Notes under the pieces: generated by a model | Told to the model about the DNA's origin: nothing | Seen by the model: the letters and a program-made list of their open reading frames with translations, nothing else | The model's database searches: none | Shown: positions 1-64,000 of the stretch, piece after piece | Layout of the letters: each line of letters opens with the position of its first letter | Position numbering within the stretch: the stretch's first letter is position 1 | Program-made: the position numbers and the translations under genes | Origin: Isurus oxyrinchus | Lineage: Eukaryota | Assembly (NCBI GenBank): GCA_026770705.1 | Contig: JANJGN010000026.1 | Coordinates: 33,356,001-33,420,000, forward strand | Length of the DNA: 64,000 bases | Reading direction: 5' to 3'

Positions 1-890
1 CTATATTGCCTCGGGTTTCGAGGAATTGAGATGTAATCTCATTTGAAACATGTAATATGGAAGTCAGGGCAGATTCCCGGTGGATGTTTCCCAAGGCTGG
101 AAAGTCTATAACTATGGGTCAAAGTTTCAGAATAAACATTCGGCCATTAGAACTCAGAAGAGGAGAAGTCAAACCATTGTTGTGAATCTGTACCTCAGAG
201 AGCTTTGGATACTCAGTGCTGACTGTACTTAGGACGGTATTCGATAGATCTTTGGATACTAAAAGAATGAAGGGATATGGGGGCACTGCTGTAATGTGAT
301 TTTGAGGATGGAGATCAGCGACGATGTTATTGAATGGCAGAGCAGGTTTGAAAGGTGCTATAGCAGCCTCTCCATCTCTTTGTTAGGTTCTCTGCTTTGA
401 TTTCTTACATTCCTGAGAAATGCAATCAGCAACAATCCACGTCTCTCTAGAACGATTGAACAGGCTGGGCCACTTTTCATTGTAAAAGAGGAAACCGAGG
501 AGATATCAGAGAAACCTTTTAATTATGAATGTGTTCAATCGGGTGGATGTGGAGCAACTGGTAATTTGAGGCTGAGTCCAGAGCAATAGGAGATTATTAT
601 AAGGTAGCCACTAATTGAAAATAAAAGGCATTAAGAAAAATACATTTGCATGAACACGTGTCAGAATGTGGAACTGGAGGTCACATGGAGTGGCTGGAGC
701 AGAGAGCATTGATAGATTTATGGGAAGACTTCAAATTACAAGAGGAAGAGCGGAATAAACAGGCAGAAGGATGTGGACCGAATTGGTCATTTAGATTTCG
801 GGCAGGAAGGGCTGGTTTGGAGTGTAAACATAGGCATCAATCAATTAGGCCGAATGACCTATTCCTCTTCTGCAGATTGTGTATAATGTA
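1..890 (+). mobile_element. Degenerate CR1-type LINE 3' fragments
   Basis: Similar to the CR1-like 3' ends at 21931-22462 and 26150-26590 (e.g. GATCAGC...ATTGAATGGCAGAGCAGG). Confidence 0.6.
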
Positions 891-1806
891 AAACCTTCGA
901 GAATACTCCGCTCAGAGAACCAGGGACAGAATCAGTCAATGAGCGGAAAGAATTGAAATTGTCAGAGAGCCGGAAGAGACAGCTCCCAGTGAGTAACAGG
1001 GAAACCACTGCGGAAACTGAACAGACTGATCCCAACCGACAACTGAGAGAGATTGGGACAAGTTCCCACGATTGCAAAAAGCGCAAACAGCACATTAACG
1101 TAAAATAAAGTGAGAGTAACTGTAAATATTTCAAATTAAAAGGACACGGAGAAATTTGGGCCCTCATGTTAGATGAATATAGAGAAACAGATCAAAAAGT
1201 TGATTGAAACTCCCGAGCAGTGGTCAACTCCAGCAAATGATTAACCTTTGACCACCTATGTTCACTATCGGTTTGGCCCAATCAGTGCTGATGAATCTCA
1301 TCAAGTTATTATGGATCTTGCTTTGATGCTACACAGTTCGGTTAGTCTCGGGCAATCATTTTGGAAACTGATTGCTTCGCTGATAATAAAATGTTCCTTC
1401 TGGAAAAATAGAAACAGAAATGTAATATTCATTACATGCTGCACTGCAGTTGAAATCCGGTCCATCTTGTCGGTGCTGCCCCTCTAAAAATGCAACCCAA
1501 TTATCCCCACTACTCTCTTTCCCCGTAGCCCTGTGTTTTTCCATGTTCCAACATACATCCATTACTCGTTTGGAAACACCCTTAACCAATTTCACCGTCT
1601 GTTCAGACAATGCATGCCAAATAGTAAGAACTCGCTCTGAAACACAAAATAACACCTCATCCTTTCACTGCTTCATATTTCAATAACAGTGAATGAAGTT
1701 AAAGCATGTTATAAATTAAACAAACTCACCCAAAACCAGAGCATCTACTGCGATTAACAAGTTTCCCAGTCTCTAAATAGATTAAGATCAAATTTTTCTC
1801 CTGCAG

Positions 1807-2112
1807 ATTCCAGTTCCATTGTATCCCAGAATCCGCCTGTCCAAACCTCTGCTGTGGGTGACACCGTTACTTTAAGCTGTGAGTATTCAGGTGTCTGTCA
1901 GTACACAGTACACTGGTACCGTCAGTCCCCAGGACAGGCTCCGGATTACTTGCTTCAGAGACATGCTTCAGGAGAAGAGGATAAAGAAAACACTGTTGGG
2001 GGGAGAAGTGCTGCTTCTATCGATCCTGCCGAGAAAATCAGCCGGTTAAATATCTCCAAACTACAACTGAGCGATTCCGCTGGGTATTACTGTGCACTGA
2101 GTCAGCGCACAG
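1807..2112 (+). CDS. TRDV: Leaderless 'supporting' TCR-delta V gene segment of NAR-TCR type, copy 1 (open frame)
   Basis: Acceptor TTTTTCTCCTGCAG ends at 1806 (phase 1). Translation DSSSIVSQNPPVQTSAVGDTVTLSCEYSGVCQYTVHWYRQSPGQAP...LQLSDSAGYYCALSQRT has the canonical C/W/YYC plus an extra CDR1 Cys. No leader exon seen in 1-1806. Followed by a perfect 23-RSS. Confidence 0.9.
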
Positions 2113-2151
2113 CACAGTGATACAGAGCACGGAGGGTGCCATACAAAAACC
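2113..2151 (+). other. 23-RSS (recombination signal sequence)
   Basis: CACAGTG + 23 nt + ACAAAAACC, both consensus. Confidence 0.97.
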
Positions 2152-2170
2152 TGAACATGGAGGGATTAGA

Positions 2171-2209
2171 CACAGTGATAAAGAGCAGGGAGAGAGCTGT
2201 ACAAAACCT
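2171..2209 (+). other. Second tandem 23-RSS
   Basis: CACAGTG + 23 nt + ACAAAACCT; 58-bp tandem duplicate of the first RSS. Confidence 0.85.
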
Positions 2210-4639
2210 GAACATGGTGGGATAACAGACATACGATGACACAGAGTGCAGGGATATTGGGAACTCAAACATTATTCACGAACATTTTCTCAAAGGTTGT
2301 CCGCATTTTACCGCACAGGATAAAGTGCTTAAACTGATCAGGTCTGCATTTCCTTCTCGCTCCTCCCACCCTTGAATTTTCCTCTCTGCCCAATGCTCCT
2401 GTGAATATACTTCATGAAATTATTTCACATTCTCACACTCCATTATTTCCCATGAATCGGTATTTTACCGATTCATAATAACTCAAGTGAGTTTATTGCC
2501 ACCTTTTTCTACGGGGACCGGGAGATTTTTTTCTCTCTCTTGTTTGGTCCAGTCCGCCTTTTACCGATTGAGTTGATAAGAAGTCACCGCCTCCTGTGAT
2601 TTCCCGGATTCTGCCTACGATCGGCTGAGAGATTCTCTCAACTCAACAGGACATTTACTGTCTGTTGGAACCGAAAACTGGGGCACCTCTCGACTAGAAA
2701 GGATTTAGATCCAGACATGTAAGATAGCATTTCCCACAATTGAGCGTAGCTGGGAGTGGCCTCTATCTGTGACACGGACCGCTCTGCACTCGGGACAAAC
2801 GGGCCACACATGCGGACCGGAACAACACAGCCTCTTACAATCGGCCTGTTCTATTTTAATCAACCGCCGCAGCCGCGCAGCGGGTTACCGGCCTCAAACA
2901 TGACCGAAATCAAGTTTTATGATGCTGATCAATGATTTCCCCATAATGGATGACGTCAAAATGCCTTCTATCAGTCACAGCCCATGTTTCACCCAATCAA
3001 CCAGGGCCAGGGGGTCGGGGACCCGTGTGTGGGGGAACAGCCGGGAGTGGGGCGCCTCCAGCTCAGCTGATAGCCTGGGCATAAGAATGGAGGCTATTTG
3101 ACTAAAGGATGTAATCAGGAGCGAAATGGTGCTGGGCAAATAAATTACAACTGTTTCAAAGTCTGGATTTAGCTCAGTTTAGGGCCCCATTGTTCATAAT
3201 TGATATTAGAACATGCCTGGAGGCCGGATGTTACGTCACTATCCGTGTTCTCCTCTGTCTCCCCTGAGCAATTAGAGCTGCTCCGTCTGGTCTCACTACC
3301 TTCTCCCATTCCTCACTTAGATCAAGGGGGCGCTAATAAGATGATTTTGACCAGGTTCTCTCTTTCACCTGGTGACTCCTGTAAAGGGTACAAAGATATG
3401 AAGTCGAGGTAACTCTTTTTAGGCGAGGCCCCCAGAAGAAGTCCAGAATAAGCGTTGTCCACAAGTTGTTCATGCCCTGACAAGGTGTCTCAGGGAGTCT
3501 CCCAATGTGGTTCACTTCACAGGTGCAGCAACAATGAGCATGAAAGGGTGACCCCCTGTCAGTGGCGAGCGTCCCTTTAAACTGCGTTTGCAATTAACAC
3601 CAAGATCGTGTTTTTTCCCCATCACCTGGACTCTGTTGGAGAGTGCTTTACTTGAAGCATTTGCACCAACCGCTGTGCAGCATCTTTAAGTAAAGCGAGC
3701 AGGCATTTTTGCAGCCTCACTGCGGCTCCCAGCTCTGACTTCAACTTCTTTATCGACATTACCTCGTGACCCCGAGTTCCATTACCTCAGTTTGGGGAAA
3801 CTTCCACCCAGTATCTGCCCTGTAAAGCCCCTGAAGAATACTATTTGTGTTCATGAGATCACCTCTCATCCTCTTAAACTCTAGGGATTATAGGCCCGGG
3901 CTACTCAATCTCTTCCCATTGGACAATCCATTCATCTCAGGAATCACCCTGATGCACCTTTGCTGCACTCCTTCCAAATCATCTTGATCTCTCTTCTGTA
4001 AGGACACCAAAACTTTACACAGTATTTCAGACTGGAGTCCATTTCAGTCCTCTCCTGCATAAAACTCACCCAACATCCTGGGGTCGGATTGCACTTTGAA
4101 AGGCGGCTAGAGATCATCCAATCCTTTTCTCCCTTTGGACGAGCTATTTCTTGCTGGTTGTCAATGAACATGCCACCAGTTTCTAATTGTTCCCTTATGT
4201 TCATGTTCTCCTTTATAAGATTAATGCATCATCCTTATTCTCTCACTGCACTATGTTGTTTCCATTAACATTAATCAGGGATACAGATAAATTACAGCAA
4301 TCCCAACTCTCAACATCTGCTTTAAAATAGAGAGAAGTGTCTGCAGTTCCAAACTTTCACGTTTCAGCCTGAGGGCTGAAAAGGAGGAGAGTGATTGGTT
4401 CTACGAAGACAATTGAAAGATATGGCGGGGACAATGTCGCTAATTTCAGTCATTGATTGTCCAATAATAAAATTCCATATTTACCCACATCAGGATCACT
4501 TATATCTGAAGTCCGTTGTGTCACTCTCCCGTTTTTCTCCCGGGTCAGGTATTGAACAAGCCACTGCAGGTATCCAAACTTGCCGCAGTTGTGTTGAGTT
4601 TATTCACCTGGTGCCTCATTCCCATTGTACGGCTTGAGA

Positions 4640-4950
4640 GACTTGCAGCGGTTAACCGTTTACACTGTTCAGTTTCTGAATTCCAAACAGAACGGTTAAA
4701 CGAGTGGTTTCTGCAGTGCGGCCGCCGACAGCTCGAAGACCGTTGATCAGCGGAACCGGTTTTAGTCACGTTGAAATCACACAATGGGACAAAATTAAAA
4801 CACAATTTGCTGGAATTCAGAAATTGAACCGGATTTTATAGAATGAGCTGTTGGCTCTCTCTCTCTCTCTCTCTCTTTGCCTGTCTATTTCTCCCTGCCT
4901 CTATAACTTTCCTTCTTTCCCTGTCTCTGTCTGGGCCTCTCTCCCTTTGT
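4640..4950 (+). repeat. ~300-bp local duplication (second copy ~9205-9510, third ~62632-62935), rich in AACNG motifs
   Basis: Shared TTAACCGTT...CACAATGGGACAAAATTAAAACACAATTTGCTGGAA...TTTTATAGAATGAGC. Confidence 0.85.
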
Positions 4951-5100
4951 CTATTGCATTCTCCTTCCCTTTCTAAATTTCTGTCTTTGTTGTTGTGTCT
5001 CTCAGTTGTCTCTCGCAATCTCTCTCTCTCTCTCTCCCTCTCTCTCTCCCTCTCTCCCTCTTTCTCTCTCACCCCCTCCCGTCTCTCTCGCACACACACT
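4855..5100. repeat. CT-rich microsatellite / low-complexity sequence
   Basis: (CT)n runs. Confidence 0.9.
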
Positions 5101-8100
5101 TTCTGCTCTCTGCGTCAATCTTTGTCTCCATCCTGTGACTCTTTCTGAGTGCCTCGGCATATTTTCCTCCTTTTCTCTCCCTCATCTCTCACTTTCTCTC
5201 TTTCATTCTACTTTCCTTGGCTTTCATGCTCTACTTTCATTGGTTCCAATCGAAAGTGTCACTTTTCCCTTTTTTGTTCAGAATCCGAAATATTCGCAAA
5301 CTTGACTTTCTGTCAATAAAACGTATTAACTTTGGATGCAAATTTACAGCCGGAAAGCGTCGGTTTCTGATTCTGGTGCTGTCAGAGGTGAAGATTCAGT
5401 GTTCACAAAATGAACTCCCACCATTCAGGTTATATGGCAGCCTAGCGATATTTTCCGTACAGTGCCTATATCGGTTTGTATCACTGAATATTCAGCACAC
5501 AATAAAACATCCCACTGTCACTCAGTTCTACATCTTTCAGGATTAAACTGAAAAAATGATCTGATACCCGGAGTGTTGAATAGATTCGGCCGCCCACACG
5601 CTCTGCTTACTGCCCTCCCTCTGAATTCATTTTGATTTTCAGTGTCAGCGCCTTCTCGTTTCTTTTGTGCCAGAAAAGATCATATCGGCGGCGACCTGTG
5701 GAGCTTCAACAGGGCAATACCATTCATCCTTTCTCCAAACATGATACTGATGATGCAGGTTGCTTAATTGTATTTGAATAGTACAGACTTTCGAATAGTC
5801 AATGAACAGAAGACAAATGGATGTTTAGATACTGGAGGCAACAATAAATCCTCGTTCCTTTCCTTCATCGCACCAACATTGTATGAGGCCATTCAGCTCA
5901 TCGTGTCAGTGTAGCCTCTTTGGCAGAGGCACCAAATTGTTCGCACTTCACTGTTCACCCTGCTTTGTCTTGCAAAGGTTTCCATTTCAAGTAGTTACCC
6001 AATTATGTTTTTGACATTTGTTATTGAAACTGCTTCCACCAACCTATCCGGCAGTGCATTCCACAACTCAACAACTTAGAGTGCAAATAAATGGCTGCTC
6101 AGGTTGCCTTTGATTCTTTTGCGAATTAATTCAAATCCAAGTTCCCTGATTACCGAGATTTCCGCCGGTGGATGCAACTTCCCTTATTTATTCAAATAAA
6201 ACAGTTCATAATTGTTAATATCTCCATCGCATGTCCTCTCAATCGTTTCTGTTCAACACAGAACAACCGCAGATTCTCAAGTCGCTCCACAAAGCTAAAG
6301 CCTCTCATCAGTTGAAGCTTCCTAATAAATCTCTCCCGCACCTTCTGCAAGACCGTCAAATCATTCATCAGGTGTGGTTCACATATTTATACACAACAGT
6401 CCAACTGAGAACTTAACAGCTTTCTAGAAATGTTTAGCAAAGCATCCTAATCCTATTGATAAAATCAAGAATTTAAATTCATTTTTACAGCAGTCCCAGC
6501 CTCCACTACCAACTTCAAACGTTTGTGCACTTTGCAAAGTCTCCATCTCTCTGTTCCGACAGCGCCAATGAACTTGCATCATTATGTTCATATCGGATAT
6601 CCTCATCACCTTCAGGCATGAAGAAAGTCAAACAGATAGGTGAGCAAAAAGTATCTGGAGAGGTGCAGAAGGGCTAACTGCAAGATACAGAACCATATGT
6701 AGATAACTGTTGAATACCTTTGACAGAATGCACATCACTTAACTTGCTGGGATTGGGGGGTCTGGTGGTTGGGGGTTCCAAACAATTACATATTGTGTGG
6801 AGTCAGGATGTCACATCGGAAAGACAGGGATAGTTTTTTTTGTACGGGCCTCTCGTTGTCTGGTGACGTTCTGTTTCCTAGAACCTAGCTATCCACAGTG
6901 CTGTCAGACAACTTCGCCTAGTGAATGGTTAAATGGACCGTTCTTGCAGCTTTATGTAAGGTAGCACATATCACATGCTTCCCAAAGATGTTTGTTATGA
7001 CTTGGCAGGCCTGGATGTGTGCCAGACGGACCAAACCCACAAGGGAAACTTGGCCACGTTATCACAGTTTTGCAATTTGTTTTTATTCCGAGAAGTTTTG
7101 TGCACTGAATTCAGAAGTAATGAGCCTACTGGAACCTTTAGAGATTTTTTAAAAACCATATTTAAACATATATTAACAACAGGAAATATTTCAAACACAC
7201 ACACATACGTTTAGAGTTGCTGAGTACTATAACAAATATCAAACTTCCTAATTTACCTGATTTCAACCTGCACACACCTATTGGGGAAATATTCTAAAAT
7301 AGATTTTAAATTAAAATAAATACAAGCAAGCAAGGTTAGCAAAGGACACACTCGACAGCAGAATTCCAAAGGCTTTTACCCAACTTTAGCTCCTCGACAC
7401 AGTTGACGTTTGCTCACATGGTTAGAGGCTTCCCCAAGGCTATTTCACACACTCCTGATGGATCTTACATACTTCCTGAAACACGGGCCCCATTACCTCA
7501 GTGGGTTGAATGATTGTGAATATCGGTGTCAAGCAGATGAAAGGCAGCATGTTATCAGATTAAGAAACACACCAGCAACAGAGGCTCAGGCCCACAGCAA
7601 AAACTTCATAAATCCTGAACAATATGGTATTGGGCACAATCCACCCTCCGAGTGAACAGTGGAGTTACATGAGTCAGCCGCCTGAAAAATTCAAAGGAAT
7701 TTAAATCTCTGCGATCCATGTGTGGAAATGGCAGCTTCGATGACAGGCTGACAGGTTGTTCGACATATGTCAATTTCCATTACCCCCCGAATCAACATCA
7801 CTGAAGCAGATCACCAGGTCATTATCACCTTGTTCTTTGTGGGAGCTTGAGGTGGTAAATTGCCTGCCATGTTTCCCACATAAAGACACTCCAAAGCCTT
7901 CTTTGGTTGTAAAGTGCTTTTTAAAGTTCTGATGTCATGAAAGGCACTGTATAAATACATGTTCTTCTTTCCTTATTGTTCTTGAGAGGCATTTTGAGAA
8001 TCAGAGCCAGAAGATGGGGTTGAGTTCTTTATACTAAGTGCAGTGTTAAACGTTACAATAAAACTCACCATCTGGACTCTCTCTCCCTCTGTATTTTACT

Positions 8101-9544
8101 CTCTTTGTGTATCTTTGTGTCACTCTCTAGCTCTTTATTTCCATAACTCTATCTCTGAATTGTTGGGTGTCTTGAAGGAAGTTGAAGAAAGAAATATGCA
8201 GACAAATTAAGGAATTTAGTAACAAACAGATTAATAATAATGGGGCTTGCGCAATGTAGTATTACGTCAGTAGAAGAAGTATGTAAAGGGGCTAAGGGAA
8301 TTGAGTTCCCACAATGTGCACTGTTGTCTTTATAAAGCAAAATGCAAATAAAAAAGGAAGGCAAGGTAACGGCGAATGAAACTGATCAAGGTGAGAAGTA
8401 AAAGCAGTGGAGCATCTAGGCATTGATGACTTTAACAAAATATGCTCCAAGATGAGGATAGGGATTAATAAAATTTTGAGGGAAACCAACTAACCATCTG
8501 GTTGATTGAACGCTAGGCAATTCCAGTGAAGCGGGATGGTCGAGTGATTGAGGTAATGGGCATAAAATAGAATAAATGAATGCTCACGTGCAATTGAACT
8601 CCATTCCTGGGAGTTTGTTTATCAGTGCTGCTCCTACTTTTGTTGATTAAAGAAAATGGAGGTAAGGTACTGAAGTTGATGGACAGAGCAACAATTCTCT
8701 TAGTAAATGCGGAGCAAGCTCGAGGTGCTGAATAGCCTCCTTCTGTTCGTGTACGGAAATATTATGTCTCCAGATGCAGAGGTTAAGTTTGTCCCAGGGA
8801 GAGAGATGCAGAGAGGGGGACCGAAAAATAGAATGTTGGGCTGACAGGGAAATAACAAGCAATTTATTTAAAGCAAAAAGAAATTTTGGCACAGTGTTTG
8901 ACAATGACAGATAAGTTCAGGGGTTTAAAAGACGCTCTTGGAAAGTCAGTTGTTGAAGACGATTGGGATTTAATTGGGGCAACTGAAGGCAATTGGGATT
9001 AGAACCATTAAATACTGTAGTGATAAACAAAACAATGTTGTAGAATTGGCGGGTATATCACCTCCTCGTATTTCTGTCTTACATCTCCCCATCTTTTAGC
9101 AGATTAATAAAAACAACTAATAAATAGTGGAGGTGAGTGGGGATGTTAGAGACTACCGCTCTGAACTACCACATTTTCTAACCACCTAGCCTCAATGCCT
9201 GAGGGACGTGCAGCTGTTAACCGTTCTCACTGTTCAGTTTCCCCAGTTCTAAACAGCAGTTAAACGACCGGTTTCTGTACTGCGGTCGCTGACAGTTCGA
9301 TGTCCGTTGCTCAGCAGAACCGGATTTAGTCAGACTGAAATTGCACAATGGGACAAAATTAAAACACAATTTGCTGGAAATCAGAAATTGAACCGAAGGA
9401 TTTTATAGAATGAGCGGCGGGCTCTCTCTCTCTCTCTTTGACTGTCTCTGTTTCGCCCTGCCTCTATATCTTTCTGTCTCTGTCCTCGTCTGCCCCTCTC
9501 TCCCTTAGACTAACAGTTGCGTCAAATCTGGGTGTGATTTACAG

Positions 9545-9775
9545 GGACATTATAGAGGGAGCTTTACTCTGGATCTAACCCCGTGCTGTACCTGTCCTGG
9601 GGGTATTTGATGGGGACAGTATGCAGGAAGCTTTACTCTGTATCTAACCCCGTGCTTTACCTGCTCTGGGAGTGTTTGATGTGGATGTTATAGGGGAAGC
9701 TTTATTCTGTATCTTTCCCCGTGCTGCATCTGCCCTGGCCTTCCTTTTGACAACGTAGAGGGAGCTTTACTTTGA
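9545..9775 (+). repeat. ~69-bp minisatellite (AGAGGGAGCTTTACTCTGTATCTAACCCCGTGCTGTACCTG...); degenerate copy ~33200-33410
   Basis: 3-4 tandem units visible. Confidence 0.85.
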
Positions 9776-11021
9776 GAGGGAATGAAATAGAGAAAGGACG
9801 CGCAGAGAGAGGACGAGAGAGAGATCGGGAGAATTAACTTTTCATATGCAACTTTAAAAATTATATTATTGTTCTAAAATGAGTTGGTTTTGTAGTTAAA
9901 CCGACTGTCTTTTTTTTCCAGAGCTGTTTGGCCGGACATTCAGAAACACAAGATCGTTTTTAAGAAATTGCTTTTTTACTGAAATAATCCTTTTCGGTTC
10001 AATCAAAGAAGTTCCTCGGGGTTATTTTCCTGTCGAACTTTTTAGCTTTTGATCTTTTATGCGCCCTGGCATTTGAAAACCAACTGCTAACTGAATCCTA
10101 ACGGAAAGTTTTCTGCTCGTGTTTGCACCGACTGTATTACGTTCAATGTTACCGTGCATAACTTCGTTTCATCTAGTATGTTTCACTTTCAGTTAGGTTT
10201 AAACATCATTGCGTCAGATAGCTTGGAAATTGAAAATAAGATGATTTTGAAAATAACTTGATTTCTTTCACTATGTTGTCTGCTATGTTCCATTCTATTG
10301 CAGTTTTAGCTCCTTACTTTGCTCAGGAGTATTATAACAAATTATACACATCTTGTGAAATTTATCAATCGGTTTACTTCGTCTGTTTCTCTCTGTCTAA
10401 CTTCATTGGATTCCATGGATATGTTTTGTCCAAGTAGAGATTAACACCATATCTCAGCAACTGTAATTTTTGATGATTCATATTTGGCACTAATTCCGAT
10501 GTGTCAATGAAGAGAAAATGTCCACTAAATGGAAGCAACATCCTGTGCAGTGGGGAATTTGTAATCAACATGAGAGATAAGAGTGACTGATGATTTAGTA
10601 GAAGTGCCAGCGAGATTTGATTTAATCACACGACACTTTTAAATGCTGCATTAAGAGGGCAGCAAAGAGACCAAATATATCAGGGAATATATGAATACAG
10701 CCAGAAGTTGCTTCCCAACACGAATTACCTTGCTAGGCCATTCTAGAGGGCACTTAAAGCTCAACTACATGGCTGGGGCTGTGGAGTCACATGCAGGCCA
10801 GACCACGTAAGGACTGCAGGTTCCCTTCTCGAAAGGACATTAGAGAATCAGATTTTTTATGACAATAGATGATCGCCATTGGGACTAAGCTGTTTTCAAT
10901 TCGAGATTGGTTTTATTAATTAATTGAACAGATTCAATTCCACTAGTTGCTGTGGGGGGCCGGGGCGGGGGGTAGGGGGGGTGGTGGGGAGATTGAACCC
11001 AGTCTCCACATCAGCACCGCC

Positions 11022-11539
11022 TGAGAGTTGGAGAAGTTTTGTAAAGCGGGGAGAGCAGAATAGAATCAGGAGGATAACAATCCTGGAAATATTGCACCAC
11101 ATCATAAAGTAGTCACGATGTAATACAACGCAGTCAACATCTGTAAGTGACAGACACCGGCAGGTCAACGCGTTCCTAAGTGACCTAAGGCCTTACAGGG
11201 ACCAGTGACATTGCCGCTACCCCACCGTCTTGCGTAACTGCTAAGATAAAGTGGCAATTATGTACTCGCATTGCCGTGAACTTCACTACAGTGCCATGGT
11301 CCAACAATGGTGATGAAAAATAATGAAAACCATTTAATAAAGCAGAGATCAATTAGAGAAGTCTAAGAACTCTTTGTCGCTCAGATAACTTAGGAACGCG
11401 TGGACTTGCTGATGTTGCTCACTTTCAGATGTTGACTTGTATTACATTGTGACTACATTATGATGTGATGCAATATTTCCAGGAATATTGACCTATTTTA
11501 TTCTGTTCTCCCCGCTTTACAAAACTTCTCCAACTCTCA
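11022..11539. mobile_element. MITE-like element with ~130-bp terminal inverted repeats
   Basis: 11022 TGAGAGTTGGAGAAGTTTTGTAAAGCGGGGAGA... is the reverse complement of ...TCTCCCCGCTTTACAAAACTTCTCCAACTCTCA 11539; no target-site duplication (TSD) seen. Confidence 0.7.
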
Positions 11540-12169
11540 CATGGAGCTAGCACACATATGGTTTGAAAAATGATAATAACTGAAAATATTGAGATTAATA
11601 CTGCCATGTTCCCTATTTCCTAACAAGCTCTTGGTAGAAACATTTGCTCAAGTTTACAAACCGCCAGAAGAATTCGCTGGAATGCATATATTTCACTGTG
11701 GATTTTTTTTTCTGACTGGTATAACTGCCATCCTGCGGTTTTTGTTTTTCAGCTCAAAAAATAAACTAGGTCATCAAAACCCTGTTGTCTCAGATATAGA
11801 TAAAGGGAAGATGGAGGAGAGCAGATTAATGAGTCAAATTATCAGAAAAGTGAAGGCGAGCTGTTTTAAATCCTGTCCAATATTCTTAGTGTGGGAGTAG
11901 AGAGCCTTTTGAGGGGCTGCGCTCAATAACTGTTCGTGGATTGGTGCACAGAATATCCCATTTGCTTACGCAGCGCCGCAAAGGCCAGTCCTGAGGCCAA
12001 GTCGAGTTACATACACCATTTGTACCAGTGTTGGGTGAAAAAGAGAAAAAGATGTGGACAGGCCCACAAGTTGCTATAATTAATTTACTATTTCCATCAA
12101 CAATTACAGAAATCAAAGGACGGCCCAGTCCATCCAGACTGCCCCGTCGTAGGAATTAAGTAAATTGGA

Positions 12170-12550
12170 ATTGCAGTCACTATGGTAATGTAGGAAATGG
12201 TCAAATTATGCATAGCAAGCTCCCACAAAGAGCAGTGTGATCATTTGTTTCACTGATATCGTTTGAGGTTTAAATGCACAGGAGATTTGACCAGCTCTTT
12301 TGTGCAATAAGTGGTGGGGTGTTTAAGGTCCTCCTCGGGGAGGAGGGCGGGAGTGCGTGAGAGGCGGAATTTCCATTTAATAGCTCATCCGAAAAATGCC
12401 ACCACGGACATTGCAGCACTCCCTTCAAACTGGCAGGAGAAGTGTCAGCCTGAGTTATGTGCTCACGCCTCCAGAGTGGGGCCTGAACACACACATTTCT
12501 GATAGAGAAGCAGAGTTGTGAGATGGAACAGTTAAACTGAGCCGCGGATA
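12170..12550 (-). mobile_element. Degenerate SINE-like shark repeat (related copy ~35950-36320)
   Basis: Shared TGTAATGTAGGAAA...GCAAG(C/A)TCCCACAAA...CTCA(T/C)CC(G/A)GAAA motifs. Confidence 0.5.
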
Positions 12551-12604
12551 GCACTTACCCACAAAGGGTGGGTTTCTTTGAGCTGGTAGTTCTACATCAC
12601 TGCG

Positions 12605-13075
12605 GGGTTTTTTACAGCGACAGATGAGTTTTAAACCAGTGTGTTGCGGCTGTGTCCTGGATTTCCGCTCAAGTGATCGTTAGAGGAAACTTCTTTCCTT
12701 CGTTAGTCTGACCCGCCTCGGATATCCCTTTGGTAAAATCTGCATCTCTTTTACTGCTTCTATCTCGATACAAAATAAAATCGGAACCTGATTCGTGTGC
12801 TGTCTGTACCAGTACAGGCCGGGATTACTATGATTTGTTGTGTAGCTACAGTCTATTTTCTTGCTGTCTCCTTCAGTAACATGCAGTGTGGTCTGAGGTT
12901 GGGACACAGAATCTGCCTGAATCAAACCTGAAATAAAACGTAACGAAAAACGAATGCAATACTGAGTTTAAAAGTCTATTAACATCACATAACTGCAAAC
13001 GGATAAAATGATGTGGCTGCACCTACCGAACATCAGCCACAATAAAATCAGATGACGATGTGGCATAAGCCACAT
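12605..13075 (-). pseudogene. TCR alpha/delta V pseudogene
   Basis: Leader MWLMPHRHLILLWLMF (13075-13027, GTAGGT donor). V exon from 12927 reads LIQADSVSQPQTTLHVTEGDSKKIDCSY...LYWYRQ, then frameshifts and a stop; YYC is deleted. RSS CACACTG-23-AAAAAACCC. Confidence 0.9.
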
Positions 13076-14416
13076 TATATCCTGAGCAACAATCTCTTCG
13101 AAAAGCAGATATATTTACAGTTGCAATCTGTTACATTAAGAAACAGTTCTCCAGAGAGCTTTAACGGAAGGGGAGTAAGGGGCGGGGGCTTTTGTAATTC
13201 TTCTGTAATTCTTTTCCAATAAGAAGTAGCGAATGAGTAAACTCGGTCACCACATTTTGACACGAGTGCTGACTGGCCAAATATAGTTCCTCTACTTCCT
13301 CCTATGCCGTCTAATGGCATCACTCAGTAGATGGAAGGAGGAGGGGACAATGTTTGGCGGCTGGGGGGAACTATTCTGGATGGAGTTTGTGTTTGGCAAT
13401 TCGCCCCTCCCTCCCCTCCTCAGACCTCTTGGTCAGGAGAGAAAATAATGAGGTCATTTAAAGAACAACTGTACATTCTTCATGTTGCAGGAGGAAAATA
13501 GCGAACCAGAGAAACTCGGAGAGAGAATAACAGGACTGAAAAAGACGGAAGAGACACAAATAAGGAAGGGAAGGGTGAATAAGAAACACTGAGGAAGAAA
13601 TCACACGATGATTGCCATAAGGGAACAGCTGCTCTTCCTAGTGTTGTTCTAGCCATTGCCCAGTTATGGGCGATGGTGGCAAGATCGGCATTTATTGCCC
13701 ATCCCTTGTTTCACATAAGGATCTTATGATGAGCCTTCTCCTCCAACCACCAGTGTGTGTATGGTGAAAGTGCTCCACTGTACAGCTTACACCGGAGTGA
13801 GAATTGACTGTGGTTTGTAGGATTAATTGATAACACAGCACATAAAGAGGTCATTTGGTTAAGCGTGCATGTGCTTGAAGCCTGCAGGAGTTATCCAATA
13901 AACGTGAGGCTATTTTCTTTTTCTGTAGACCTGCATGTTTCATTTTGAAACATTTATCCAATTGCTTAATATTGTATCTGCTACCATCATTCTTTCAGGA
14001 AGGCTTTCAAGATCACAATAACTCGCCTTGAAACAAATCATTAATACGCCCCCCCCACCCTCCCCCCCCCCCCCCACCCCTCGTCCCCGCCCTCCCCGGA
14101 ATGATTAACTTGAATCGATACCATCTGATTATCGACCCTCCTGCCAGAAGAAAAGATTTCTCCTAATCTACTTTCTAAGGAAATTTTCATAAATTTGGTC
14201 ACCTCAATTAAAATTCCCCTTAGTTTCGCTGTTGCAAGGGAAATAAAAGGTTTCTCGATTCACTCGAGCTAAATCATATCCGTAATCCTTGACACCATTG
14301 TGTTAGAACATGAAAAATGTGTTTTTCATCATTTTCTTAATGACAAATTTTATTTTTGAAGAGTTGCTCCGTGGCAGATGCCTTTGCTTATCTCTCCAGC
14401 TTTTCTCTGGTATAAC

Positions 14417-14991
14417 GATGATTTATACGGAGTAGAGCGGCTTTGAAACACTGTGACCCTCAATCCGCAGAAATAGATGGTGCTGTCTTTAGGCTCTGCT
14501 GCAGAAATTGACAAAGGAAAAACTTGATATTGACGGAAATGACGAGCATCGAATTTTCCGTTCCAAACTCGCATCCCTGCGCCTGGTTTTATCATAGTAC
14601 AACAGAGACTGGGATGCCTGGTTCGGGCACAGCCGGTACCAGCAGCAACCCGGATCATGAGAACTGGAGTTGTATTTACAGTTCAAAAACGGATTATCTC
14701 CCTCATGTACCTTCAACTCATATTGACTCTGCATTACCGAACTCCCTTGGGTTTTATCTGTAAAATAATATAGAAACTTCAGTTAACACACTTACTGGTT
14801 ACGAACATTCCAGTCCACAATTATGGTATAACTATTATAAGGGACATTTGGATAATTCACACTAGAGAAAGAAAGACATTTTAAAATTTACAGATTACAA
14901 GGGGTAGAATGATAAGTCATATCAACACAGGGCTCACATGTCCCAGTATACCTATTACAAAGGAGATCAGGAACAGCTCAACAGCCGTCAT
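14417..14991 (-). pseudogene. TCR alpha/delta V pseudogene
   Basis: Leader MTAVELFLISFVI (14991-14952). V exon from 14757 reads DKTQGSSVMQSQ...LNCKY...WYR, frameshift, then ...FPLSISAAEPKDSTIYFCGLRV. CACAGTG heptamer (14455-14449) with a degenerate nonamer. Confidence 0.9.
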
Positions 14992-15249
14992 CTCTAAAGT
15001 CCTGGCAAAATATTCCTGACTATAATGTTAAAGTCTTACCGGGCACGTGCTTAATCAAGGTTTATTTCCTTGGCTCATGATCACCGCAATGATATCCCGA
15101 AAGTTGCTCAGTTACAAACAGCAGAAATGACCAGGTGATAGACGTGAGCAAGAAATAAACACAGTTAGCGGCAGTCTGGTTGGGCTAGCAAAGATCACTT
15201 GTGTGCATGGTTACGTCACTCTAGTGGAGTACTAGGTGCCACAAAACCC

Positions 15250-17040
15250 ACTGTAATATAAATAGACACATAATCTGGAGTATTATAAAAAAATGTTTAG
15301 TTTCGTAATGCAATAACTGAGGCAGGCCTTGTGCAATATAAATGAAAGCAATGTTTCAGATATTTTAACCAGAGACATATTCTAAGTAAGTGCTAACTCA
15401 GTGCTTTGCGAGGTAAGCATGGCATACCGAAGTAAAAACTGAAACAAGCATCTAGTGTAATTCAAACGAAGACAAGATTTAGTGCTGATATAACTGCACA
15501 ACCAGTGGTGAAGTTTAAACACTGACGGATCATGGTCTAACATAAAGAAACAATTTCTTCAGTGCAGCGATTCCTTCCTCTGATACAAGGTCTAGTGTAA
15601 AATAAAGATAGAAATGGGCTACCGCGGTAATAACTGACGCAAGCCGATGGTAAACTAAAAGGATACACGTCTATTTTAAGATAAGCAATGACATTGACTT
15701 GTGCTATGAAACCTGAGATAGGGTCTTACGTAATATAAGCACCACGTGATTTGAAGCAGAGCATAGAGAAAGCGCTACACATAAGATAAAGAGTTACATA
15801 GTACAGTGCTAACAAAGAAAGGTCATCTAATGCAATAATTGCTTGGACACAGTCCAGCATAATACAAATGGCGACATGATCTACTGTCGCAAAAACAGAG
15901 GCAAGGCCGAGTCTTTAATAAGTTGAAACACACATTCCTGTGCATTAATATCTGTGGCAGAGTTTTGTGTAATATGAACAGAGATAATATTCGTACACCA
16001 ATAACTGAGATAGGATTAGTGTAACTTAAACAGTTGAACAGTGTAATGTAATATGTAGAACAGCATCTACTGCAATATAAACATGGCTGGGAGCTTGTGT
16101 AATATGAAGAAAGACAGAGTCTAGAGTTGCAGTAACTGGGCAGGCCCTCAATTATTGTAAACAGTAACTTTATCCAGTCCAGTTATGACGAATACAGCGC
16201 CCAGAGCAACAAAGGAAGTGTCATGTTCTTGTGTAATATAAACAGGAACAGGGTCTCCTGGCATATAAACTGAAACATGGCCGACTGCACGATTAACTGA
16301 ATCATCCCCCAGTGTAATATAGCTGAAGCAGAATTTAATTCATTAATATCTAAGACCTGGCCGACTGTAATGTCAGAAGGGATGTGTTGGACTGCAATGA
16401 TAAACTCACGCCGGTTCCGTCCGAAAGCAAACAGACACATGGTCGAATGGAGTAACAATTAAGAGATGGCCTAACACATGTTAAAGAGTAGAAGGAGCTG
16501 AGATCGACACGGTTGCAAAGGCGCAAGAGACGAGTCCAGTACAAAATAGAATAATAAGTGATCTTGTGCAGCAATTAAGGAATTGCACTGAGACCGAGTC
16601 TGTAGGAGATAGAACAATGTCATGGTGTTCTGGGATATTGAGTCAGAAACATGATCTACTGTGATATGAAATCAGATAAATGTGTGGGATAATATGGACA
16701 AACAGAGATCTAGTGTAATGAAAACTGAGATAAGGCCTGGAATAATCTGCAAAGGGACATTTCGCATTTTACAACAAACAAAGATAGGATGAAAGTTAAC
16801 AGAACTATAGTCTGGTGCAGTATTAAATAAAATAGGACCTAGTGTGAAATAAGCAGGGGACGAATCTCATGCTGTAATAAAATGCCACTTAGTCCAATAT
16901 AAACAGAAACATTATCTGGTTTAAAATTATCAGCGGCATGGTCTAGTGCATTAAAAACTCATAGAGGACACCATTTAAAATCAGTGGCATCGTCTAAAGC
17001 ATTTTTTAATAAAGCCTGCTGTAATCGAAAGGAAGGTATG
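15250..17040 (+). repeat. Old degenerate tandem array, ~27-bp unit (approx. TCTAGTGTAATATAAACAGAGACAGGG)
   Basis: Recurrent CTAGTGTAATATAAAC / GTGCAATAACTGAG at ~26-27-nt spacing. Further patches at ~19060-19230, 21500-21900, 22465-22590, 30450-30850, and inverted at ~34790-35110. Confidence 0.7.
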
Positions 17041-17069
17041 GTCCTACTGCCACCAGGTGGACGCTGAAT

Positions 17070-19030
17070 GCAATGTCCCCAGTTCGCCGATGCCAAAACG
17101 TTGATGGAAAAGATAGCTCTCAGGAGGATGCTAAGATTCTGAAAAGGAATACAAACTGGTTAAATGTGTGGAAGCACCATAAAGACGGACTAAGCATGAA
17201 ATCCTGCACTTGGTGACGGTGTTGGATGGATGGGGGGGTGGTGGTGTTGGGGGGGGGGGGGGGGGTGGGTGGGGACAGGATATTACTTATGGATCACGGA
17301 AAGTTAAAATTCTGGCACAGTCTGCAGTTAGGAAATCAAATGGTATGTTAGCCGATTTAGAAACGGATTAGAGTAAAAGAGTTTAGAAGCCTTACAGCAA
17401 TTATATAATTAATTGTATATATCCCAGTGAGATTTCCTAGGGTACTGTACACAGTTTTGGTTTTCAAACCTAAGGAAGGATGTATTTGCCTTAGAGAGGA
17501 TAAAACAAAGGTTCACCACATTAATTCCTGGGATGAGGTGCTTGTCCCACGAGAAGAGGTTAAGTCGGCTTTGCACACGTTCCACTGAAGTTTTTTTAAT
17601 TCTTTTTTTAAGGGATGTGGGCTCCTCTGCCTGGGCCAGCATTTTTTGCCCATCCCTAATTGCAGTTGAGAAGGGGTTGGTGAGCTGCCTTCTTGAATCG
17701 CTGCAGTTCCGGTGCTGCAGGTACACCCAAAGTCCAATTACAGATGGGATTCCAGGATTTTGACACAGCGACAGTGAAAGAGCAGTGATATTTTCCCAAG
17801 TCAGGATGCTGGGTGGCTTGGAGGGCTGATTCCTGATGTTGGTAATCCCTTGTGTCTGCTAGTCGTGGTCCTGAGTTTGGAAGGCGCTGTCTAAGGAGCC
17901 TTGGTGAATTCCTGCCGTGCAGTTTGTAGATGGTACACACTGCTGCTATGTGCGTCAGTGGTGAAGGGAGTGAATGTTTGTGGATGGGGTGCCAAATAAG
18001 TGGGGTGTTTGATCATGGGCTGTGTCAAGCTCCTTGAGTGTTGCGCTCATCCAGACAAGTGGACATTATTCCACCACACCCGTGACTTGTGCCTTCTGGA
18101 TAGTGAACAGGATTTAGTGAGTCAGGAGGAGAGTGACTCGAAGCACGATTCCTAGCTTCTGGCCTGGTCTTGTAGGCATACTTTCATGTGCCTAGTCCAG
18201 TTCAGTTTCTGGTCAATGATAACACCCAGGATGTTGATATTGGGGGGATTCAGAGATGGCAATGCCATTGCACGTCAAGGGGCCATGGTCAAATTCTCTC
18301 TTGTTGGAGATGGTCATTGCCTGGTACCTGTATGGCGTGAATATTACTTGCCACTTATCAGCCCAAGTCTGGACATTGGCTAGGTCTTGCTGCATTTGGA
18401 CATGGACTGCTTCAGTACCTGAGGAGTCGTGAATGGTGCTGAACATTGTGCAATCATCTGTGGACCTCGTCACTTCTAACCTTCTGATCTAAGGAAGGTC
18501 AGCAGCTGAAGATGGTGGGGCTAAGGGCACTACCCTGAGGAACTCCTGCAGTGATGTCCTAGAACTGAGATGATTGACTTTTAACAGCCACAACGATCTT
18601 CTTTTGTGCTGTGTATGACTATAACCAGCGGAGATCTTTCCCCCAAATGCACATTGACTCCACTTTTGCCAGGGCTCCTTGACGCCACAGTCAGTCAAAT
18701 GCTGCCTTGATGTCAAGGGCAGTCATTTTCAACTCCCCTCTGATAATAACGAGAGAGGATCTCATATATAATTCTTAAGGGGCTGCAAGGATTTCGGCTT
18801 CACCGTGGAATCTAGTACCAAGGCTCACAGTCTCAGCATACGGGGTCGACAATTTGGTACTGATGGTTCTGTACCCATTGAGCTGTGGGGCTTCTGGTGA
18901 CAAAAAAGAATTAATGAATATGGGGATATTCCTGTAACATGGAATTGAGATAGAATATGAACCATGAATTCACTGCTTGGTGGTGAAGACTCGAATGGTC
19001 GATTGCCTAATACATTCCTAGATCGTATAT
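17070..19030. mobile_element. CR1-type LINE fragment (+) interrupted by an opposite-strand LINE fragment (~17610-18740)
   Basis: TTCGCCGATG (FAD) and TACTGTACACAGTTTTGG on +; minus-strand RT-like peptides STIHDSSGTEAVHVQMQQDLANVQTWADKWQVIFTP. Confidence 0.75.
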
Positions 19031-19769
19031 TTTTATGTTGAACCATCTCCTTATTTTTACATAAATAGAGAGACGTGGTCTAGTGCATTCATTCGTGTTC
19101 CAGTGTCTAGTGTAATATAAACAAAAATATGACTTGGTACAGTGCAACTGAGATAAGTTCGAGTGGACTAAAGACAATGACATGTTCTTGTACAGTAATG
19201 ACAGAGATAGGTCCTTGTGCACTATGAGCAGAATCTCCGTTCAGCTGCCACTACGTGTCTACAGATTTCCAAAGCGCCACTACAACACTGCCTCTTTATT
19301 TCTATTGCACATTTTTATTTTCAGCACTGTTTGAAAGTTTGACATTGTAGTTAATGTAAAAATGGTGGGTGCAAGTTACTGATTCTCGTACTAGCAGGTC
19401 AGCAGACACTGATGACCACCTCATCACGTTCAGCAGGAGGTAAAATGGGTTTTATGTGCACTAATTGAAGATGAGCTTATTTGATTTATGCACAGAAACA
19501 TCAACGGCAGAGGAAAGTGGCTTGGACCCCAGCAATCTTTCTTCGGTTATTTAAGGTCAAGAGAGGGATATTGACCAATATATAGTGTAGGACCATGAGA
19601 ACTTTAATTCCTCCCAGAACAGCCAAGGTTCATGATCTCCCCAAAAAGATAGCATCTTTTCAATAGCCCGATTAGAATTCTGATATTTATGCTCAGGTTC
19701 TGAAGTTGAGGTGGAATCCACAATGTAATGACAATCAAATCAGAACAATCAGAAAGGAATAATTGGCAT

Positions 19770-20000
19770 TCTAGTTGTGCGAGGCTTCTTGAGGATGAGT
19801 GACCAGAATATGATAGAATTCTTCATCAAGATGGAGAGTGACATAGTTGATTCTGAGACTAGGGCCCTGAAACTTAATAAAGGAAACTACGATGGTTTGA
19901 CGCGCGAGTTGGCTATGATGGATTGGGAAACGATACTTAAAGAGATGACGGTGGATAGGCAATGGCAAACGTTCGAAGAGCACATGGGTTAACTGAAACA
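19770..20000 (+). mobile_element. CR1-type LINE ORF2 internal fragment
   Basis: SDQNMIEFFIKMES...LNKGNYDGLTRELAMMDW...VDRQWQTF. Confidence 0.7.
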
Positions 20001-20790
20001 ATGTCACTTTAGCTGAAAGGCTTGAGGTAATATCTTATATTTACATATATACCATTGCATTCGCTAATGTAGTTCCTGTTAAGCTTCCCGATGCTAATAT
20101 CACATAAAGCAGCCTGAAGAATACAATTACTAAACTTAATTCATCCAATTCCAATTTATGGGCTCATCAAACCTAAAGGAAAGACGGGGCACACTCACCC
20201 CATCAAAACTGTGCCCGGTCTCTGGAAAAAAAGTGCCTATAATTAGTTGTACTCTCTTTCTCTTTTTCCAAACTCCTGCACGTCTTCCACTTCCAAGCAT
20301 CCGTACAATTTCCTTTTGAAGGTTACAACTAAATATGGTCCCATCTCCCTAAAGGAAATAAAGCCCAGCTCACAGCAATTCGCTGCATAAAAAAATCTAC
20401 CTTTTCCCCTTTATTCCTCTACGAATTGTCTGAACATTGGCTAGTGATCCTTCTGCCAGTGGAATTAGCATCTCACTAACAATTCTGTAAAACAAACCTT
20501 CAGAAATTTAGAAACCTCTATTATAATCCCCCTGTAAGATTCTTGTCCTTTTTCTCTAATTTCTTCAGATACCCGAGGTGTCTCATCTCTGGTTCAGTTT
20601 GAATAAATATCTTCTGGGCCTGCTCCAAAACTATTGCATGCTCCTGAAAGTGTGGTTTCAAATAAATTCAATACCTTTTTTTCCCTTCAGATAAATTCTA
20701 GCGATATATGTTCGCTTACAACTAGTCTAAGCAATAATTTGCGTAATTCCAATCTCTGTACTAAGACTATTACTTTCGCCGACAGCGCAC

Positions 20791-20860
20791 AGAATCACCT
20801 GTATGCTCAACAAAATTGGTTTGTTTAGAATCACCTGTATGCTCAACAAAATTGGTTTGT
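20791..20860 (+). repeat. 36-bp tandem duplication
   Basis: AGAATCACCTGTATGCTCAACAAAATTGGTTTGT x2. Confidence 0.9.
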
Positions 20861-20869
20861 CTAGTTCTT

Positions 20870-20998
20870 TCGAAGGGTCATGAGGACTCGATACGTCAAC
20901 TCTTTTCTTCTCCGCCGATGCTGCCAGACCTGCTGAGTTTTTCGAGGTAATTCTGTTTTTGTTTCGGATTTCCAGCATCCGCAGTTTTTTTGTTTTTA
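20870..20998 (+). mobile_element. Common shark short interspersed repeat (Penelope-like terminus); related hairpin copy 30240-30415
   Basis: GATGCTGCCAGACCTGCTGAGTTTTTC...GATTTCCAGCATCCGCAG. Confidence 0.55.
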
Positions 20999-21064
20999 TA
21001 TTATTGGTTTGTTTTCAATGTCCGTTAGATCACTGCCGCCACCTGCTGACCAACATCCTCTACT

Positions 21065-21294
21065 ACAGGCCCTGGAGTTTATCTAAAATGATTCAGAATT
21101 CTACACGTAACATGTCCATTTGCTAGTGAATTTCACTCAGTGAAGTTTTTCAGCGCAAACCACGAGAGACAAGAGATGAAAAGGATTTAAGACGGAAGTG
21201 CCAATATTACTGTTATGAATTTCGAGAAGTTTTCCGTGAGAAGGTGTGCAGTTACTGAGGAAGAGACTGGCAGTAAAGAAAGGAACAAAACCAT
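21065..21294 (-). pseudogene. V relic: TATA, leader-like exon and only the first codons of a V exon
   Basis: TATAAAA ~21368-21362; ATGGTTTTGTTCCTTTCTTTACTG...CTCA|GTAACT; acceptor TTTTAG|ATAAACTCCAGGG resembles the 14757 V exon start (ATAAAACCCAAGGG). Confidence 0.45.
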
Positions 21295-21930
21295 TTCTGC
21301 TGGTGGAGTGGGTTGAACAGCTGCTGCTCAGTTTCTTCTGGCGGAGGCTCACTTGCGCCCATTTTATAGCGCATTCCAAATGTCTGCAACGAGCACAGGG
21401 CGTATCGAAATTTTAAAGATATTTTCAGTGCACAGTTGCAACACGGAGATGTTTGCGCCATCTTTTTACTTATATTTTCATTACGCTAGACAGACGTTCA
21501 TGTGATAGAATCAGAGGCATGGCGTAATAAAATATAAACAGGGCAAGGGCCCAATATAATAAAAGTCCAGAGACAGCGTCTGATGTAATATAAACAAAGA
21601 TATGCACTTATGCAGCAACATCTGACACATGGCCAAATGTAATATAAATTATTATATTATAATATAATGCATCATATTATGAAATACTATAATATAATAA
21701 CATTACATAATCAAATGTAGCTACGTAGGACAATCCGTTGCGACACTATTCTATGCATGGGTAAGGCATTCAAAGTTTGTGGGCTTGAATCCCACCAGGG
21801 TCAAATTTTGAAGGGGCGAATAGAGACAAACTCAGCTCTGATTCTGCAGCAGTGATAACTGCGACGGGGTTCTTGTGTAATGTCACGTGAAATAGATGCA
21901 ATGCTGGAATAAACTAGACAGGCTCTTCTG

Positions 21931-22462
21931 TTGAGGCTACAGCAGGAGTACTGTGTGCAGTTCTGGTCGCCACATTATAGGAAGGATGTGATTGCACTGG
22001 AGGGGGTGCAGAGGAGATTCACCAGAATGTTGCCTGGGATGAAACATTTAAGTTATGAAGAGAGGTTGGATAGATTTGGGTTGTTTTCGTTGGAGCAGAG
22101 AAGATTGATGAGCGATCTCATCGAGGTGTACAAGATTATGAAGGTTAGCACCCCTTACTTGAAGGGTCAGTCATAAGGGGGCATAAGTTCCATGTGAGGG
22201 GCAGGAGGTTTAAGGGGGATGTGAGGAAAGCTTTTTTTTTGCCCAGAGGGTGGTGATGGTCTGGAATGCATTGCCTGGGAGGGCGGTGGAAGCGGGTTGC
22301 CTCACATCCTGAAAAAGTACCTGGATGAGCACTTGGCACGTCATAACATTTAAGGCTATGGGCCAACTGCTGGTAAATGGGAGCAGTTAGATAAGTCAGG
22401 TGTTTCTCACATGTCGGTGCAGACTCGATGGGCCAAAGGGCCTCTTCTGCACTGTGACTCTG
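21931..22462 (+). mobile_element. CR1-type LINE 3' end
   Basis: EYCVQFWSPHYRKDVIALEGVQRRFTRMLPG...EERLDRFGLFSLEQRRL. Confidence 0.9.
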
Positions 22463-22859
22463 TGAATATAAACAGATGTTTCATCAGTCCAGCAATAACA
22501 GAAACAGTGTCTCATATTGTATAAATGGAGAAGGAGCTTCGTGTTACATACACAGTGATAGAGAGCATATATACGGTTCCGAGCTAAGATATCCATTTGC
22601 TTGAGGAATCGAATGACCTCAACTATCACTAATCTATGAAAATTCAGTCACCGGAGCTTACATTGATTAGACGTACGGCCACCTCCATTTGACCTTGCAT
22701 GGCATGACCTATAGTCAATTCCCCACTAACAACATCCTGAACACCCGTGGCTACAGCAGCCCAACAGAGTTTGAACATTATGCGGATTCCCAATCGTAGC
22801 TGTTGCATGTGAAGCCCATAGGATGCACTGCAGCAGCACACAAAGGCTCTATTTTATTA

Positions 22860-23240
22860 ATTTATGGGATGTGGGCTTCGCTGGCAGGGGCAGCATTTAT
22901 TGCCCACCACAAGTTGCCCTTTGGAACGTGGTGGTGAGCTTCCTTCTTTAACCACTGCAGTCTGTAAGGTGTAGGTACACCCGCAGTGCTGTTAGGGAGT
23001 GCCAGGCTTTTGGCCCAGCAATAGTGGAGGAACAGCGATATATTTCCAAGTCAGGATGGTGAGTGACTTGGAGGAGAACTTCCAAGTAGTGATGTTCCTA
23101 TCTCTCTGCTTCCCTTGTCCTTATAGGCTTTAGTGGTCGTGGGTTTGGAAGATGCTGTCGATGGAGCCTTGGTGAGTTCCTGCAGTGCACCTTTAGGTGG
23201 TACACACTGCTGCTTCTGTGCATCGGTAGTAAGTACCGCC
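22860..23240 (-). mobile_element. LINE 3'-end repeat (other copies ~13665-13780, 47870-48130, 51810-51950; + strand ~47385-47620)
   Basis: GGGATGTGGG...CAGCATTTATTGCCC...GTGGTGGTGAGCTGCCTTCTTGAACC shared motif. Confidence 0.8.
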
Positions 23241-24079
23241 CAAACCCATGATGTCAATCACTTAGAAGGGCAACTGAACATGGTAGAACCATCACATCCA
23301 CTTTCCCCTCCAAGTCAAACATCATTCCAACTTATTTATATCGCTGGTCTTTCATCGACCCTGGGTCTTAATTTTGTAAATCCTAGCTAACAGCATTGTG
23401 CAGACAACTTGCGCAGAGGGGCTGATGTGGTTCATGAAGGTTGCTCACCAGTGGGAAGTAGAAAACTGCATTAAATACCAGCCTTGATACTGATGTTCAC
23501 ATCATGAGTATAGAGGCGAAATAATACGAGGAACAGCGGATACAGAATCACAAATACCTGGCGTTATCTTTCTTGCTTTTGTTAGTTCTTTCTTTCATTT
23601 TTACTGTATATTTGAATTCTTTCCTTTTTCTTCTTTCTCTATTTCAGATTTTCTCTCCTCTCCTCCCTCTTCCACTTTGATTCATTAATTCTCTTTCTGC
23701 TTTTGGAATATGATGAGTTACCTTGCATCACAAGAGTATTACTTTTTTGAGCAGGACGATAAGGCAGTGATGGAACGGCGAATTTTTAAACACAAACCCC
23801 GCCCAGCACGGTGTTCTACGCAACCCGGGTCTCTCCTCCTCCTCTATGAATGACATTGTGAGCGATGCCGTCAAATGCGGCAGGAGGACGAGACAGTTCT
23901 CCTGTTCAAACCCAGATAATTGATTCGTTACATTTTGATAACAGCAGAATTGCACGAGACGCTTCCTCCTCTCTAGCTCTACATATATGCAAACCCGTTT
24001 TTCCACGGTACTCTAACAGATTACAACAACAAATAGAACTGCTCTTCCAAGGGGCTGTTATTGCATCATAATAGATCCC

Positions 24080-24568
24080 ATGTCGTACCGCTGTCCCGTT
24101 ATATTCTGATTGGTGTTCGGCAAGTACGGCCAGGCCTGGTATCTGTTTACACTTTTGTGGTGCCATGAGGCGTTCTAACACAGTTAGAGTTATAGTTGCC
24201 CCTCAGTTCTGTTTTATTTCAAGGGAGATCCGGGCAGATTCGGTATAACAAGCTCAGATAACACTCTACGTGGCTGAATGAGATGGTGTGATAAAAGATT
24301 GTAGGTAATAGACACAACAAACCTCCGTGACCCCGATCTGTAGTGGCACTGACAGCGCACAAAGACACCCCGTTTTATTTTTCATCGGGATAACAACAGG
24401 AAAATTGACATGGATTTTGCCAAGAGAAGATTCGAGGCCAAGCAGACTAATGCAGAAAAAAAAGTTTCCTTTATCGATCACTGGAGAGGAAATCTAGGAC
24501 ACCGCCGCATCTTTCTGTGTGCTGAGGATCACAATTATTTCAAACTCATCTGTCGCTGCAAAAACTTC
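24080..24568 (+). pseudogene. TCR alpha/delta V pseudogene, inverted paralog of 12605-13075
   Basis: Decayed leader 24080-24119; V remnant IRADSV*QAQITLYVAE...DFAKRRFEAKQTN...DTAASFCVLRI with several stops; RSS CACAATT-23-AAAAACTTC whose spacer (AAACTCATCTGTCGCTG) is shared with the 12.6-kb V. Confidence 0.85.
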
Positions 24569-25489
24569 AGCGATATAGAACTGCCATACGCTTTATCTCC
24601 AGGTCAAACGAACATGACCTACTCTGTTAGTGCCATCCGCTGCTCAGTCGGTCTGACTCCTGCATCTGAATTATAAGCTTATAAATTCAATTCTCACTCC
24701 AGAGAGTTCAGTCCACAATCCAGGCTGATTCTTGGGTGCCAGAGGAGACGTTGAACCGAGGGTCCGGCGACTCTCTTAGATAAAATGATTCCAGGCCTCC
24801 ATTTGGTAGAATGATAGAGGATTTCTCTCAAGTTTCCTGGACCTATTCTAATGTCTAAACCGACATCACTAAAAGAGCTTACCACGTTGCCTTTTTGTGG
24901 GAGCTTGTTGTGTATATATTAGTTACCGCATTTCCTACATTTCAACAGCGGCTGCCCTGCGAATTGCTGCATTAACATTTTAAGGTGTGTAGGGAAGGCT
25001 GGATTTGCTCACTGCCATTGTTCGTATGTGTAACATATTAAATATTGCAATTCCTGGAACTGTCTCAACTTCTAGAATCACTTCGATGATGTTAGTTACT
25101 TGACTGGATATCACACCTGCACAATGGTGCGCTGTGCCTTCAAAGGAGCTGAGACGATTTGCAACAATCTGCAAAAAATATTTGAGCAGAGACCCGAAAC
25201 AACTCTTTATATCTGAGCGATCAATGTCAGGGTGAACACACAGCAGCTTACCGCTGATTTCAACGAGCTTCATTAACTTTCATCTGGCTTTCTCCTCCAT
25301 GTTTTGTTTACACACATCCTCCAAATCAAGATTTTGGATAACTCAGTGTTATTTGGGAAAGTCAGATGGGAAACTCAGGATGGCAGCTATTTTCAGTAAC
25401 ATGTTAAAAATATAATCCACTATATTAGTCGAAATTCTAGTCTCTTGCTCTTTGTGATCTGAAGCAACGGGTTACTTCCAATGGCTTGT

Positions 25490-26595
25490 TAAAGTCAAAG
25501 GTTAACTTCAGTTACCTGGATGGCTGGCGGACAGCAGAGAGCGTGGATAAATGGCTCTTCTTCGGTTTAGCAGGATGTAATGAGAGGAGTCTGTATGGGG
25601 CCTCATTTTTTTTAACGATTTACATCAATGATTTGGATGAGGTGAGTGAAGTCATGCTAGCTAATTTTGCAGATGACACAGAGATAGGTAGGAAAGTATG
25701 CTGCGAAGAGGGCATGAGGAGGTTGCAGGTGGATATGGATAGGTTGAGTGAGTGGGCAAAGACCTGATAAATTGAGTGTAATGTGGGAAAATATGAAGGT
25801 GTTCACTTTGGCAGGGAGAAGAAAAAAGCAAAGTATTACTTAAATGGATAATGACTGCATAATTCTGAGGTGCAGATGGATCCATGTGTTCTAGCTCATG
25901 AGTCACAAAAAGTGATTTTGCGGACACTGGAAATAAGTAAGAAGGCTAATGGAATGCTATGCTTTATTATGAGAGGGATTGAATATAAAAGTACGAATGA
26001 TATGCTTCAGTTATACAGGACATTATTGAGACGGCACCTCGAATACTGTGTGCTGTTCTGTTCTACTTTTTTAGGGAAGGTTGTAAATGCATTACAGGTG
26101 GTTGAAAGGAGATTTACTAGATTGATGTCTGGAATGAGTGGGTTGTCTTATGAGGAAAGGTTGGACAGACTGGGTTTGTTTCCACTGGAGTTTACAAGAG
26201 TGAGGGGTGATTTCGTTGACGTATACAAAATCCTGAACGGCCGTGACAAGGTGGATGTCAAAAGAATGTTTCCTCTTGTGGGTGAGCCCAGAACTAGGGG
26301 GCACTGTTTTAAAATAAGTGTTCACCCTTTGAGAACAGAGATGAGGAGAATTTTCTTCTCTCAGAGGGTTGTGCGTCCTTGGAACTCTGCCTCAGAAGGC
26401 AGTGGAGGCGGGGTCATTAAATAGTTTTAAGCAGAGGTAGACAGATTCTTGTTAGGCAAGGGAATCACAGTTATTTGGGTTAGATAGGAATGTGGAAATC
26501 AAAACACAAGAAGATCAGCCACGATCTTATTGAATGGCGGAGCAGGCTCGAGGGGCCGAATGGTCCACTCCTGTTCCCAGTACTATGTTCTTATG
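25490..26595 (+). mobile_element. CR1-type LINE, RT C-terminal part and 3' UTR
   Basis: IYINDLDE...NFADDTEIG; LYRTLLRRHLEYCVLF...YEERLDRLGLFPLE. Confidence 0.92.
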
Positions 26596-27108
26596 TAATC
26601 TGTTCTTATACCTTTGAAAGTCTTTTTTGTGCTCGCTGTGTGAGGGTCGGAGAGGATGTGTTGTTAAGCGCCAACAATGATTTCAACCAGTTCACTTGGA
26701 TATCTCTTAACATATTTCGGGAACATTAAAGCATCAAAAAAGTTTTTTAAAAATACACAGACTAATCTGACAACAAAAAGCACGAAATAATGGGGCACGT
26801 GACAATGATTGGAAGAGACGGTCTTTGCTTCGGGATCGGGTAACAAGCTCAGTGTCTGCCATCGTCGGCTGCTCTTGAGGAAGACCCAAAGACACGGTTG
26901 TGGGGAAGGGGAACCACATAATTTTCAGCAAACAGTTAGCCCAGAGGAACAAATGGAAGAGAGAAACAGTGAGTCAATCTGTTTGTTCACTGACCTGTAA
27001 CTAAGGTGCAGATTGTAATTTCATTGTCCCTCTGGAGACTGTCATTTAGAATAAATGAGGGATGCTTTGATACACAGCTTCGGTAATTCCTTGAGTTTCT
27101 GAGAGACG

Positions 27109-27178
27109 ATGCACGGGCCAGCAAAAGGCCTCTTCTTCGCTATTTGCTATCCCATTCTCGCTGTTATTGGTGCGCCTG
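27109..27178 (+). CDS. GPR139/GPR142-like class A GPCR, exon 1
   Basis: ATG...MHGPAKGLFFAICYPILAVIGAP + G|GTAAGT (70 nt, phase 1); supplies the first half of TM1 and splices in frame to 28658. Confidence 0.85.
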
Positions 27179-28657
27179 GTAAGTGATGAATCCCGAATAA
27201 ATGTTTGTGTTGATGTAAATCTCCAGATGTTTAGTCTCTTCTCTTCAGAGTCTGCATTTAAGGGAGTTCAATCGAATTATATCGGTGCTCTGTATGATAT
27301 TATACTGTGTTATGTTGGATTATAGCTCTACTTGCGCTTGCATTATGGGGCATTGCAAAATATTATTCAATTTATTATGCTGCATATTTAGAGAAATGCT
27401 TTTTATTAGAATGCTGACATATGAATTGTAATGTTTGCCTTTGCATAGACATTAACCTGTTATATTGTTGAACATCGTGTTTTATTCTAATCCAGTCAAA
27501 TGCAATCTAGCATTTTGAGTATTGAGCGAGATCATTGCATATCATCATGTACTGACATGCATTTTCGTGCGCTGGTCCTATCAATATATCAGAAAATTAA
27601 TTGTTACAGTGCAATTATTCAATTAAATGAATTGTAATATAAAATACTTTCAGTGATAATACACATATACAATGCAACCTCTAGAAGTATGTAAAATTTA
27701 CAGTATGATTTCCCACTGGGCAGTCCTAATTGTTAATCTGGCTTTGGGATTTAATTATGGAATCGTTTGAAAAAGGGGAGTGAGGTCTCAAGATTTTTAA
27801 TGTGCTTTGCTTTGTGCTGGTAGGTCTTATAAATTTTGGATAGTTATATTTTTAATCAGCAGCGGGATGTGGGTGTCCGTGACAAGATCAACATTTATTG
27901 CTCTTCACTAGTTTCCACTTCAGAAAGTGGGGTTGCATTTGTTTCTTCAGCCGATCCTGTATGTATGGCACGGATGCTTCACAGGAACTTCACCTGATTA
28001 ATTTCATACTGAACGGCGCAAGGGGATATTTGACCAAAGGGTACTCACAGAGTTTACTTCTAAGGAACGTTCTAAAGAGGAAAGAAGAGCTGGAGCCGTA
28101 GAGGGAGGGGTTTTCAGAGATCAGAGCATCGGCAGCTAAACGCTGAACCTCTACAAATGAAAAGATTAATGCCAGGGGCACGAAACTGCAGAATTGGAAG
28201 CATATGATGGATCTCAGACAGTTGCAGTGTGTTACAGGAATTGAAGAAGGCGAGATAACAGAAGAAATTAAAAATAGACGGACGAGGTTATTAAAACAGA
28301 GACGTTGCCATTCAGGGGGGCATTGGGCTGATGGATGGGCGGAACTTTTGCCGTTTTATGCCAATAAGGGCAGCGGTAGCATATGTTTCAGATAATCTTA
28401 AATTGGATAGTTAGGCCTGAAGATTGCCTCAGTGTACAGAGAGTGAAGTTTGGAGTGAGAATGAGAGGATTGCCTCATGTTTTGACTAATAGTTAATCCA
28501 GCATTGGATGCCAGACAATTACCAAAGACTTGACAATAGTCGCAGCCTGGAGGTGGCAAAATGACGGGTAAGGAGGGTTTAATTAACAGATTCGATGAGG
28601 CAGTATCTCATGTTTGGAATCCGCTTGGTAACATCTCTACCCCTTTATCCCTCACAG

Positions 28658-29559
28658 CCAACTTGCTAGCGATCGTAATTCTATCTCGAGGGTGCTGCGG
28701 GCTCTCCCGCTGCACCACCTACTACCTGGTGGCAATCGCGGTGAGCGATTTCCTGGTCATCATCACCGCCGGCATCCTCAACCGGATCGGCCGCATCTAC
28801 TTTCAGGACAGTGTCCTCTCCACCACTCCCGCATGCGCACTCAGCAATGTGCTAGTCTTTACCATCCGGGATGTGTCAGTCTGGCTGACGGTCGCCTTCA
28901 CCATTGACCGTTTTGTGGCCATCTGCTGTCAGAGCCTGAAGACCAGATATTGCACTGAGAAAACTGCGTTGCTGGTTATAGGACTGGTCAGCGCCCTGAG
29001 CTGCGTGAGGAATGCCCCTTTCTACTTCAGCTACCAGCCTTTGTACATCCTGGACGGAGTGTCCTGTTTCTGTGCCATTAAGCCTGCCTTTTATATTCTT
29101 ACCGCCTGGCACGCCTTCGATTGGCTGGACCACATCTTAACCCCCTTTCTCCCATTCCTCCTCATTCTGCTTCTCAATGCCCTGATCGTAAGGCACATTC
29201 TAATGGCCAGCAGAGCCCGCAGGAGGCTCCGGGGCACCGAGAGTCACGGAGACCAGGAAATCATCAATCGCAAGCGGTCCATTGTCCTGCTTTTTGCCAT
29301 CTCGCTCAGCTTCCTCCTCCTGTGGGCCATCTTTGTTGGACATTTCCTCTATGTACGGATTACAGGCGAGGGTTATCTCACCAGCCTGAATTTCAATGAT
29401 CCAGATTACATCCTTCAGGAGACCACCAACATGCTCCAGTTGTTCAGTTCCTGCAACAATGTCTTCATCTATGCCGTGACCCAGAACAAGTTCCGAGAAC
29501 AGCTGAAGAAAGTCATGATGTGTCCCTTCACCACGGTCACTGTTTGCTTTAAATGGTAA
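28658..29559 (+). CDS. GPR139/GPR142-like class A GPCR, exon 2 (spliced protein 323 aa, intact)
   Basis: Acceptor CCCTCACAG at 28657; ANLLAIVILSRG...LVAIAVSDFL (TM2), SVWLTVAFTIDRFVAICC (DRY variant), PFL (TM5), LLW (TM6), SCNNVFIY (NPxxY variant); no stops. Confidence 0.92.
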
Positions 29560-30893
29560 AAACAGGTTAAAACACCTTTGCGTTAATTCACTTCCATCAG
29601 AGTAGTTCAGTGTGTCACTCTGTCCAGCATAAAAAAGTCCTAGGCTCTGTCTCTCGGACTTGAGAGATGTAAGGCCCGTATTCCAATGGCGACAGTCCCC
29701 CTGTCTGAAGGGATTTTGAAATATCACAGTTGCTGCCTGCCTAGATGAGATAAAAGGCTGATTCTTCCTTTCTCTTTCTTTCTTTCCTTCTTTCTTCCTT
29801 TCTCAGTCATACCGCTAAGTCTCTAACCCCTCGAAGTTTACACCGAATGCAGAAAGGAAAGCATTTGAACAAATGGGAAATTCTTCCTTTCTCAGTGAAT
29901 CGTGATCTGAAATTTGTTGCCTGAAAGGGAGCTGGGCGCACAGTGGATTAAAATTTTCAAATGTTCATTAATAAATACTGGAACAGGACGACATTTAGAA
30001 AAGAGCAAGGGAAACTAAGTAACTTGATGGATCTATCAGAAACCCGGAATACACATCGTGGCCTACTGACCTCCTCCAAAACTCTATTGTTACACAACAC
30101 TGCAGTGGTATTTCACACTGGATGAAGACCCTTATAAGAAATGCTGCAGCTAATTGCTCAGCGTCAGATCCCCAATCTCATTCGGAACATTGAAGGCCAC
30201 CTATCTGCTCATCGGTTGGTGAGAGAGTTTGGGTGGGAGCAAAATAAAGCAAATGCTGGAAATCAGAAATAAAAACAGAAAAGGTTGGAAAACTCAGCAG
30301 GCCTGACAGTGTCTGTGGAAGAGTCATGAAGACATGAAACGTTAACTTTGTTCCTCTTTCCACAGATGCTGCCAGGCATATTGAGTTTTTCCTGTATTTT
30401 CCATTTTTATTTCAGAGTATAGATGGATGCGGGAGGTTCAAAACACAGCAAAACAATGACATACCCTCTTATAATATTAACAGCGACAGTGGATGATCTA
30501 ATGAAATGAAAACAAAACAGGTGTCTGCGGTCACATGAACAGAGTCGAAATATGTCATGATGTAATCACAACATATGAACTAATCTCCTGAAGAGAACCG
30601 GTTTAATTTAATAGAGACATGTTCTGATAAATTCATACCAGAGAAAGGAACTAATCTAATATAAACTTGTATCTGTTTTACTTCATCAATAACTGAGCCA
30701 GAAATTCACGTTATATAAAAAGAGAAACTCTGAAGTGTAATCAAAGTTTAAACAGGATCGCCTGTTATTTAAGCAATGGCATGTCCTTGCACAATGTTAA
30801 ATGAGACCTGGTGTGTGTAAGATAACCAGTGACTTGCATTTGCAAACAGAATGATGTGTTTTGTACACACATGCGCTTTAGATAGTGTATATG

Positions 30894-31460
30894 TGTTGTG
30901 GTCACTTTGACAAACGGACCACAGGAGTCTCAGGTGCAGGTCACGATCGTTTATTCGAGCAATTGCAAGGAGAGAACCATCTCAATACAGCTTGAGATAG
31001 CACTCTGCTAAATTACAAGTGTTCAACATATTAATACATTATTGGTCACATACAAGAACAGTTTCCAGATTCTGATCTCGTCAACATGTAGGTTTACATT
31101 AAACATAAATCTCTGGTAACAGGTACATGCATTGCATGTCCCTATTTTCACCCAGGCAGAGACTTTCCTTCCCACCTAAACTGGGACCATCTGTCCTTCC
31201 CCTATCTGTTGAAGAGCACACATAAACTTCGTTGTTTTCCAACCTAAGTCTCCAGTCTAACTCCCAGGACCTTGCTAGTGATTGCAAACCCTGAGGGTGG
31301 ACAAAGTTTGAGAGTGTGTCAGGTTCATCCGGTTTAACTGTTTAATTGTTGATTTACTGGTTTGTGCTGGCCTGCCTATAGATTCTAATTTAAATAATTC
31401 ATTCCCTTATAATGAATTCTCCTTTACCATAAATTCTCATTTACTTTCTTCCCCCTAACA
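30894..31460 (-). mobile_element. 3' LTR of an LTR retroelement/ERV
   Basis: Minus-strand termini TGTT...AACA, CCAAT and TATA-like boxes ~31045-31025, AATAAA at 30955-30950, directly downstream of env-like remnants. Confidence 0.65.
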
Positions 31461-32820
31461 GGCCCTTTTGGCCCATGGACTAGCCCAAGGCAGCCAACAA
31501 TAGTGATACTGTCCGTCCCTTTACACACCGTTGCCCATTGATGCTGGCCAGTCGTCCAGCTTTGGATTGTAATGGCTACTGCCAGGTCACCTGTGTCATC
31601 TGGCCCTCCAATTCAAGCCTCTGGCTTCAAGATCTCCCCCAGCACCACCTCTTTTGCCACTTTTGGGTACAATGAATCAAGTATCTTAAATATGTAACTA
31701 GTATCAGCTGAATCACAACCAGTGCATAGGAGGTCGTCCGAATCCACGGCTGTATTTGTACATTTGAGCCCCAATTCCTCCACCACCATGTGGAGGAAGC
31801 TATTTGCTCGATATCCTCTTTTAATGCTCCACCCTGTTGCTGTAGTTTATAATATGTTTTGTATATCTGCTGAGCCTGTCTCCGAATTTTGGTTAGGTGC
31901 TCGGGTAAAGTGGGAGTTTCATGGGACAACTGGTTGAAATACTGTGCCTCGTTATCCTTACGGCTTTCCTTGACCTGAATAGTAGTCGTTCTATTCTTGT
32001 ACATTTCAACCAGTTCCACTTACCCTACCCTTGCTGGCGCCTGTGAGTGTTGGCACACTGAATGATTATGTATGGTCACATCGGTTGTTCCCGTATTGGA
32101 TCTTCTGCTGCCATGTGGTAATACAATCTCTCCCATTCCCCATGTATGAAACATGGGTCGGTTCTTTTGCAGCCCATATTGTTTCCATTGTACAATGTTG
32201 TTGCTGCTTTAAATCAGCACTTAGCTTCACCTGTCTCTTTTATTGGGTGTGCATACCACTGCGTTGGCCTCTATCCTGCACTCTTCTAACGTGGTCCTAA
32301 CTATATTCCTTTCTATGTCTACTGCATATGGTGGAATGTCATGATATCTAATGAAGTAATTCTCCCATATAACGCCAATAATTTCTACTCTATGTCCTGC
32401 CGAGTGTTAAAATAGGAATGACAGGTATTACTAATACAATACCTATTAGCATATTACTATTCACTATACATTCAACATTCATTCTATATACGCATTTTAA
32501 GCCTCTGAGCAGGCAATGGTCAAGTCAAGACCCTTGTATCGTGAAAGGTTAAATAAATGCTCATTAGTTACCCATAAAGGATCTACCCCTTCATTAATCT
32601 GTCTTAAGTTCCCTCGTGCTTGTTCCAGTGCCCAGGATCTATAAGTGCTGCAAACATCACTTCTGCCTGCTTCGTCCGATATATTTTTCCCCATTGCAGT
32701 GAGTTTGTTGATAGTCCCCGCATGACTTTCGAGCATGGTAGCCAGACTTCGGATTAATCGTGTCATGCCCTGGCCTGTATTTAATTGGGTGTTATGAATT
32801 ATGATAGCCGTCAGGTGTTC
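31461..32820 (-). mobile_element. Degraded env-like (fusion glycoprotein) remnant
   Basis: ORF pieces with heptad-like helices (TRLIRSLATMLESHAGTINKL; IYKTYYKLQQQGGALKEDIEQI), a Trp-rich stretch and a hydrophobic TM-like segment (YALVVIQLILVTYL) ahead of the LTR. Confidence 0.55.
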
Positions 32821-35800
32821 AATGCAATTAATGATCTAAAGTAAAATAGCAAAACGTGCCATTTCTATTTGCCTCATGCAAAAAAAAACTAAAATGTAAA
32901 ATCGACGAGAAGCGAAAGCAACTTACAAATAAGTATTAATTGAAATGAGTAAAGGAGGAGAAAGAAATCAGTATTGAGTGCAAGAAGTGAGGAATAAGTT
33001 GTTGATGCTGTTCAAACGGACTTCAGAAGTGAAAGCGAGACAAGGAACGTTTGATAAAATGTAACTAAAATGTGCAATGTGCACACTCAGCGTATTTTAA
33101 TAGAATAAAATGTTATTTGTTTAATTACATTTTGTATGCATGCTTCTTTCACAATGTCACAGTTAATCGCCCCTGATTGAACCAGAATCTCAGTATTTTA
33201 TTCCGTGCTGTGCCTGCTCTGGGGAGCATTTGATGGTACAGCATGGGAGGGCTTTACCCTGTACCTGTTCCTTGCTCCATCTACCCTGAAAGTGTTTTCT
33301 GGGGAGTTGCAGAGGGATTTGTATCTAACCCATGCGGTTAGTCTGGAAATGAGAGATTGGGCAGAGTAGAGGGAGATTTGTTCTGCATCATACCTGTGCT
33401 GTTCCTGTCCTTGCAGTCTTTCATTCGGCCGTATCGAGAGAGAATTTCTCGGCATCTAATTGACACGTTTAGATGATGATCAATATAGATCGAAATAAAA
33501 TTTGTAAGGAACTGACATATATAAATTACAAAATGTTTATCAACCTTGATTGAATAACTTTAATTTTGATTGATGTCCATTCTTGATGAAGAGGCAAGAC
33601 GTGACACAGGGCTTCCGTCCTTAGGAAATGAACACTGCAACTTTATCAACCGTGGAATTAGTAATGCAAAGTTTATGTCGTTAATGCAAATGAACATGGT
33701 TTGTGTTAGTGACTTGGGCATACTAGGGAACTGAGGCCATAATCTCAGAAATGATGCAGAGAATAATCTTTAGCAACTAGAAAACAATAAAAACAAGATT
33801 TACAGTGCTAATAAAATCAACGTAAAAGCATCTGTAATGAACTGGCATAATAATAATACAGGAAAATCATAAAGCAATATTTGAGAAGAAATGGAGAATC
33901 CGTGATTCACAGGCGGGATTCCACTGGATGGCTCTCCAGACCTCATCCTTGCCCCAAACTTACAGAACTCTCAGTTCTCTGTTGCTACACGTGGTGCCTT
34001 TGCTTTGTGACATCACACGGAACATGGTGGTGCATTAAAAGCAAGAGTTTATGATTAAACCGCAGGTGTTATGGCACAGGAGACTTACAGTGACCTCTAC
34101 GAATCATTGTTTCCATGGCCCAATCACACATGGAGATCTGAAGAAGATGGCTAACAACGGTTTCAGCCAAAATAGCTCCTCAATGTGTCCTATTCAGACA
34201 GCGAGTTTTGTAAATCATTTTTTGACTGAATGTCGTTTTATTGGCGACAAATTGAAATTGTCTGGAAAATACTGACTCCCACTGTAACTGGAATCCTACT
34301 CTTCCACAACATCCCCGCCTCCTTCTGCGCAAGTAATATTTACCGTGATAAAATAATGACGACATTGCATAAAGAGTGCATACGGAGATACAAATTAGGA
34401 GTAGGAGTAGCCCTATCGGCCTCTCGAGCTCACTTTGCCATTCACTAAGATCATGGCTGACATGATTGTGGCCTCAACTTCATTTTTCTTTCGACCCGTG
34501 ATAATCTTTTACTCCTTTGTCAATCAAGAATCTATTTAAATCAGCTTTTATAATATTCAATGGCCCAGACTCCACTGCTTTCTGGGGAAGAGACTGTAAA
34601 GACTCATGACCCTATGAGCGACAAAAAAAATCTCCTTATCTTAAATTGGAGACCACATATTTTTTAAACCCTGTCCCCTAGTTATGGTCTCCCTCAAAAG
34701 GGAAAACATATTTTCCACATCCACCTTATGGAGATAATAAATAGAGTGCACGTTTGTGTGAAGCTCATCATTATTAATGTGTGCTAATGCATGCCCCTGG
34801 TTATCTTGAACTAAACGCTGTCTCATTTAGTGCTGCAGGCGACCATGCCTTTGTTTAATTTACATAAGATCATGCTGCCATTGTTATTGTCCTTGAGCAT
34901 GAGACATAACGGCAATCCCGGTCTCAGTTAGCAATGCAGTGCACCGTGCCTTTGTTCATGTTACCGTAGTTGCTGGCTCTAGTATTAATCAACTACACAT
35001 TGTCTCCATCGCAATAAACCGCATCTCCTTTTATCAAATTAAATACCATCCCAGTGATTATGTCATGGCACCTTTTATCTCTGTTCATATTACGTTAGAA
35101 ACAGTTTTTCTTTCTGTAGCATTAGACCTTCCCTGTCGCTCTTCATATACACCAGACCATGCTAATGTGCAAATATATGTAATGGAAGCAGGAACAGATC
35201 ACTCGAACCCTCGAGTTCGTTCCACCAGTCAATAACATCCTGACTGATCTGATTGTAACATCGACCTCACATTCCCGCCAACCTCCGATAACCTTTCGCG
35301 CCACCTCGGCCACCGTGACACACTTTTGGGTTGGCCTGAGGTCGCGAAAAGCACGGTTGACACCCACACAGCACTGGGCGATGTCAGTCGAACACTGCGC
35401 CCATGCTGGGTTTCTTAAAGAACTATTCAGTTATCAAGAGAGGCGCTTCAACTCGGCGAACAAGGCGAAGACATCGGACTACAATGTTTGGAAGGGAGGG
35501 TGGGGGCGTTGGGGGTGGGAGTGCGGGGGTAAAAACAAAAACTGCCGGCTTTTTATAAAGAAGGAGCTGAAAGCCGGCCATGTTTGTATTGATGAGTAAA
35601 CTGCAAATTTGTTTCCACTTTCCAATAAATGACGTTATTCATTCTGAAAGGAAACGATTGTGTCCATTACTCCAGCCGTATTTCCCTTTAGAAATAGTAG
35701 ATAACTGCCAGTTCGTTACACTCTCCTGCTCTTTTCACTTTGCCCCTCTTTTCCAGTATTTATCCAATTCCCATTTGGAAGTTACTGTTTAATCCGTGCC

Positions 35801-35860
35801 CAGCTTCCTTCCAGGCAGCACATTCGGGGCCAAAATTCACGTCTCAAAAATAACTCCTCA

Positions 35861-37519
35861 TGTTATCAAATACGTTATTTTAAGTGTAAGGGCTAAACGT
35901 GGAGATCGAGTCTCTGAGGTGTGGAGTTGTTGCTGAGAAAGAATGAATGAAAGAAAGAAAAATAATCAGGCATTTACATAGCGCCCTTCCCGGCCTCAGG
36001 GCGCCCAAAGGGCTTTACAGCCAATTAGAAACTGTTGTAACGCAGGAAACGCGGCAACAAAATGTGGGCAGAGCAAGATTCCACAAAAAGTAATGTGATA
36101 AATGAGCATAAAACTGGTCCCACTGGTGTTAAATGAAGGATAAATATTGGCCAAGCGAACTGGGGGGAACACTTTGCTATTTTTTTTAAATTGTTGAATA
36201 GAGACAATGAGACATTTTGCAATTCACCTGAGGGCGTAAACATAGGCCATCGTTCATCATCTCACCCAGAAAGACAGCATGTTCGATGACTCAGGGTTCC
36301 TTCAGTACAGACAACAAGAGACTGTCGGCGATGGAATATGAGATTTACATACCTCGATTGAGGGAGCTTGAGTGGATGATTTGTTATTAAGGTGACAGAG
36401 AGTTTTATGCACTGAGAGACTCTGATGGAAGAGGAACACCATGAGGGGATTTTATTATTTTTCACCAGTTAAGGATGTGATCTTACCTGTTTGTCCGGGG
36501 CGGGCAGAGGCGGAGGATGACAAGCACAGAATGCCCTGGGGGTTTCAGCATGAGCTTGGAATGTGCCAGTCTGCGCATACTCAGCCCAGTGATCTGCAGT
36601 GGGGAGCATTGCAGTCATCACCAAGGCGCCTGCGTGGTGATGGTGGCTCACAAACACGACAATGGGACACGGGCATGGTTACAGGTGGCGGGAAAAGATA
36701 AACCCAGGTTACTGTGTGAGTTGATCAGCAAGAAAGAGGGACCAGGCAGCAAACAGGATGCTGTTAGCTGGCTATGTAGAGCTGGGGCTCAGGCGAAGTC
36801 ACAGATGCCGTTTGATAGCTCCGTGCACTTAGAGTTCAGAAGCCCTGGGCAGTAGAGAAAGGCAGCAGAAGGTGGCAGTCTCCATGCTGCTAAGAGGGTT
36901 AGGGCTCAGTGGAAGCTGTGGGAGCCACTGATAGCTTGGTGCAGATGGGGAGATTGGAGCTCAGTAAAATGCCCGGGCAGTGGCAGCAGTGAAGCTAGCT
37001 GTATGTTCAAGAGCTGAAATTGTGCCAATGATTAGAGATTGATGTGGAAAATCGGCATATAAGATCAAACCACCGGGAGGTGAACAGCTGTGAGGCAGTC
37101 CAAGTCAGAGCAGCTTTCGAGAGGATTCAGAGGGTTGTTCTTTGAAAATGAAGAGAGGAATCCCTCGTGAGGGAGACAAAGATTCTGTGGCTCACTGTGC
37201 TCACTGACGTCTTGGTGGGTTGCTGAGAAATCCATGGAATCTGTCTTGGTCTCATCTGCCTTTCAATATGCAGTGAAGTCTGTTCAACCACAATTTGCTC
37301 ACTATTTCATATTTACCTTATGTTAATTATGAATATTAGAGTATCAGATTGATATTGCAAATTGTTTTACATTGTTCCATTTGCATGGTGCTGCCAAAGC
37401 TTATTTTGTTTATTCGAAACTGTGAAATATTGTGGCTGTATTCTGATAGTAAGCAACCGGGATTTCGAACTTTGTCTACTTTAAACAAAACATTAGTGGT
37501 CCCTAACTGCTTGATAACA
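35861..37519. mobile_element. Possible solo LTR with nested insertions
   Basis: Inverted termini TGTTATCAA...TTGATAACA; no convincing TSD. Confidence 0.35.
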
Positions 37520-37521
37520 CA

Positions 37522-38414
37522 CTATTTAAAGCAAAAGGCAAGGGTCACAAAGGGGACATTTCAGCACCTTCTGCAGCTCATCCCTGAACTTGGTCTGGGC
37601 AACTGCGAAGATGAAGATGTTATTGCAGGAACTGAATAACAGGAGCATGTTGGCTGTCTCCTGAAGGATGAAGTGCGGGTCATTGAAATCTAGGCCGGTG
37701 AAATAGGCATCATCCACAACCTGCACGTAGAGGAAATGTCTGACATAGGTGACCACCAGGAGGAGGAAGCTGAAGGAGGTGGAGAAGAGCAGGGCAATGG
37801 ACCTCTTGCAGTTGGCAATCTCCGGGTCTCCATGACCCTCGATGTCCCGGACCGTCCTGCGTGTTCTGCTAAGATGTGCCTTACGGTCAGGGCATTGAGC
37901 AGCAGAATGAGGTGGAACGGGAAGAAAGGGATCAAGATGTGATCTAGCCAGTCGTAGGCCTGCCAGGTGGGCAAAATGTAGTAGCTGGACTTAATGTCGC
38001 AGAACGAAAACACCCCATCCAGAATATACAAGGGCTGGTAGGTGAAGTAGAAAGGGACGTTCTTGGTGCAGCCCAGGGCACTGACCAGTCCTAGAACCAA
38101 TAACGCAGTTTTCTCGGTGCAGTATCTGGTCTTCGGGCCCTGATTGCAGATGGACACAAAACGGTCAAAAATTAAGGTCACTGTCAGCCAGACTGAGACA
38201 TCCCGGGTGACATGGACAAACACGGTGCTGACAGCGCACCCTGGAGTGGTAGATAGGACACTATACCTAAAGTAAATGCCACCAATCCGGTTGAGGATAA
38301 TGGCATCGCTCATGACAAGGACATCGGTCACCGCTATCGCCACCAGGTAGTTAGTGATGCATCGGGAGAGCCCGCACCGCCCTCGGGATAGGATTATGAT
38401 CACCACCAAGTTGG
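37522..38414 (-). pseudogene. GPR139-like GPCR pseudogene (exon 2 only), inverted paralog of 28658-29559
   Basis: NLVVIIILSRGRCGLSRCITNYLVAIAVTD...DRFVSIC...FILQETANMLLLFSSCNNIFIFAV; frameshifts near 37860 and 37760; acceptor mutated AG>AT; no exon 1 found. Confidence 0.93.
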
Positions 38415-38643
38415 ATGTAAGAAATAAAAAGAGAGAAAAAAAACTGAGAGAACTCCAGACACCATCTACTGCCTCATCCAATCTATTGCTGAAACTCTGA
38501 CGATCAGTCCCTTCACCACCTCCAGACTCCAATTATTCCAAATTAGTTGCTAACTGTTCGACATCCAATGTTGCATTGAACATTTGTCAACACAGAGGAC
38601 ATTACAATCAGTTCTGGTCACAAACTCTGCCCTCTATCCACTG

Positions 38644-39142
38644 CGCCTCGTCTTCCACACTCAGGCCGCTTATATTGAGATAACCGGACTGTTTAGTCTT
38701 GTCAGCAGCCGCCAGATATCGTCCTGAGATTTCATCTTTTCTCAGTCCTACTACTTTGGTAATTATCCAGCTTGGAGGCTGTGCCGATTTATGCCGATAC
38801 CATTGCATAATGTCTATAGCCTGGTCTGTATATTCGCAATCTAACTGCACCGAACCCCCTTCTGACACGGTTAACATCACTGGGGTCTGAGTTACTGGAT
38901 CGGCACACAGTCCGCCTGTGAAAATAGAGAAACAGAAGAGTATACGGTTAAAGAGGATCCATCTAAACATCTAAATAACTGCGCAAATTCCCATGAACAA
39001 AGCTGTTCATAATATGTATACATCTGCTCGTTAATCCTATTAATTGCTAGTGCAAACCCTTTGCCTCAATCTGCTAATGTGTTTTGATTAACATAATCCA
39101 GTACTTACTGCCCCAGACAGCCGCCAGTATAATCAGAAACAT
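38644..39142 (-). pseudogene. TCR alpha/delta V, 3'-truncated (no YYC, no RSS)
   Basis: Leader MFLIILAAVWG (39142-39109, GTAAGT); V exon from 38915 GLCADPVTQTP...LDCEY...MQWYRH...GLSVEDEA, open until the breakpoint. Confidence 0.92.
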
Positions 39143-39223
39143 GTCTGTCCGAATCTCTTTCAGAGAATGTGAATGGAATGAGCCAGAGATTGAAGAGGAG
39201 AGAGGGAACACCGGCTTTGTTCC

Positions 39224-39320
39224 GCTCATTGTTCCACCCACACACTGCGGGGGGCCAGGCCCGTTGTGATCTCATTGTTCCACCCACACACTGCAGGGGG
39301 CCAGGCCCGTTGTGATCTCA
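39224..39320. repeat. 45-bp tandem duplication in a V promoter
   Basis: CTCATTGTTCCACCCACACACTGC(G/A)GGGGGCCAGGCCCGTTGTGAT x2. Confidence 0.9.
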
Positions 39321-39389
39321 CTCAGGAAACCATTTCTATTGGTCTTGACGTTGGCCACACGTGACTTTCTAATTAGCATGCTTGGGCTT

Positions 39390-39407
39390 GGCGCCCTCTG
39401 CTGGTGG
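39390..39407 (-). promoter_or_regulatory. CTCF-like motif upstream of V leader
   Basis: CCACCAGCAGAGGGCGCC on the minus strand. Confidence 0.7.
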
Positions 39408-40456
39408 ATTCTGTTTTCATCCGGTTAAGGGGGCCATTGATTGGATTTGGGGTTTATTGATTTACATATCAAAATATGAATGTCATTTTTTTCCCAGAAG
39501 TCTAAATGGGAGCTGATCAGAATCAATCTTTTTTTCGTTGGTGTTTATGCAATATGTAAATAATATTAAACGTTTATAACTCGCTGTTTAGGGATCAGGG
39601 AACCACCATTTACATTGAATGTCAAGATATTGGAGGTAATACACCAGAATGGTACCAGGAATGACGGCCCCCAATAATGGACGAAGGAAATTGGTAATAC
39701 TATTCCTATGTCAAAGAATTAAAGGAAGTACTTAATTGAAGTACTCAAAATTATGAGAGGTTTGATGAACCAGATCGTGTACTGTTGTTTCCACTGGGAG
39801 AAAATTCGATAATCCAAGTACCAAAGTTTAAGAGAAAAGAGACAGGGAAAGTTTATATTCACGTATCACACTACCATGTGTTCAAATCTGAATTGTACTG
39901 TCTAAAGGGATGGCAAAATATTCATTAGAAACTTAGAGAAGAAAAGTATATGTAAGTTAGAAGAAAATTATATGCAACTTCAAAGAAGAAACAAACTGCC
40001 GACCTTCGTGGAAAATGTGGGGTTGAAAGATGAATTGATAACTCTTCCCATGAGGCATAGACATGATAGGCCGAATTGCCTCAATTTCTTGCTCTAAGAT
40101 TCGATGATTCTAGTTCCTTCATGTCCCTCCCACTTTACTTGTTGTCAGTCACTTGAACAGTCAGCAGGAGAGGGATAGCCATTGACCTTGAAGGTTCAAC
40201 AGTCACTATTTCCGCTCCATCAGTTCCGAGTGCAGATGAGAGTCACCGCACACTTCACAATATTGAGTCTACGGTATCCCCTCCCACAGTTTCCGTTTGC
40301 TGCTCTCGCTCTGACTCGAGTTTGTTATTGGAGAAATTGCTGCCGCTGGTCCACTCCTGTCATTGGTTGGATCAGTAGTGCAGTGGGGTGGGGATTTGTA
40401 TTTCTGCTCCGACAAAAGCCTCCTCGCACTGCAGAGTTACAGACTCAGGAACTGTC

Positions 40457-41000
40457 ATGGGGAACCGTTTCGCTTTTTCCTCATCATTATGTCACTTCTC
40501 AGTAAATATTTCCTTCCCCATGAATAATTCGTTTCTTCTAATTACTGTAACACAGATGTTGTTCTTGACAAAGCAATAATGATGGTGATGGTGATGATTA
40601 TGTTGATCAATATGAGGCTGATACTGATTGTTGTTATTGCTATTGTCTTATGTTAGACTGGAGCCACCAAGACATAGTGGAACTGCCGGTTGCTGCAATA
40701 ACGTTTGACGAGAAAAGTAATAATACAGTAGCTTGCACATTGAAAACAAGCACTGCTAACCATTATGTGTACTGGTACAGTCAGCGCCCCGAGCAGCCTC
40801 CACAGTACATGCTTTATATTCTGGGAGGGAAACCATTCAGAAATAAGGACATCAGTGATCGGTTTTCAGCAATGTTTAATGAAACTGTAAAGATTACCGA
40901 ACTCATGATCAGTAACATCCTGATCTCTGACAGCGCGGTATATTTCTGTGCGATGGACCCCACACTGCTGCAGAGATATAGCGGATACCGTACAAAAACC
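40457..41000 (+). pseudogene. TCR alpha/delta V with open V exon (40657-40960) but out-of-phase leader (ORF or pseudogene)
   Basis: V reads DWSHQDIVELP...VACTL...VYWYSQRPEQPPQYML...SDSAVYFCAMDP. Leader 40457-40501 is 45 nt (phase 0) against a phase-1 acceptor. RSS CACACTG-24-ACAAAAACC. Confidence 0.85.
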
Positions 41001-41021
41001 CACACTGAGAGTTCCAGTTAG

Positions 41022-41040
41022 TGGTCAGCAGAGGGCGCTC
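41022..41040 (+). promoter_or_regulatory. CTCF-like motif just 3' of an RSS
   Basis: TGGTCAGCAGAGGGCGCTC. Confidence 0.7.
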
Positions 41041-41810
41041 TCAAACCGAAAAACAGAAGCAATAATCCCGCCTCCACAGTGAGAAAAGTTGCAAAAAAAC
41101 ACAGCCTTCTACAAGAATAAAAAATGACAATTTCAACAGTAATATTAATTTGCGATTTCAAATTACACATGTAATAACATTAACATTACGGGCCAATTTG
41201 TGGTGCCTTACGTCACTTCTTTCTCTTTGGATGCCTTTCCTGCCGATTTGATCCTTCTCCCGCCCTGTCTCCACGCGTTATCCATATTTTCAGACATCTC
41301 CTTCATCGGACTTTGGTTTAAAGGTTTCAAACCTTTGATACTTCGTTGAACATTAACTCAGAACTATGCTAACCCAGCCGTCCATAGGCTCTGTCCCAGT
41401 TTTAAACGGTTTAGCCAATGAAAACTCAATTTATTATTGAATTATTTACTAATGCTGACACACGTGTTCACCCTGCTCGCCTCCAATTTGGAATAAATCT
41501 GAAAGAACAGCAGTTATTATCGAGAGGCAGAGATATATCACTTTCGAAGGGGACATTATTATTGAATTCAGCTCCTTACAAATGGGTCCGATGTGTGACA
41601 ACATTTACTGCTCTAGCGCCGCCCACACATTCCGTTTGCTGCCGTCGCTCTGACCCGCCTTGCCTCCCCTGTTATTGAGCAGTTTGATGCCGCTGCTCTC
41701 TGTTTGGCATTGTTTGGATCAGCAGTTCAGCGGGACGGGGCTCACACAGCACAAACAAATTTTGAACAACACAGTTTAACCGCTTGATATTTCGTTCCTC
41801 TACCTTGAAG

Positions 41811-42132
41811 GCAGACTATGCGCACATCCAGTAACTGAGGCACCGGTTGCAATAACGGTGTCAGAAGGGGGTTCGTTGCAGTTAGACTGTGAATATAGAG
41901 AACGGAATATGTACTACATGCAATGGTATCGGCAGCACGACGGCCCAGCCCGCAAACTGGATTATTACCAATATCATAGCACTGAAGAAAGATGAAATTT
42001 CAGGACGATATCTGGCGGCTGCTGACCAGTCTCAAAAGAACGGTTACCTCAAAATCAGCCAATTGAGTGTGGAGGACGAGGCGGTTTATTACTGTGCAGT
42101 GAGGCACAGAGTTAGAATCCTGTAAAACAACC
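41811..42132 (+). pseudogene. TCR alpha/delta V pseudogene (family of 38644-39142); no leader found
   Basis: RLCAHPVTEAP...LDCEY...MQWYRQH, frameshift, ...QLSVEDEAVYYCAVR; CACAGAG-12-AAAACAACC. Confidence 0.9.
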
Positions 42133-42822
42133 TCAGCGGCTTTTGATCCCGGGTTCCAGAGGAGCAAAACAGACAGGTCTATTTACCGCTGTTTTATTGT
42201 TCTGTTTGTCCTTGCCCAAATCCACAGAGAAGCAGATTTGGGAAATATATAAACTTATCTTCATCCGCCTTTTATAGGGTAAATAGCTCCCAAATTACGC
42301 GGATATCGATTTGCCAACAGAGGCAAAGAAAGCTCTCAGAAGTGGAGTTCCTATAACTGATAATTCTGGGTTGCTCTTACAGAACCGCTAACTCAGGTGG
42401 ACCCAGGATGGATTGGTGGATGGGTGGATTGATTAGTTTTTATTGGGGAAAAATAATTCTATTATTTCGTTGGACGGGGGCGTGAATACTTCATCCACAT
42501 TGAACAAGTGCACTTTTTGAGACGATGGTCAATTAGATATCAAGCAATCTCTCAGATCAATTAGTCATCAAGGGTCTATATTTACTGGCCTCTCTGCTCA
42601 GCAGAATGCGCCGTTAAAGTCTTAGTTCTCGGAAATCAATAATTTTGTGGTTATGGAATTGACATCAGACCAATGAGATCCAGTGATCTCAGCTCTTCCT
42701 TTGGCAGGTTCTGCAGGGAGTGACATCAGATCAGAAGCAGCCAGTGTTCTCAGCTTTTTCTTGTTTCATATTCTGCGGGTTTCTGACGCACAAATTGTCC
42801 CCCGAACCCCGGAGCAGCTGCA

Positions 42823-43754
42823 ATGCGAATCTCCGTTCTCGCTGTGATCTGGGTGACATTCGTTGTCGGCAAGAAATTTAAAACATTTTTAAAGAAGGCT
42901 TCAGTTTCTGGAGGGATAAATATGAAGAAAAAGACTGGGGAATTCATGTTAATCAAGCGCTGGACCTACGTTAGAGTGCACTTAAGTTATTGTCTGCAGA
43001 CTTGGTATCTTCCTTATAAGAAGAATAAAGAAACATAAAACACAGTGTAAAAATTAATTACAATGCTGATGCCAGAATTGAGAGATAATAACTCTCGAAG
43101 AACACTGAAGAGACTGGGCGTATTTCCTCGAGTAATCAGAAGACTGATGGGTAACCGGATAGAGCTCTTTAACATGAGGAGAGGTTTCGATCGGGAAGAT
43201 ATGGGAAAGATGCATACAGTTGAGGAGAATTCCAAAACTTTGGCTCATAAATAAGAGTCACAGAAAGACCCAAAGGGGAATTCATGAGAAACTTCTTTCT
43301 CCTTTAGAATATGGAATTCACTGTCAGAAGGAGGAGATGAGCAAAATTTTCAGTGTCAGTTCTTTTTAGTCGAACTTTTAGTCGATGGTTTCCGTTTTCA
43401 TTAACCGTGTCTTCCAGATCTGATCCATGGAGATTCTGTTACTCACGCCGAATCCTCACAGGCAGTGGGAAAAGATGTCATTTTAACGTGCACCTATACT
43501 GACGATGTTTATTACTATTTCTGGTACCAGCAAGGCCCAGGCATACAGTCCGAGTTTGCAATCTGCAGGCACAAGAGCGGCAGTTGTGAACTGAAGGCAG
43601 ATTTCGCTCAGGACCGGTATTCTGATACAGTCCACCAGTTAGGCAAGTTGTATCGATTGACCATCTCGGAGCTGCAGCTGTCTGACACCACGGTCTATTA
43701 GTGTGCACAGAGTCTCACAGCGATGGAACCGAGCGGAACCCTCGTACAACAACT
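42823..43754 (+). pseudogene. TCR alpha/delta V pseudogene
   Basis: Leader MRISVLAVIWVTFVV (42823-42868, GC donor); V exon from 43418 DLIHGDSVTHAES...LTCTY...FWYQQ...LQLSDTTVY*CAQS with TAG inside YYC; RSS CACAGCG-23-ACAACAACT. Confidence 0.92.
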
Positions 43755-44558
43755 GCTGCAGTTTTCTGGGTCGCAGTTGCTATCTGCTGAGGGCTGTTTA
43801 TAACAACGGGTCAGACACTGGCACGTGAATCCATTCTGTGCCCGCAGACCCCGAGCACAATCCACATAAACACCATCTAAAATCACTCACATCGAATACT
43901 GATTCAGTCTGATTAGTGTATTCATTGTGTGAGGTCAAAATTGGCTTTTGTTTGATTGGGCTCTCTGGAAACGCGCAACTCCCATTGAGAATACAAACCC
44001 CTGTAGGCCGCCTGTAATCAGGTTTTTCCCTGTACCGCTGTTATGGAAAGAACCCAGGGAAAAAGAACAAATAATGTTTGTTTTGAAATATCAGTCTATA
44101 GTGGGTCTTCGGTCACGTGTTGGTCAGACAAGACAAGGATGCCAAATTTCCTTCCCAAAAGGCATTGATGAACTAGGTATTCGGTGTCAATCGATGTCAT
44201 CACTTCATTATCACCATTACCGAGATTAGTTTTATACTCTAGATTTACTAATTGAATTTAAGTTCCATCAGCTGTCGTGGTGTGATTTGAACCCGTGTTC
44301 CCCAAAGTGTTGGCCTGGATCCTGGATTACTAGTCCCGTGATATTGCCAACACTCCAACATCTCCTCACATTTAGCAGCAATTCCTGTCAGTAACATCAA
44401 AAACAATACAGACAACGACTACTCAGGTCCAAATTCGATTCCTGTGAGAGATTGTCTGACATTGGCCCTTTAATATGAAAACCAAGAAGCCCTAGATCCT
44501 ATCAATGACCACATTCTACTTATCAATGGCCCCATTCTAAACAGGTCCGAACACACTT

Positions 44559-44576
44559 CGCCAGTAGAGGGCGTTC
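44559..44576 (+). promoter_or_regulatory. CTCF-like motif upstream of V leader (paralog of the 39390 site)
   Basis: CGCCAGTAGAGGGCGTTC. Confidence 0.6.
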
Positions 44577-44767
44577 AGGGCATCACCAAGTCTCGTGAAA
44601 CGAACACCAAAGCCAATAGGGATGGTTTCTTGAGTGATGTTGCAATGGCCCCAGCCCTCTGCAGTGTGCACGTGGAAAAATGAACTGAACAGAGCCCGGG
44701 TTCCTTCTCCACTTCTCAATCTCTGGATCGTTGAATTCACATTCACTGAGAAAGATTCAGTCAGACA

Positions 44768-45343
44768 TATTTCTGATAATACTGACAGCTGTCTTGGACT
44801 GTCAATGCTGGATTATGTTCATCATTAAAATAAACAAATTAACACATTGATCCAATTGCAGCTTGTACAGGTATTCAATGTTGTTAGCGATCCTGTATAT
44901 GCATATTATGGACAGTTAGGTAGGTGGGAATTTACATAAACGCATACAGCTAAACACAGGTTTAGATCGATCCGGTTTAACCTCCTGGATTTTGTTCCTC
45001 TAACTTCACAGGTGGACTATGTGCAGATGCAGTAACACAGTCTCTGGTGACACTGGCCGTGTCAGAAGGGGATTTAGTGAAGTGAGACTGCGGATATAAA
45101 ACCCTGTATTTATACATCATGTAACAGTATTGGCAGAAACCGGCACAGCCTCCAAGCTGGATCATTAGCAAAGCAGCAGCACTGAAGGGATTGAAAATCT
45201 GAGAACGATATCTGGCTGCTGCTGACCAGGCTGCACAGCCCGATTACCTCAATGTAAGCAGCCTGGGTGTGGAGGACCGGGCGGTCAACTCATGTGCAGC
45301 GAGACACAATGTCAGATAAAATCGAAGAACCCGGACAGTAAGC
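44768..45343 (+). pseudogene. TCR alpha/delta V pseudogene (family of 38644-39142)
   Basis: Leader with ATG>ATA; V exon from 45012 GLCADAVTQSLVTLAVSEGDLVK*DCGY with several stops; RSS CACAATG-23-ACAGTAAGC. Confidence 0.88.
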
Positions 45344-46125
45344 TCAGCGAGTGTTCACAGCTCCATTAATTTCTCTTTGGCTCTTTCATCTGCGGGAAAC
45401 AAAGCCGACTGAGAACAAAGATTAGCAGGTTTGTTTATCAAACAATTGCATTGCTGTTTTTGTCCTTCTCCACATCAACAGGGAACAGGTCTGGGAAATC
45501 TTGAGCCTTATCTTCATGTCCGGAGCTCTATCTACTCAGTAAATGTCTCGAAGTTCCCCCGGAATATTGATGTGTGAACAGAGGTAGAGAAGGTTCTCAG
45601 ATATTCAGTAACTAAAGCCTAACATTATGAAATGTTCTTCCAGGCCGTTAACTCAGGCAGACCGGAGGACATTCTTCGCCATTCATTCCTGTAATAAAAT
45701 ATAGAATTTATCCAAGTCTGGGACTAGATGTAACATATGAAATATACAACGGCGATTTTTACCTAGACTCAGCATATAACACGACAATTGTTACAATAAA
45801 GGGACGCGGAGAGCATCTGATTTCGATTTTGACAGGGAATAACTGAACGTAGAAAGTTTTTTTAGGTATTTTTGCTCTGATATTAAAGAGTGATCACATG
45901 TCAGGGGCAGAATCACTTATTGGGATACCGAGGGAGAGTGTTAATAAACATGCAGCTCTCTGATAATGGCACAGGCGACAAACGGTCGTAAGAACAAACA
46001 TCACAGGCCTCGCGTTTGCCAGTCGCTGGCACTTCAAAACATTAAAATGTGAATCAAGCACCGATCCAGATGGTTTTCCAGGAAAAATATCCTGCTGGTA
46101 TTTCAGAACCAATATCTGAAATATA

Positions 46126-46545
46126 ATGCACCCTGCTGGGGCTTTCACCCTTATATTTCCATGGAGCTGTTCTGACTTAAGAAAAATAAGTTGGATGATA
46201 ACGATTGTTTTGCATGATTAGTTTGCATTTACAGCGGCCTGTGGTGCAGATAGTATATCCCTAAGCGAGCAGGGGACGGCGCAGGTGGGGAAAGAGGCTC
46301 AAATCCGAATACCAGGAATGATTGGATTCCGTGGTGCCGGAAATTATCATTCCCCACAGCAGAATTCATAATCTCTCTCTATCAGGGCAGAGCAACCAAG
46401 GAAACCGAACGGTTTGGAACGTGTCTTGACAGGAAAATGATTTTAACACTCTTTGTAGGTAAGAAACGGCAGTTTCAGACACCTGGGTGTATGACTGCAG
46501 GAAGAGGCACATGTGGAAAATGGTTACCGATCCTGTAGAACGACT
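46126..46545 (+). pseudogene. Highly decayed V pseudogene
   Basis: Acceptor at 46234; ACGADSISLSEQGTAQVGKEAQI..WIPWCRK...EFIISLYQG...ERFGT...SDTWVYDC across frames; degenerate CACATGT-22-AGAACGACT. Confidence 0.6.
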
Positions 46546-46775
46546 CTCATTCTTCTCAATCATCGGGTTAATTACTTTCATCCTCACCACCTCGAGTAAC
46601 CCTTTGTCAGTACAACAAAGAAAAATTATTGTATTGCCTTATAGTGTCATCTGACAAAGATCTGAAAGGTTAATGGCGTTGATGCTGTGGGCGGACACAT
46701 TTGTTAGAACCCGAAAGGACCTGGGATTGATGCGTCCGTGATTTCACCCGGAAACATCAAATATGATGGGCTAAT

Positions 46776-46911
46776 NNNNNNNNNNNNNNNNNNNNNNNNN
46801 NNNNNNNNNNNNNNNNNNNNNNNNNNNNNNNNNNNNNNNNNNNNNNNNNNNNNNNNNNNNNNNNNNNNNNNNNNNNNNNNNNNNNNNNNNNNNNNNNNNN
46901 NNNNNNNNNNN
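46776..46911. other. Assembly gap (N run)
   Basis: 136 N. Confidence 1.
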
Positions 46912-48109
46912 GGGTTGGATTGGTAAAGATGTGTGAGAAAACCAGGGATGCATTAGAGATTGATATAATATTTCTGCTGTTTAATTGTATACCTCTGGAA
47001 ATTAGCAACAGCTCCCTTGTTATGTAATGGCCTCGTGAGCCTGGTAACTGTTGAAAATAACGTGTTAATCAATACATCTGGGATCAGCTGCTCCTATTGA
47101 ATAATTCACCAGTTATCTCCTATGTTAAGTTTAAATACCTGAAGTGTATGTGAGGAATTTAATTTCTTATTGTCCAACGGTTAAGTTTGTATTATTGCAG
47201 TGAATGAAGTCAGTTAAAAGCAATCTATTGCTGTGAGCTTGTTGATGTTTTGTGCGAAATCACTAGATTCAACGTTTCAAATCAAGAATGAAACGGAGCT
47301 TAATTTCCACAGGATAAAGTAAGCAGTCTCTGTTTGTCTTTCATTCCTTGATCAATCTCCTCTAACAATACACTGAATGGCTTCAGAATGGTATCTACAA
47401 AATGCACTGCTGGAACTCACCAAGTCTCTTTCGACAGCACATTCCAAACCTGCGGCCATGGAATCTAGAAGGACAAGGGCAGCAGATAGATGGGAACACC
47501 ATCACCTGGAAGTTCCCCTCCAAATCACTCACCATCCTGACTTGGAAATATATCGCCGTTCCTTCATTGTTGCTGCGTCAAAATCCTGGATCTCCCTCCC
47601 TAACAGCACTGTGGGTATACACTGCTGCAGTGAAAACTTCAAATTGATGAATGAGTCTCTAGTAGCGATATGAGGGAAATTGCGCTCTCGCAGTTTCTGA
47701 AACTTAACGAAAAAATATCAGCAGCATCTTTTGTGGCCACCTAATGTGGCTATTTGAATGTATATGTATGTTTGCTCTTGTATGTTTATCTGTATACCCG
47801 TGAGGTGTTCCGATGTTCTCCAGTGGAGGGCGCTCGCTGCTGACTTGACCAACTGCAGGATGAGTTTTTTCATTCATTTATGGGGTGTGGGAGCCGCTAG
47901 CTGGATGAGCATTTATCGCCCTTCCCTTATTGCTCTTGAGAAGGTGGTGGTGAGCTGCCTTCTTGAACCACGGCTGAACTTGTGGTGTAGACAAACCGAC
48001 AGTGCTGATAGTGGGGGAGTTCCTGGAACTTCACCCAGCGACAGTGCAGGAACGGCTGACATATTTCCAAGTTAGTTTGGTGTGTGGCTTGGAGGGGAAC
48101 TTCCAGGAG

Positions 48110-48583
48110 GTGTTGTATGTTTGTGTGGTTATGAAAGTGTCCAGCAGAGGACAGGTTGCTAAATGTCTGCATGTGTGCTTGTGTGTGTGATTATGTTAGT
48201 GTCCAGCAGAGGGTAAATTGCCAAAGATGTGCCTAAGGGTGATTATGACGGTGTCCAGCAGAGTGTAGATTGCTAAAATTGTGCATCCCTTTGTGCGTGT
48301 GTGTGTATGTGTGTGTGTGCGTGTGTGTGTGTGTATGTGTATGTGTGATTATGGCAGTCGCAGCAGAGAGTAGATTGCTAAAGGTGTGTGAGGGTGTGTG
48401 TGTGTATGATCATGACAGTGCACAGCAGAGGGAAGGGACTGAAGGGGTGTGTGTGTCTGCATGTGAGTGTGTGTGTGAGAGAGTGCGTGTGATTGAGTGC
48501 ATGTGTGTGTGTTTGCGTGTGTGTGCATGTGTATGTGATTGTGACAGTGTCCAGCAGAGTGTAGGTTGCTAAAGGTGTGTGTG

Positions 48584-48654
<71 letters not shown>

Positions 48655-48700
48655 GTGTGTGTGTGTGACTGTGTGATTCCGAAAGTGTCCAGCACAGCAG
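48110..48700. repeat. Compound (GT)n / GTGTCCAGCAGAG minisatellite
   Basis: Repeated AGTGTCCAGCAGAG..GTA.GTTGCTAAA units separated by (GT)n. Confidence 0.9.
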
Positions 48701-49974
48701 CAAACGGCGATGTCGAATTGAAGGGCCGCATATTAAAACAGCAGACGCCATGACTGGGACATGTGGAAGCATTTACCCCGTCACCGAGCTACAATACTCA
48801 GTGAACATCTTAGAGCTTCCAAGCGCTATTGGACATGGCAAAAGAGATTTGGCAGAGGTTGGCGAGTAACCACAGTGCAGTGATACCCAGGACAATTGAC
48901 AATCTCTTCATTCTGAAAGGTGTTCAGAACCTGATTATTCGCCATTTTTTCCCGAAAGACAAAAGTAGAATATTTCAAAAGTCAGGGAGTAACCCTGGAA
49001 AACACGCTGGCTCTTTGAAACTGGGTTCACTGCGCAATTTGAGGTCTCTAAATAATCTGTAAATAAAAACCTAATGATGACCATGGAACCATTGCCGATT
49101 GTCACTAATAAGCCCATTTGGTTCACTAATGTCCCTAGGGGACGTAAATCCGCTGCCCTTACCTGGACTGGCCTACATCCGACTCGTGGGCCACATCAAT
49201 GTGGTTGACTCTTAAATGCCCTTGAACCAGGGCAATTGGAGCTAGGCACTAAATGCTGGCCTAATCAGCGATGCCAACATCCCAGGAACAAATAAAAGCA
49301 AATGTTTAGAAGGTCTATTTTCTTCCAGACTCTAAGTACGAAGGATTTCCATGTGCAGTGTCCAATAAACAGTAGGCGTTAGAATCGATAAAATATAATC
49401 CCCACAGGATAGAGAGAAGTTAAACACAGCAGGGGTTCCGTTCAAATCGCACACGAAAAGCTGAGAACCACAAATGCTGCGAATCTGAAATAAAAGAGCA
49501 GAAAATTCTGGAAAAGTAAAGGTTAGCCGGATAGGCTGCCTCCCAGTGGAGAGAGGATCAGAGCTAACGTTTCTGATTGGTGAAATTTTATCCGAACTAC
49601 AAGATCTGGAAGTGCAGTAACTTTAGTTCAATATTTTGGTGTGACAAGGGATGTTTCATAGTACGGGATCCGGTTAATCTTTGTAGTGCGTGGCTCATAG
49701 CGCGAGGACACACCGGCGGGCCGGAGGGTAGTTCCCAGCGATATTTAAAGCAATCCTTCTGATTTCCTTTGCAAAACAACAGATACTTGTCCGGAGTCAC
49801 AAGAACCAGGCAAGTGTTTGATCCGCAACACTAACTATAAATTAGGAACCATCCTTTCTGTGAGCAGAGTGCTTGCAGTCCAGCTCGGGGCGTTTCCATT
49901 CACTAGCAGTCAGCTCCACACCCAGCACCACTGGCGGCTCAAAGGAGTGAGGCGGGACTATCCTGAGTCACGAG

Positions 49975-50310
49975 AGCAGATTATTGAGGATGGGCTTTAG
50001 AACAGGTTTTCTCAAATATCCGACTGCCCTTTTACAGAGCGACAATGCAGGGGTTAGAACGGGTGTCCTCACCTGAGGCACGTCATCAGGTTATTGAGGG
50101 CGGGGTTTAGAATTGGTGTTTTCACCTGAGGCACGTCATCAGATCATTGAGGGCGGGTTTCAGAATGGGTTCCTGCACGTGAGACACATCATCAGATTAT
50201 TGAGGGTGGGGTTTTGAATGGGTATTTTCACGTGCGATTCGTCATTAGATTGTTGAAGGCAGGGTTTCGAATGGGTGCCTTCAAATAGCCGACTGCCCTT
50301 TTACAGACCG
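49975..50310 (+). repeat. ~50-bp minisatellite immediately upstream of a V leader
   Basis: ATTATTGAGGGCGGGGTTTAGAATGGGTG...CACCTGAGGCACGTCATCAG, about 5-6 units. Confidence 0.85.
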
Positions 50311-50320
50311 GACAGTGACA

Positions 50321-50811
50321 ATGCATCTACTCGGCACTTTGGTTCTTTGGGGATTATTGATCACAGGCAATTGTGGACTTAACATCAAGTCAACTTTGCT
50401 CCCGTTTCCTCCTCATGGTTCAAGTCATGTTTTAATCAGCCACCGTTCATATATTGCCTGATTTTGTTTTGTTTTCAGATCTCTGCGATGGAGATTCAGT
50501 CACTCAGCCGCTGCCCCCGCGTGTTAAGGCAGAAGGAGAACCGGTGACACTGACCTGTAGCTACAATCATACAGCAAGCAGGTATAGTCTATTCTGGTAC
50601 CAACAACACCCAGACACACATCCCTAGTATACGCTCAGAAAGGATAGTGATGGTGATGAATTTAAAGCAGATTTTGCTGAAACTCTCTTCTTTTCTGACC
50701 TTCAAATCTCCAACAAAATCATCTACTTATCCATCAGCGGGTCTGCAGTGTATTACTGCGCTTTCTGGCACTCATAGTGACAGAATGCAGCCTCACCCCT
50801 GTACAAGAACT
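50321..50811 (+). pseudogene. TCR alpha/delta V pseudogene
   Basis: Leader MHLLGTLVLWGLLIT (50321-50366, GC donor); V exon from 50479 DLCDGDSVTQP...VTLTCSY...LFWYQQHPDTHP*...SISGSAVYYCAFWH (stop plus FR3 deletion); RSS CATAGTG-23-ACAAGAACT. Confidence 0.92.
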
Positions 50812-52779
50812 GCGGAGGGGGATTCAATGACTGTTGCGCATTGTGGTGAATCTCGGGTACATTTAGCCGCTCAACACACACACCAGGAGGAAACCAAATG
50901 AACCTCTGATCGAACTGTCACACAGCAGTTTTCTAAGAGACGTTAAGAGAATAAATCTGCATCTTCGCATCGGGCAGAGAGACACAGAAGGGAATCCTAT
51001 TGGGAGAGAGCCATTCACATCCCCACCCTCACTAACTTGCTGCCAGGTGAGAATGGTCGATGCTGAGCTGCATGTCAGTGAACTGGAATACCTTGAGATC
51101 GGCTGCACTCAATGGCCTGTTTGGAGTAATGGTTCTGGTGTTCGAGACGTGGGTGGAAATGGGAACGCCTGGCTAATCAACTGGACAGCAATGTTAATGG
51201 AGGAACAAATGTCCCAGCATTAGGAAGATGCCCTGAAGCACAATGGGCACTGAGGGCGGTCTATGCTTGGGTTTGTTTCAATGACCACAGTCACTAATTT
51301 GCAAGATCGTCAGACTGTGGAGAAACTGATTATGATCCAATAAGACACTTAGATTCATCATATCATGTGAACAGGCCTTGTTTCCCTAAAACTGTCAGGG
51401 GAGATGGAGATAGAGAAATAGCTGCTGACAGGGCAGGAAAAGATTTTTTTAAAAGACGTGGTGCATTTATGACATTCAACTTTGGTTTATATTGCAAGTC
51501 GAAATAAACAAATATAAATCCAGAATTAATTCTCACCTGCATTCAATGGGCACAATATGCATAAAGGGAGAAGGCTGCGTGTAAGGAGAGGAATTTCCAA
51601 GATCTAACAAGTGTGAAAATCCTTCAGCATCACACAACTCAGTGCTGCGCTGTTTACTGATATATCAGGCAGGTCTCCCTGACACTCGCTGTGGAGTTTG
51701 AATGACCCCTCCTCCTCATTGGTGTGAGGAAGCCCTCTAGTGGACATTGACCTCGGTGTGAGGTCTTTTTACGGGCTCCTGGAAGGCACGTTCACTATGT
51801 ATTTGTTATTCATTCGCGGGATGTGGGTGTCACTGGCTGGGCCAGCATTTATTGCCCATTCCTTGTTGCTCTTGAGAAGGTGGTGGTGAGCTGCCTTCTT
51901 GAACCGCTGCAGTCCATGTGGTGTAGGTATACCCACATTGCTGTTAGGAGGTAGGGCTGGGCGGAATTCAATGATTTTCACTGGCAGTTGAATATTTGCC
52001 TCGTTTTCAGGATAACCCCCAAACCCTCCCTTTTTTTCAAGTGCCACCCATGACATGTGCACCTAATCGAGCCAACTGGGTTCCTGCTTCCGCATCTCAA
52101 ATGGAAGAGGGAACCTCCAGGAGCGTCAAACCTCTTTCAGTAACGGGACTGGCAGCAGCGCCCTAAATTTTGAGCTCAAATCGCTGCAACAAGATTTAGA
52201 AACAGGCTCTACTGCCTCAGATGCCAGGGCCTTACCACTGAGGCAAATCTAAACCGCAGGATCTATGCTTTAGACCCGCTCCTGTTAATCACAGCGCATT
52301 CGAGGAGAGGCGTCGGCATAATGGTCTTGTAACTGGACTAACACCAGCGTGATGCTCTTTGTTCCCGGGTTCGACCCATGACACCTGATCAGGAAATTGG
52401 AATTCTAATGTTATCCTCATTCAATGGAAGTCTGCCGTAAAAAAGAGAATCTAATGCCACTTTAGGGAATGAAATCTGTCGTTCTGGCCTGCATGTGGTT
52501 CAGTTATAGGTCAGGATGCCCCTCAGATCAATTAGAGTTCCATCGGCTTTGTGTGCACATTTTATTTGGTTCTGATCAGCCGGTCACGGCCTTTATGTTT
52601 GGAGTCTATGAATTTAGCCCATGGAAGTGAGATCTGCCCACCCTCCCAGCTGTTTCTATTTGGTGTTCCGCAGGGAGCGACATCGGACCTATAGGAAAGT
52701 GACGCCAGTGCTTTTTGATTGGATATACTGCAACTCTCTGAGACACAGAGACGCCCCTGGGATTATGGAGCAGCAGCAA

Positions 52780-53807
52780 CGAGGCTCTCCGTTCTCGCTG
52801 TAGCCTGGGGGCATTCATTGTCGATAAGAGGATGAAACGTTTATAAAAAAGAATATTAATTTCTGGATGAATCAATGTGAAAAGCAGAGAGTTAATGTAA
52901 TCCTTTTACCGACCGATTGTTGGACCACATTTGCAGTATTACCAAAAGGAGATAGAAAATCAGGAGGAATAATTGGAGAGGATGGGGTTGTTCTTCCCAG
53001 TTAAGTCAGGACTGAGGGACAAGGTGGGAGAGATCTGTAAATGGCTGAAGGAGTTTGATGGGGTTGAAATGGAAAATCTTTCCACATGTCACAGATTATA
53101 AAGCTACGAGCCACAAATACAGGAGTGGGAAAAGTTATCCAAAGTGGGATTCAGGAGAAGGTTTATTCCCATGGAACGGTTAAAGTGTTGAATTCACCTT
53201 CACAAAGAGGGTTTCGGGTGAATAGTATCCCTAATATAATTGGACAGGTGCTGGGGGAATGAAGAGAAGGATATGTTGAGAGAGAAAATGAAGAGTGATG
53301 GAAGGTACTCCTGGTGATTGTAAACACCCACAGACACCAGTTGTGCCCAATAACCTTTTCTATCATCTGAATTATATCTACATCAATATAACACTGTCTG
53401 TGAACTATTGCTGTCAGTTCAGTTCAATTGAAGTAATACTCTCTGATTTCCTCTTCCTTTGACCGTGTGTTCCAGATCTGAGCGATGGAGATTCTGTTAC
53501 TCAGCGCGAATCCTCGCTCACACAGGCAGAGCGAGAAGATGTCGCTTTAACCTGCATCTTTACCGGCGATGGTTATTACTTATCCTGGTGCTGTCAATAC
53601 CCAGACAGACAGCCCGAATTTGCACTCCAGAGACACATGGGCGGTGATTCTGAATTTAAGGCGGATTTTGCTTAGAGCCGGTTTTCTGATACATTCCAGC
53701 AGACAGACAGATTGTACCGATTGACCTTCTCGGAGCTGCGGCTGTCTGACACCGCAGTATATTACTGTGCACTGAGTCTCATAGCGATTGTTCCTCGTTC
53801 AATAACT
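52780..53807 (+). pseudogene. TCR alpha/delta V pseudogene, paralog of 42823-43754
   Basis: Decayed leader (CTCCGTTCTCGCTGT...GTCG|ATAAGA); V exon from 53476 DLSDGDSVTQRESS with frameshifts and stops, ending LRLSDTAVYYCALS; CATAGCG-12-TCAATAACT. Confidence 0.9.
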
Positions 53808-54704
53808 GCTGCAGCTTTCTGGGTTACAGCTTCTCTCTGTTGAGGGCTGTTTATCACAGCGGGTCAGACACTGTCACGTGAATCCATTCCTACTAGCAAT
53901 AAAACAAGCACAAGAACAAGTACAACAAAAACTGCATCTGAAATCGGTCCCTTTGATTGCTGACCCTCTTCCTGATGATTGCATTAACGTTATGGGGGCT
54001 GAATTGGCTGCTCGCCATTCCCCATTTCCCAAAACTATCTCCAGACCCTTTCCTGGAACCGTTCTACTAGTTTAGCTTCAGAGGCAGTTCGTGGCAAACA
54101 GAAAAGGAATAATTGTTCTGAAACATCAGTCTGCAGTGGAAACAGCAGTACTCCAAGCTATAAGGGCGTAATAATTATATGAACCAGTAAATGTTCCTAA
54201 ATGTAAAAGAAATTTGGACATATTAAAACAGAGCATGTGTAATCTGAGCAGTTCCTGAAAGTGTGCTGCCATCTTGCGGGAGAAATCAGAATTGTCCCCG
54301 TCATTGTTTCCTTCAGTTCAGAGAACTGTTGTTCAGGAATTATCTTCCGAAGACACTCAAAGGGCACAAATCCCTAGGGCAATCCTCATAAGCACCATCT
54401 AATTACGTTCATGTTGAACAATGGCTCTCTCTTTGATGATTGCATGAACGGAATGAGGGCAGAATTGGCTGCTCCTTATTCCCATTAAGAAAACACACTC
54501 CCACCCGCTTTCCTGGTGCCAGTTCAGTTGGTTTCCCGCTTCTTCTGACATGGCTGCAATAATTGGTTGTTTCTACCGGCCTGCAGGGGAAGCAGAAGTC
54601 CGCCAGCTCGAGACGATTCGAATAATTTGATGAGCCTGTTTAAATGTCCCTCAGTGTTAAAGACTTTCGGACATATTGAAAAGAATTATCCGTTTCTGAG
54701 GTGT

Positions 54705-54721
54705 TGCTGCCACCTGGTGGA
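54705..54721 (-). promoter_or_regulatory. CTCF-like motif ~1.6 kb upstream of the NAR-type V leader
   Basis: TCCACCAGGTGGCAGCA on the minus strand. Confidence 0.7.
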
Positions 54722-55626
54722 AGCAATCAGAATGCCGCCGGCAATATTTTCTTCAATTCAGAGCGACTGCTTAGGAGTAATATTTCTAGGAGACTCAAAA
54801 GGTAAGTAAGATCGATTGTTGTAATTCTATATAGTGATATTACTATAGTTGCTGCACTAGGGTGTACCTCTTTTTATATCACATTACACTGAGTGGTCAG
54901 GATTGATTGTTGCCTGAATATACAATGTGTGAAGGCGTAAGTTTGGTGAGTGAGTGTGTTCAGTGAAGATACAAGTTAATTAATCAAAATAAATGTAATT
55001 CGCTCAATAAAGATGGCAGGAGAGGTGATGTGTCTCGGCTGCAGCATGTGTGAGCTACTGGCTTGCACTGCAATCCATGGCAACCACATAAGACCATAAG
55101 ACTTAGGAGCAGAAGTAGGCCATTCGGCCCATCGAGTCTAGGTCCGCCATTCAGTGAGATCATGGCTATTCTGATAATCCTCAACTCCACTTTCCTGTCT
55201 TTCCACTATCACCCATGATTCACTTACTTACTGTATTTCTCAACCTTGGATATATTTAACGACCTAGCCTCTTTGGTAAACAATTCCACAGATTGACGAC
55301 CCTCTGAGAGAATAGATTCCTCCTCATCTCTATTTTAAGTGGGGGGCCCCATTACTCTGCGATTATGCCCACCCCCACCCCCACCCCCACCCCCCCCCCC
55401 CCCCATCCCACGTCCTAGGAACCCCTGTGCCACTCTGCGTAACATCTGTCGCTTGTAAAATGCTAGAGTCAATTATTAAGGAAGTATTAACAACCTAACT
55501 AGTGTCTTACAAATGTTCAACATGACCTCATTACTCTTTTCCACAATGCCCCTATTAATAAAGCCTAAGATACTGTATGCTTTATTAACTGCTCTCTCAA
55601 CATGCTGTGCCATCTTCAATAGCTTA

Positions 55627-55631
<5 letters not shown>

Positions 55632-55691
<60 letters not shown>
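55632..55691. repeat. (TA)n microsatellite
   Basis: ~30 TA units. Confidence 0.98.
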
Positions 55692-55694
<3 letters not shown>

Positions 55695-56281
55695 AAGACA
55701 AGTGTTATTCGTGGGAGCGTTGCTGAGCTGGAAGTCAGTGAATAGAAGCAGCTCGAGCTGCGCTGCAGCCAGTGTCCTCATTGTGGGAATAGTTCAGCTG
55801 CTAGAGACCGGTGTTGGGCATAAGAGTCCGGTACGTTCATTAGGGACTGTCTCGATGTCCTGGGCCCACATCCCACCTTTAACAAACACCACCCAATACG
55901 AACTCATGCACCGACCTCCCGGTTCATCACTGTGGGGTAAGGAGGGCGGCAGCACAACTGGCAGAAAGAAAAGCTCCCTACCCCCAGCCCTGTACAACAG
56001 CGTATTGTGGGAGGGGATTTCACATCCGGATCACAATCCCAATGTAGAGTCAGAAAATTGCAGCCTCCTTTTATAAACCTGTCTCTTATTCACAAAACAT
56101 TTAGCCAGCGAGCCGAGAACCGTCCGGCCCATCAATGATCTCAGCTAAGCTGCCCTTTGTAAATCAACTCGATCCCCTAAGGTGTTTCAGTCCAGCCCTG
56201 AAGTCCGGTCTCCCAGGGCAGTCCAGGGCTGCAGTCTCCAGCTCCCCATCACATAAACCCCCAGCTCTAGGCAGCAGAGCG

Positions 56282-56749
56282 ATGGGAATCCTCTTTGTTT
56301 TCACCCTGTGTGTCTGTATACCCCGTGAGTACCGATCAAACAAACCGACATTGTGTGGGTTTAATATAAAGCTGCTCGAGTCCATCCCAATTACAGACAA
56401 TGTCTGCGGGTTTAACCCCGCTCCGTGGTTCGGCTCTGATGGTCCATTACACTCTCTCTGTTTAATTTCCAGGCTCTTTCAGTCAGTCAGTGACACAGAC
56501 CCCAGCAGCGGTGACCAGGAAGGAGTGTCAGTCTCTCATCATCACCTGTGTTTATTATGGTTATTATTATTTACAAAATGGACATTTCTTCAAACAAACC
56601 CAGACCGGGACAGAGTGGGAGAGGATCTCCAGCGGGGAGAGATTTGTTGTGTCGGTGAATAAAGCAGGAAAGACATTTTCGGGACGTGAGAGTTGAAGAC
56701 ACCGCCAACTATTACTGTAAAGCTCAGTACAGATACAACATTGGTTAAT
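56282..56749 (+). pseudogene. NAR-TCR V (IgNAR-like V) with leader; frameshifting deletion in FR3
   Basis: Leader MGILFVFTLCVCIP (56282-56324, GTGAGT). V exon from 56473 reads SFSQSVTQTPAAVTRKECQSLIITCVYYGYYYLQNGHFFKQTQTGTEWERISSGERFVVSVNKAGKTFS/RDVRVEDTANYYCKAQ. The short domain lacks CDR2, and the ERISxGxR..VNK..K.FS and VED...CKA motifs are VNAR-like; extra FR1 Cys. Confidence 0.88.
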
Positions 56750-56777
56750 CACAGAGGAAAAGGCCTGAACAAATAGC
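56750..56777 (+). other. 12-RSS 3' of the NAR-type V
   Basis: CACAGAG + GAAAAGGCCTGA (12) + ACAAATAGC. Confidence 0.7.
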
Positions 56778-57091
56778 TCTGTACAATTAAAATATATATT
56801 CTCCGGGCCCAGATAGTGAATTGTCGGGTTGATGTTATCATCGCTGGAATCTGATTACGTTTTATTGTAATTTCCACCATTCCATTATCTTTCTTTGATA
56901 TTTGTCTCGGTTTATATGAAGCGAACATCTCGTTCCCTGGACCAGTTACTCAGCGCTCAGGGCCTCACAAAGCACAGTGTGAGCCGGCAGACATTTTGAA
57001 ACATTGAATATTGTTTATTTTTTTCAATCCGCTGAATATATGGCAGTATCTAATGTCTGGTGATGATTTCCCGCCAGGTTGAGTTGTCGGT

Positions 57092-57130
57092 GGTTCTTGT
57101 GCCGGGGAGACTGAGAGCAGTGTTACTGTG
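57092..57130 (-). other. 23-RSS 5' of J
   Basis: GGTTCTTGT + 23 nt + TACTGTG (+ strand reading). Confidence 0.9.
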
Positions 57131-57183
57131 GTGGAAATATGATTCTGTGGATGGATCCGGTACGATGTTGACTGTCATAGCCG
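57131..57183 (+). CDS. NAR-TCR J segment
   Basis: WKYDSVDGSGTMLTVIA + G|GTAAGT; GxGT-xLTV motif; phase-1 donor matches the acceptor at 59798. Confidence 0.88.
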
Positions 57184-59798
57184 GTAAGTGACTCCAGCCA
57201 CCCTCCCCCTCACACCTGTTGCGGCCTGTCCTAGCTAATGTTCACCCGCTGCTTTTTATTGTGATCAGCGTCAGTTCAGTCCCACGAAAAGGAAAACAGA
57301 TGGTTTTCATAAGGAAACCTCTCTGTTGGCTTTTTCGATTTGGGGGCAGAATATTATTCAGGAGCCGGGTCGAATGTCTAGGTGAAACTATGTGTGAGAT
57401 CTGTCAGACTAGGCGGTCAACGGGATCAGGGTGGGTGGAGGATGGAGTGTGGGGACGTGAGGGAGGGGATTTTAAGTTTGGAGGAGCATGAGGGTTCGCT
57501 GCATCTGAACCATTATTAGTTTCACTGGTACATCGGGGGCCATCAATCCCTCTGATTCACAATCCTAATCATTTGTAAGTTTGGAATTGCTAACATTTAT
57601 CTCTTTTGAATGTAGATTTTTGAGATACTGGATTGCTTTAATTTATCTGTATCTGTGATTTCTGCAAATTAGAACAACACAGAGCAGTGGGAGAGTGAGG
57701 ATGATGCACTGAACTACTGGAAGGGAACAGGAACATAAGAGAACAATAATCATCGAAATCAAGAGAAAGGTTGGATGATTTCTGGGGGCCGTTCAAAATT
57801 CTTCCTGGCACGAGGGTGGGGGGTGAGGTTTATGGAGGGAAAGGCTGCAATGGGTCCAGTCTGGAATGCTAGGTAAACGCTTGGCCTCTTTGTTAGGGAA
57901 AGATCTAAATCCTTTGGAGTGAGTGCAACAAAGTTTCATCAGACTGATTGCTGAGATAAAGTCTTACGAGAAGAGATTGAGTTGTCTGGGTCTATTTTGC
58001 CCTGGGTTTCGAGGAATTGAGATGTAATCTCATTTGAAACATGTAATATGGAAGACAGGGCAGATTCCCGGTGGATGTTTCCCAAGGCTGGTAAGTCTAT
58101 AAATATGGGTCAAAGTTTCAGAATAAACATTCGGCCATTAGAACTCAGAAGAGGAGAAGTCAAACCATTGTTGTGAGTCTGTACCTCAGAGAGCTTTGGA
58201 TACTCAGTGCTGACTGTACTTAGGACGGTATTCGATAGATCTTTGGATACTAAAAGAATGAAGGGATATGGGGGCACTGCTGTAATGTGATTTTGAGGAT
58301 GGAGATCAGCGACGATGTTATTGAATGGCAGAGCAGGTTTGAAAGGTGCTATAGCGGCCTCTCCATCTCTTTGTTAGGTTCTCTGCTTTGATTTCTTACA
58401 TTCCTGAGAAATGCAATCAGCAACAATCCACGTCTCTCTAGAACGATTGAACAGGCTGGGCCACTTTTCACTGTAAAAGAGGAAACCGAGGAGATATCAG
58501 AGAAACCTTTTAATTATGAATGTGTTCAATCGGGTGGATGTGGAGCAACTGGTAATTTGTGGCTGAGTCCAGAGCAATAGGAGATTATTATAAGGTAGCC
58601 ACTAATTGAACATAAAAGGCATTAAGAAAAATACATTTGCATGAACACGTGTCAGAATGTGGAACTGGAGGTCACATGGAGTGGCTGGAGCAGAGAACAT
58701 TGATAGATTTATGGGAAGACTTCAAAATACAAGAGGAAGAGCGGAATAAACAGGCAGAAGGATGTGGACCGAACTGGTCATTTAGATTTCGGGCAGGAAG
58801 GGCTGGTTTGGAGTGTAAACATAGGCATCAATCAGTTAGGCCGAATGGCCTATTCCTCTTCTGCAGATTGTGTATAATATAAAACCTTCGAGAATACTCC
58901 GCTCAGAGAACCAGGGACAGAATCAGTCAATGAGCGGAAAGAATTGAAATTGTCAGAGAGCCGGAAGAGACAGCTCCCAGTGAGTAACAGGGAAACCACT
59001 GCGGAAACTGAACAGACTGATCCCAACCGACAACTGAGAGAGATTGGGACAAGTTCCCACGATTGCAAAAAGCGCAAACAGCACATTAACGTAAAATAAA
59101 GTGAGAGTAACTGTAAATATTTCAAATTAAAAGGACACGGAGAAATTTGGGCCTTCATGTTAGATGAATATAGAGAAACAGATCAAAAAGTTGATAGAAA
59201 CTCCCGAGCAGTGGTCCACTCCAGCAAATGATTAACCTTTGACCACCTATGTTCACTATCGGTTTGGCCCAATCAGTGCTGATGAATCTCATCAAGTTAT
59301 TATGGATCTTGCTTTGATGCTAAACAGTTCGGTTAGTCTCGGGCAATCATTTTGGAAACTGATTGCTTCGCTGATAATAAAATGTTCCTTCTGGAAAAAT
59401 AGAAACAGAAATGTAATATACATTACATGCTGCACTGCAGTTGAAATCCGGTCCATCCTGTCGGTGCTGCCCCTCTAAAAATGCAACCCAATTATCCCCA
59501 CTACTCTCTTTCCCCGTAGCCCTGTGTTTTTCCATGTTCCAACATTTATCCATTACTCGTTTGGAAAACACCCTTAACCAGTTTTACCGTCTGTTCAGAC
59601 AATGCATGCCAAATAGTAAGAACTCGCTCTGAAACACAAAATAACACCTCATCCTTTCACTGCTTCATACTTCAATAACAGTGAATGAAGTTAAAGCAGG
59701 TTATAAATTAAACAAACTCACCCAAAACCACAGCATCTACTGCGATTAACAAGTTTCCCAGTCTCTAAATAAATTAAGATCAAATTTTTCTCCTGCAG

Positions 59799-60104
59799 AT
59801 TCCAGTTCCATTGTATCCCAGAATCCGCCTGTCCAAACCTCTGCTGTGGGTGACACCGTTACTTTAAGCTGTGAGTATTCAGGTGTCTGTCAGTACACAG
59901 TACACTGGTACCGTCAGTCCCCAGGACAGGCTCCGGATTACTTGCTTCAGAGACATGCTTCAGGAGAAGAGGATAAAGAAAACACTGTTGGGGGGAGAAG
60001 TTCTGCTTCTATCGATCCTGCCGAGAAAATCAGCCGGTTAAATATCTCCAAACTACAACTGAGCGATTCCGCTGGGTATTGCTGTGCACTGAGTCAGCGC
60101 ACAG
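59799..60104 (+). CDS. TRDV: Leaderless supporting TCR-delta V, copy 2 (open frame; YYC>YCC)
   Basis: Near-identical to 1807-2112; lies 2.6 kb downstream of the NAR-type J with no leader in between. Confidence 0.9.
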
Positions 60105-60201
60105 CACAGTGATACAGAGCACGGAGGGTGCCATACAAAAACCTGAACATGGAGGGATTAGACACAGTGATAAAGAACAGGGAAAGAGCTGTACAAAACC
60201 T
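60105..60201 (+). other. Two tandem 23-RSS (60105-60143 and 60163-60201)
   Basis: CACAGTG-23-ACAAAAACC and CACAGTG-23-ACAAAACCT. Confidence 0.9.
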
Positions 60202-63200
60202 GAACATGGTGGGATTACAGACATACAATGACACAGAGTGCAGGGATATTGGGAACTCAAACATTATTCACGAACATTTTCTCAAAGGTTGTCCGCATTT
60301 TACCGCACAGGATAAAGTGCTTAAACTGATCAGGTCTGCATTTCCTTCTCGCTCCTCCCACCCTTGAATTTTCTTCTCTGCCCAATGCTCCTGTGAATAT
60401 ACTTCATGAAATTATTTCACATTCTCACACTCCATTATTTCCCATGAATCGGTATTTTACCGATTCATAATAACTCAAGTGAGTTTATTGCCACCTTTTT
60501 CTACGGGGACCGGGAGATTTTTTTCTCTCTCTTGTTTGGTCCAGTCCGCCTTTTACCGATTGAGTTGATAAGAAGTCACCGCCTCCTGTGATTTCCCGGA
60601 TTCTGCCTACGATCGGCTGAGAGATTCTCTCAACTCAACAGGACATTTACTGTCTGTTGGAACTGAAAACTGGGGCACCTCTCGACTAGAAAGGATTTAG
60701 ATCCAGACATGTAAGATAGCATTTCCCACAATTGAGCGTAGCTGGGAGTGGCCTCTATCTGTGACACGGACCGCTCTGCACTCGGGACAAACGGGCCACA
60801 CATGAGGACTGGAACAACACAGCCTCTTACAATCGGCCTGTTCTATTTTAATCAACCGCCGCAGCCGCGCAGCGGGTTACCGGCCTCAAACATGACCGAA
60901 ATCAAGTTTTATGAAGCTGATCAATGATTTCCCCATAATGGATGACGTCAAAATGCCTTCTATCAGTCACAACACATGTTTCACCCAATCAACCAGGGCC
61001 AGGGGGTCGGGGACCGGTGGGTGGGGGAACAGCCGGGAGTGGGGCGCCTCCAGCTCAGCTGATAGCCTGGGCATAAGAATGGAGGCTATTTGACTAAAGG
61101 ATGTAATCAGGAGCGAAATGGTGCTGGGCAAATAAATTACAACTGTTTCAAAGTCTGGATTTAGCTCAGTTTAGGGCCCCATTGTTCATAATTGATATTA
61201 GAACATGCCTGGAGGCCGGATGTTACGTCACTATCCGTGTTCTCCTCTGTCTCCCCTGAGAAATTAGAGCTGCTCCGTCTGGTCTCACTACCTTCTCCCA
61301 TTCCTCACTTAGATCAAGGGGGCGCTAATAAGATGATTTTGACCAGGTTCTCTCTTTCACCTGGTGACTCCTGTAAAGGGTACAAAGATATGAAGTCGAG
61401 GTAACTCTTTTTAGGCGAGGCCCCCAGAAGAAGTCCAGAATAAGCGTTGTCCACAAGTTGTTCATGCCCTGACAAGGTGTCTCAGGGAGTCTCCCAATGT
61501 GGTTCACTTCACAGGTGCAGCAACAATGAGCATGAAAGGGTGACCCCCTGTCAGTGGCGAGCGTCCCTTTAAACTGCGTTTGCAATTAACACCAAGATCG
61601 TGTTTTTTCCCCATCACCTGGACTCTGTTGGAGAGTGCTTTACTTGAAGCATTTGCACCAACCGCTGTGCAGCATCTTTAAGTAAAGCGAGCAGGCATTT
61701 TTGCAGCCTCACTGCGGCTCCCAGCTCTGACTTCAACTTCTTTATCGACATTACCTCGTGACCCCGAGTTCCATTACCTCAGTTTGGGGAAACTTCCACC
61801 CAGTATCTGCCCTGTAAAGCCCCTGAAGAATACTATTTGTGTTCATGAGATCACCTCTCATCCTCTTAAACTCTAGGGATTATAGGCCCGGGCTACTCAA
61901 TCTCTTCCCATTGGACAATCCATTCATCTCAGGAATCACCCTTATGCACCTTTGCTGCACTCCTTCCAAAGCATCTTGATCTCTCTTCTGTAAGGACACC
62001 AAAACTTTACACAGTATTTCAGACTGGAGTCCATTTCAGTCCTCTCCTGCATAAAACTCACCCAACATCCTGGGGTCGGATTGCACTTTCAAAGGCGGCC
62101 AGAGATCATCCAATCCTTTTCTCCCTTTGGACGAGCTATTTCTTGCTGGTTGTCAATGAACATGCCACCAGTTTCTAATTGTTCCCTTATGTTCATGTTC
62201 TCCTTTATAAGATTAATGCATCATCCTTATTCTCTCACTGCACTATGTTGTTTCCATTAACATTAATCAGGGATACAGATAAATTACAGCAATCCCAACT
62301 CTCAACATCTGCTTTAAAATAGAGAGAAGTGTCTGCAGTTCCAAACTTTCACGTTTCAGCCTGAGGGCTGAAAAGGAGGAGAGTGATTGGTTCTACGAAG
62401 ACAATTGAAAGATATGGCGGGGACAATGTCGCTAATTTCAGTCATTGATTGTCCAATAATAAAATTCCATATTTACCCACATCAGGATCACTTATATCTG
62501 AAGTCCGTTGTGTCACTCTTCCGTTTTTCTCCCGGGTCAGGTATTGAACAAGCCACTGCAGGTATCCAAACTTGCCGCAGGTGTGTTGAGTTTATTCACC
62601 TGGTGCCTCATTCAAATTGTACGGCTTGAGAGACTTGCAGCTGTTAACCGTTTACACTGTTCAGTTTCTGAATTCCAAACAGAACAGTTAAACGAGTGGT
62701 TTCTGCAGTGCGGCCGCCAACAGCTCGAAGACCGTTGATCAGCCGAACCGGTTTTAGTCACGTTGAAATCACACAATGGGACAAAATTAAAACACAATTT
62801 GCTGGAATTCAGAAATTGAACCGGATTTTATAGAATGAGCTGTTGGCTCTCTCTCTCTCTCTTTGCCTGTCTATTTCTCCCTGCCTCTATATCTTTCCTT
62901 CTTTCCCTGTCTCTGTCTGGGCCTCTCTCCCTTTGTCTATTGCATTCTCCTTCCCTTTCTAAATTTCTGTCTTTGTTGTTGTGTCTCTCAGTTGTCTCTC
63001 GCAATCTCTCTCTCTCTCTCTCCCTCTCTCTCTCCCTCTCTCCCTCTTTCTCTCTCACCCCTTCCCGTCTCTCTCGCACACACACTTTCTGCTCTCTGCG
63101 TCAATCTTTGTCTCCATCCTGTGACTCTTTCTGAGTGTCTCGGCATATTTTCCTCCTTTTCTCTCCCTCATCTCTCACTTTCTCTCTTTCATTCTACTTT

Positions 63201-64000
63201 CCTTGGCTTTCATGTTCTACTTTCATTGGTTCCAATCGAAAGTGTCACTTTTCCCTTTTTTGTTCAGAATCCGAAATATTCGCAAACTTGACTTTCTGTC
63301 AATAAAACGTATTAACTTTGGATGCAAATTTACAGCCGGAAAGCGTCGGTTTCTGATTCTGGTGCTGTCAGAGGTGAAGATTCAGTGTTCACAAAATGAA
63401 CTCCCACCATTCAGGTTATATGGCAGCCTAGCGATATTTTCCGTACAGTGCTTATATCGGTTTGTATCACTGAATATTCAGCACACAATAAAACATCCCA
63501 CTGTCACTCAGTTCTACATCTTTCAGGATTAAACTGAAAAAACGATCTGATACCCGGAGTGTTGAATAGATTCGGCCGCCCACACGCTCTGCTTACTGCC
63601 CTCCCTCTGAATTCATTTTGATTTTCAGTGTCAGCGCCTTCTCGTTTCTTTGGTGCCAGAAAAGATCATATCGGCGGCGACCTGTGGAGTTTCAACAGGG
63701 CAATACCATTCATCCTTTCTCCAAACATGATACTGATGATGCAGGTTGCTTAATTGTATTTGAATAGTACAGACTTTCGAATAGTCAATGAACAGAAGAC
63801 AAATGGATGTTTAGATACTGGAGACAACAATAAATCCTCGTTCCTTTCCTTCATCGCACCAACATTGTATGAGGCCATTCAGCTCATCGTGTCAGTGTAG
63901 CCTCTTTGGCAGAGGCACCAAATTGTTCGCACTTCACTGTTCACCCTGCTTTGTCTTGCAAAGGTTTCCATTTCAAGTAGTTACCCAATTATGTTTTTGA

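Follow-up and report, generated by a model that had tools for sequence, protein, structure and literature searches.

The NAR-TCR of cartilaginous fish was reportedly described by Criscitiello et al. in 2006. Published accounts give it a VNAR-like V, a D and a J segment followed by a supporting V-delta, with two independent rearrangements (PMC6795676, PMC3457774, PMC5931798, PMC12227049). The cassettes of Isurus oxyrinchus share this V-D-J plan with its supporting V-delta, but here V and D are germline-joined at 44 of the 81 loci examined. One of these cassettes lies in the window, by which we mean the whole stretch of 64,000 nucleotides that was analysed (contig JANJGN010000026.1, positions 33,356,001 to 33,420,000), and comparison with its paralogs leads us to regard it as very probably a germline V-D join within a NAR-TCR cassette. 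In the accessible parts of the literature searched, PMC3964593 among them, we found no report of a germline-joined NAR-TCR or of NAR-TCR RSS spacers.

The closest precedents come mainly from immunoglobulin genes. Shark Ig genes carry germline joins with full loss of the RSSs, arising from five independent events and including VD joins in H chains (PMC2193156). The shark IgH VD-J clusters and the joined NS4 light chains of the nurse shark (PMC2193156, PMC5192425, PMC8355894) resemble the present family in their mixture of joined and split paralogs, in complete RSS loss, in several independent events and in later duplication; they differ in being B-cell Ig clusters, whereas a T-cell receptor cassette is concerned here. 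The IgNAR clusters with pre-joined Ds (PMC8692893, PMC4622739) share a NAR-family V, a partial join that restricts CDR3 and RSSs with 22-nt spacers, but in them D1 and D2 are joined within three-D clusters that have their own C exons, whereas here a single D is fused to V, and NAR C exons were not encountered. The V-mu-j of marsupial TCR-mu (PMC7615758, PMC2275272) is likewise a V joined in the germline, within a receptor that has two V domains, but it is a fully joined supporting domain that is thought to have been retroposed; in the window cassette it is the N-terminal antigen-binding V that is partly joined, the leader intron is kept and D-J joining is still needed. The partially germline-joined VH of the opossum and the fused VD pseudogenes of the chicken (PMC2193156) are V-D fusions that also leave a 12-RSS facing a 23-J, but they lie in tetrapod Ig loci. 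Intron-retaining V-D joins of several types, intermingled with their split parental forms at a single TCR locus, would bring TCR genes within the direct germline action of RAG, and the joined and split relatives form close before-and-after pairs with which the events can be dated and any use of joined cassettes examined.

The features of the window cassette are collected in Table 1. Its V can be assigned by similarity to the IgNAR/VNAR family; the best PDB matches of the intact sister L002 are shark VNARs (E 3.9e-17). The leader intron is retained, which argues against retroposition. An 11-nt deletion after 56677, flanked by short direct repeats, shifts the frame ahead of Cys104, and the window copy is therefore a pseudogene. 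The deletion is private to this copy and known from the assembly alone; the missing nucleotides are present in 12 of 12 close sisters and in a contig of public run X1. The first-pass annotation of this DNA had overlooked both the deletion and the YCC of the downstream supporting V.

Table 1. Features of the NAR-type cassette and its supporting V in the window (window coordinates)
Feature	Position	Strand	Remarks
Upstream non-leader exon, 3' end	54770..54801	+	GT donor 54802; joins V exon in germline-configuration sister-copy transcript
Leader exon of NAR-type V, 43 nt	56282..56324	+	Splice 56324 to 56473 in paralog contig, run X2
Leader intron, 148 nt, GT..AG	56325..56472	+	
NAR-type V exon to Cys104	56473..56718	+	Cys codon 56716-56718
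V-derived part of junction, 22 nt	56719..56740	+	Resembles unjoined V tail minus about 2 nt
Probable D remnant, 9 nt, some of it possibly untemplated	56741..56749	+	In-frame TAA at 56746-56748
12-spacer RSS, CACAGAG-12-ACAAATAGC, matching the D segment's 3' RSS	56750..56777	+	Aligned to D 3' 12-RSS of unjoined paralogs
D-J interval	56778..57091		About 79-86% identity to unjoined paralogs; without functional D
23-spacer RSS of NAR J, CACAGTA / ACAAGAACC	57092..57130	-	
NAR J segment WKYDSVDGSGTMLTVIA	57131..57183	+	GT donor 57184
Supporting V-delta exon, open	59799..60104	+	YYC to YCC in window copy
Consensus 23-spacer RSS of supporting V	60105..60143	+	

Thirty-one nucleotides, translating as KAQYRYNIG*, separate the Cys104 codon from the 12-RSS. 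That this RSS, already reported in the first-pass annotation, is real and far above background is supported by two scores. Under a generic definition (CAC start, at most one heptamer and two nonamer mismatches to the consensus) 0.13 such 12-RSSs are expected per 64 kb on both strands (30 Markov simulations) and two are observed in the window; the chance of finding one within 40 nt of the Cys is about 4e-5. A family matrix built from 23 distinct D 3' RSSs scores the site at 23.2, with the runner-up among 127,618 positions at -3.6, although this matrix takes in the spacer and a high score hence reflects homology, not activity. The 23-RSS on the J side is also present as had been described.

The local motifs thus read as a V-12 / 23-J arrangement, a polarity like that of Ig-kappa or TCR-gamma. 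The earlier reading had left two explanations for it, a germline-fused V-D or a natively reversed polarity without D that would insulate NAR from conventional TCR-delta recombination. The paralogs speak for the first and contradict the second. A search of the same genome with the window cassette gave 52 matches; among those scored, at least 28 were colinear with the window and at least 12 were split, V and D-J matching separately on either side of extra DNA between V and the 12-RSS. In all 12 split copies scanned the V is followed by a 22-spacer RSS, the D has a 12-RSS on its 3' side and the J is preceded by an RSS with a spacer of 23 or 24 nt; the D 5' 12-RSS was scored in 11 of them. A second search added 25 further unjoined cassettes once five duplicate loci had been removed, which brings these to at least 37; their V tails measure 16-26 nt and their Ds 11-20 nt, and the two are separated by 363-406 nt. 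The V-side heptamer, an intervening D and the J-side 23-RSS occur in 37 of the 37 unjoined paralogs examined, and the exact pattern of a V end followed by the start of a long-spacer RSS is found at 49 places, against none for a reversed control. The parental order is leader-V-22RSS, about 390 bp, 12-D-12, about 340 bp and 23-J, then the supporting V-delta with its 23-RSS; V-22/23, 12-D-12 and 23-J is the IgH pattern known from mammals (PMC2435157).

Aligned to these cassettes, the window 12-RSS and all DNA 3' of it correspond to the D 3' side, and the window cassette lacks the V-to-D interval together with both facing RSSs, as the earlier reading had allowed might prove the case on paralog alignment. 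Since the unjoined paralogs hold the interval that the window lacks, we take the window 12-RSS to be the 3' RSS of a D and the long tail to be a V-D junction. An expressed-type contig from run X2, which has 32 nt with a D-like core between V and J and is not of the window type, also argues against a cassette built without D, and we regard native reversal as refuted; the apparent polarity is a by-product of the V-D join and requires no new rule. Nor does insulation of two recombination systems hold for the parental cassette, in which the 12/23 rule lets the V-22/23 and the 12-D pair with other 12-D and 23-V segments; rearrangement in trans of IgH V to TCR-delta D has been reported in sharks (PMC12227049). 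Insulation would arise only as a side effect in the joined copies, which lose the 12-D / 23-V pairing option.

In the unjoined cassettes L029-L070 both the V tail, at 16-26 nt, and the D, at 11-20 nt, differ between copies far more than the flanking sequence does, as if the CDR3-coding ends had been diversified in the germline.

Two motifs between the 12-RSS and J had been read as a possible decayed 23-D-12 at 56909-56979, a reading that we reject. The annotation correctly places the CACAGTG at 56973 and GGTTTATAT...ACCAGTT at 56909-56947, but neither is an RSS. The CACAGTG is confined to the 13 window-type copies and lacks a nonamer; at this site 38 of 52 other cassettes read AACAGTT, and the position of the proposed 5' heptamer ends in GTG in none of 65 cassettes. 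The nonamer-like GGTTTATAT (56909-56917) is exact in 41 of 65 cassettes and a perfect nonamer in three of 65, and no copy has a heptamer with it; it is possibly the relic of a lost second D.

What the window junction contains is best judged beside the other joined copies. A third search found 16 further joined loci, so that at least 44 are known, with 19 distinct junction sequences of about six types; contig C26 alone has at least 16 joined and 21 pattern-matched unjoined loci. All joined counts are lower bounds, and they count assembly loci, as the assembly probably holds alternative haplotypes. In three junction types other than that of the window the inclusion of a D can be called firm by alignment. 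The L099/L106 junction holds the whole V tail (22 of 22 nt, one mismatch), 2 nt and a whole D (17 of 17), the 13 joined copies on contig C242 hold the whole D of another type (15 of 15), and the L015-type junction holds 15 of 17 nt of a third D; the L083 junction comprises 21 nt of V tail, 7 nt and a D. The joints of the L099 and L081 types include 2-7 unexplained nucleotides that may be N or P additions, a figure to be read against germline V tails that themselves vary from 16 to 26 nt.

The window type is less complete. In L010, a window-type sister, the V part covers 22 of the 24 nt of the L060 V tail with one mismatch. The last 9 nt of the window junction give a D-versus-V-tail log-odds of +4.2, where 25 true V tails range from -19.4 to -4.8 and 24 of 25 true Ds reach at least +4.8. 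Their best match to any extant D is 3 nt exact, or 7 nt with two mismatches, and the remnant of the related L018 scores -2.7; D nucleotides in the window-type junction are for these reasons only probable. The poor match would suit a hybrid joint, or slippage from heptamer to heptamer, in which the V end was put straight onto the 12-RSS at the 3' side of D, the final 9 nt being untemplated sequence or part of a long V tail; the V and D 3' heptamers of the unjoined paralogs do form direct repeats about 410 bp apart. We think this unlikely, as a tail of 31 nt exceeds the 16-26 nt of 37 of 37 unjoined V tails, the last 9 nt score beyond the range of 25 distinct V tails and three other junction types carry whole or nearly whole Ds.

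A V-D join in the germline is thus our preferred reading, and RAG is its likely agent: in an ancestral germ cell it would have joined V to D and removed the V-to-D interval with both RSSs. We favour this because some junctions are clean coding joints without remnants of the interval and because shark Ig genes provide a precedent for complete RSS removal. An accidental fusion of V and D by RAG-independent deletion, through slippage or microhomology end joining, is conceivable in a family with many small indels, the 11-nt deletion of the window between its short direct repeats among them. Such an accident appears very unlikely to us, given that both breakpoints lie at or within coding ends in all 19 junction sequences, that neither a heptamer nor any 10-mer of the excised interval occurs in any of the 19, and that both ends are untrimmed in L099/L106.

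The window-type junction occurs at at least 13 loci, at 97-100% identity and with the same sequence bar point changes but in divergent flanks; the joined form was evidently duplicated after it arose. Two public runs contain the junction as well, X1 in a contig that covers 56471-57258 and X3 in one that covers 56702-56934. These runs belong to different studies; X3 is possibly the source of the assembly itself and X1 is a different sample. The same junction at 13 loci and in two public runs marks it as germline and not somatic. A somatic origin in the DNA of lymphocytes, or a fault of the assembly, could be entertained only because the assembly tissue is unstated and the 11-nt deletion is known from the assembly alone, and in view of the divergent flanks and the two studies we give it almost no credence.

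The number of joining events was approached through phylogenies built without the junction columns. A tree of 65 rows has four changes between the joined and unjoined states and one of 81 rows has five, three of them forced by strong branches. A single clade of joined copies is rejected (AU p 6e-6 for 65 rows, 1.75e-6 for 81 rows with combined data, in which L085-L088 contribute D-J columns only), and a V-only tree of 77 rows, with L085-L088 left out, also rejects one origin. One origin is not rejected by the D-J interval alone (AU p 0.085), nor is one origin for the window type with L018 (AU p 0.117). Gene conversion among the paralogs could have inflated the origin count and distorted the trees. 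The more direct argument for at least three joining events is that three different Ds lie inside the junctions, and we infer that V-D joining happened several times in this cassette family.

Many of the sister copies appear intact. The V is open in 11 of the 13 window-type copies (one with a weaker leader donor), in L014 and in four of four L015-type copies; the eight L020-type copies, L018 and L028 are broken, and the J donor GT is absent from all 13 copies on C242. Among the 85 codons of the window-type V exons 10 vary non-synonymously and 6 synonymously only, too few to show selection. In a thymocyte, an intact sister copy would have a single step left, the joining of VD-12 to 23-J, which would complete the NAR domain with a CDR3 whose 5' half is fixed. 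Two of the fixed tails translate as AQYRYNI and AQDRWV. Window-type copies would have to lose about 2-3 nt from the D end to remove the in-frame TAA. The broader possibility, which we put forward tentatively and hold to be rather doubtful as a whole, is that at one shark-type TCR-delta locus RAG joined V and D on three to six occasions in the germline, and that two joined families, in which the V is open, the RSSs are usable and the supporting V is intact, were amplified into a pre-built, one-step NAR-TCR repertoire with a semi-invariant CDR3. If so, that repertoire perhaps serves early-life or innate-like gamma-delta T cells.

The run X1 contig starts at the V acceptor and continues into the upstream exon with donor 54802. 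This single contig, at a depth of 5.6 and from a run only guessed to be RNA, is a spliced germline-configuration transcript from a cassette of the window type. A second loose-end motif of run X1 has no match in the window. No rearranged window-type transcript was seen in the contigs of the few runs searched, and a J variant of run X2 is absent from the loci fetched. None of the runs recorded as RNA contains the stretch, which speaks neither for nor against expression, and run X14 gave no match. Two studies (X2, X10) have contigs in which the end of a NAR J, or a V with 75 nt, runs into the beginning of a further NAR V exon (L031:902-1179; window 56470), suggesting tandem NAR-domain transcripts or read-through splicing. 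One NAR domain spliced onto a second NAR V exon may yield four-domain chains.

As in the NAR-TCR of cartilaginous fish, a supporting TCR-delta-type V that takes the J splice lies downstream of the window cassette, and splicing of a NAR J onto the start of such a supporting-V exon was seen in run X2. No leader was noticed for the supporting V; D-delta, J-delta and C-delta are situated outside the window. An open supporting V with a consensus 23-RSS accompanies 11 of the 12 joined cassettes checked; for L114 no supporting V was present within the 2.7 kb fetched. A second, tandem 23-RSS lies 58 bp downstream of the supporting V (window 59780-60201 and 1788-2209; also L013 and L012).

The organisation of the wider locus has further irregularities. 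Joined NAR cassettes with supporting V recur about every 58 kb, and the preceding copy, just before the window, has a 1-nt frameshift. On C242 of genome G000 (about 400-545 kb; L073:6840-9958 and L071/L072) a tandem array consists of an unjoined NAR cassette, about 1.5 kb and a leaderless joined V-D with J; the leaderless form is present in seven copies with a mutated J donor, often followed by another joined cassette. Near HV2, the joined V exons of L099, L100 and L106 carry a G-rich insertion whose length varies; it reflects either an expansion or an artefact of sequencing. Between the cassettes, conventional V segments carry irregular RSSs at 40961-41000, 42105-42132, 43716-43754, 45305-45343 and about 53780, the irregularities being a spacer of 24 nt, a match resembling a 12-RSS that follows the V at 42075, a pair of 23-RSSs and an RSS whose heptamer has decayed; one conventional V near 38644-38917 is inverted.

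Follow-up and report, generated by a model that had tools for sequence, protein, structure and literature searches.

To our knowledge, NAR-TCR has been known since 2006 and is present in all cartilaginous fish. In these double-V TCR delta genes (Criscitiello, Saltis and Flajnik 2006, as summarised in PMC1845163, PMC5931798 and PMC12227049), a leader, a VNAR-like V and a J belonging to that V are followed by a leaderless V-delta that has an RSS to itself, all within the TCR alpha/delta V array. The NAR V has a Cys in the a-b loop and no canonical Trp, the supporting V has a Cys in CDR1, and the papers give separate VDJ rearrangements for both domains. Such genes have already been modelled in RefSeq genomes, and among the two-V models that we compared are XP_067869961.1 (Heterodontus francisci), XP_078392284.1 and XP_078425937.1 (Cetorhinus maximus) and XP_078058183.1 (Mustelus asterias). 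The V of IgNAR (for example Triakis scyllium BAJ20185.1; PDB 7spo_C) has a short fold without C'-C'' strands and a J with the motif DG.GT.LTV; downstream of this V come three D segments, the J and C exons. Finally, TCR-mu of marsupials and monotremes (PMC3457774) is also a TCR chain with two V domains, of which the outer one is antibody-like and somatically diversified; however, it is of independent origin, its outer V is VH-related and it is encoded at a separate locus.

The cassette described here occupies positions 56282-60143 on the forward strand of a 64-kb stretch of shark DNA, the whole of which we call the window. The window also contains a run of N at 46776-46911. In our opinion, it is likely that this is a germline NAR-TCR cassette within a shark TCR alpha/delta V array and that this copy of it is a pseudogene. 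It is one more copy of an already known family, and an ordinary member. The preliminary description spoke of a complete NAR-TCR cassette. The kind was correctly named, but the copy is not complete: its NAR V exon is frameshifted and runs into a TGA at 56694, a defect absent from that description. The layout that it gave (leader, short V, J, 2.6-kb intron, leaderless V, 23-RSS) is indeed what one finds on reading and translating the DNA.

Anatomy of the cassette

The leader exon (L-part1, 56282-56324) translates to MGILFVFTLCVCIP, ends in phase 1 and is followed by a GTGAGT donor at 56325; the presence of a leader exon agrees with the earlier account. The peptide is nearly identical to the leaders of gene models P0003 (MGILLVFSLCVCLP) and P0004, and a typical leader peptide of its own is one of the features by which PMC1845163 distinguishes the NAR V. 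The region immediately upstream (56150-56281) is conserved with other sharks; its read-through translation, RCFSPALKSGLPGQSRAAVSSSPSHKPPALGSRA, is similar to the N-terminal extension RKHFSPALRSSLPEQSRTAVSSSPSYKPSAPGSRT of the Heterodontus model P0007, and judging by this similarity it would be a conserved promoter or 5' UTR. The leader intron (56325-56472, 148 nt) ends in ...tttaatttccag/g, the only acceptor compatible with both the phase-1 leader and the frame of the V.

The NAR V exon (56473-56749), whose start is preceded by a pyrimidine tract and AG, has its YYC ending at 56718 and a TAA 1 nt upstream of the heptamer. This heptamer belongs to a 12-RSS (56750-56777; CACAGAG - 12 - ACAAATAGC) that matches the consensus at 6/7 heptamer and 7/9 nonamer positions. 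A 23-RSS at 57092-57130 (GGTTCTTGT - 23 - TACTGTG; nonamer 8/9, heptamer 6/7) precedes the NAR J, WKYDSVDGSGTMLTVIA, at 57131-57183, which ends in phase 1 before a GTAAGT donor at 57184, as had been reported for this RSS-flanked J. Counterparts of the J are DGSGTVVTVTA in the gene models and DGAGTVLTVN in the VNAR 7spo_C.

The intron that follows (57184-59798, 2615 nt) contains interspersed repeats and no V-like exon; a tblastn search gave no V match between 57183 and 59801, and thus no extra germline-joined V exon. Its acceptor at 59798/59799 is preceded by ttttctcctgcag and splits a codon (g/at) that encodes D. Both sides of the 57183/59799 join are in phase 1, so the J-to-V splice proposed earlier is in frame and would yield ...TVIA-DSSS...; in relatives the same splice is present in computed gene models of other species. 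The supporting V-delta exon (59799-60104) reads (D)SSSIVSQNPPVQ...YCCALSQRTA and matches the Pfam V-set at 6.5e-16. We found no credible leader exon within 900 bp upstream of it, which agrees with its designation as leaderless. The Cys of its CDR1 (59887-59889, in YSGVCQYTVHWY) is common to the supporting V of every two-V model that we examined except that of Callorhinchus (P0013), and a G at 60081 turns its YYC into YCC. The perfect 23-RSS previously noted behind this exon is at 60105-60143 (CACAGTG - 23 - ACAAAAACC). This exact form occurs only twice in the 64 kb, both times directly behind a supporting V, and gives that V a signal of its own for separate rearrangement to D-delta/J-delta.

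The 11-nt deletion and the fate of this copy

The reading frame of the NAR V switches between ...KTFS and DVRVEDTANYYCKAQ at an 11-nt deletion located between short TTC repeats (56677-56681, placed at 56677/56678). Since the intact form reads KTFS-LEIR-DVRVED, what is lost is the conserved FS-LEIR-DV stretch, and translation of the leader/V frame meets a premature TGA (56694-56696) four codons past the deletion. All of the 12 reference NAR-TCR V domains keep FSL.I.D in this place, and the RefSeq two-V models are open through FSLEIRDVRVED where the window copy is not. A 98.7%-identical contig of the same organism has these 11 nt, as does organism B. A contig of run X20 has TTCACTGGAAA inserted behind 56677, and loose contig ends at 56681 in runs X13 and X5 read CTGGAAATTCGAGATTTGAGAGT. 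Given this frameshift, no in-frame double-V chain can come from this copy as assembled, and the supporting V, which has no leader of its own, is orphaned. The J, the splice sites, the supporting V and the RSSs are still intact. Nevertheless, we believe that this copy is probably dead.

One may object that the animal itself has an intact, functional cassette, the gap being an assembly error, or that the two 58-kb "copies" are haplotypes placed in tandem, with the broken V as one allele. Indeed, the deletion could be an assembly or haplotype artefact, since the deleted form was not seen in any independent run examined and since the Logan contigs of X1, the best DNA match, carry none of the copy's private letters at six of the listed sites at which the two copies differ (examples of such letters are 56622 A, 60002 T and 60081 G). 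The private letters are likewise missing from the X13 and X5 contigs, and organism A has the intact form together with window-like letters at 56854 and 56884. One contig of single-copy depth starts 7 unmatched letters before 56678. However, Logan contigs lose minority variants, so that absence from them proves nothing. Further, 37 of the 39 differences between the two 58-kb copies are substitutions rather than the indels typical of read errors, which points to real divergence and not to noisy reads; short direct repeats flank the deletion, as is the case for slippage deletions; and in the same copy the YYC of the supporting V has undergone a damaging Y-to-C change. We consider it unlikely, on balance, that the cassette is intact in the animal, and retain the view that this copy is a pseudogene.

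It is far less probable still that the supporting V remains in use through another leader, either the NAR VJ exon of an upstream cassette or some distant leader not recognised by us. The exon is intact and has kept its acceptor and its perfect RSS, and the cassettes form a tandem array, all of which would permit such use. On the other hand, no leader-like exon lies in the 900 bp before it, the supporting V of the upstream cassette would intervene, and the Y-to-C change at 60081 is a hint that constraint has been relaxed. The exon also has no RNA contig in X20, the one run that is possibly RNA (no listed run is on record as RNA); a contig of that run covers the V-J region in germline form, and none covers the supporting V. 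Neither the 57183/59799 splice nor a V-J join was matched by a joint in any run examined. An orphaned supporting V behind a broken NAR V is how we continue to read this locus.

Kinship with NAR-TCR

The V was initially described as IgNAR-like and lacking CDR2, and it is of the short VNAR type. A phmmer search of PDB with its first 70 residues returned VNAR chains only, in almost gapless alignments (E 8e-10 to 1e-5); the best-scoring fold class after these came at E 0.4. A Pfam search with the same 70-residue piece, carried to E 0.1, gave nothing. When the NAR V was compared with a library of 1.84 billion proteins, two-V models from Heterodontus, Scyliorhinus, Mustelus, Cetorhinus, Hemiscyllium, Chiloscyllium, Rhincodon, Callorhinchus and Pristis came first (E 3e-25 to 1e-9), whereas IgNAR reached only E 3e-5, at 46% identity. 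In nine cartilaginous fishes, two-V gene models have an N-terminal V that is 59-79% identical to the window V, and the supporting V is about 85% identical to its counterparts; IgNAR V domains are only 41-46% identical to the window V. The phylogeny of V domains that had been recommended as a check agrees: in a maximum-likelihood tree with the 12 reference domains, which were extracted from gene models, the window V (entered with X at the break) falls within the NAR-TCR V clade (95/99*), and the IgNAR V lies outside.

The residues tell the same family apart. The a-b loop of the window V has its Cys at 56526-56528, in the context VTRKECQSL, where IgNAR has KETGESL, with Gly and not Cys. The Trp of WYRK is absent: at 56586-56588 there is Phe, in GHFFKQT, aligned to SWFRK of VNAR, and the reference NAR-TCR V domains all have FF[RK]Q or similar at this place, unlike IgNAR, which retains the Trp. 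Thus every hallmark given in PMC1845163 is present, namely the leader, the a-b loop Cys and the missing Trp in the NAR V, and the lack of a leader and the CDR1 Cys in the supporting V. The two-V models also have in common with the window the junction ...DGSGT..TV.A/DS.S..S..PP, and several of them finish with CALSQRTAQ-stop within the RSS heptamer. It is on the tree, the hallmark residues (PMC1845163), the layout and the J/DSSS junction conserved in gene models of nine species that the identification as NAR-TCR delta rests; by descent the window V is a member of NAR-TCR, and as assembled it is a pseudogene.

We reject with near certainty that the V is instead one of an IgNAR cluster, or that an ordinary TRAV/TRDV is located by chance behind an unrelated V and J. 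The V is VNAR-like, which speaks for such a reading, but it groups with NAR-TCR and not with IgNAR, it possesses the a-b Cys but not the Trp, it is followed by neither D1-D3 nor C exons, the J splices in phase to a V exon with the junction peptide DS.S..S..PP.QTS kept in nine species, and the locus is a TCR V array. As an aside, the V at 41.9 kb was considered as a second NAR-like short V and rejected; tblastn identified it as an ordinary, frameshifted V.

Joining signals without a D, and the doubled RSS

The published description gives VDJ rearrangement for both domains, whereas the window has no D segment between 56778 and 57091, and the V 12-RSS stands directly opposite the J 23-RSS, with mutually compatible spacers. 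A CACAGTG at about 56973 was considered as the RSS of a D and rejected, the nonamer being absent at 12 or 23 nt. Behind the supporting V there is also a second, tandemly duplicated RSS-like site (60163-60201; CACAGTG - 23 - ACAAAACCT), and the same doublet follows the paralog, at 2113 and 2171. Read-through gene models suggest that the double RSS is conserved in epaulette and whale sharks.

The D-less state is possibly a result of an old germline V-D fusion. Such a fusion would leave a V(D) bearing the 12-RSS of the D opposite a 23-RSS J, and the outer domain would be built in a single joining step. It may well be, although the odds are slightly against it, that the cassette belongs to a NAR-TCR subfamily that lacks a separate D owing to this ancient fusion and carries a tandem double RSS behind its supporting V. 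No description of either the D-less fusion layout or the tandem double RSS was found in the accessible literature.

In intact copies, we suppose, RAG would join the NAR V by its 12-RSS straight to its own J with the 23-RSS, no D coming between, and the leaderless V-delta would be joined separately, through its 23-RSS, to D-delta/J-delta. A single transcript would begin at the NAR leader, and splicing would connect the leader to the VJ, the NAR-J donor to the supporting-V acceptor (in phase 1, giving ...TVIA-DSSS...) and J-delta to C-delta. The product would have a V-delta topped by an unpaired VNAR-like domain, the NAR a-b loop Cys and the V-delta CDR1 Cys being probably linked by a disulfide. 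In the present copy as assembled, the 11-nt deletion shifts the frame to a stop four codons on, leaving a pseudogene and an orphaned supporting V.

As NAR-TCR is already represented among RefSeq models, this copy alone carries little weight; it comes from a large tandem family and has decayed. It is of use for annotation, since the signals of a cassette may look perfect and the cassette nonetheless be dead, and since the leaderless V is silenced together with the NAR V that precedes it. As to how these cassettes diversify, the D-less 12/23 layout and the doubled RSS offer small leads.

Cassette anatomy and splice frame

The preliminary description claimed a complete NAR-TCR cassette at 56282-60143. 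We read 56000-60400 directly and translated each proposed exon separately, and all of its coordinates were borne out. On the forward strand, the leader exon (56282-56324, MGILFVFTLCVCIP) ends in phase 1 before GTGAGT, and 56472|56473 is the sole acceptor matching that phase; it opens the outer, VNAR-like V exon (NAR V, 56473-56749). The J segment (57131-57183, WKYDSVDGSGTMLTVIA) lies directly 3' of its 23-RSS (57092-57130, GGTTCTTGT-23-TACTGTG) and is followed by GTAAGT, again in phase 1. The TCR-delta V exon (supporting V, 59799-60104) directly follows the acceptor ttttctcctgcag; across the in-frame junction already described, where the split codon g|at encodes D, the translation is ...TVIA-D-SSSIVSQNPP.... 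Likewise present is the perfect 23-RSS behind this exon (60105-60143, CACAGTG-23-ACAAAAACC), a form that a window-wide scan finds twice, both times directly 3' of a supporting V. The downstream V was said to have no leader of its own. Indeed, when ATG-to-GT phase-1 exons were sought, a clear leader stood out 5' of NAR V, and the 900 bp preceding the supporting V, like those preceding its paralog at 1809-2108, held no credible one.

The stretch just 5' of the leader ATG (56150-56281, about 130 nt) yields a read-through peptide resembling the extra N-terminal part of a gene model from Heterodontus francisci (P0007), a likeness that suggests that NAR-TCR cassettes have a promoter or 5' UTR in conserved form. 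Behind the supporting V and its paralog (60105-60223 and 2113-2231) stands a tandem RSS-like pair 58 bp apart, CACAGTG-23-ACAAAAACC and then CACAGTG-23-ACAAAACCT. Gene models of Hemiscyllium (P0005, ...RTLIQGTERAVQNLEH...DTVMHSWKRAFKNLNM) and Rhincodon (P0010) show what looks like this doublet in their C-terminal read-through, so it may be conserved across shark orders.

NAR V extends 32 nt beyond its Cys codon to a 12-RSS (56750-56777, CACAGAG-12-ACAAATAGC), and a TAA precedes the heptamer by 1 nt. An RSS scan between this signal and the J 23-RSS found no D segment with paired signals, which makes this a D-less V(12)-J(23) cassette; a near-identical contig of public run X20 has the same layout. 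Shark IgH-type clusters are arranged as V-23, D 3'-12, J-23, and the 12-RSS on NAR V would fit, by analogy, a trace of an old germline V-D fusion. Published NAR-TCR accounts describe VDJ rearrangement for both domains, whereas the outer V here is without D.

Relationship to NAR-TCR chains

Exons were searched singly. For NAR V, a complete HMMER search of 1.84 billion representative proteins returned 28 matches. The best 14 are cartilaginous-fish proteins, 41-79% identical. Most of these are gene models with a NAR-type V, a J-like DGSGTVVTVTA, DS.S..S..PP.QTS and a second TCR-type V; three are single-V fragments, and the Mustelus asterias model XP_078058183.1 extends into a constant domain and transmembrane end. 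Triakis scyllium IgNAR reaches only 46% identity (E 3e-5). In PDB, VNAR chains are the only matches to the first 70 residues, nearly without gaps (E 8e-10 to 1e-5), with TCR alpha chains next at E 0.4; this confirms a short, CDR2-less fold.

Grouping with NAR-TCR was also recovered in a maximum-likelihood tree of 30 V domains, into which the broken NAR V was entered with an X bridging the break. Together with the gene models' 12 outer V domains it falls within a starred clade (95/99); four IgNAR V domains lie outside, and all NAR-type V domains jointly form a 100/99 clade. Both supporting V copies stand among the models' supporting V domains, nearest to those of Cetorhinus, in a group set apart from ordinary V domains with weak support (59/78).

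In NAR-TcR of nurse shark and elephant shark, the outer V comes with a leader, carries an a-b loop Cys and lacks the WYRK Trp, and its V-delta partner is leaderless with a CDR1 Cys (PMC1845163). All these marks are found here: the a-b loop Cys at 56526 (+, KEC), HFFKQ in place of the SWFRK of VNAR, and the CDR1 Cys at 59887 (+, GVCQY).

The surrounding array and its putative duplication

The window is a TCR alpha/delta V array. With local V domains as queries, tblastn picked out about a dozen V segments, the majority disrupted by stops or frameshifts (ordinary TCR V at 5490-5768, 12685-12871, 14461-14704 and 38638-38895 on the minus strand; 41822-42104, 43462-43713, 45068-45298, 50499-50765 and 53496-53777 on the plus strand). 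The sole intact-looking ordinary V is at 40674-40958 (+), with a 24-spacer RSS at 40961, and this part of the array consists largely of pseudogenes. A run of 136 N (46776-46911) is a gap or mask. In the best DNA run, contig depth summed over the NAR V exon (56468-56735) reaches about 20 times the level of the flanks, consistent with many related NAR V copies forming a large family; the sequence at 58303-58337 (within 58210-58343) is an interspersed repeat of very high copy number.

Positions 57992-64000 copy 1-6009 at 98.6-98.7% identity, which indicates a putative segmental duplication with a tandemly repeated unit of 57,991 bp. Since the window spans 1.1 units, a further NAR V and J probably lie directly upstream of its start. 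The duplication could conceivably be a haplotype placed in tandem. In the sequence, 37 of the 39 differences are substitutions, which speaks for true divergence of the copies rather than read error. Two replacements separate the supporting V copies: Ala/Ser at 60002, and at 60081 Tyr/Cys, the latter within the YYC motif, so that the copy at 59799 reads YCC. At six listed sites differing between copies, all three DNA-like runs (X1, X13 and X5) read the other copy's letter; the cassette copy's letters are therefore private there, without independent sighting, which does not imply absence, as Logan contigs drop minority paths.

Integrity and expression of the cassette

The NAR V exon lacks a continuous reading frame. 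Its frame from 56475 reads SFSQSVTQTPAAVTRKECQSLIITCVYYGYYYLQNGHFFKQTQTGTEWERISSGERFVVSVNKAGKTFSGRES-stop, and the conserved domain end DVRVEDTANYYCKAQ sits in the +1 frame. The X20 contig (organism A; 56471-57258, 98.7% identity) has 11 extra letters, TTCACTGGAAA, after 56677, which restore KTFS-LEIR-DVRVED. Contigs of X13 and X5 (organism B) break at 56681 and continue with CTGGAAATTCGAGATTTGAGAGT, again an intact reading, and FSL.I.D is kept at this site in 12 of 12 reference V domains extracted from gene models. Together these indicate that the window's NAR V has lost 11 nt at a site flanked by short TTC repeats, with a premature TGA downstream (56694-56696, +). In our opinion the deletion is quite likely real. 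The preliminary description missed this frameshift and the stop that follows, and called the cassette complete.

No listed run is on record as RNA, and X20 is the one run guessed to be so. Its contig over V, V-J spacer and J is in germline form, and it has no contig over the supporting V; neither the 57183|59799 splice joint nor a V-J join was seen in the aligned public contigs. The predicted J-to-supporting V splice draws its support from gene models, all of them computed, in which it is conserved across nine species.

Thus family, layout and splice frame stand as first claimed, but completeness does not. By descent and layout this is a member of the NAR-TCR delta cassettes, a kind already known and not new; as assembled, it is an outer-V pseudogene with an orphaned supporting V.
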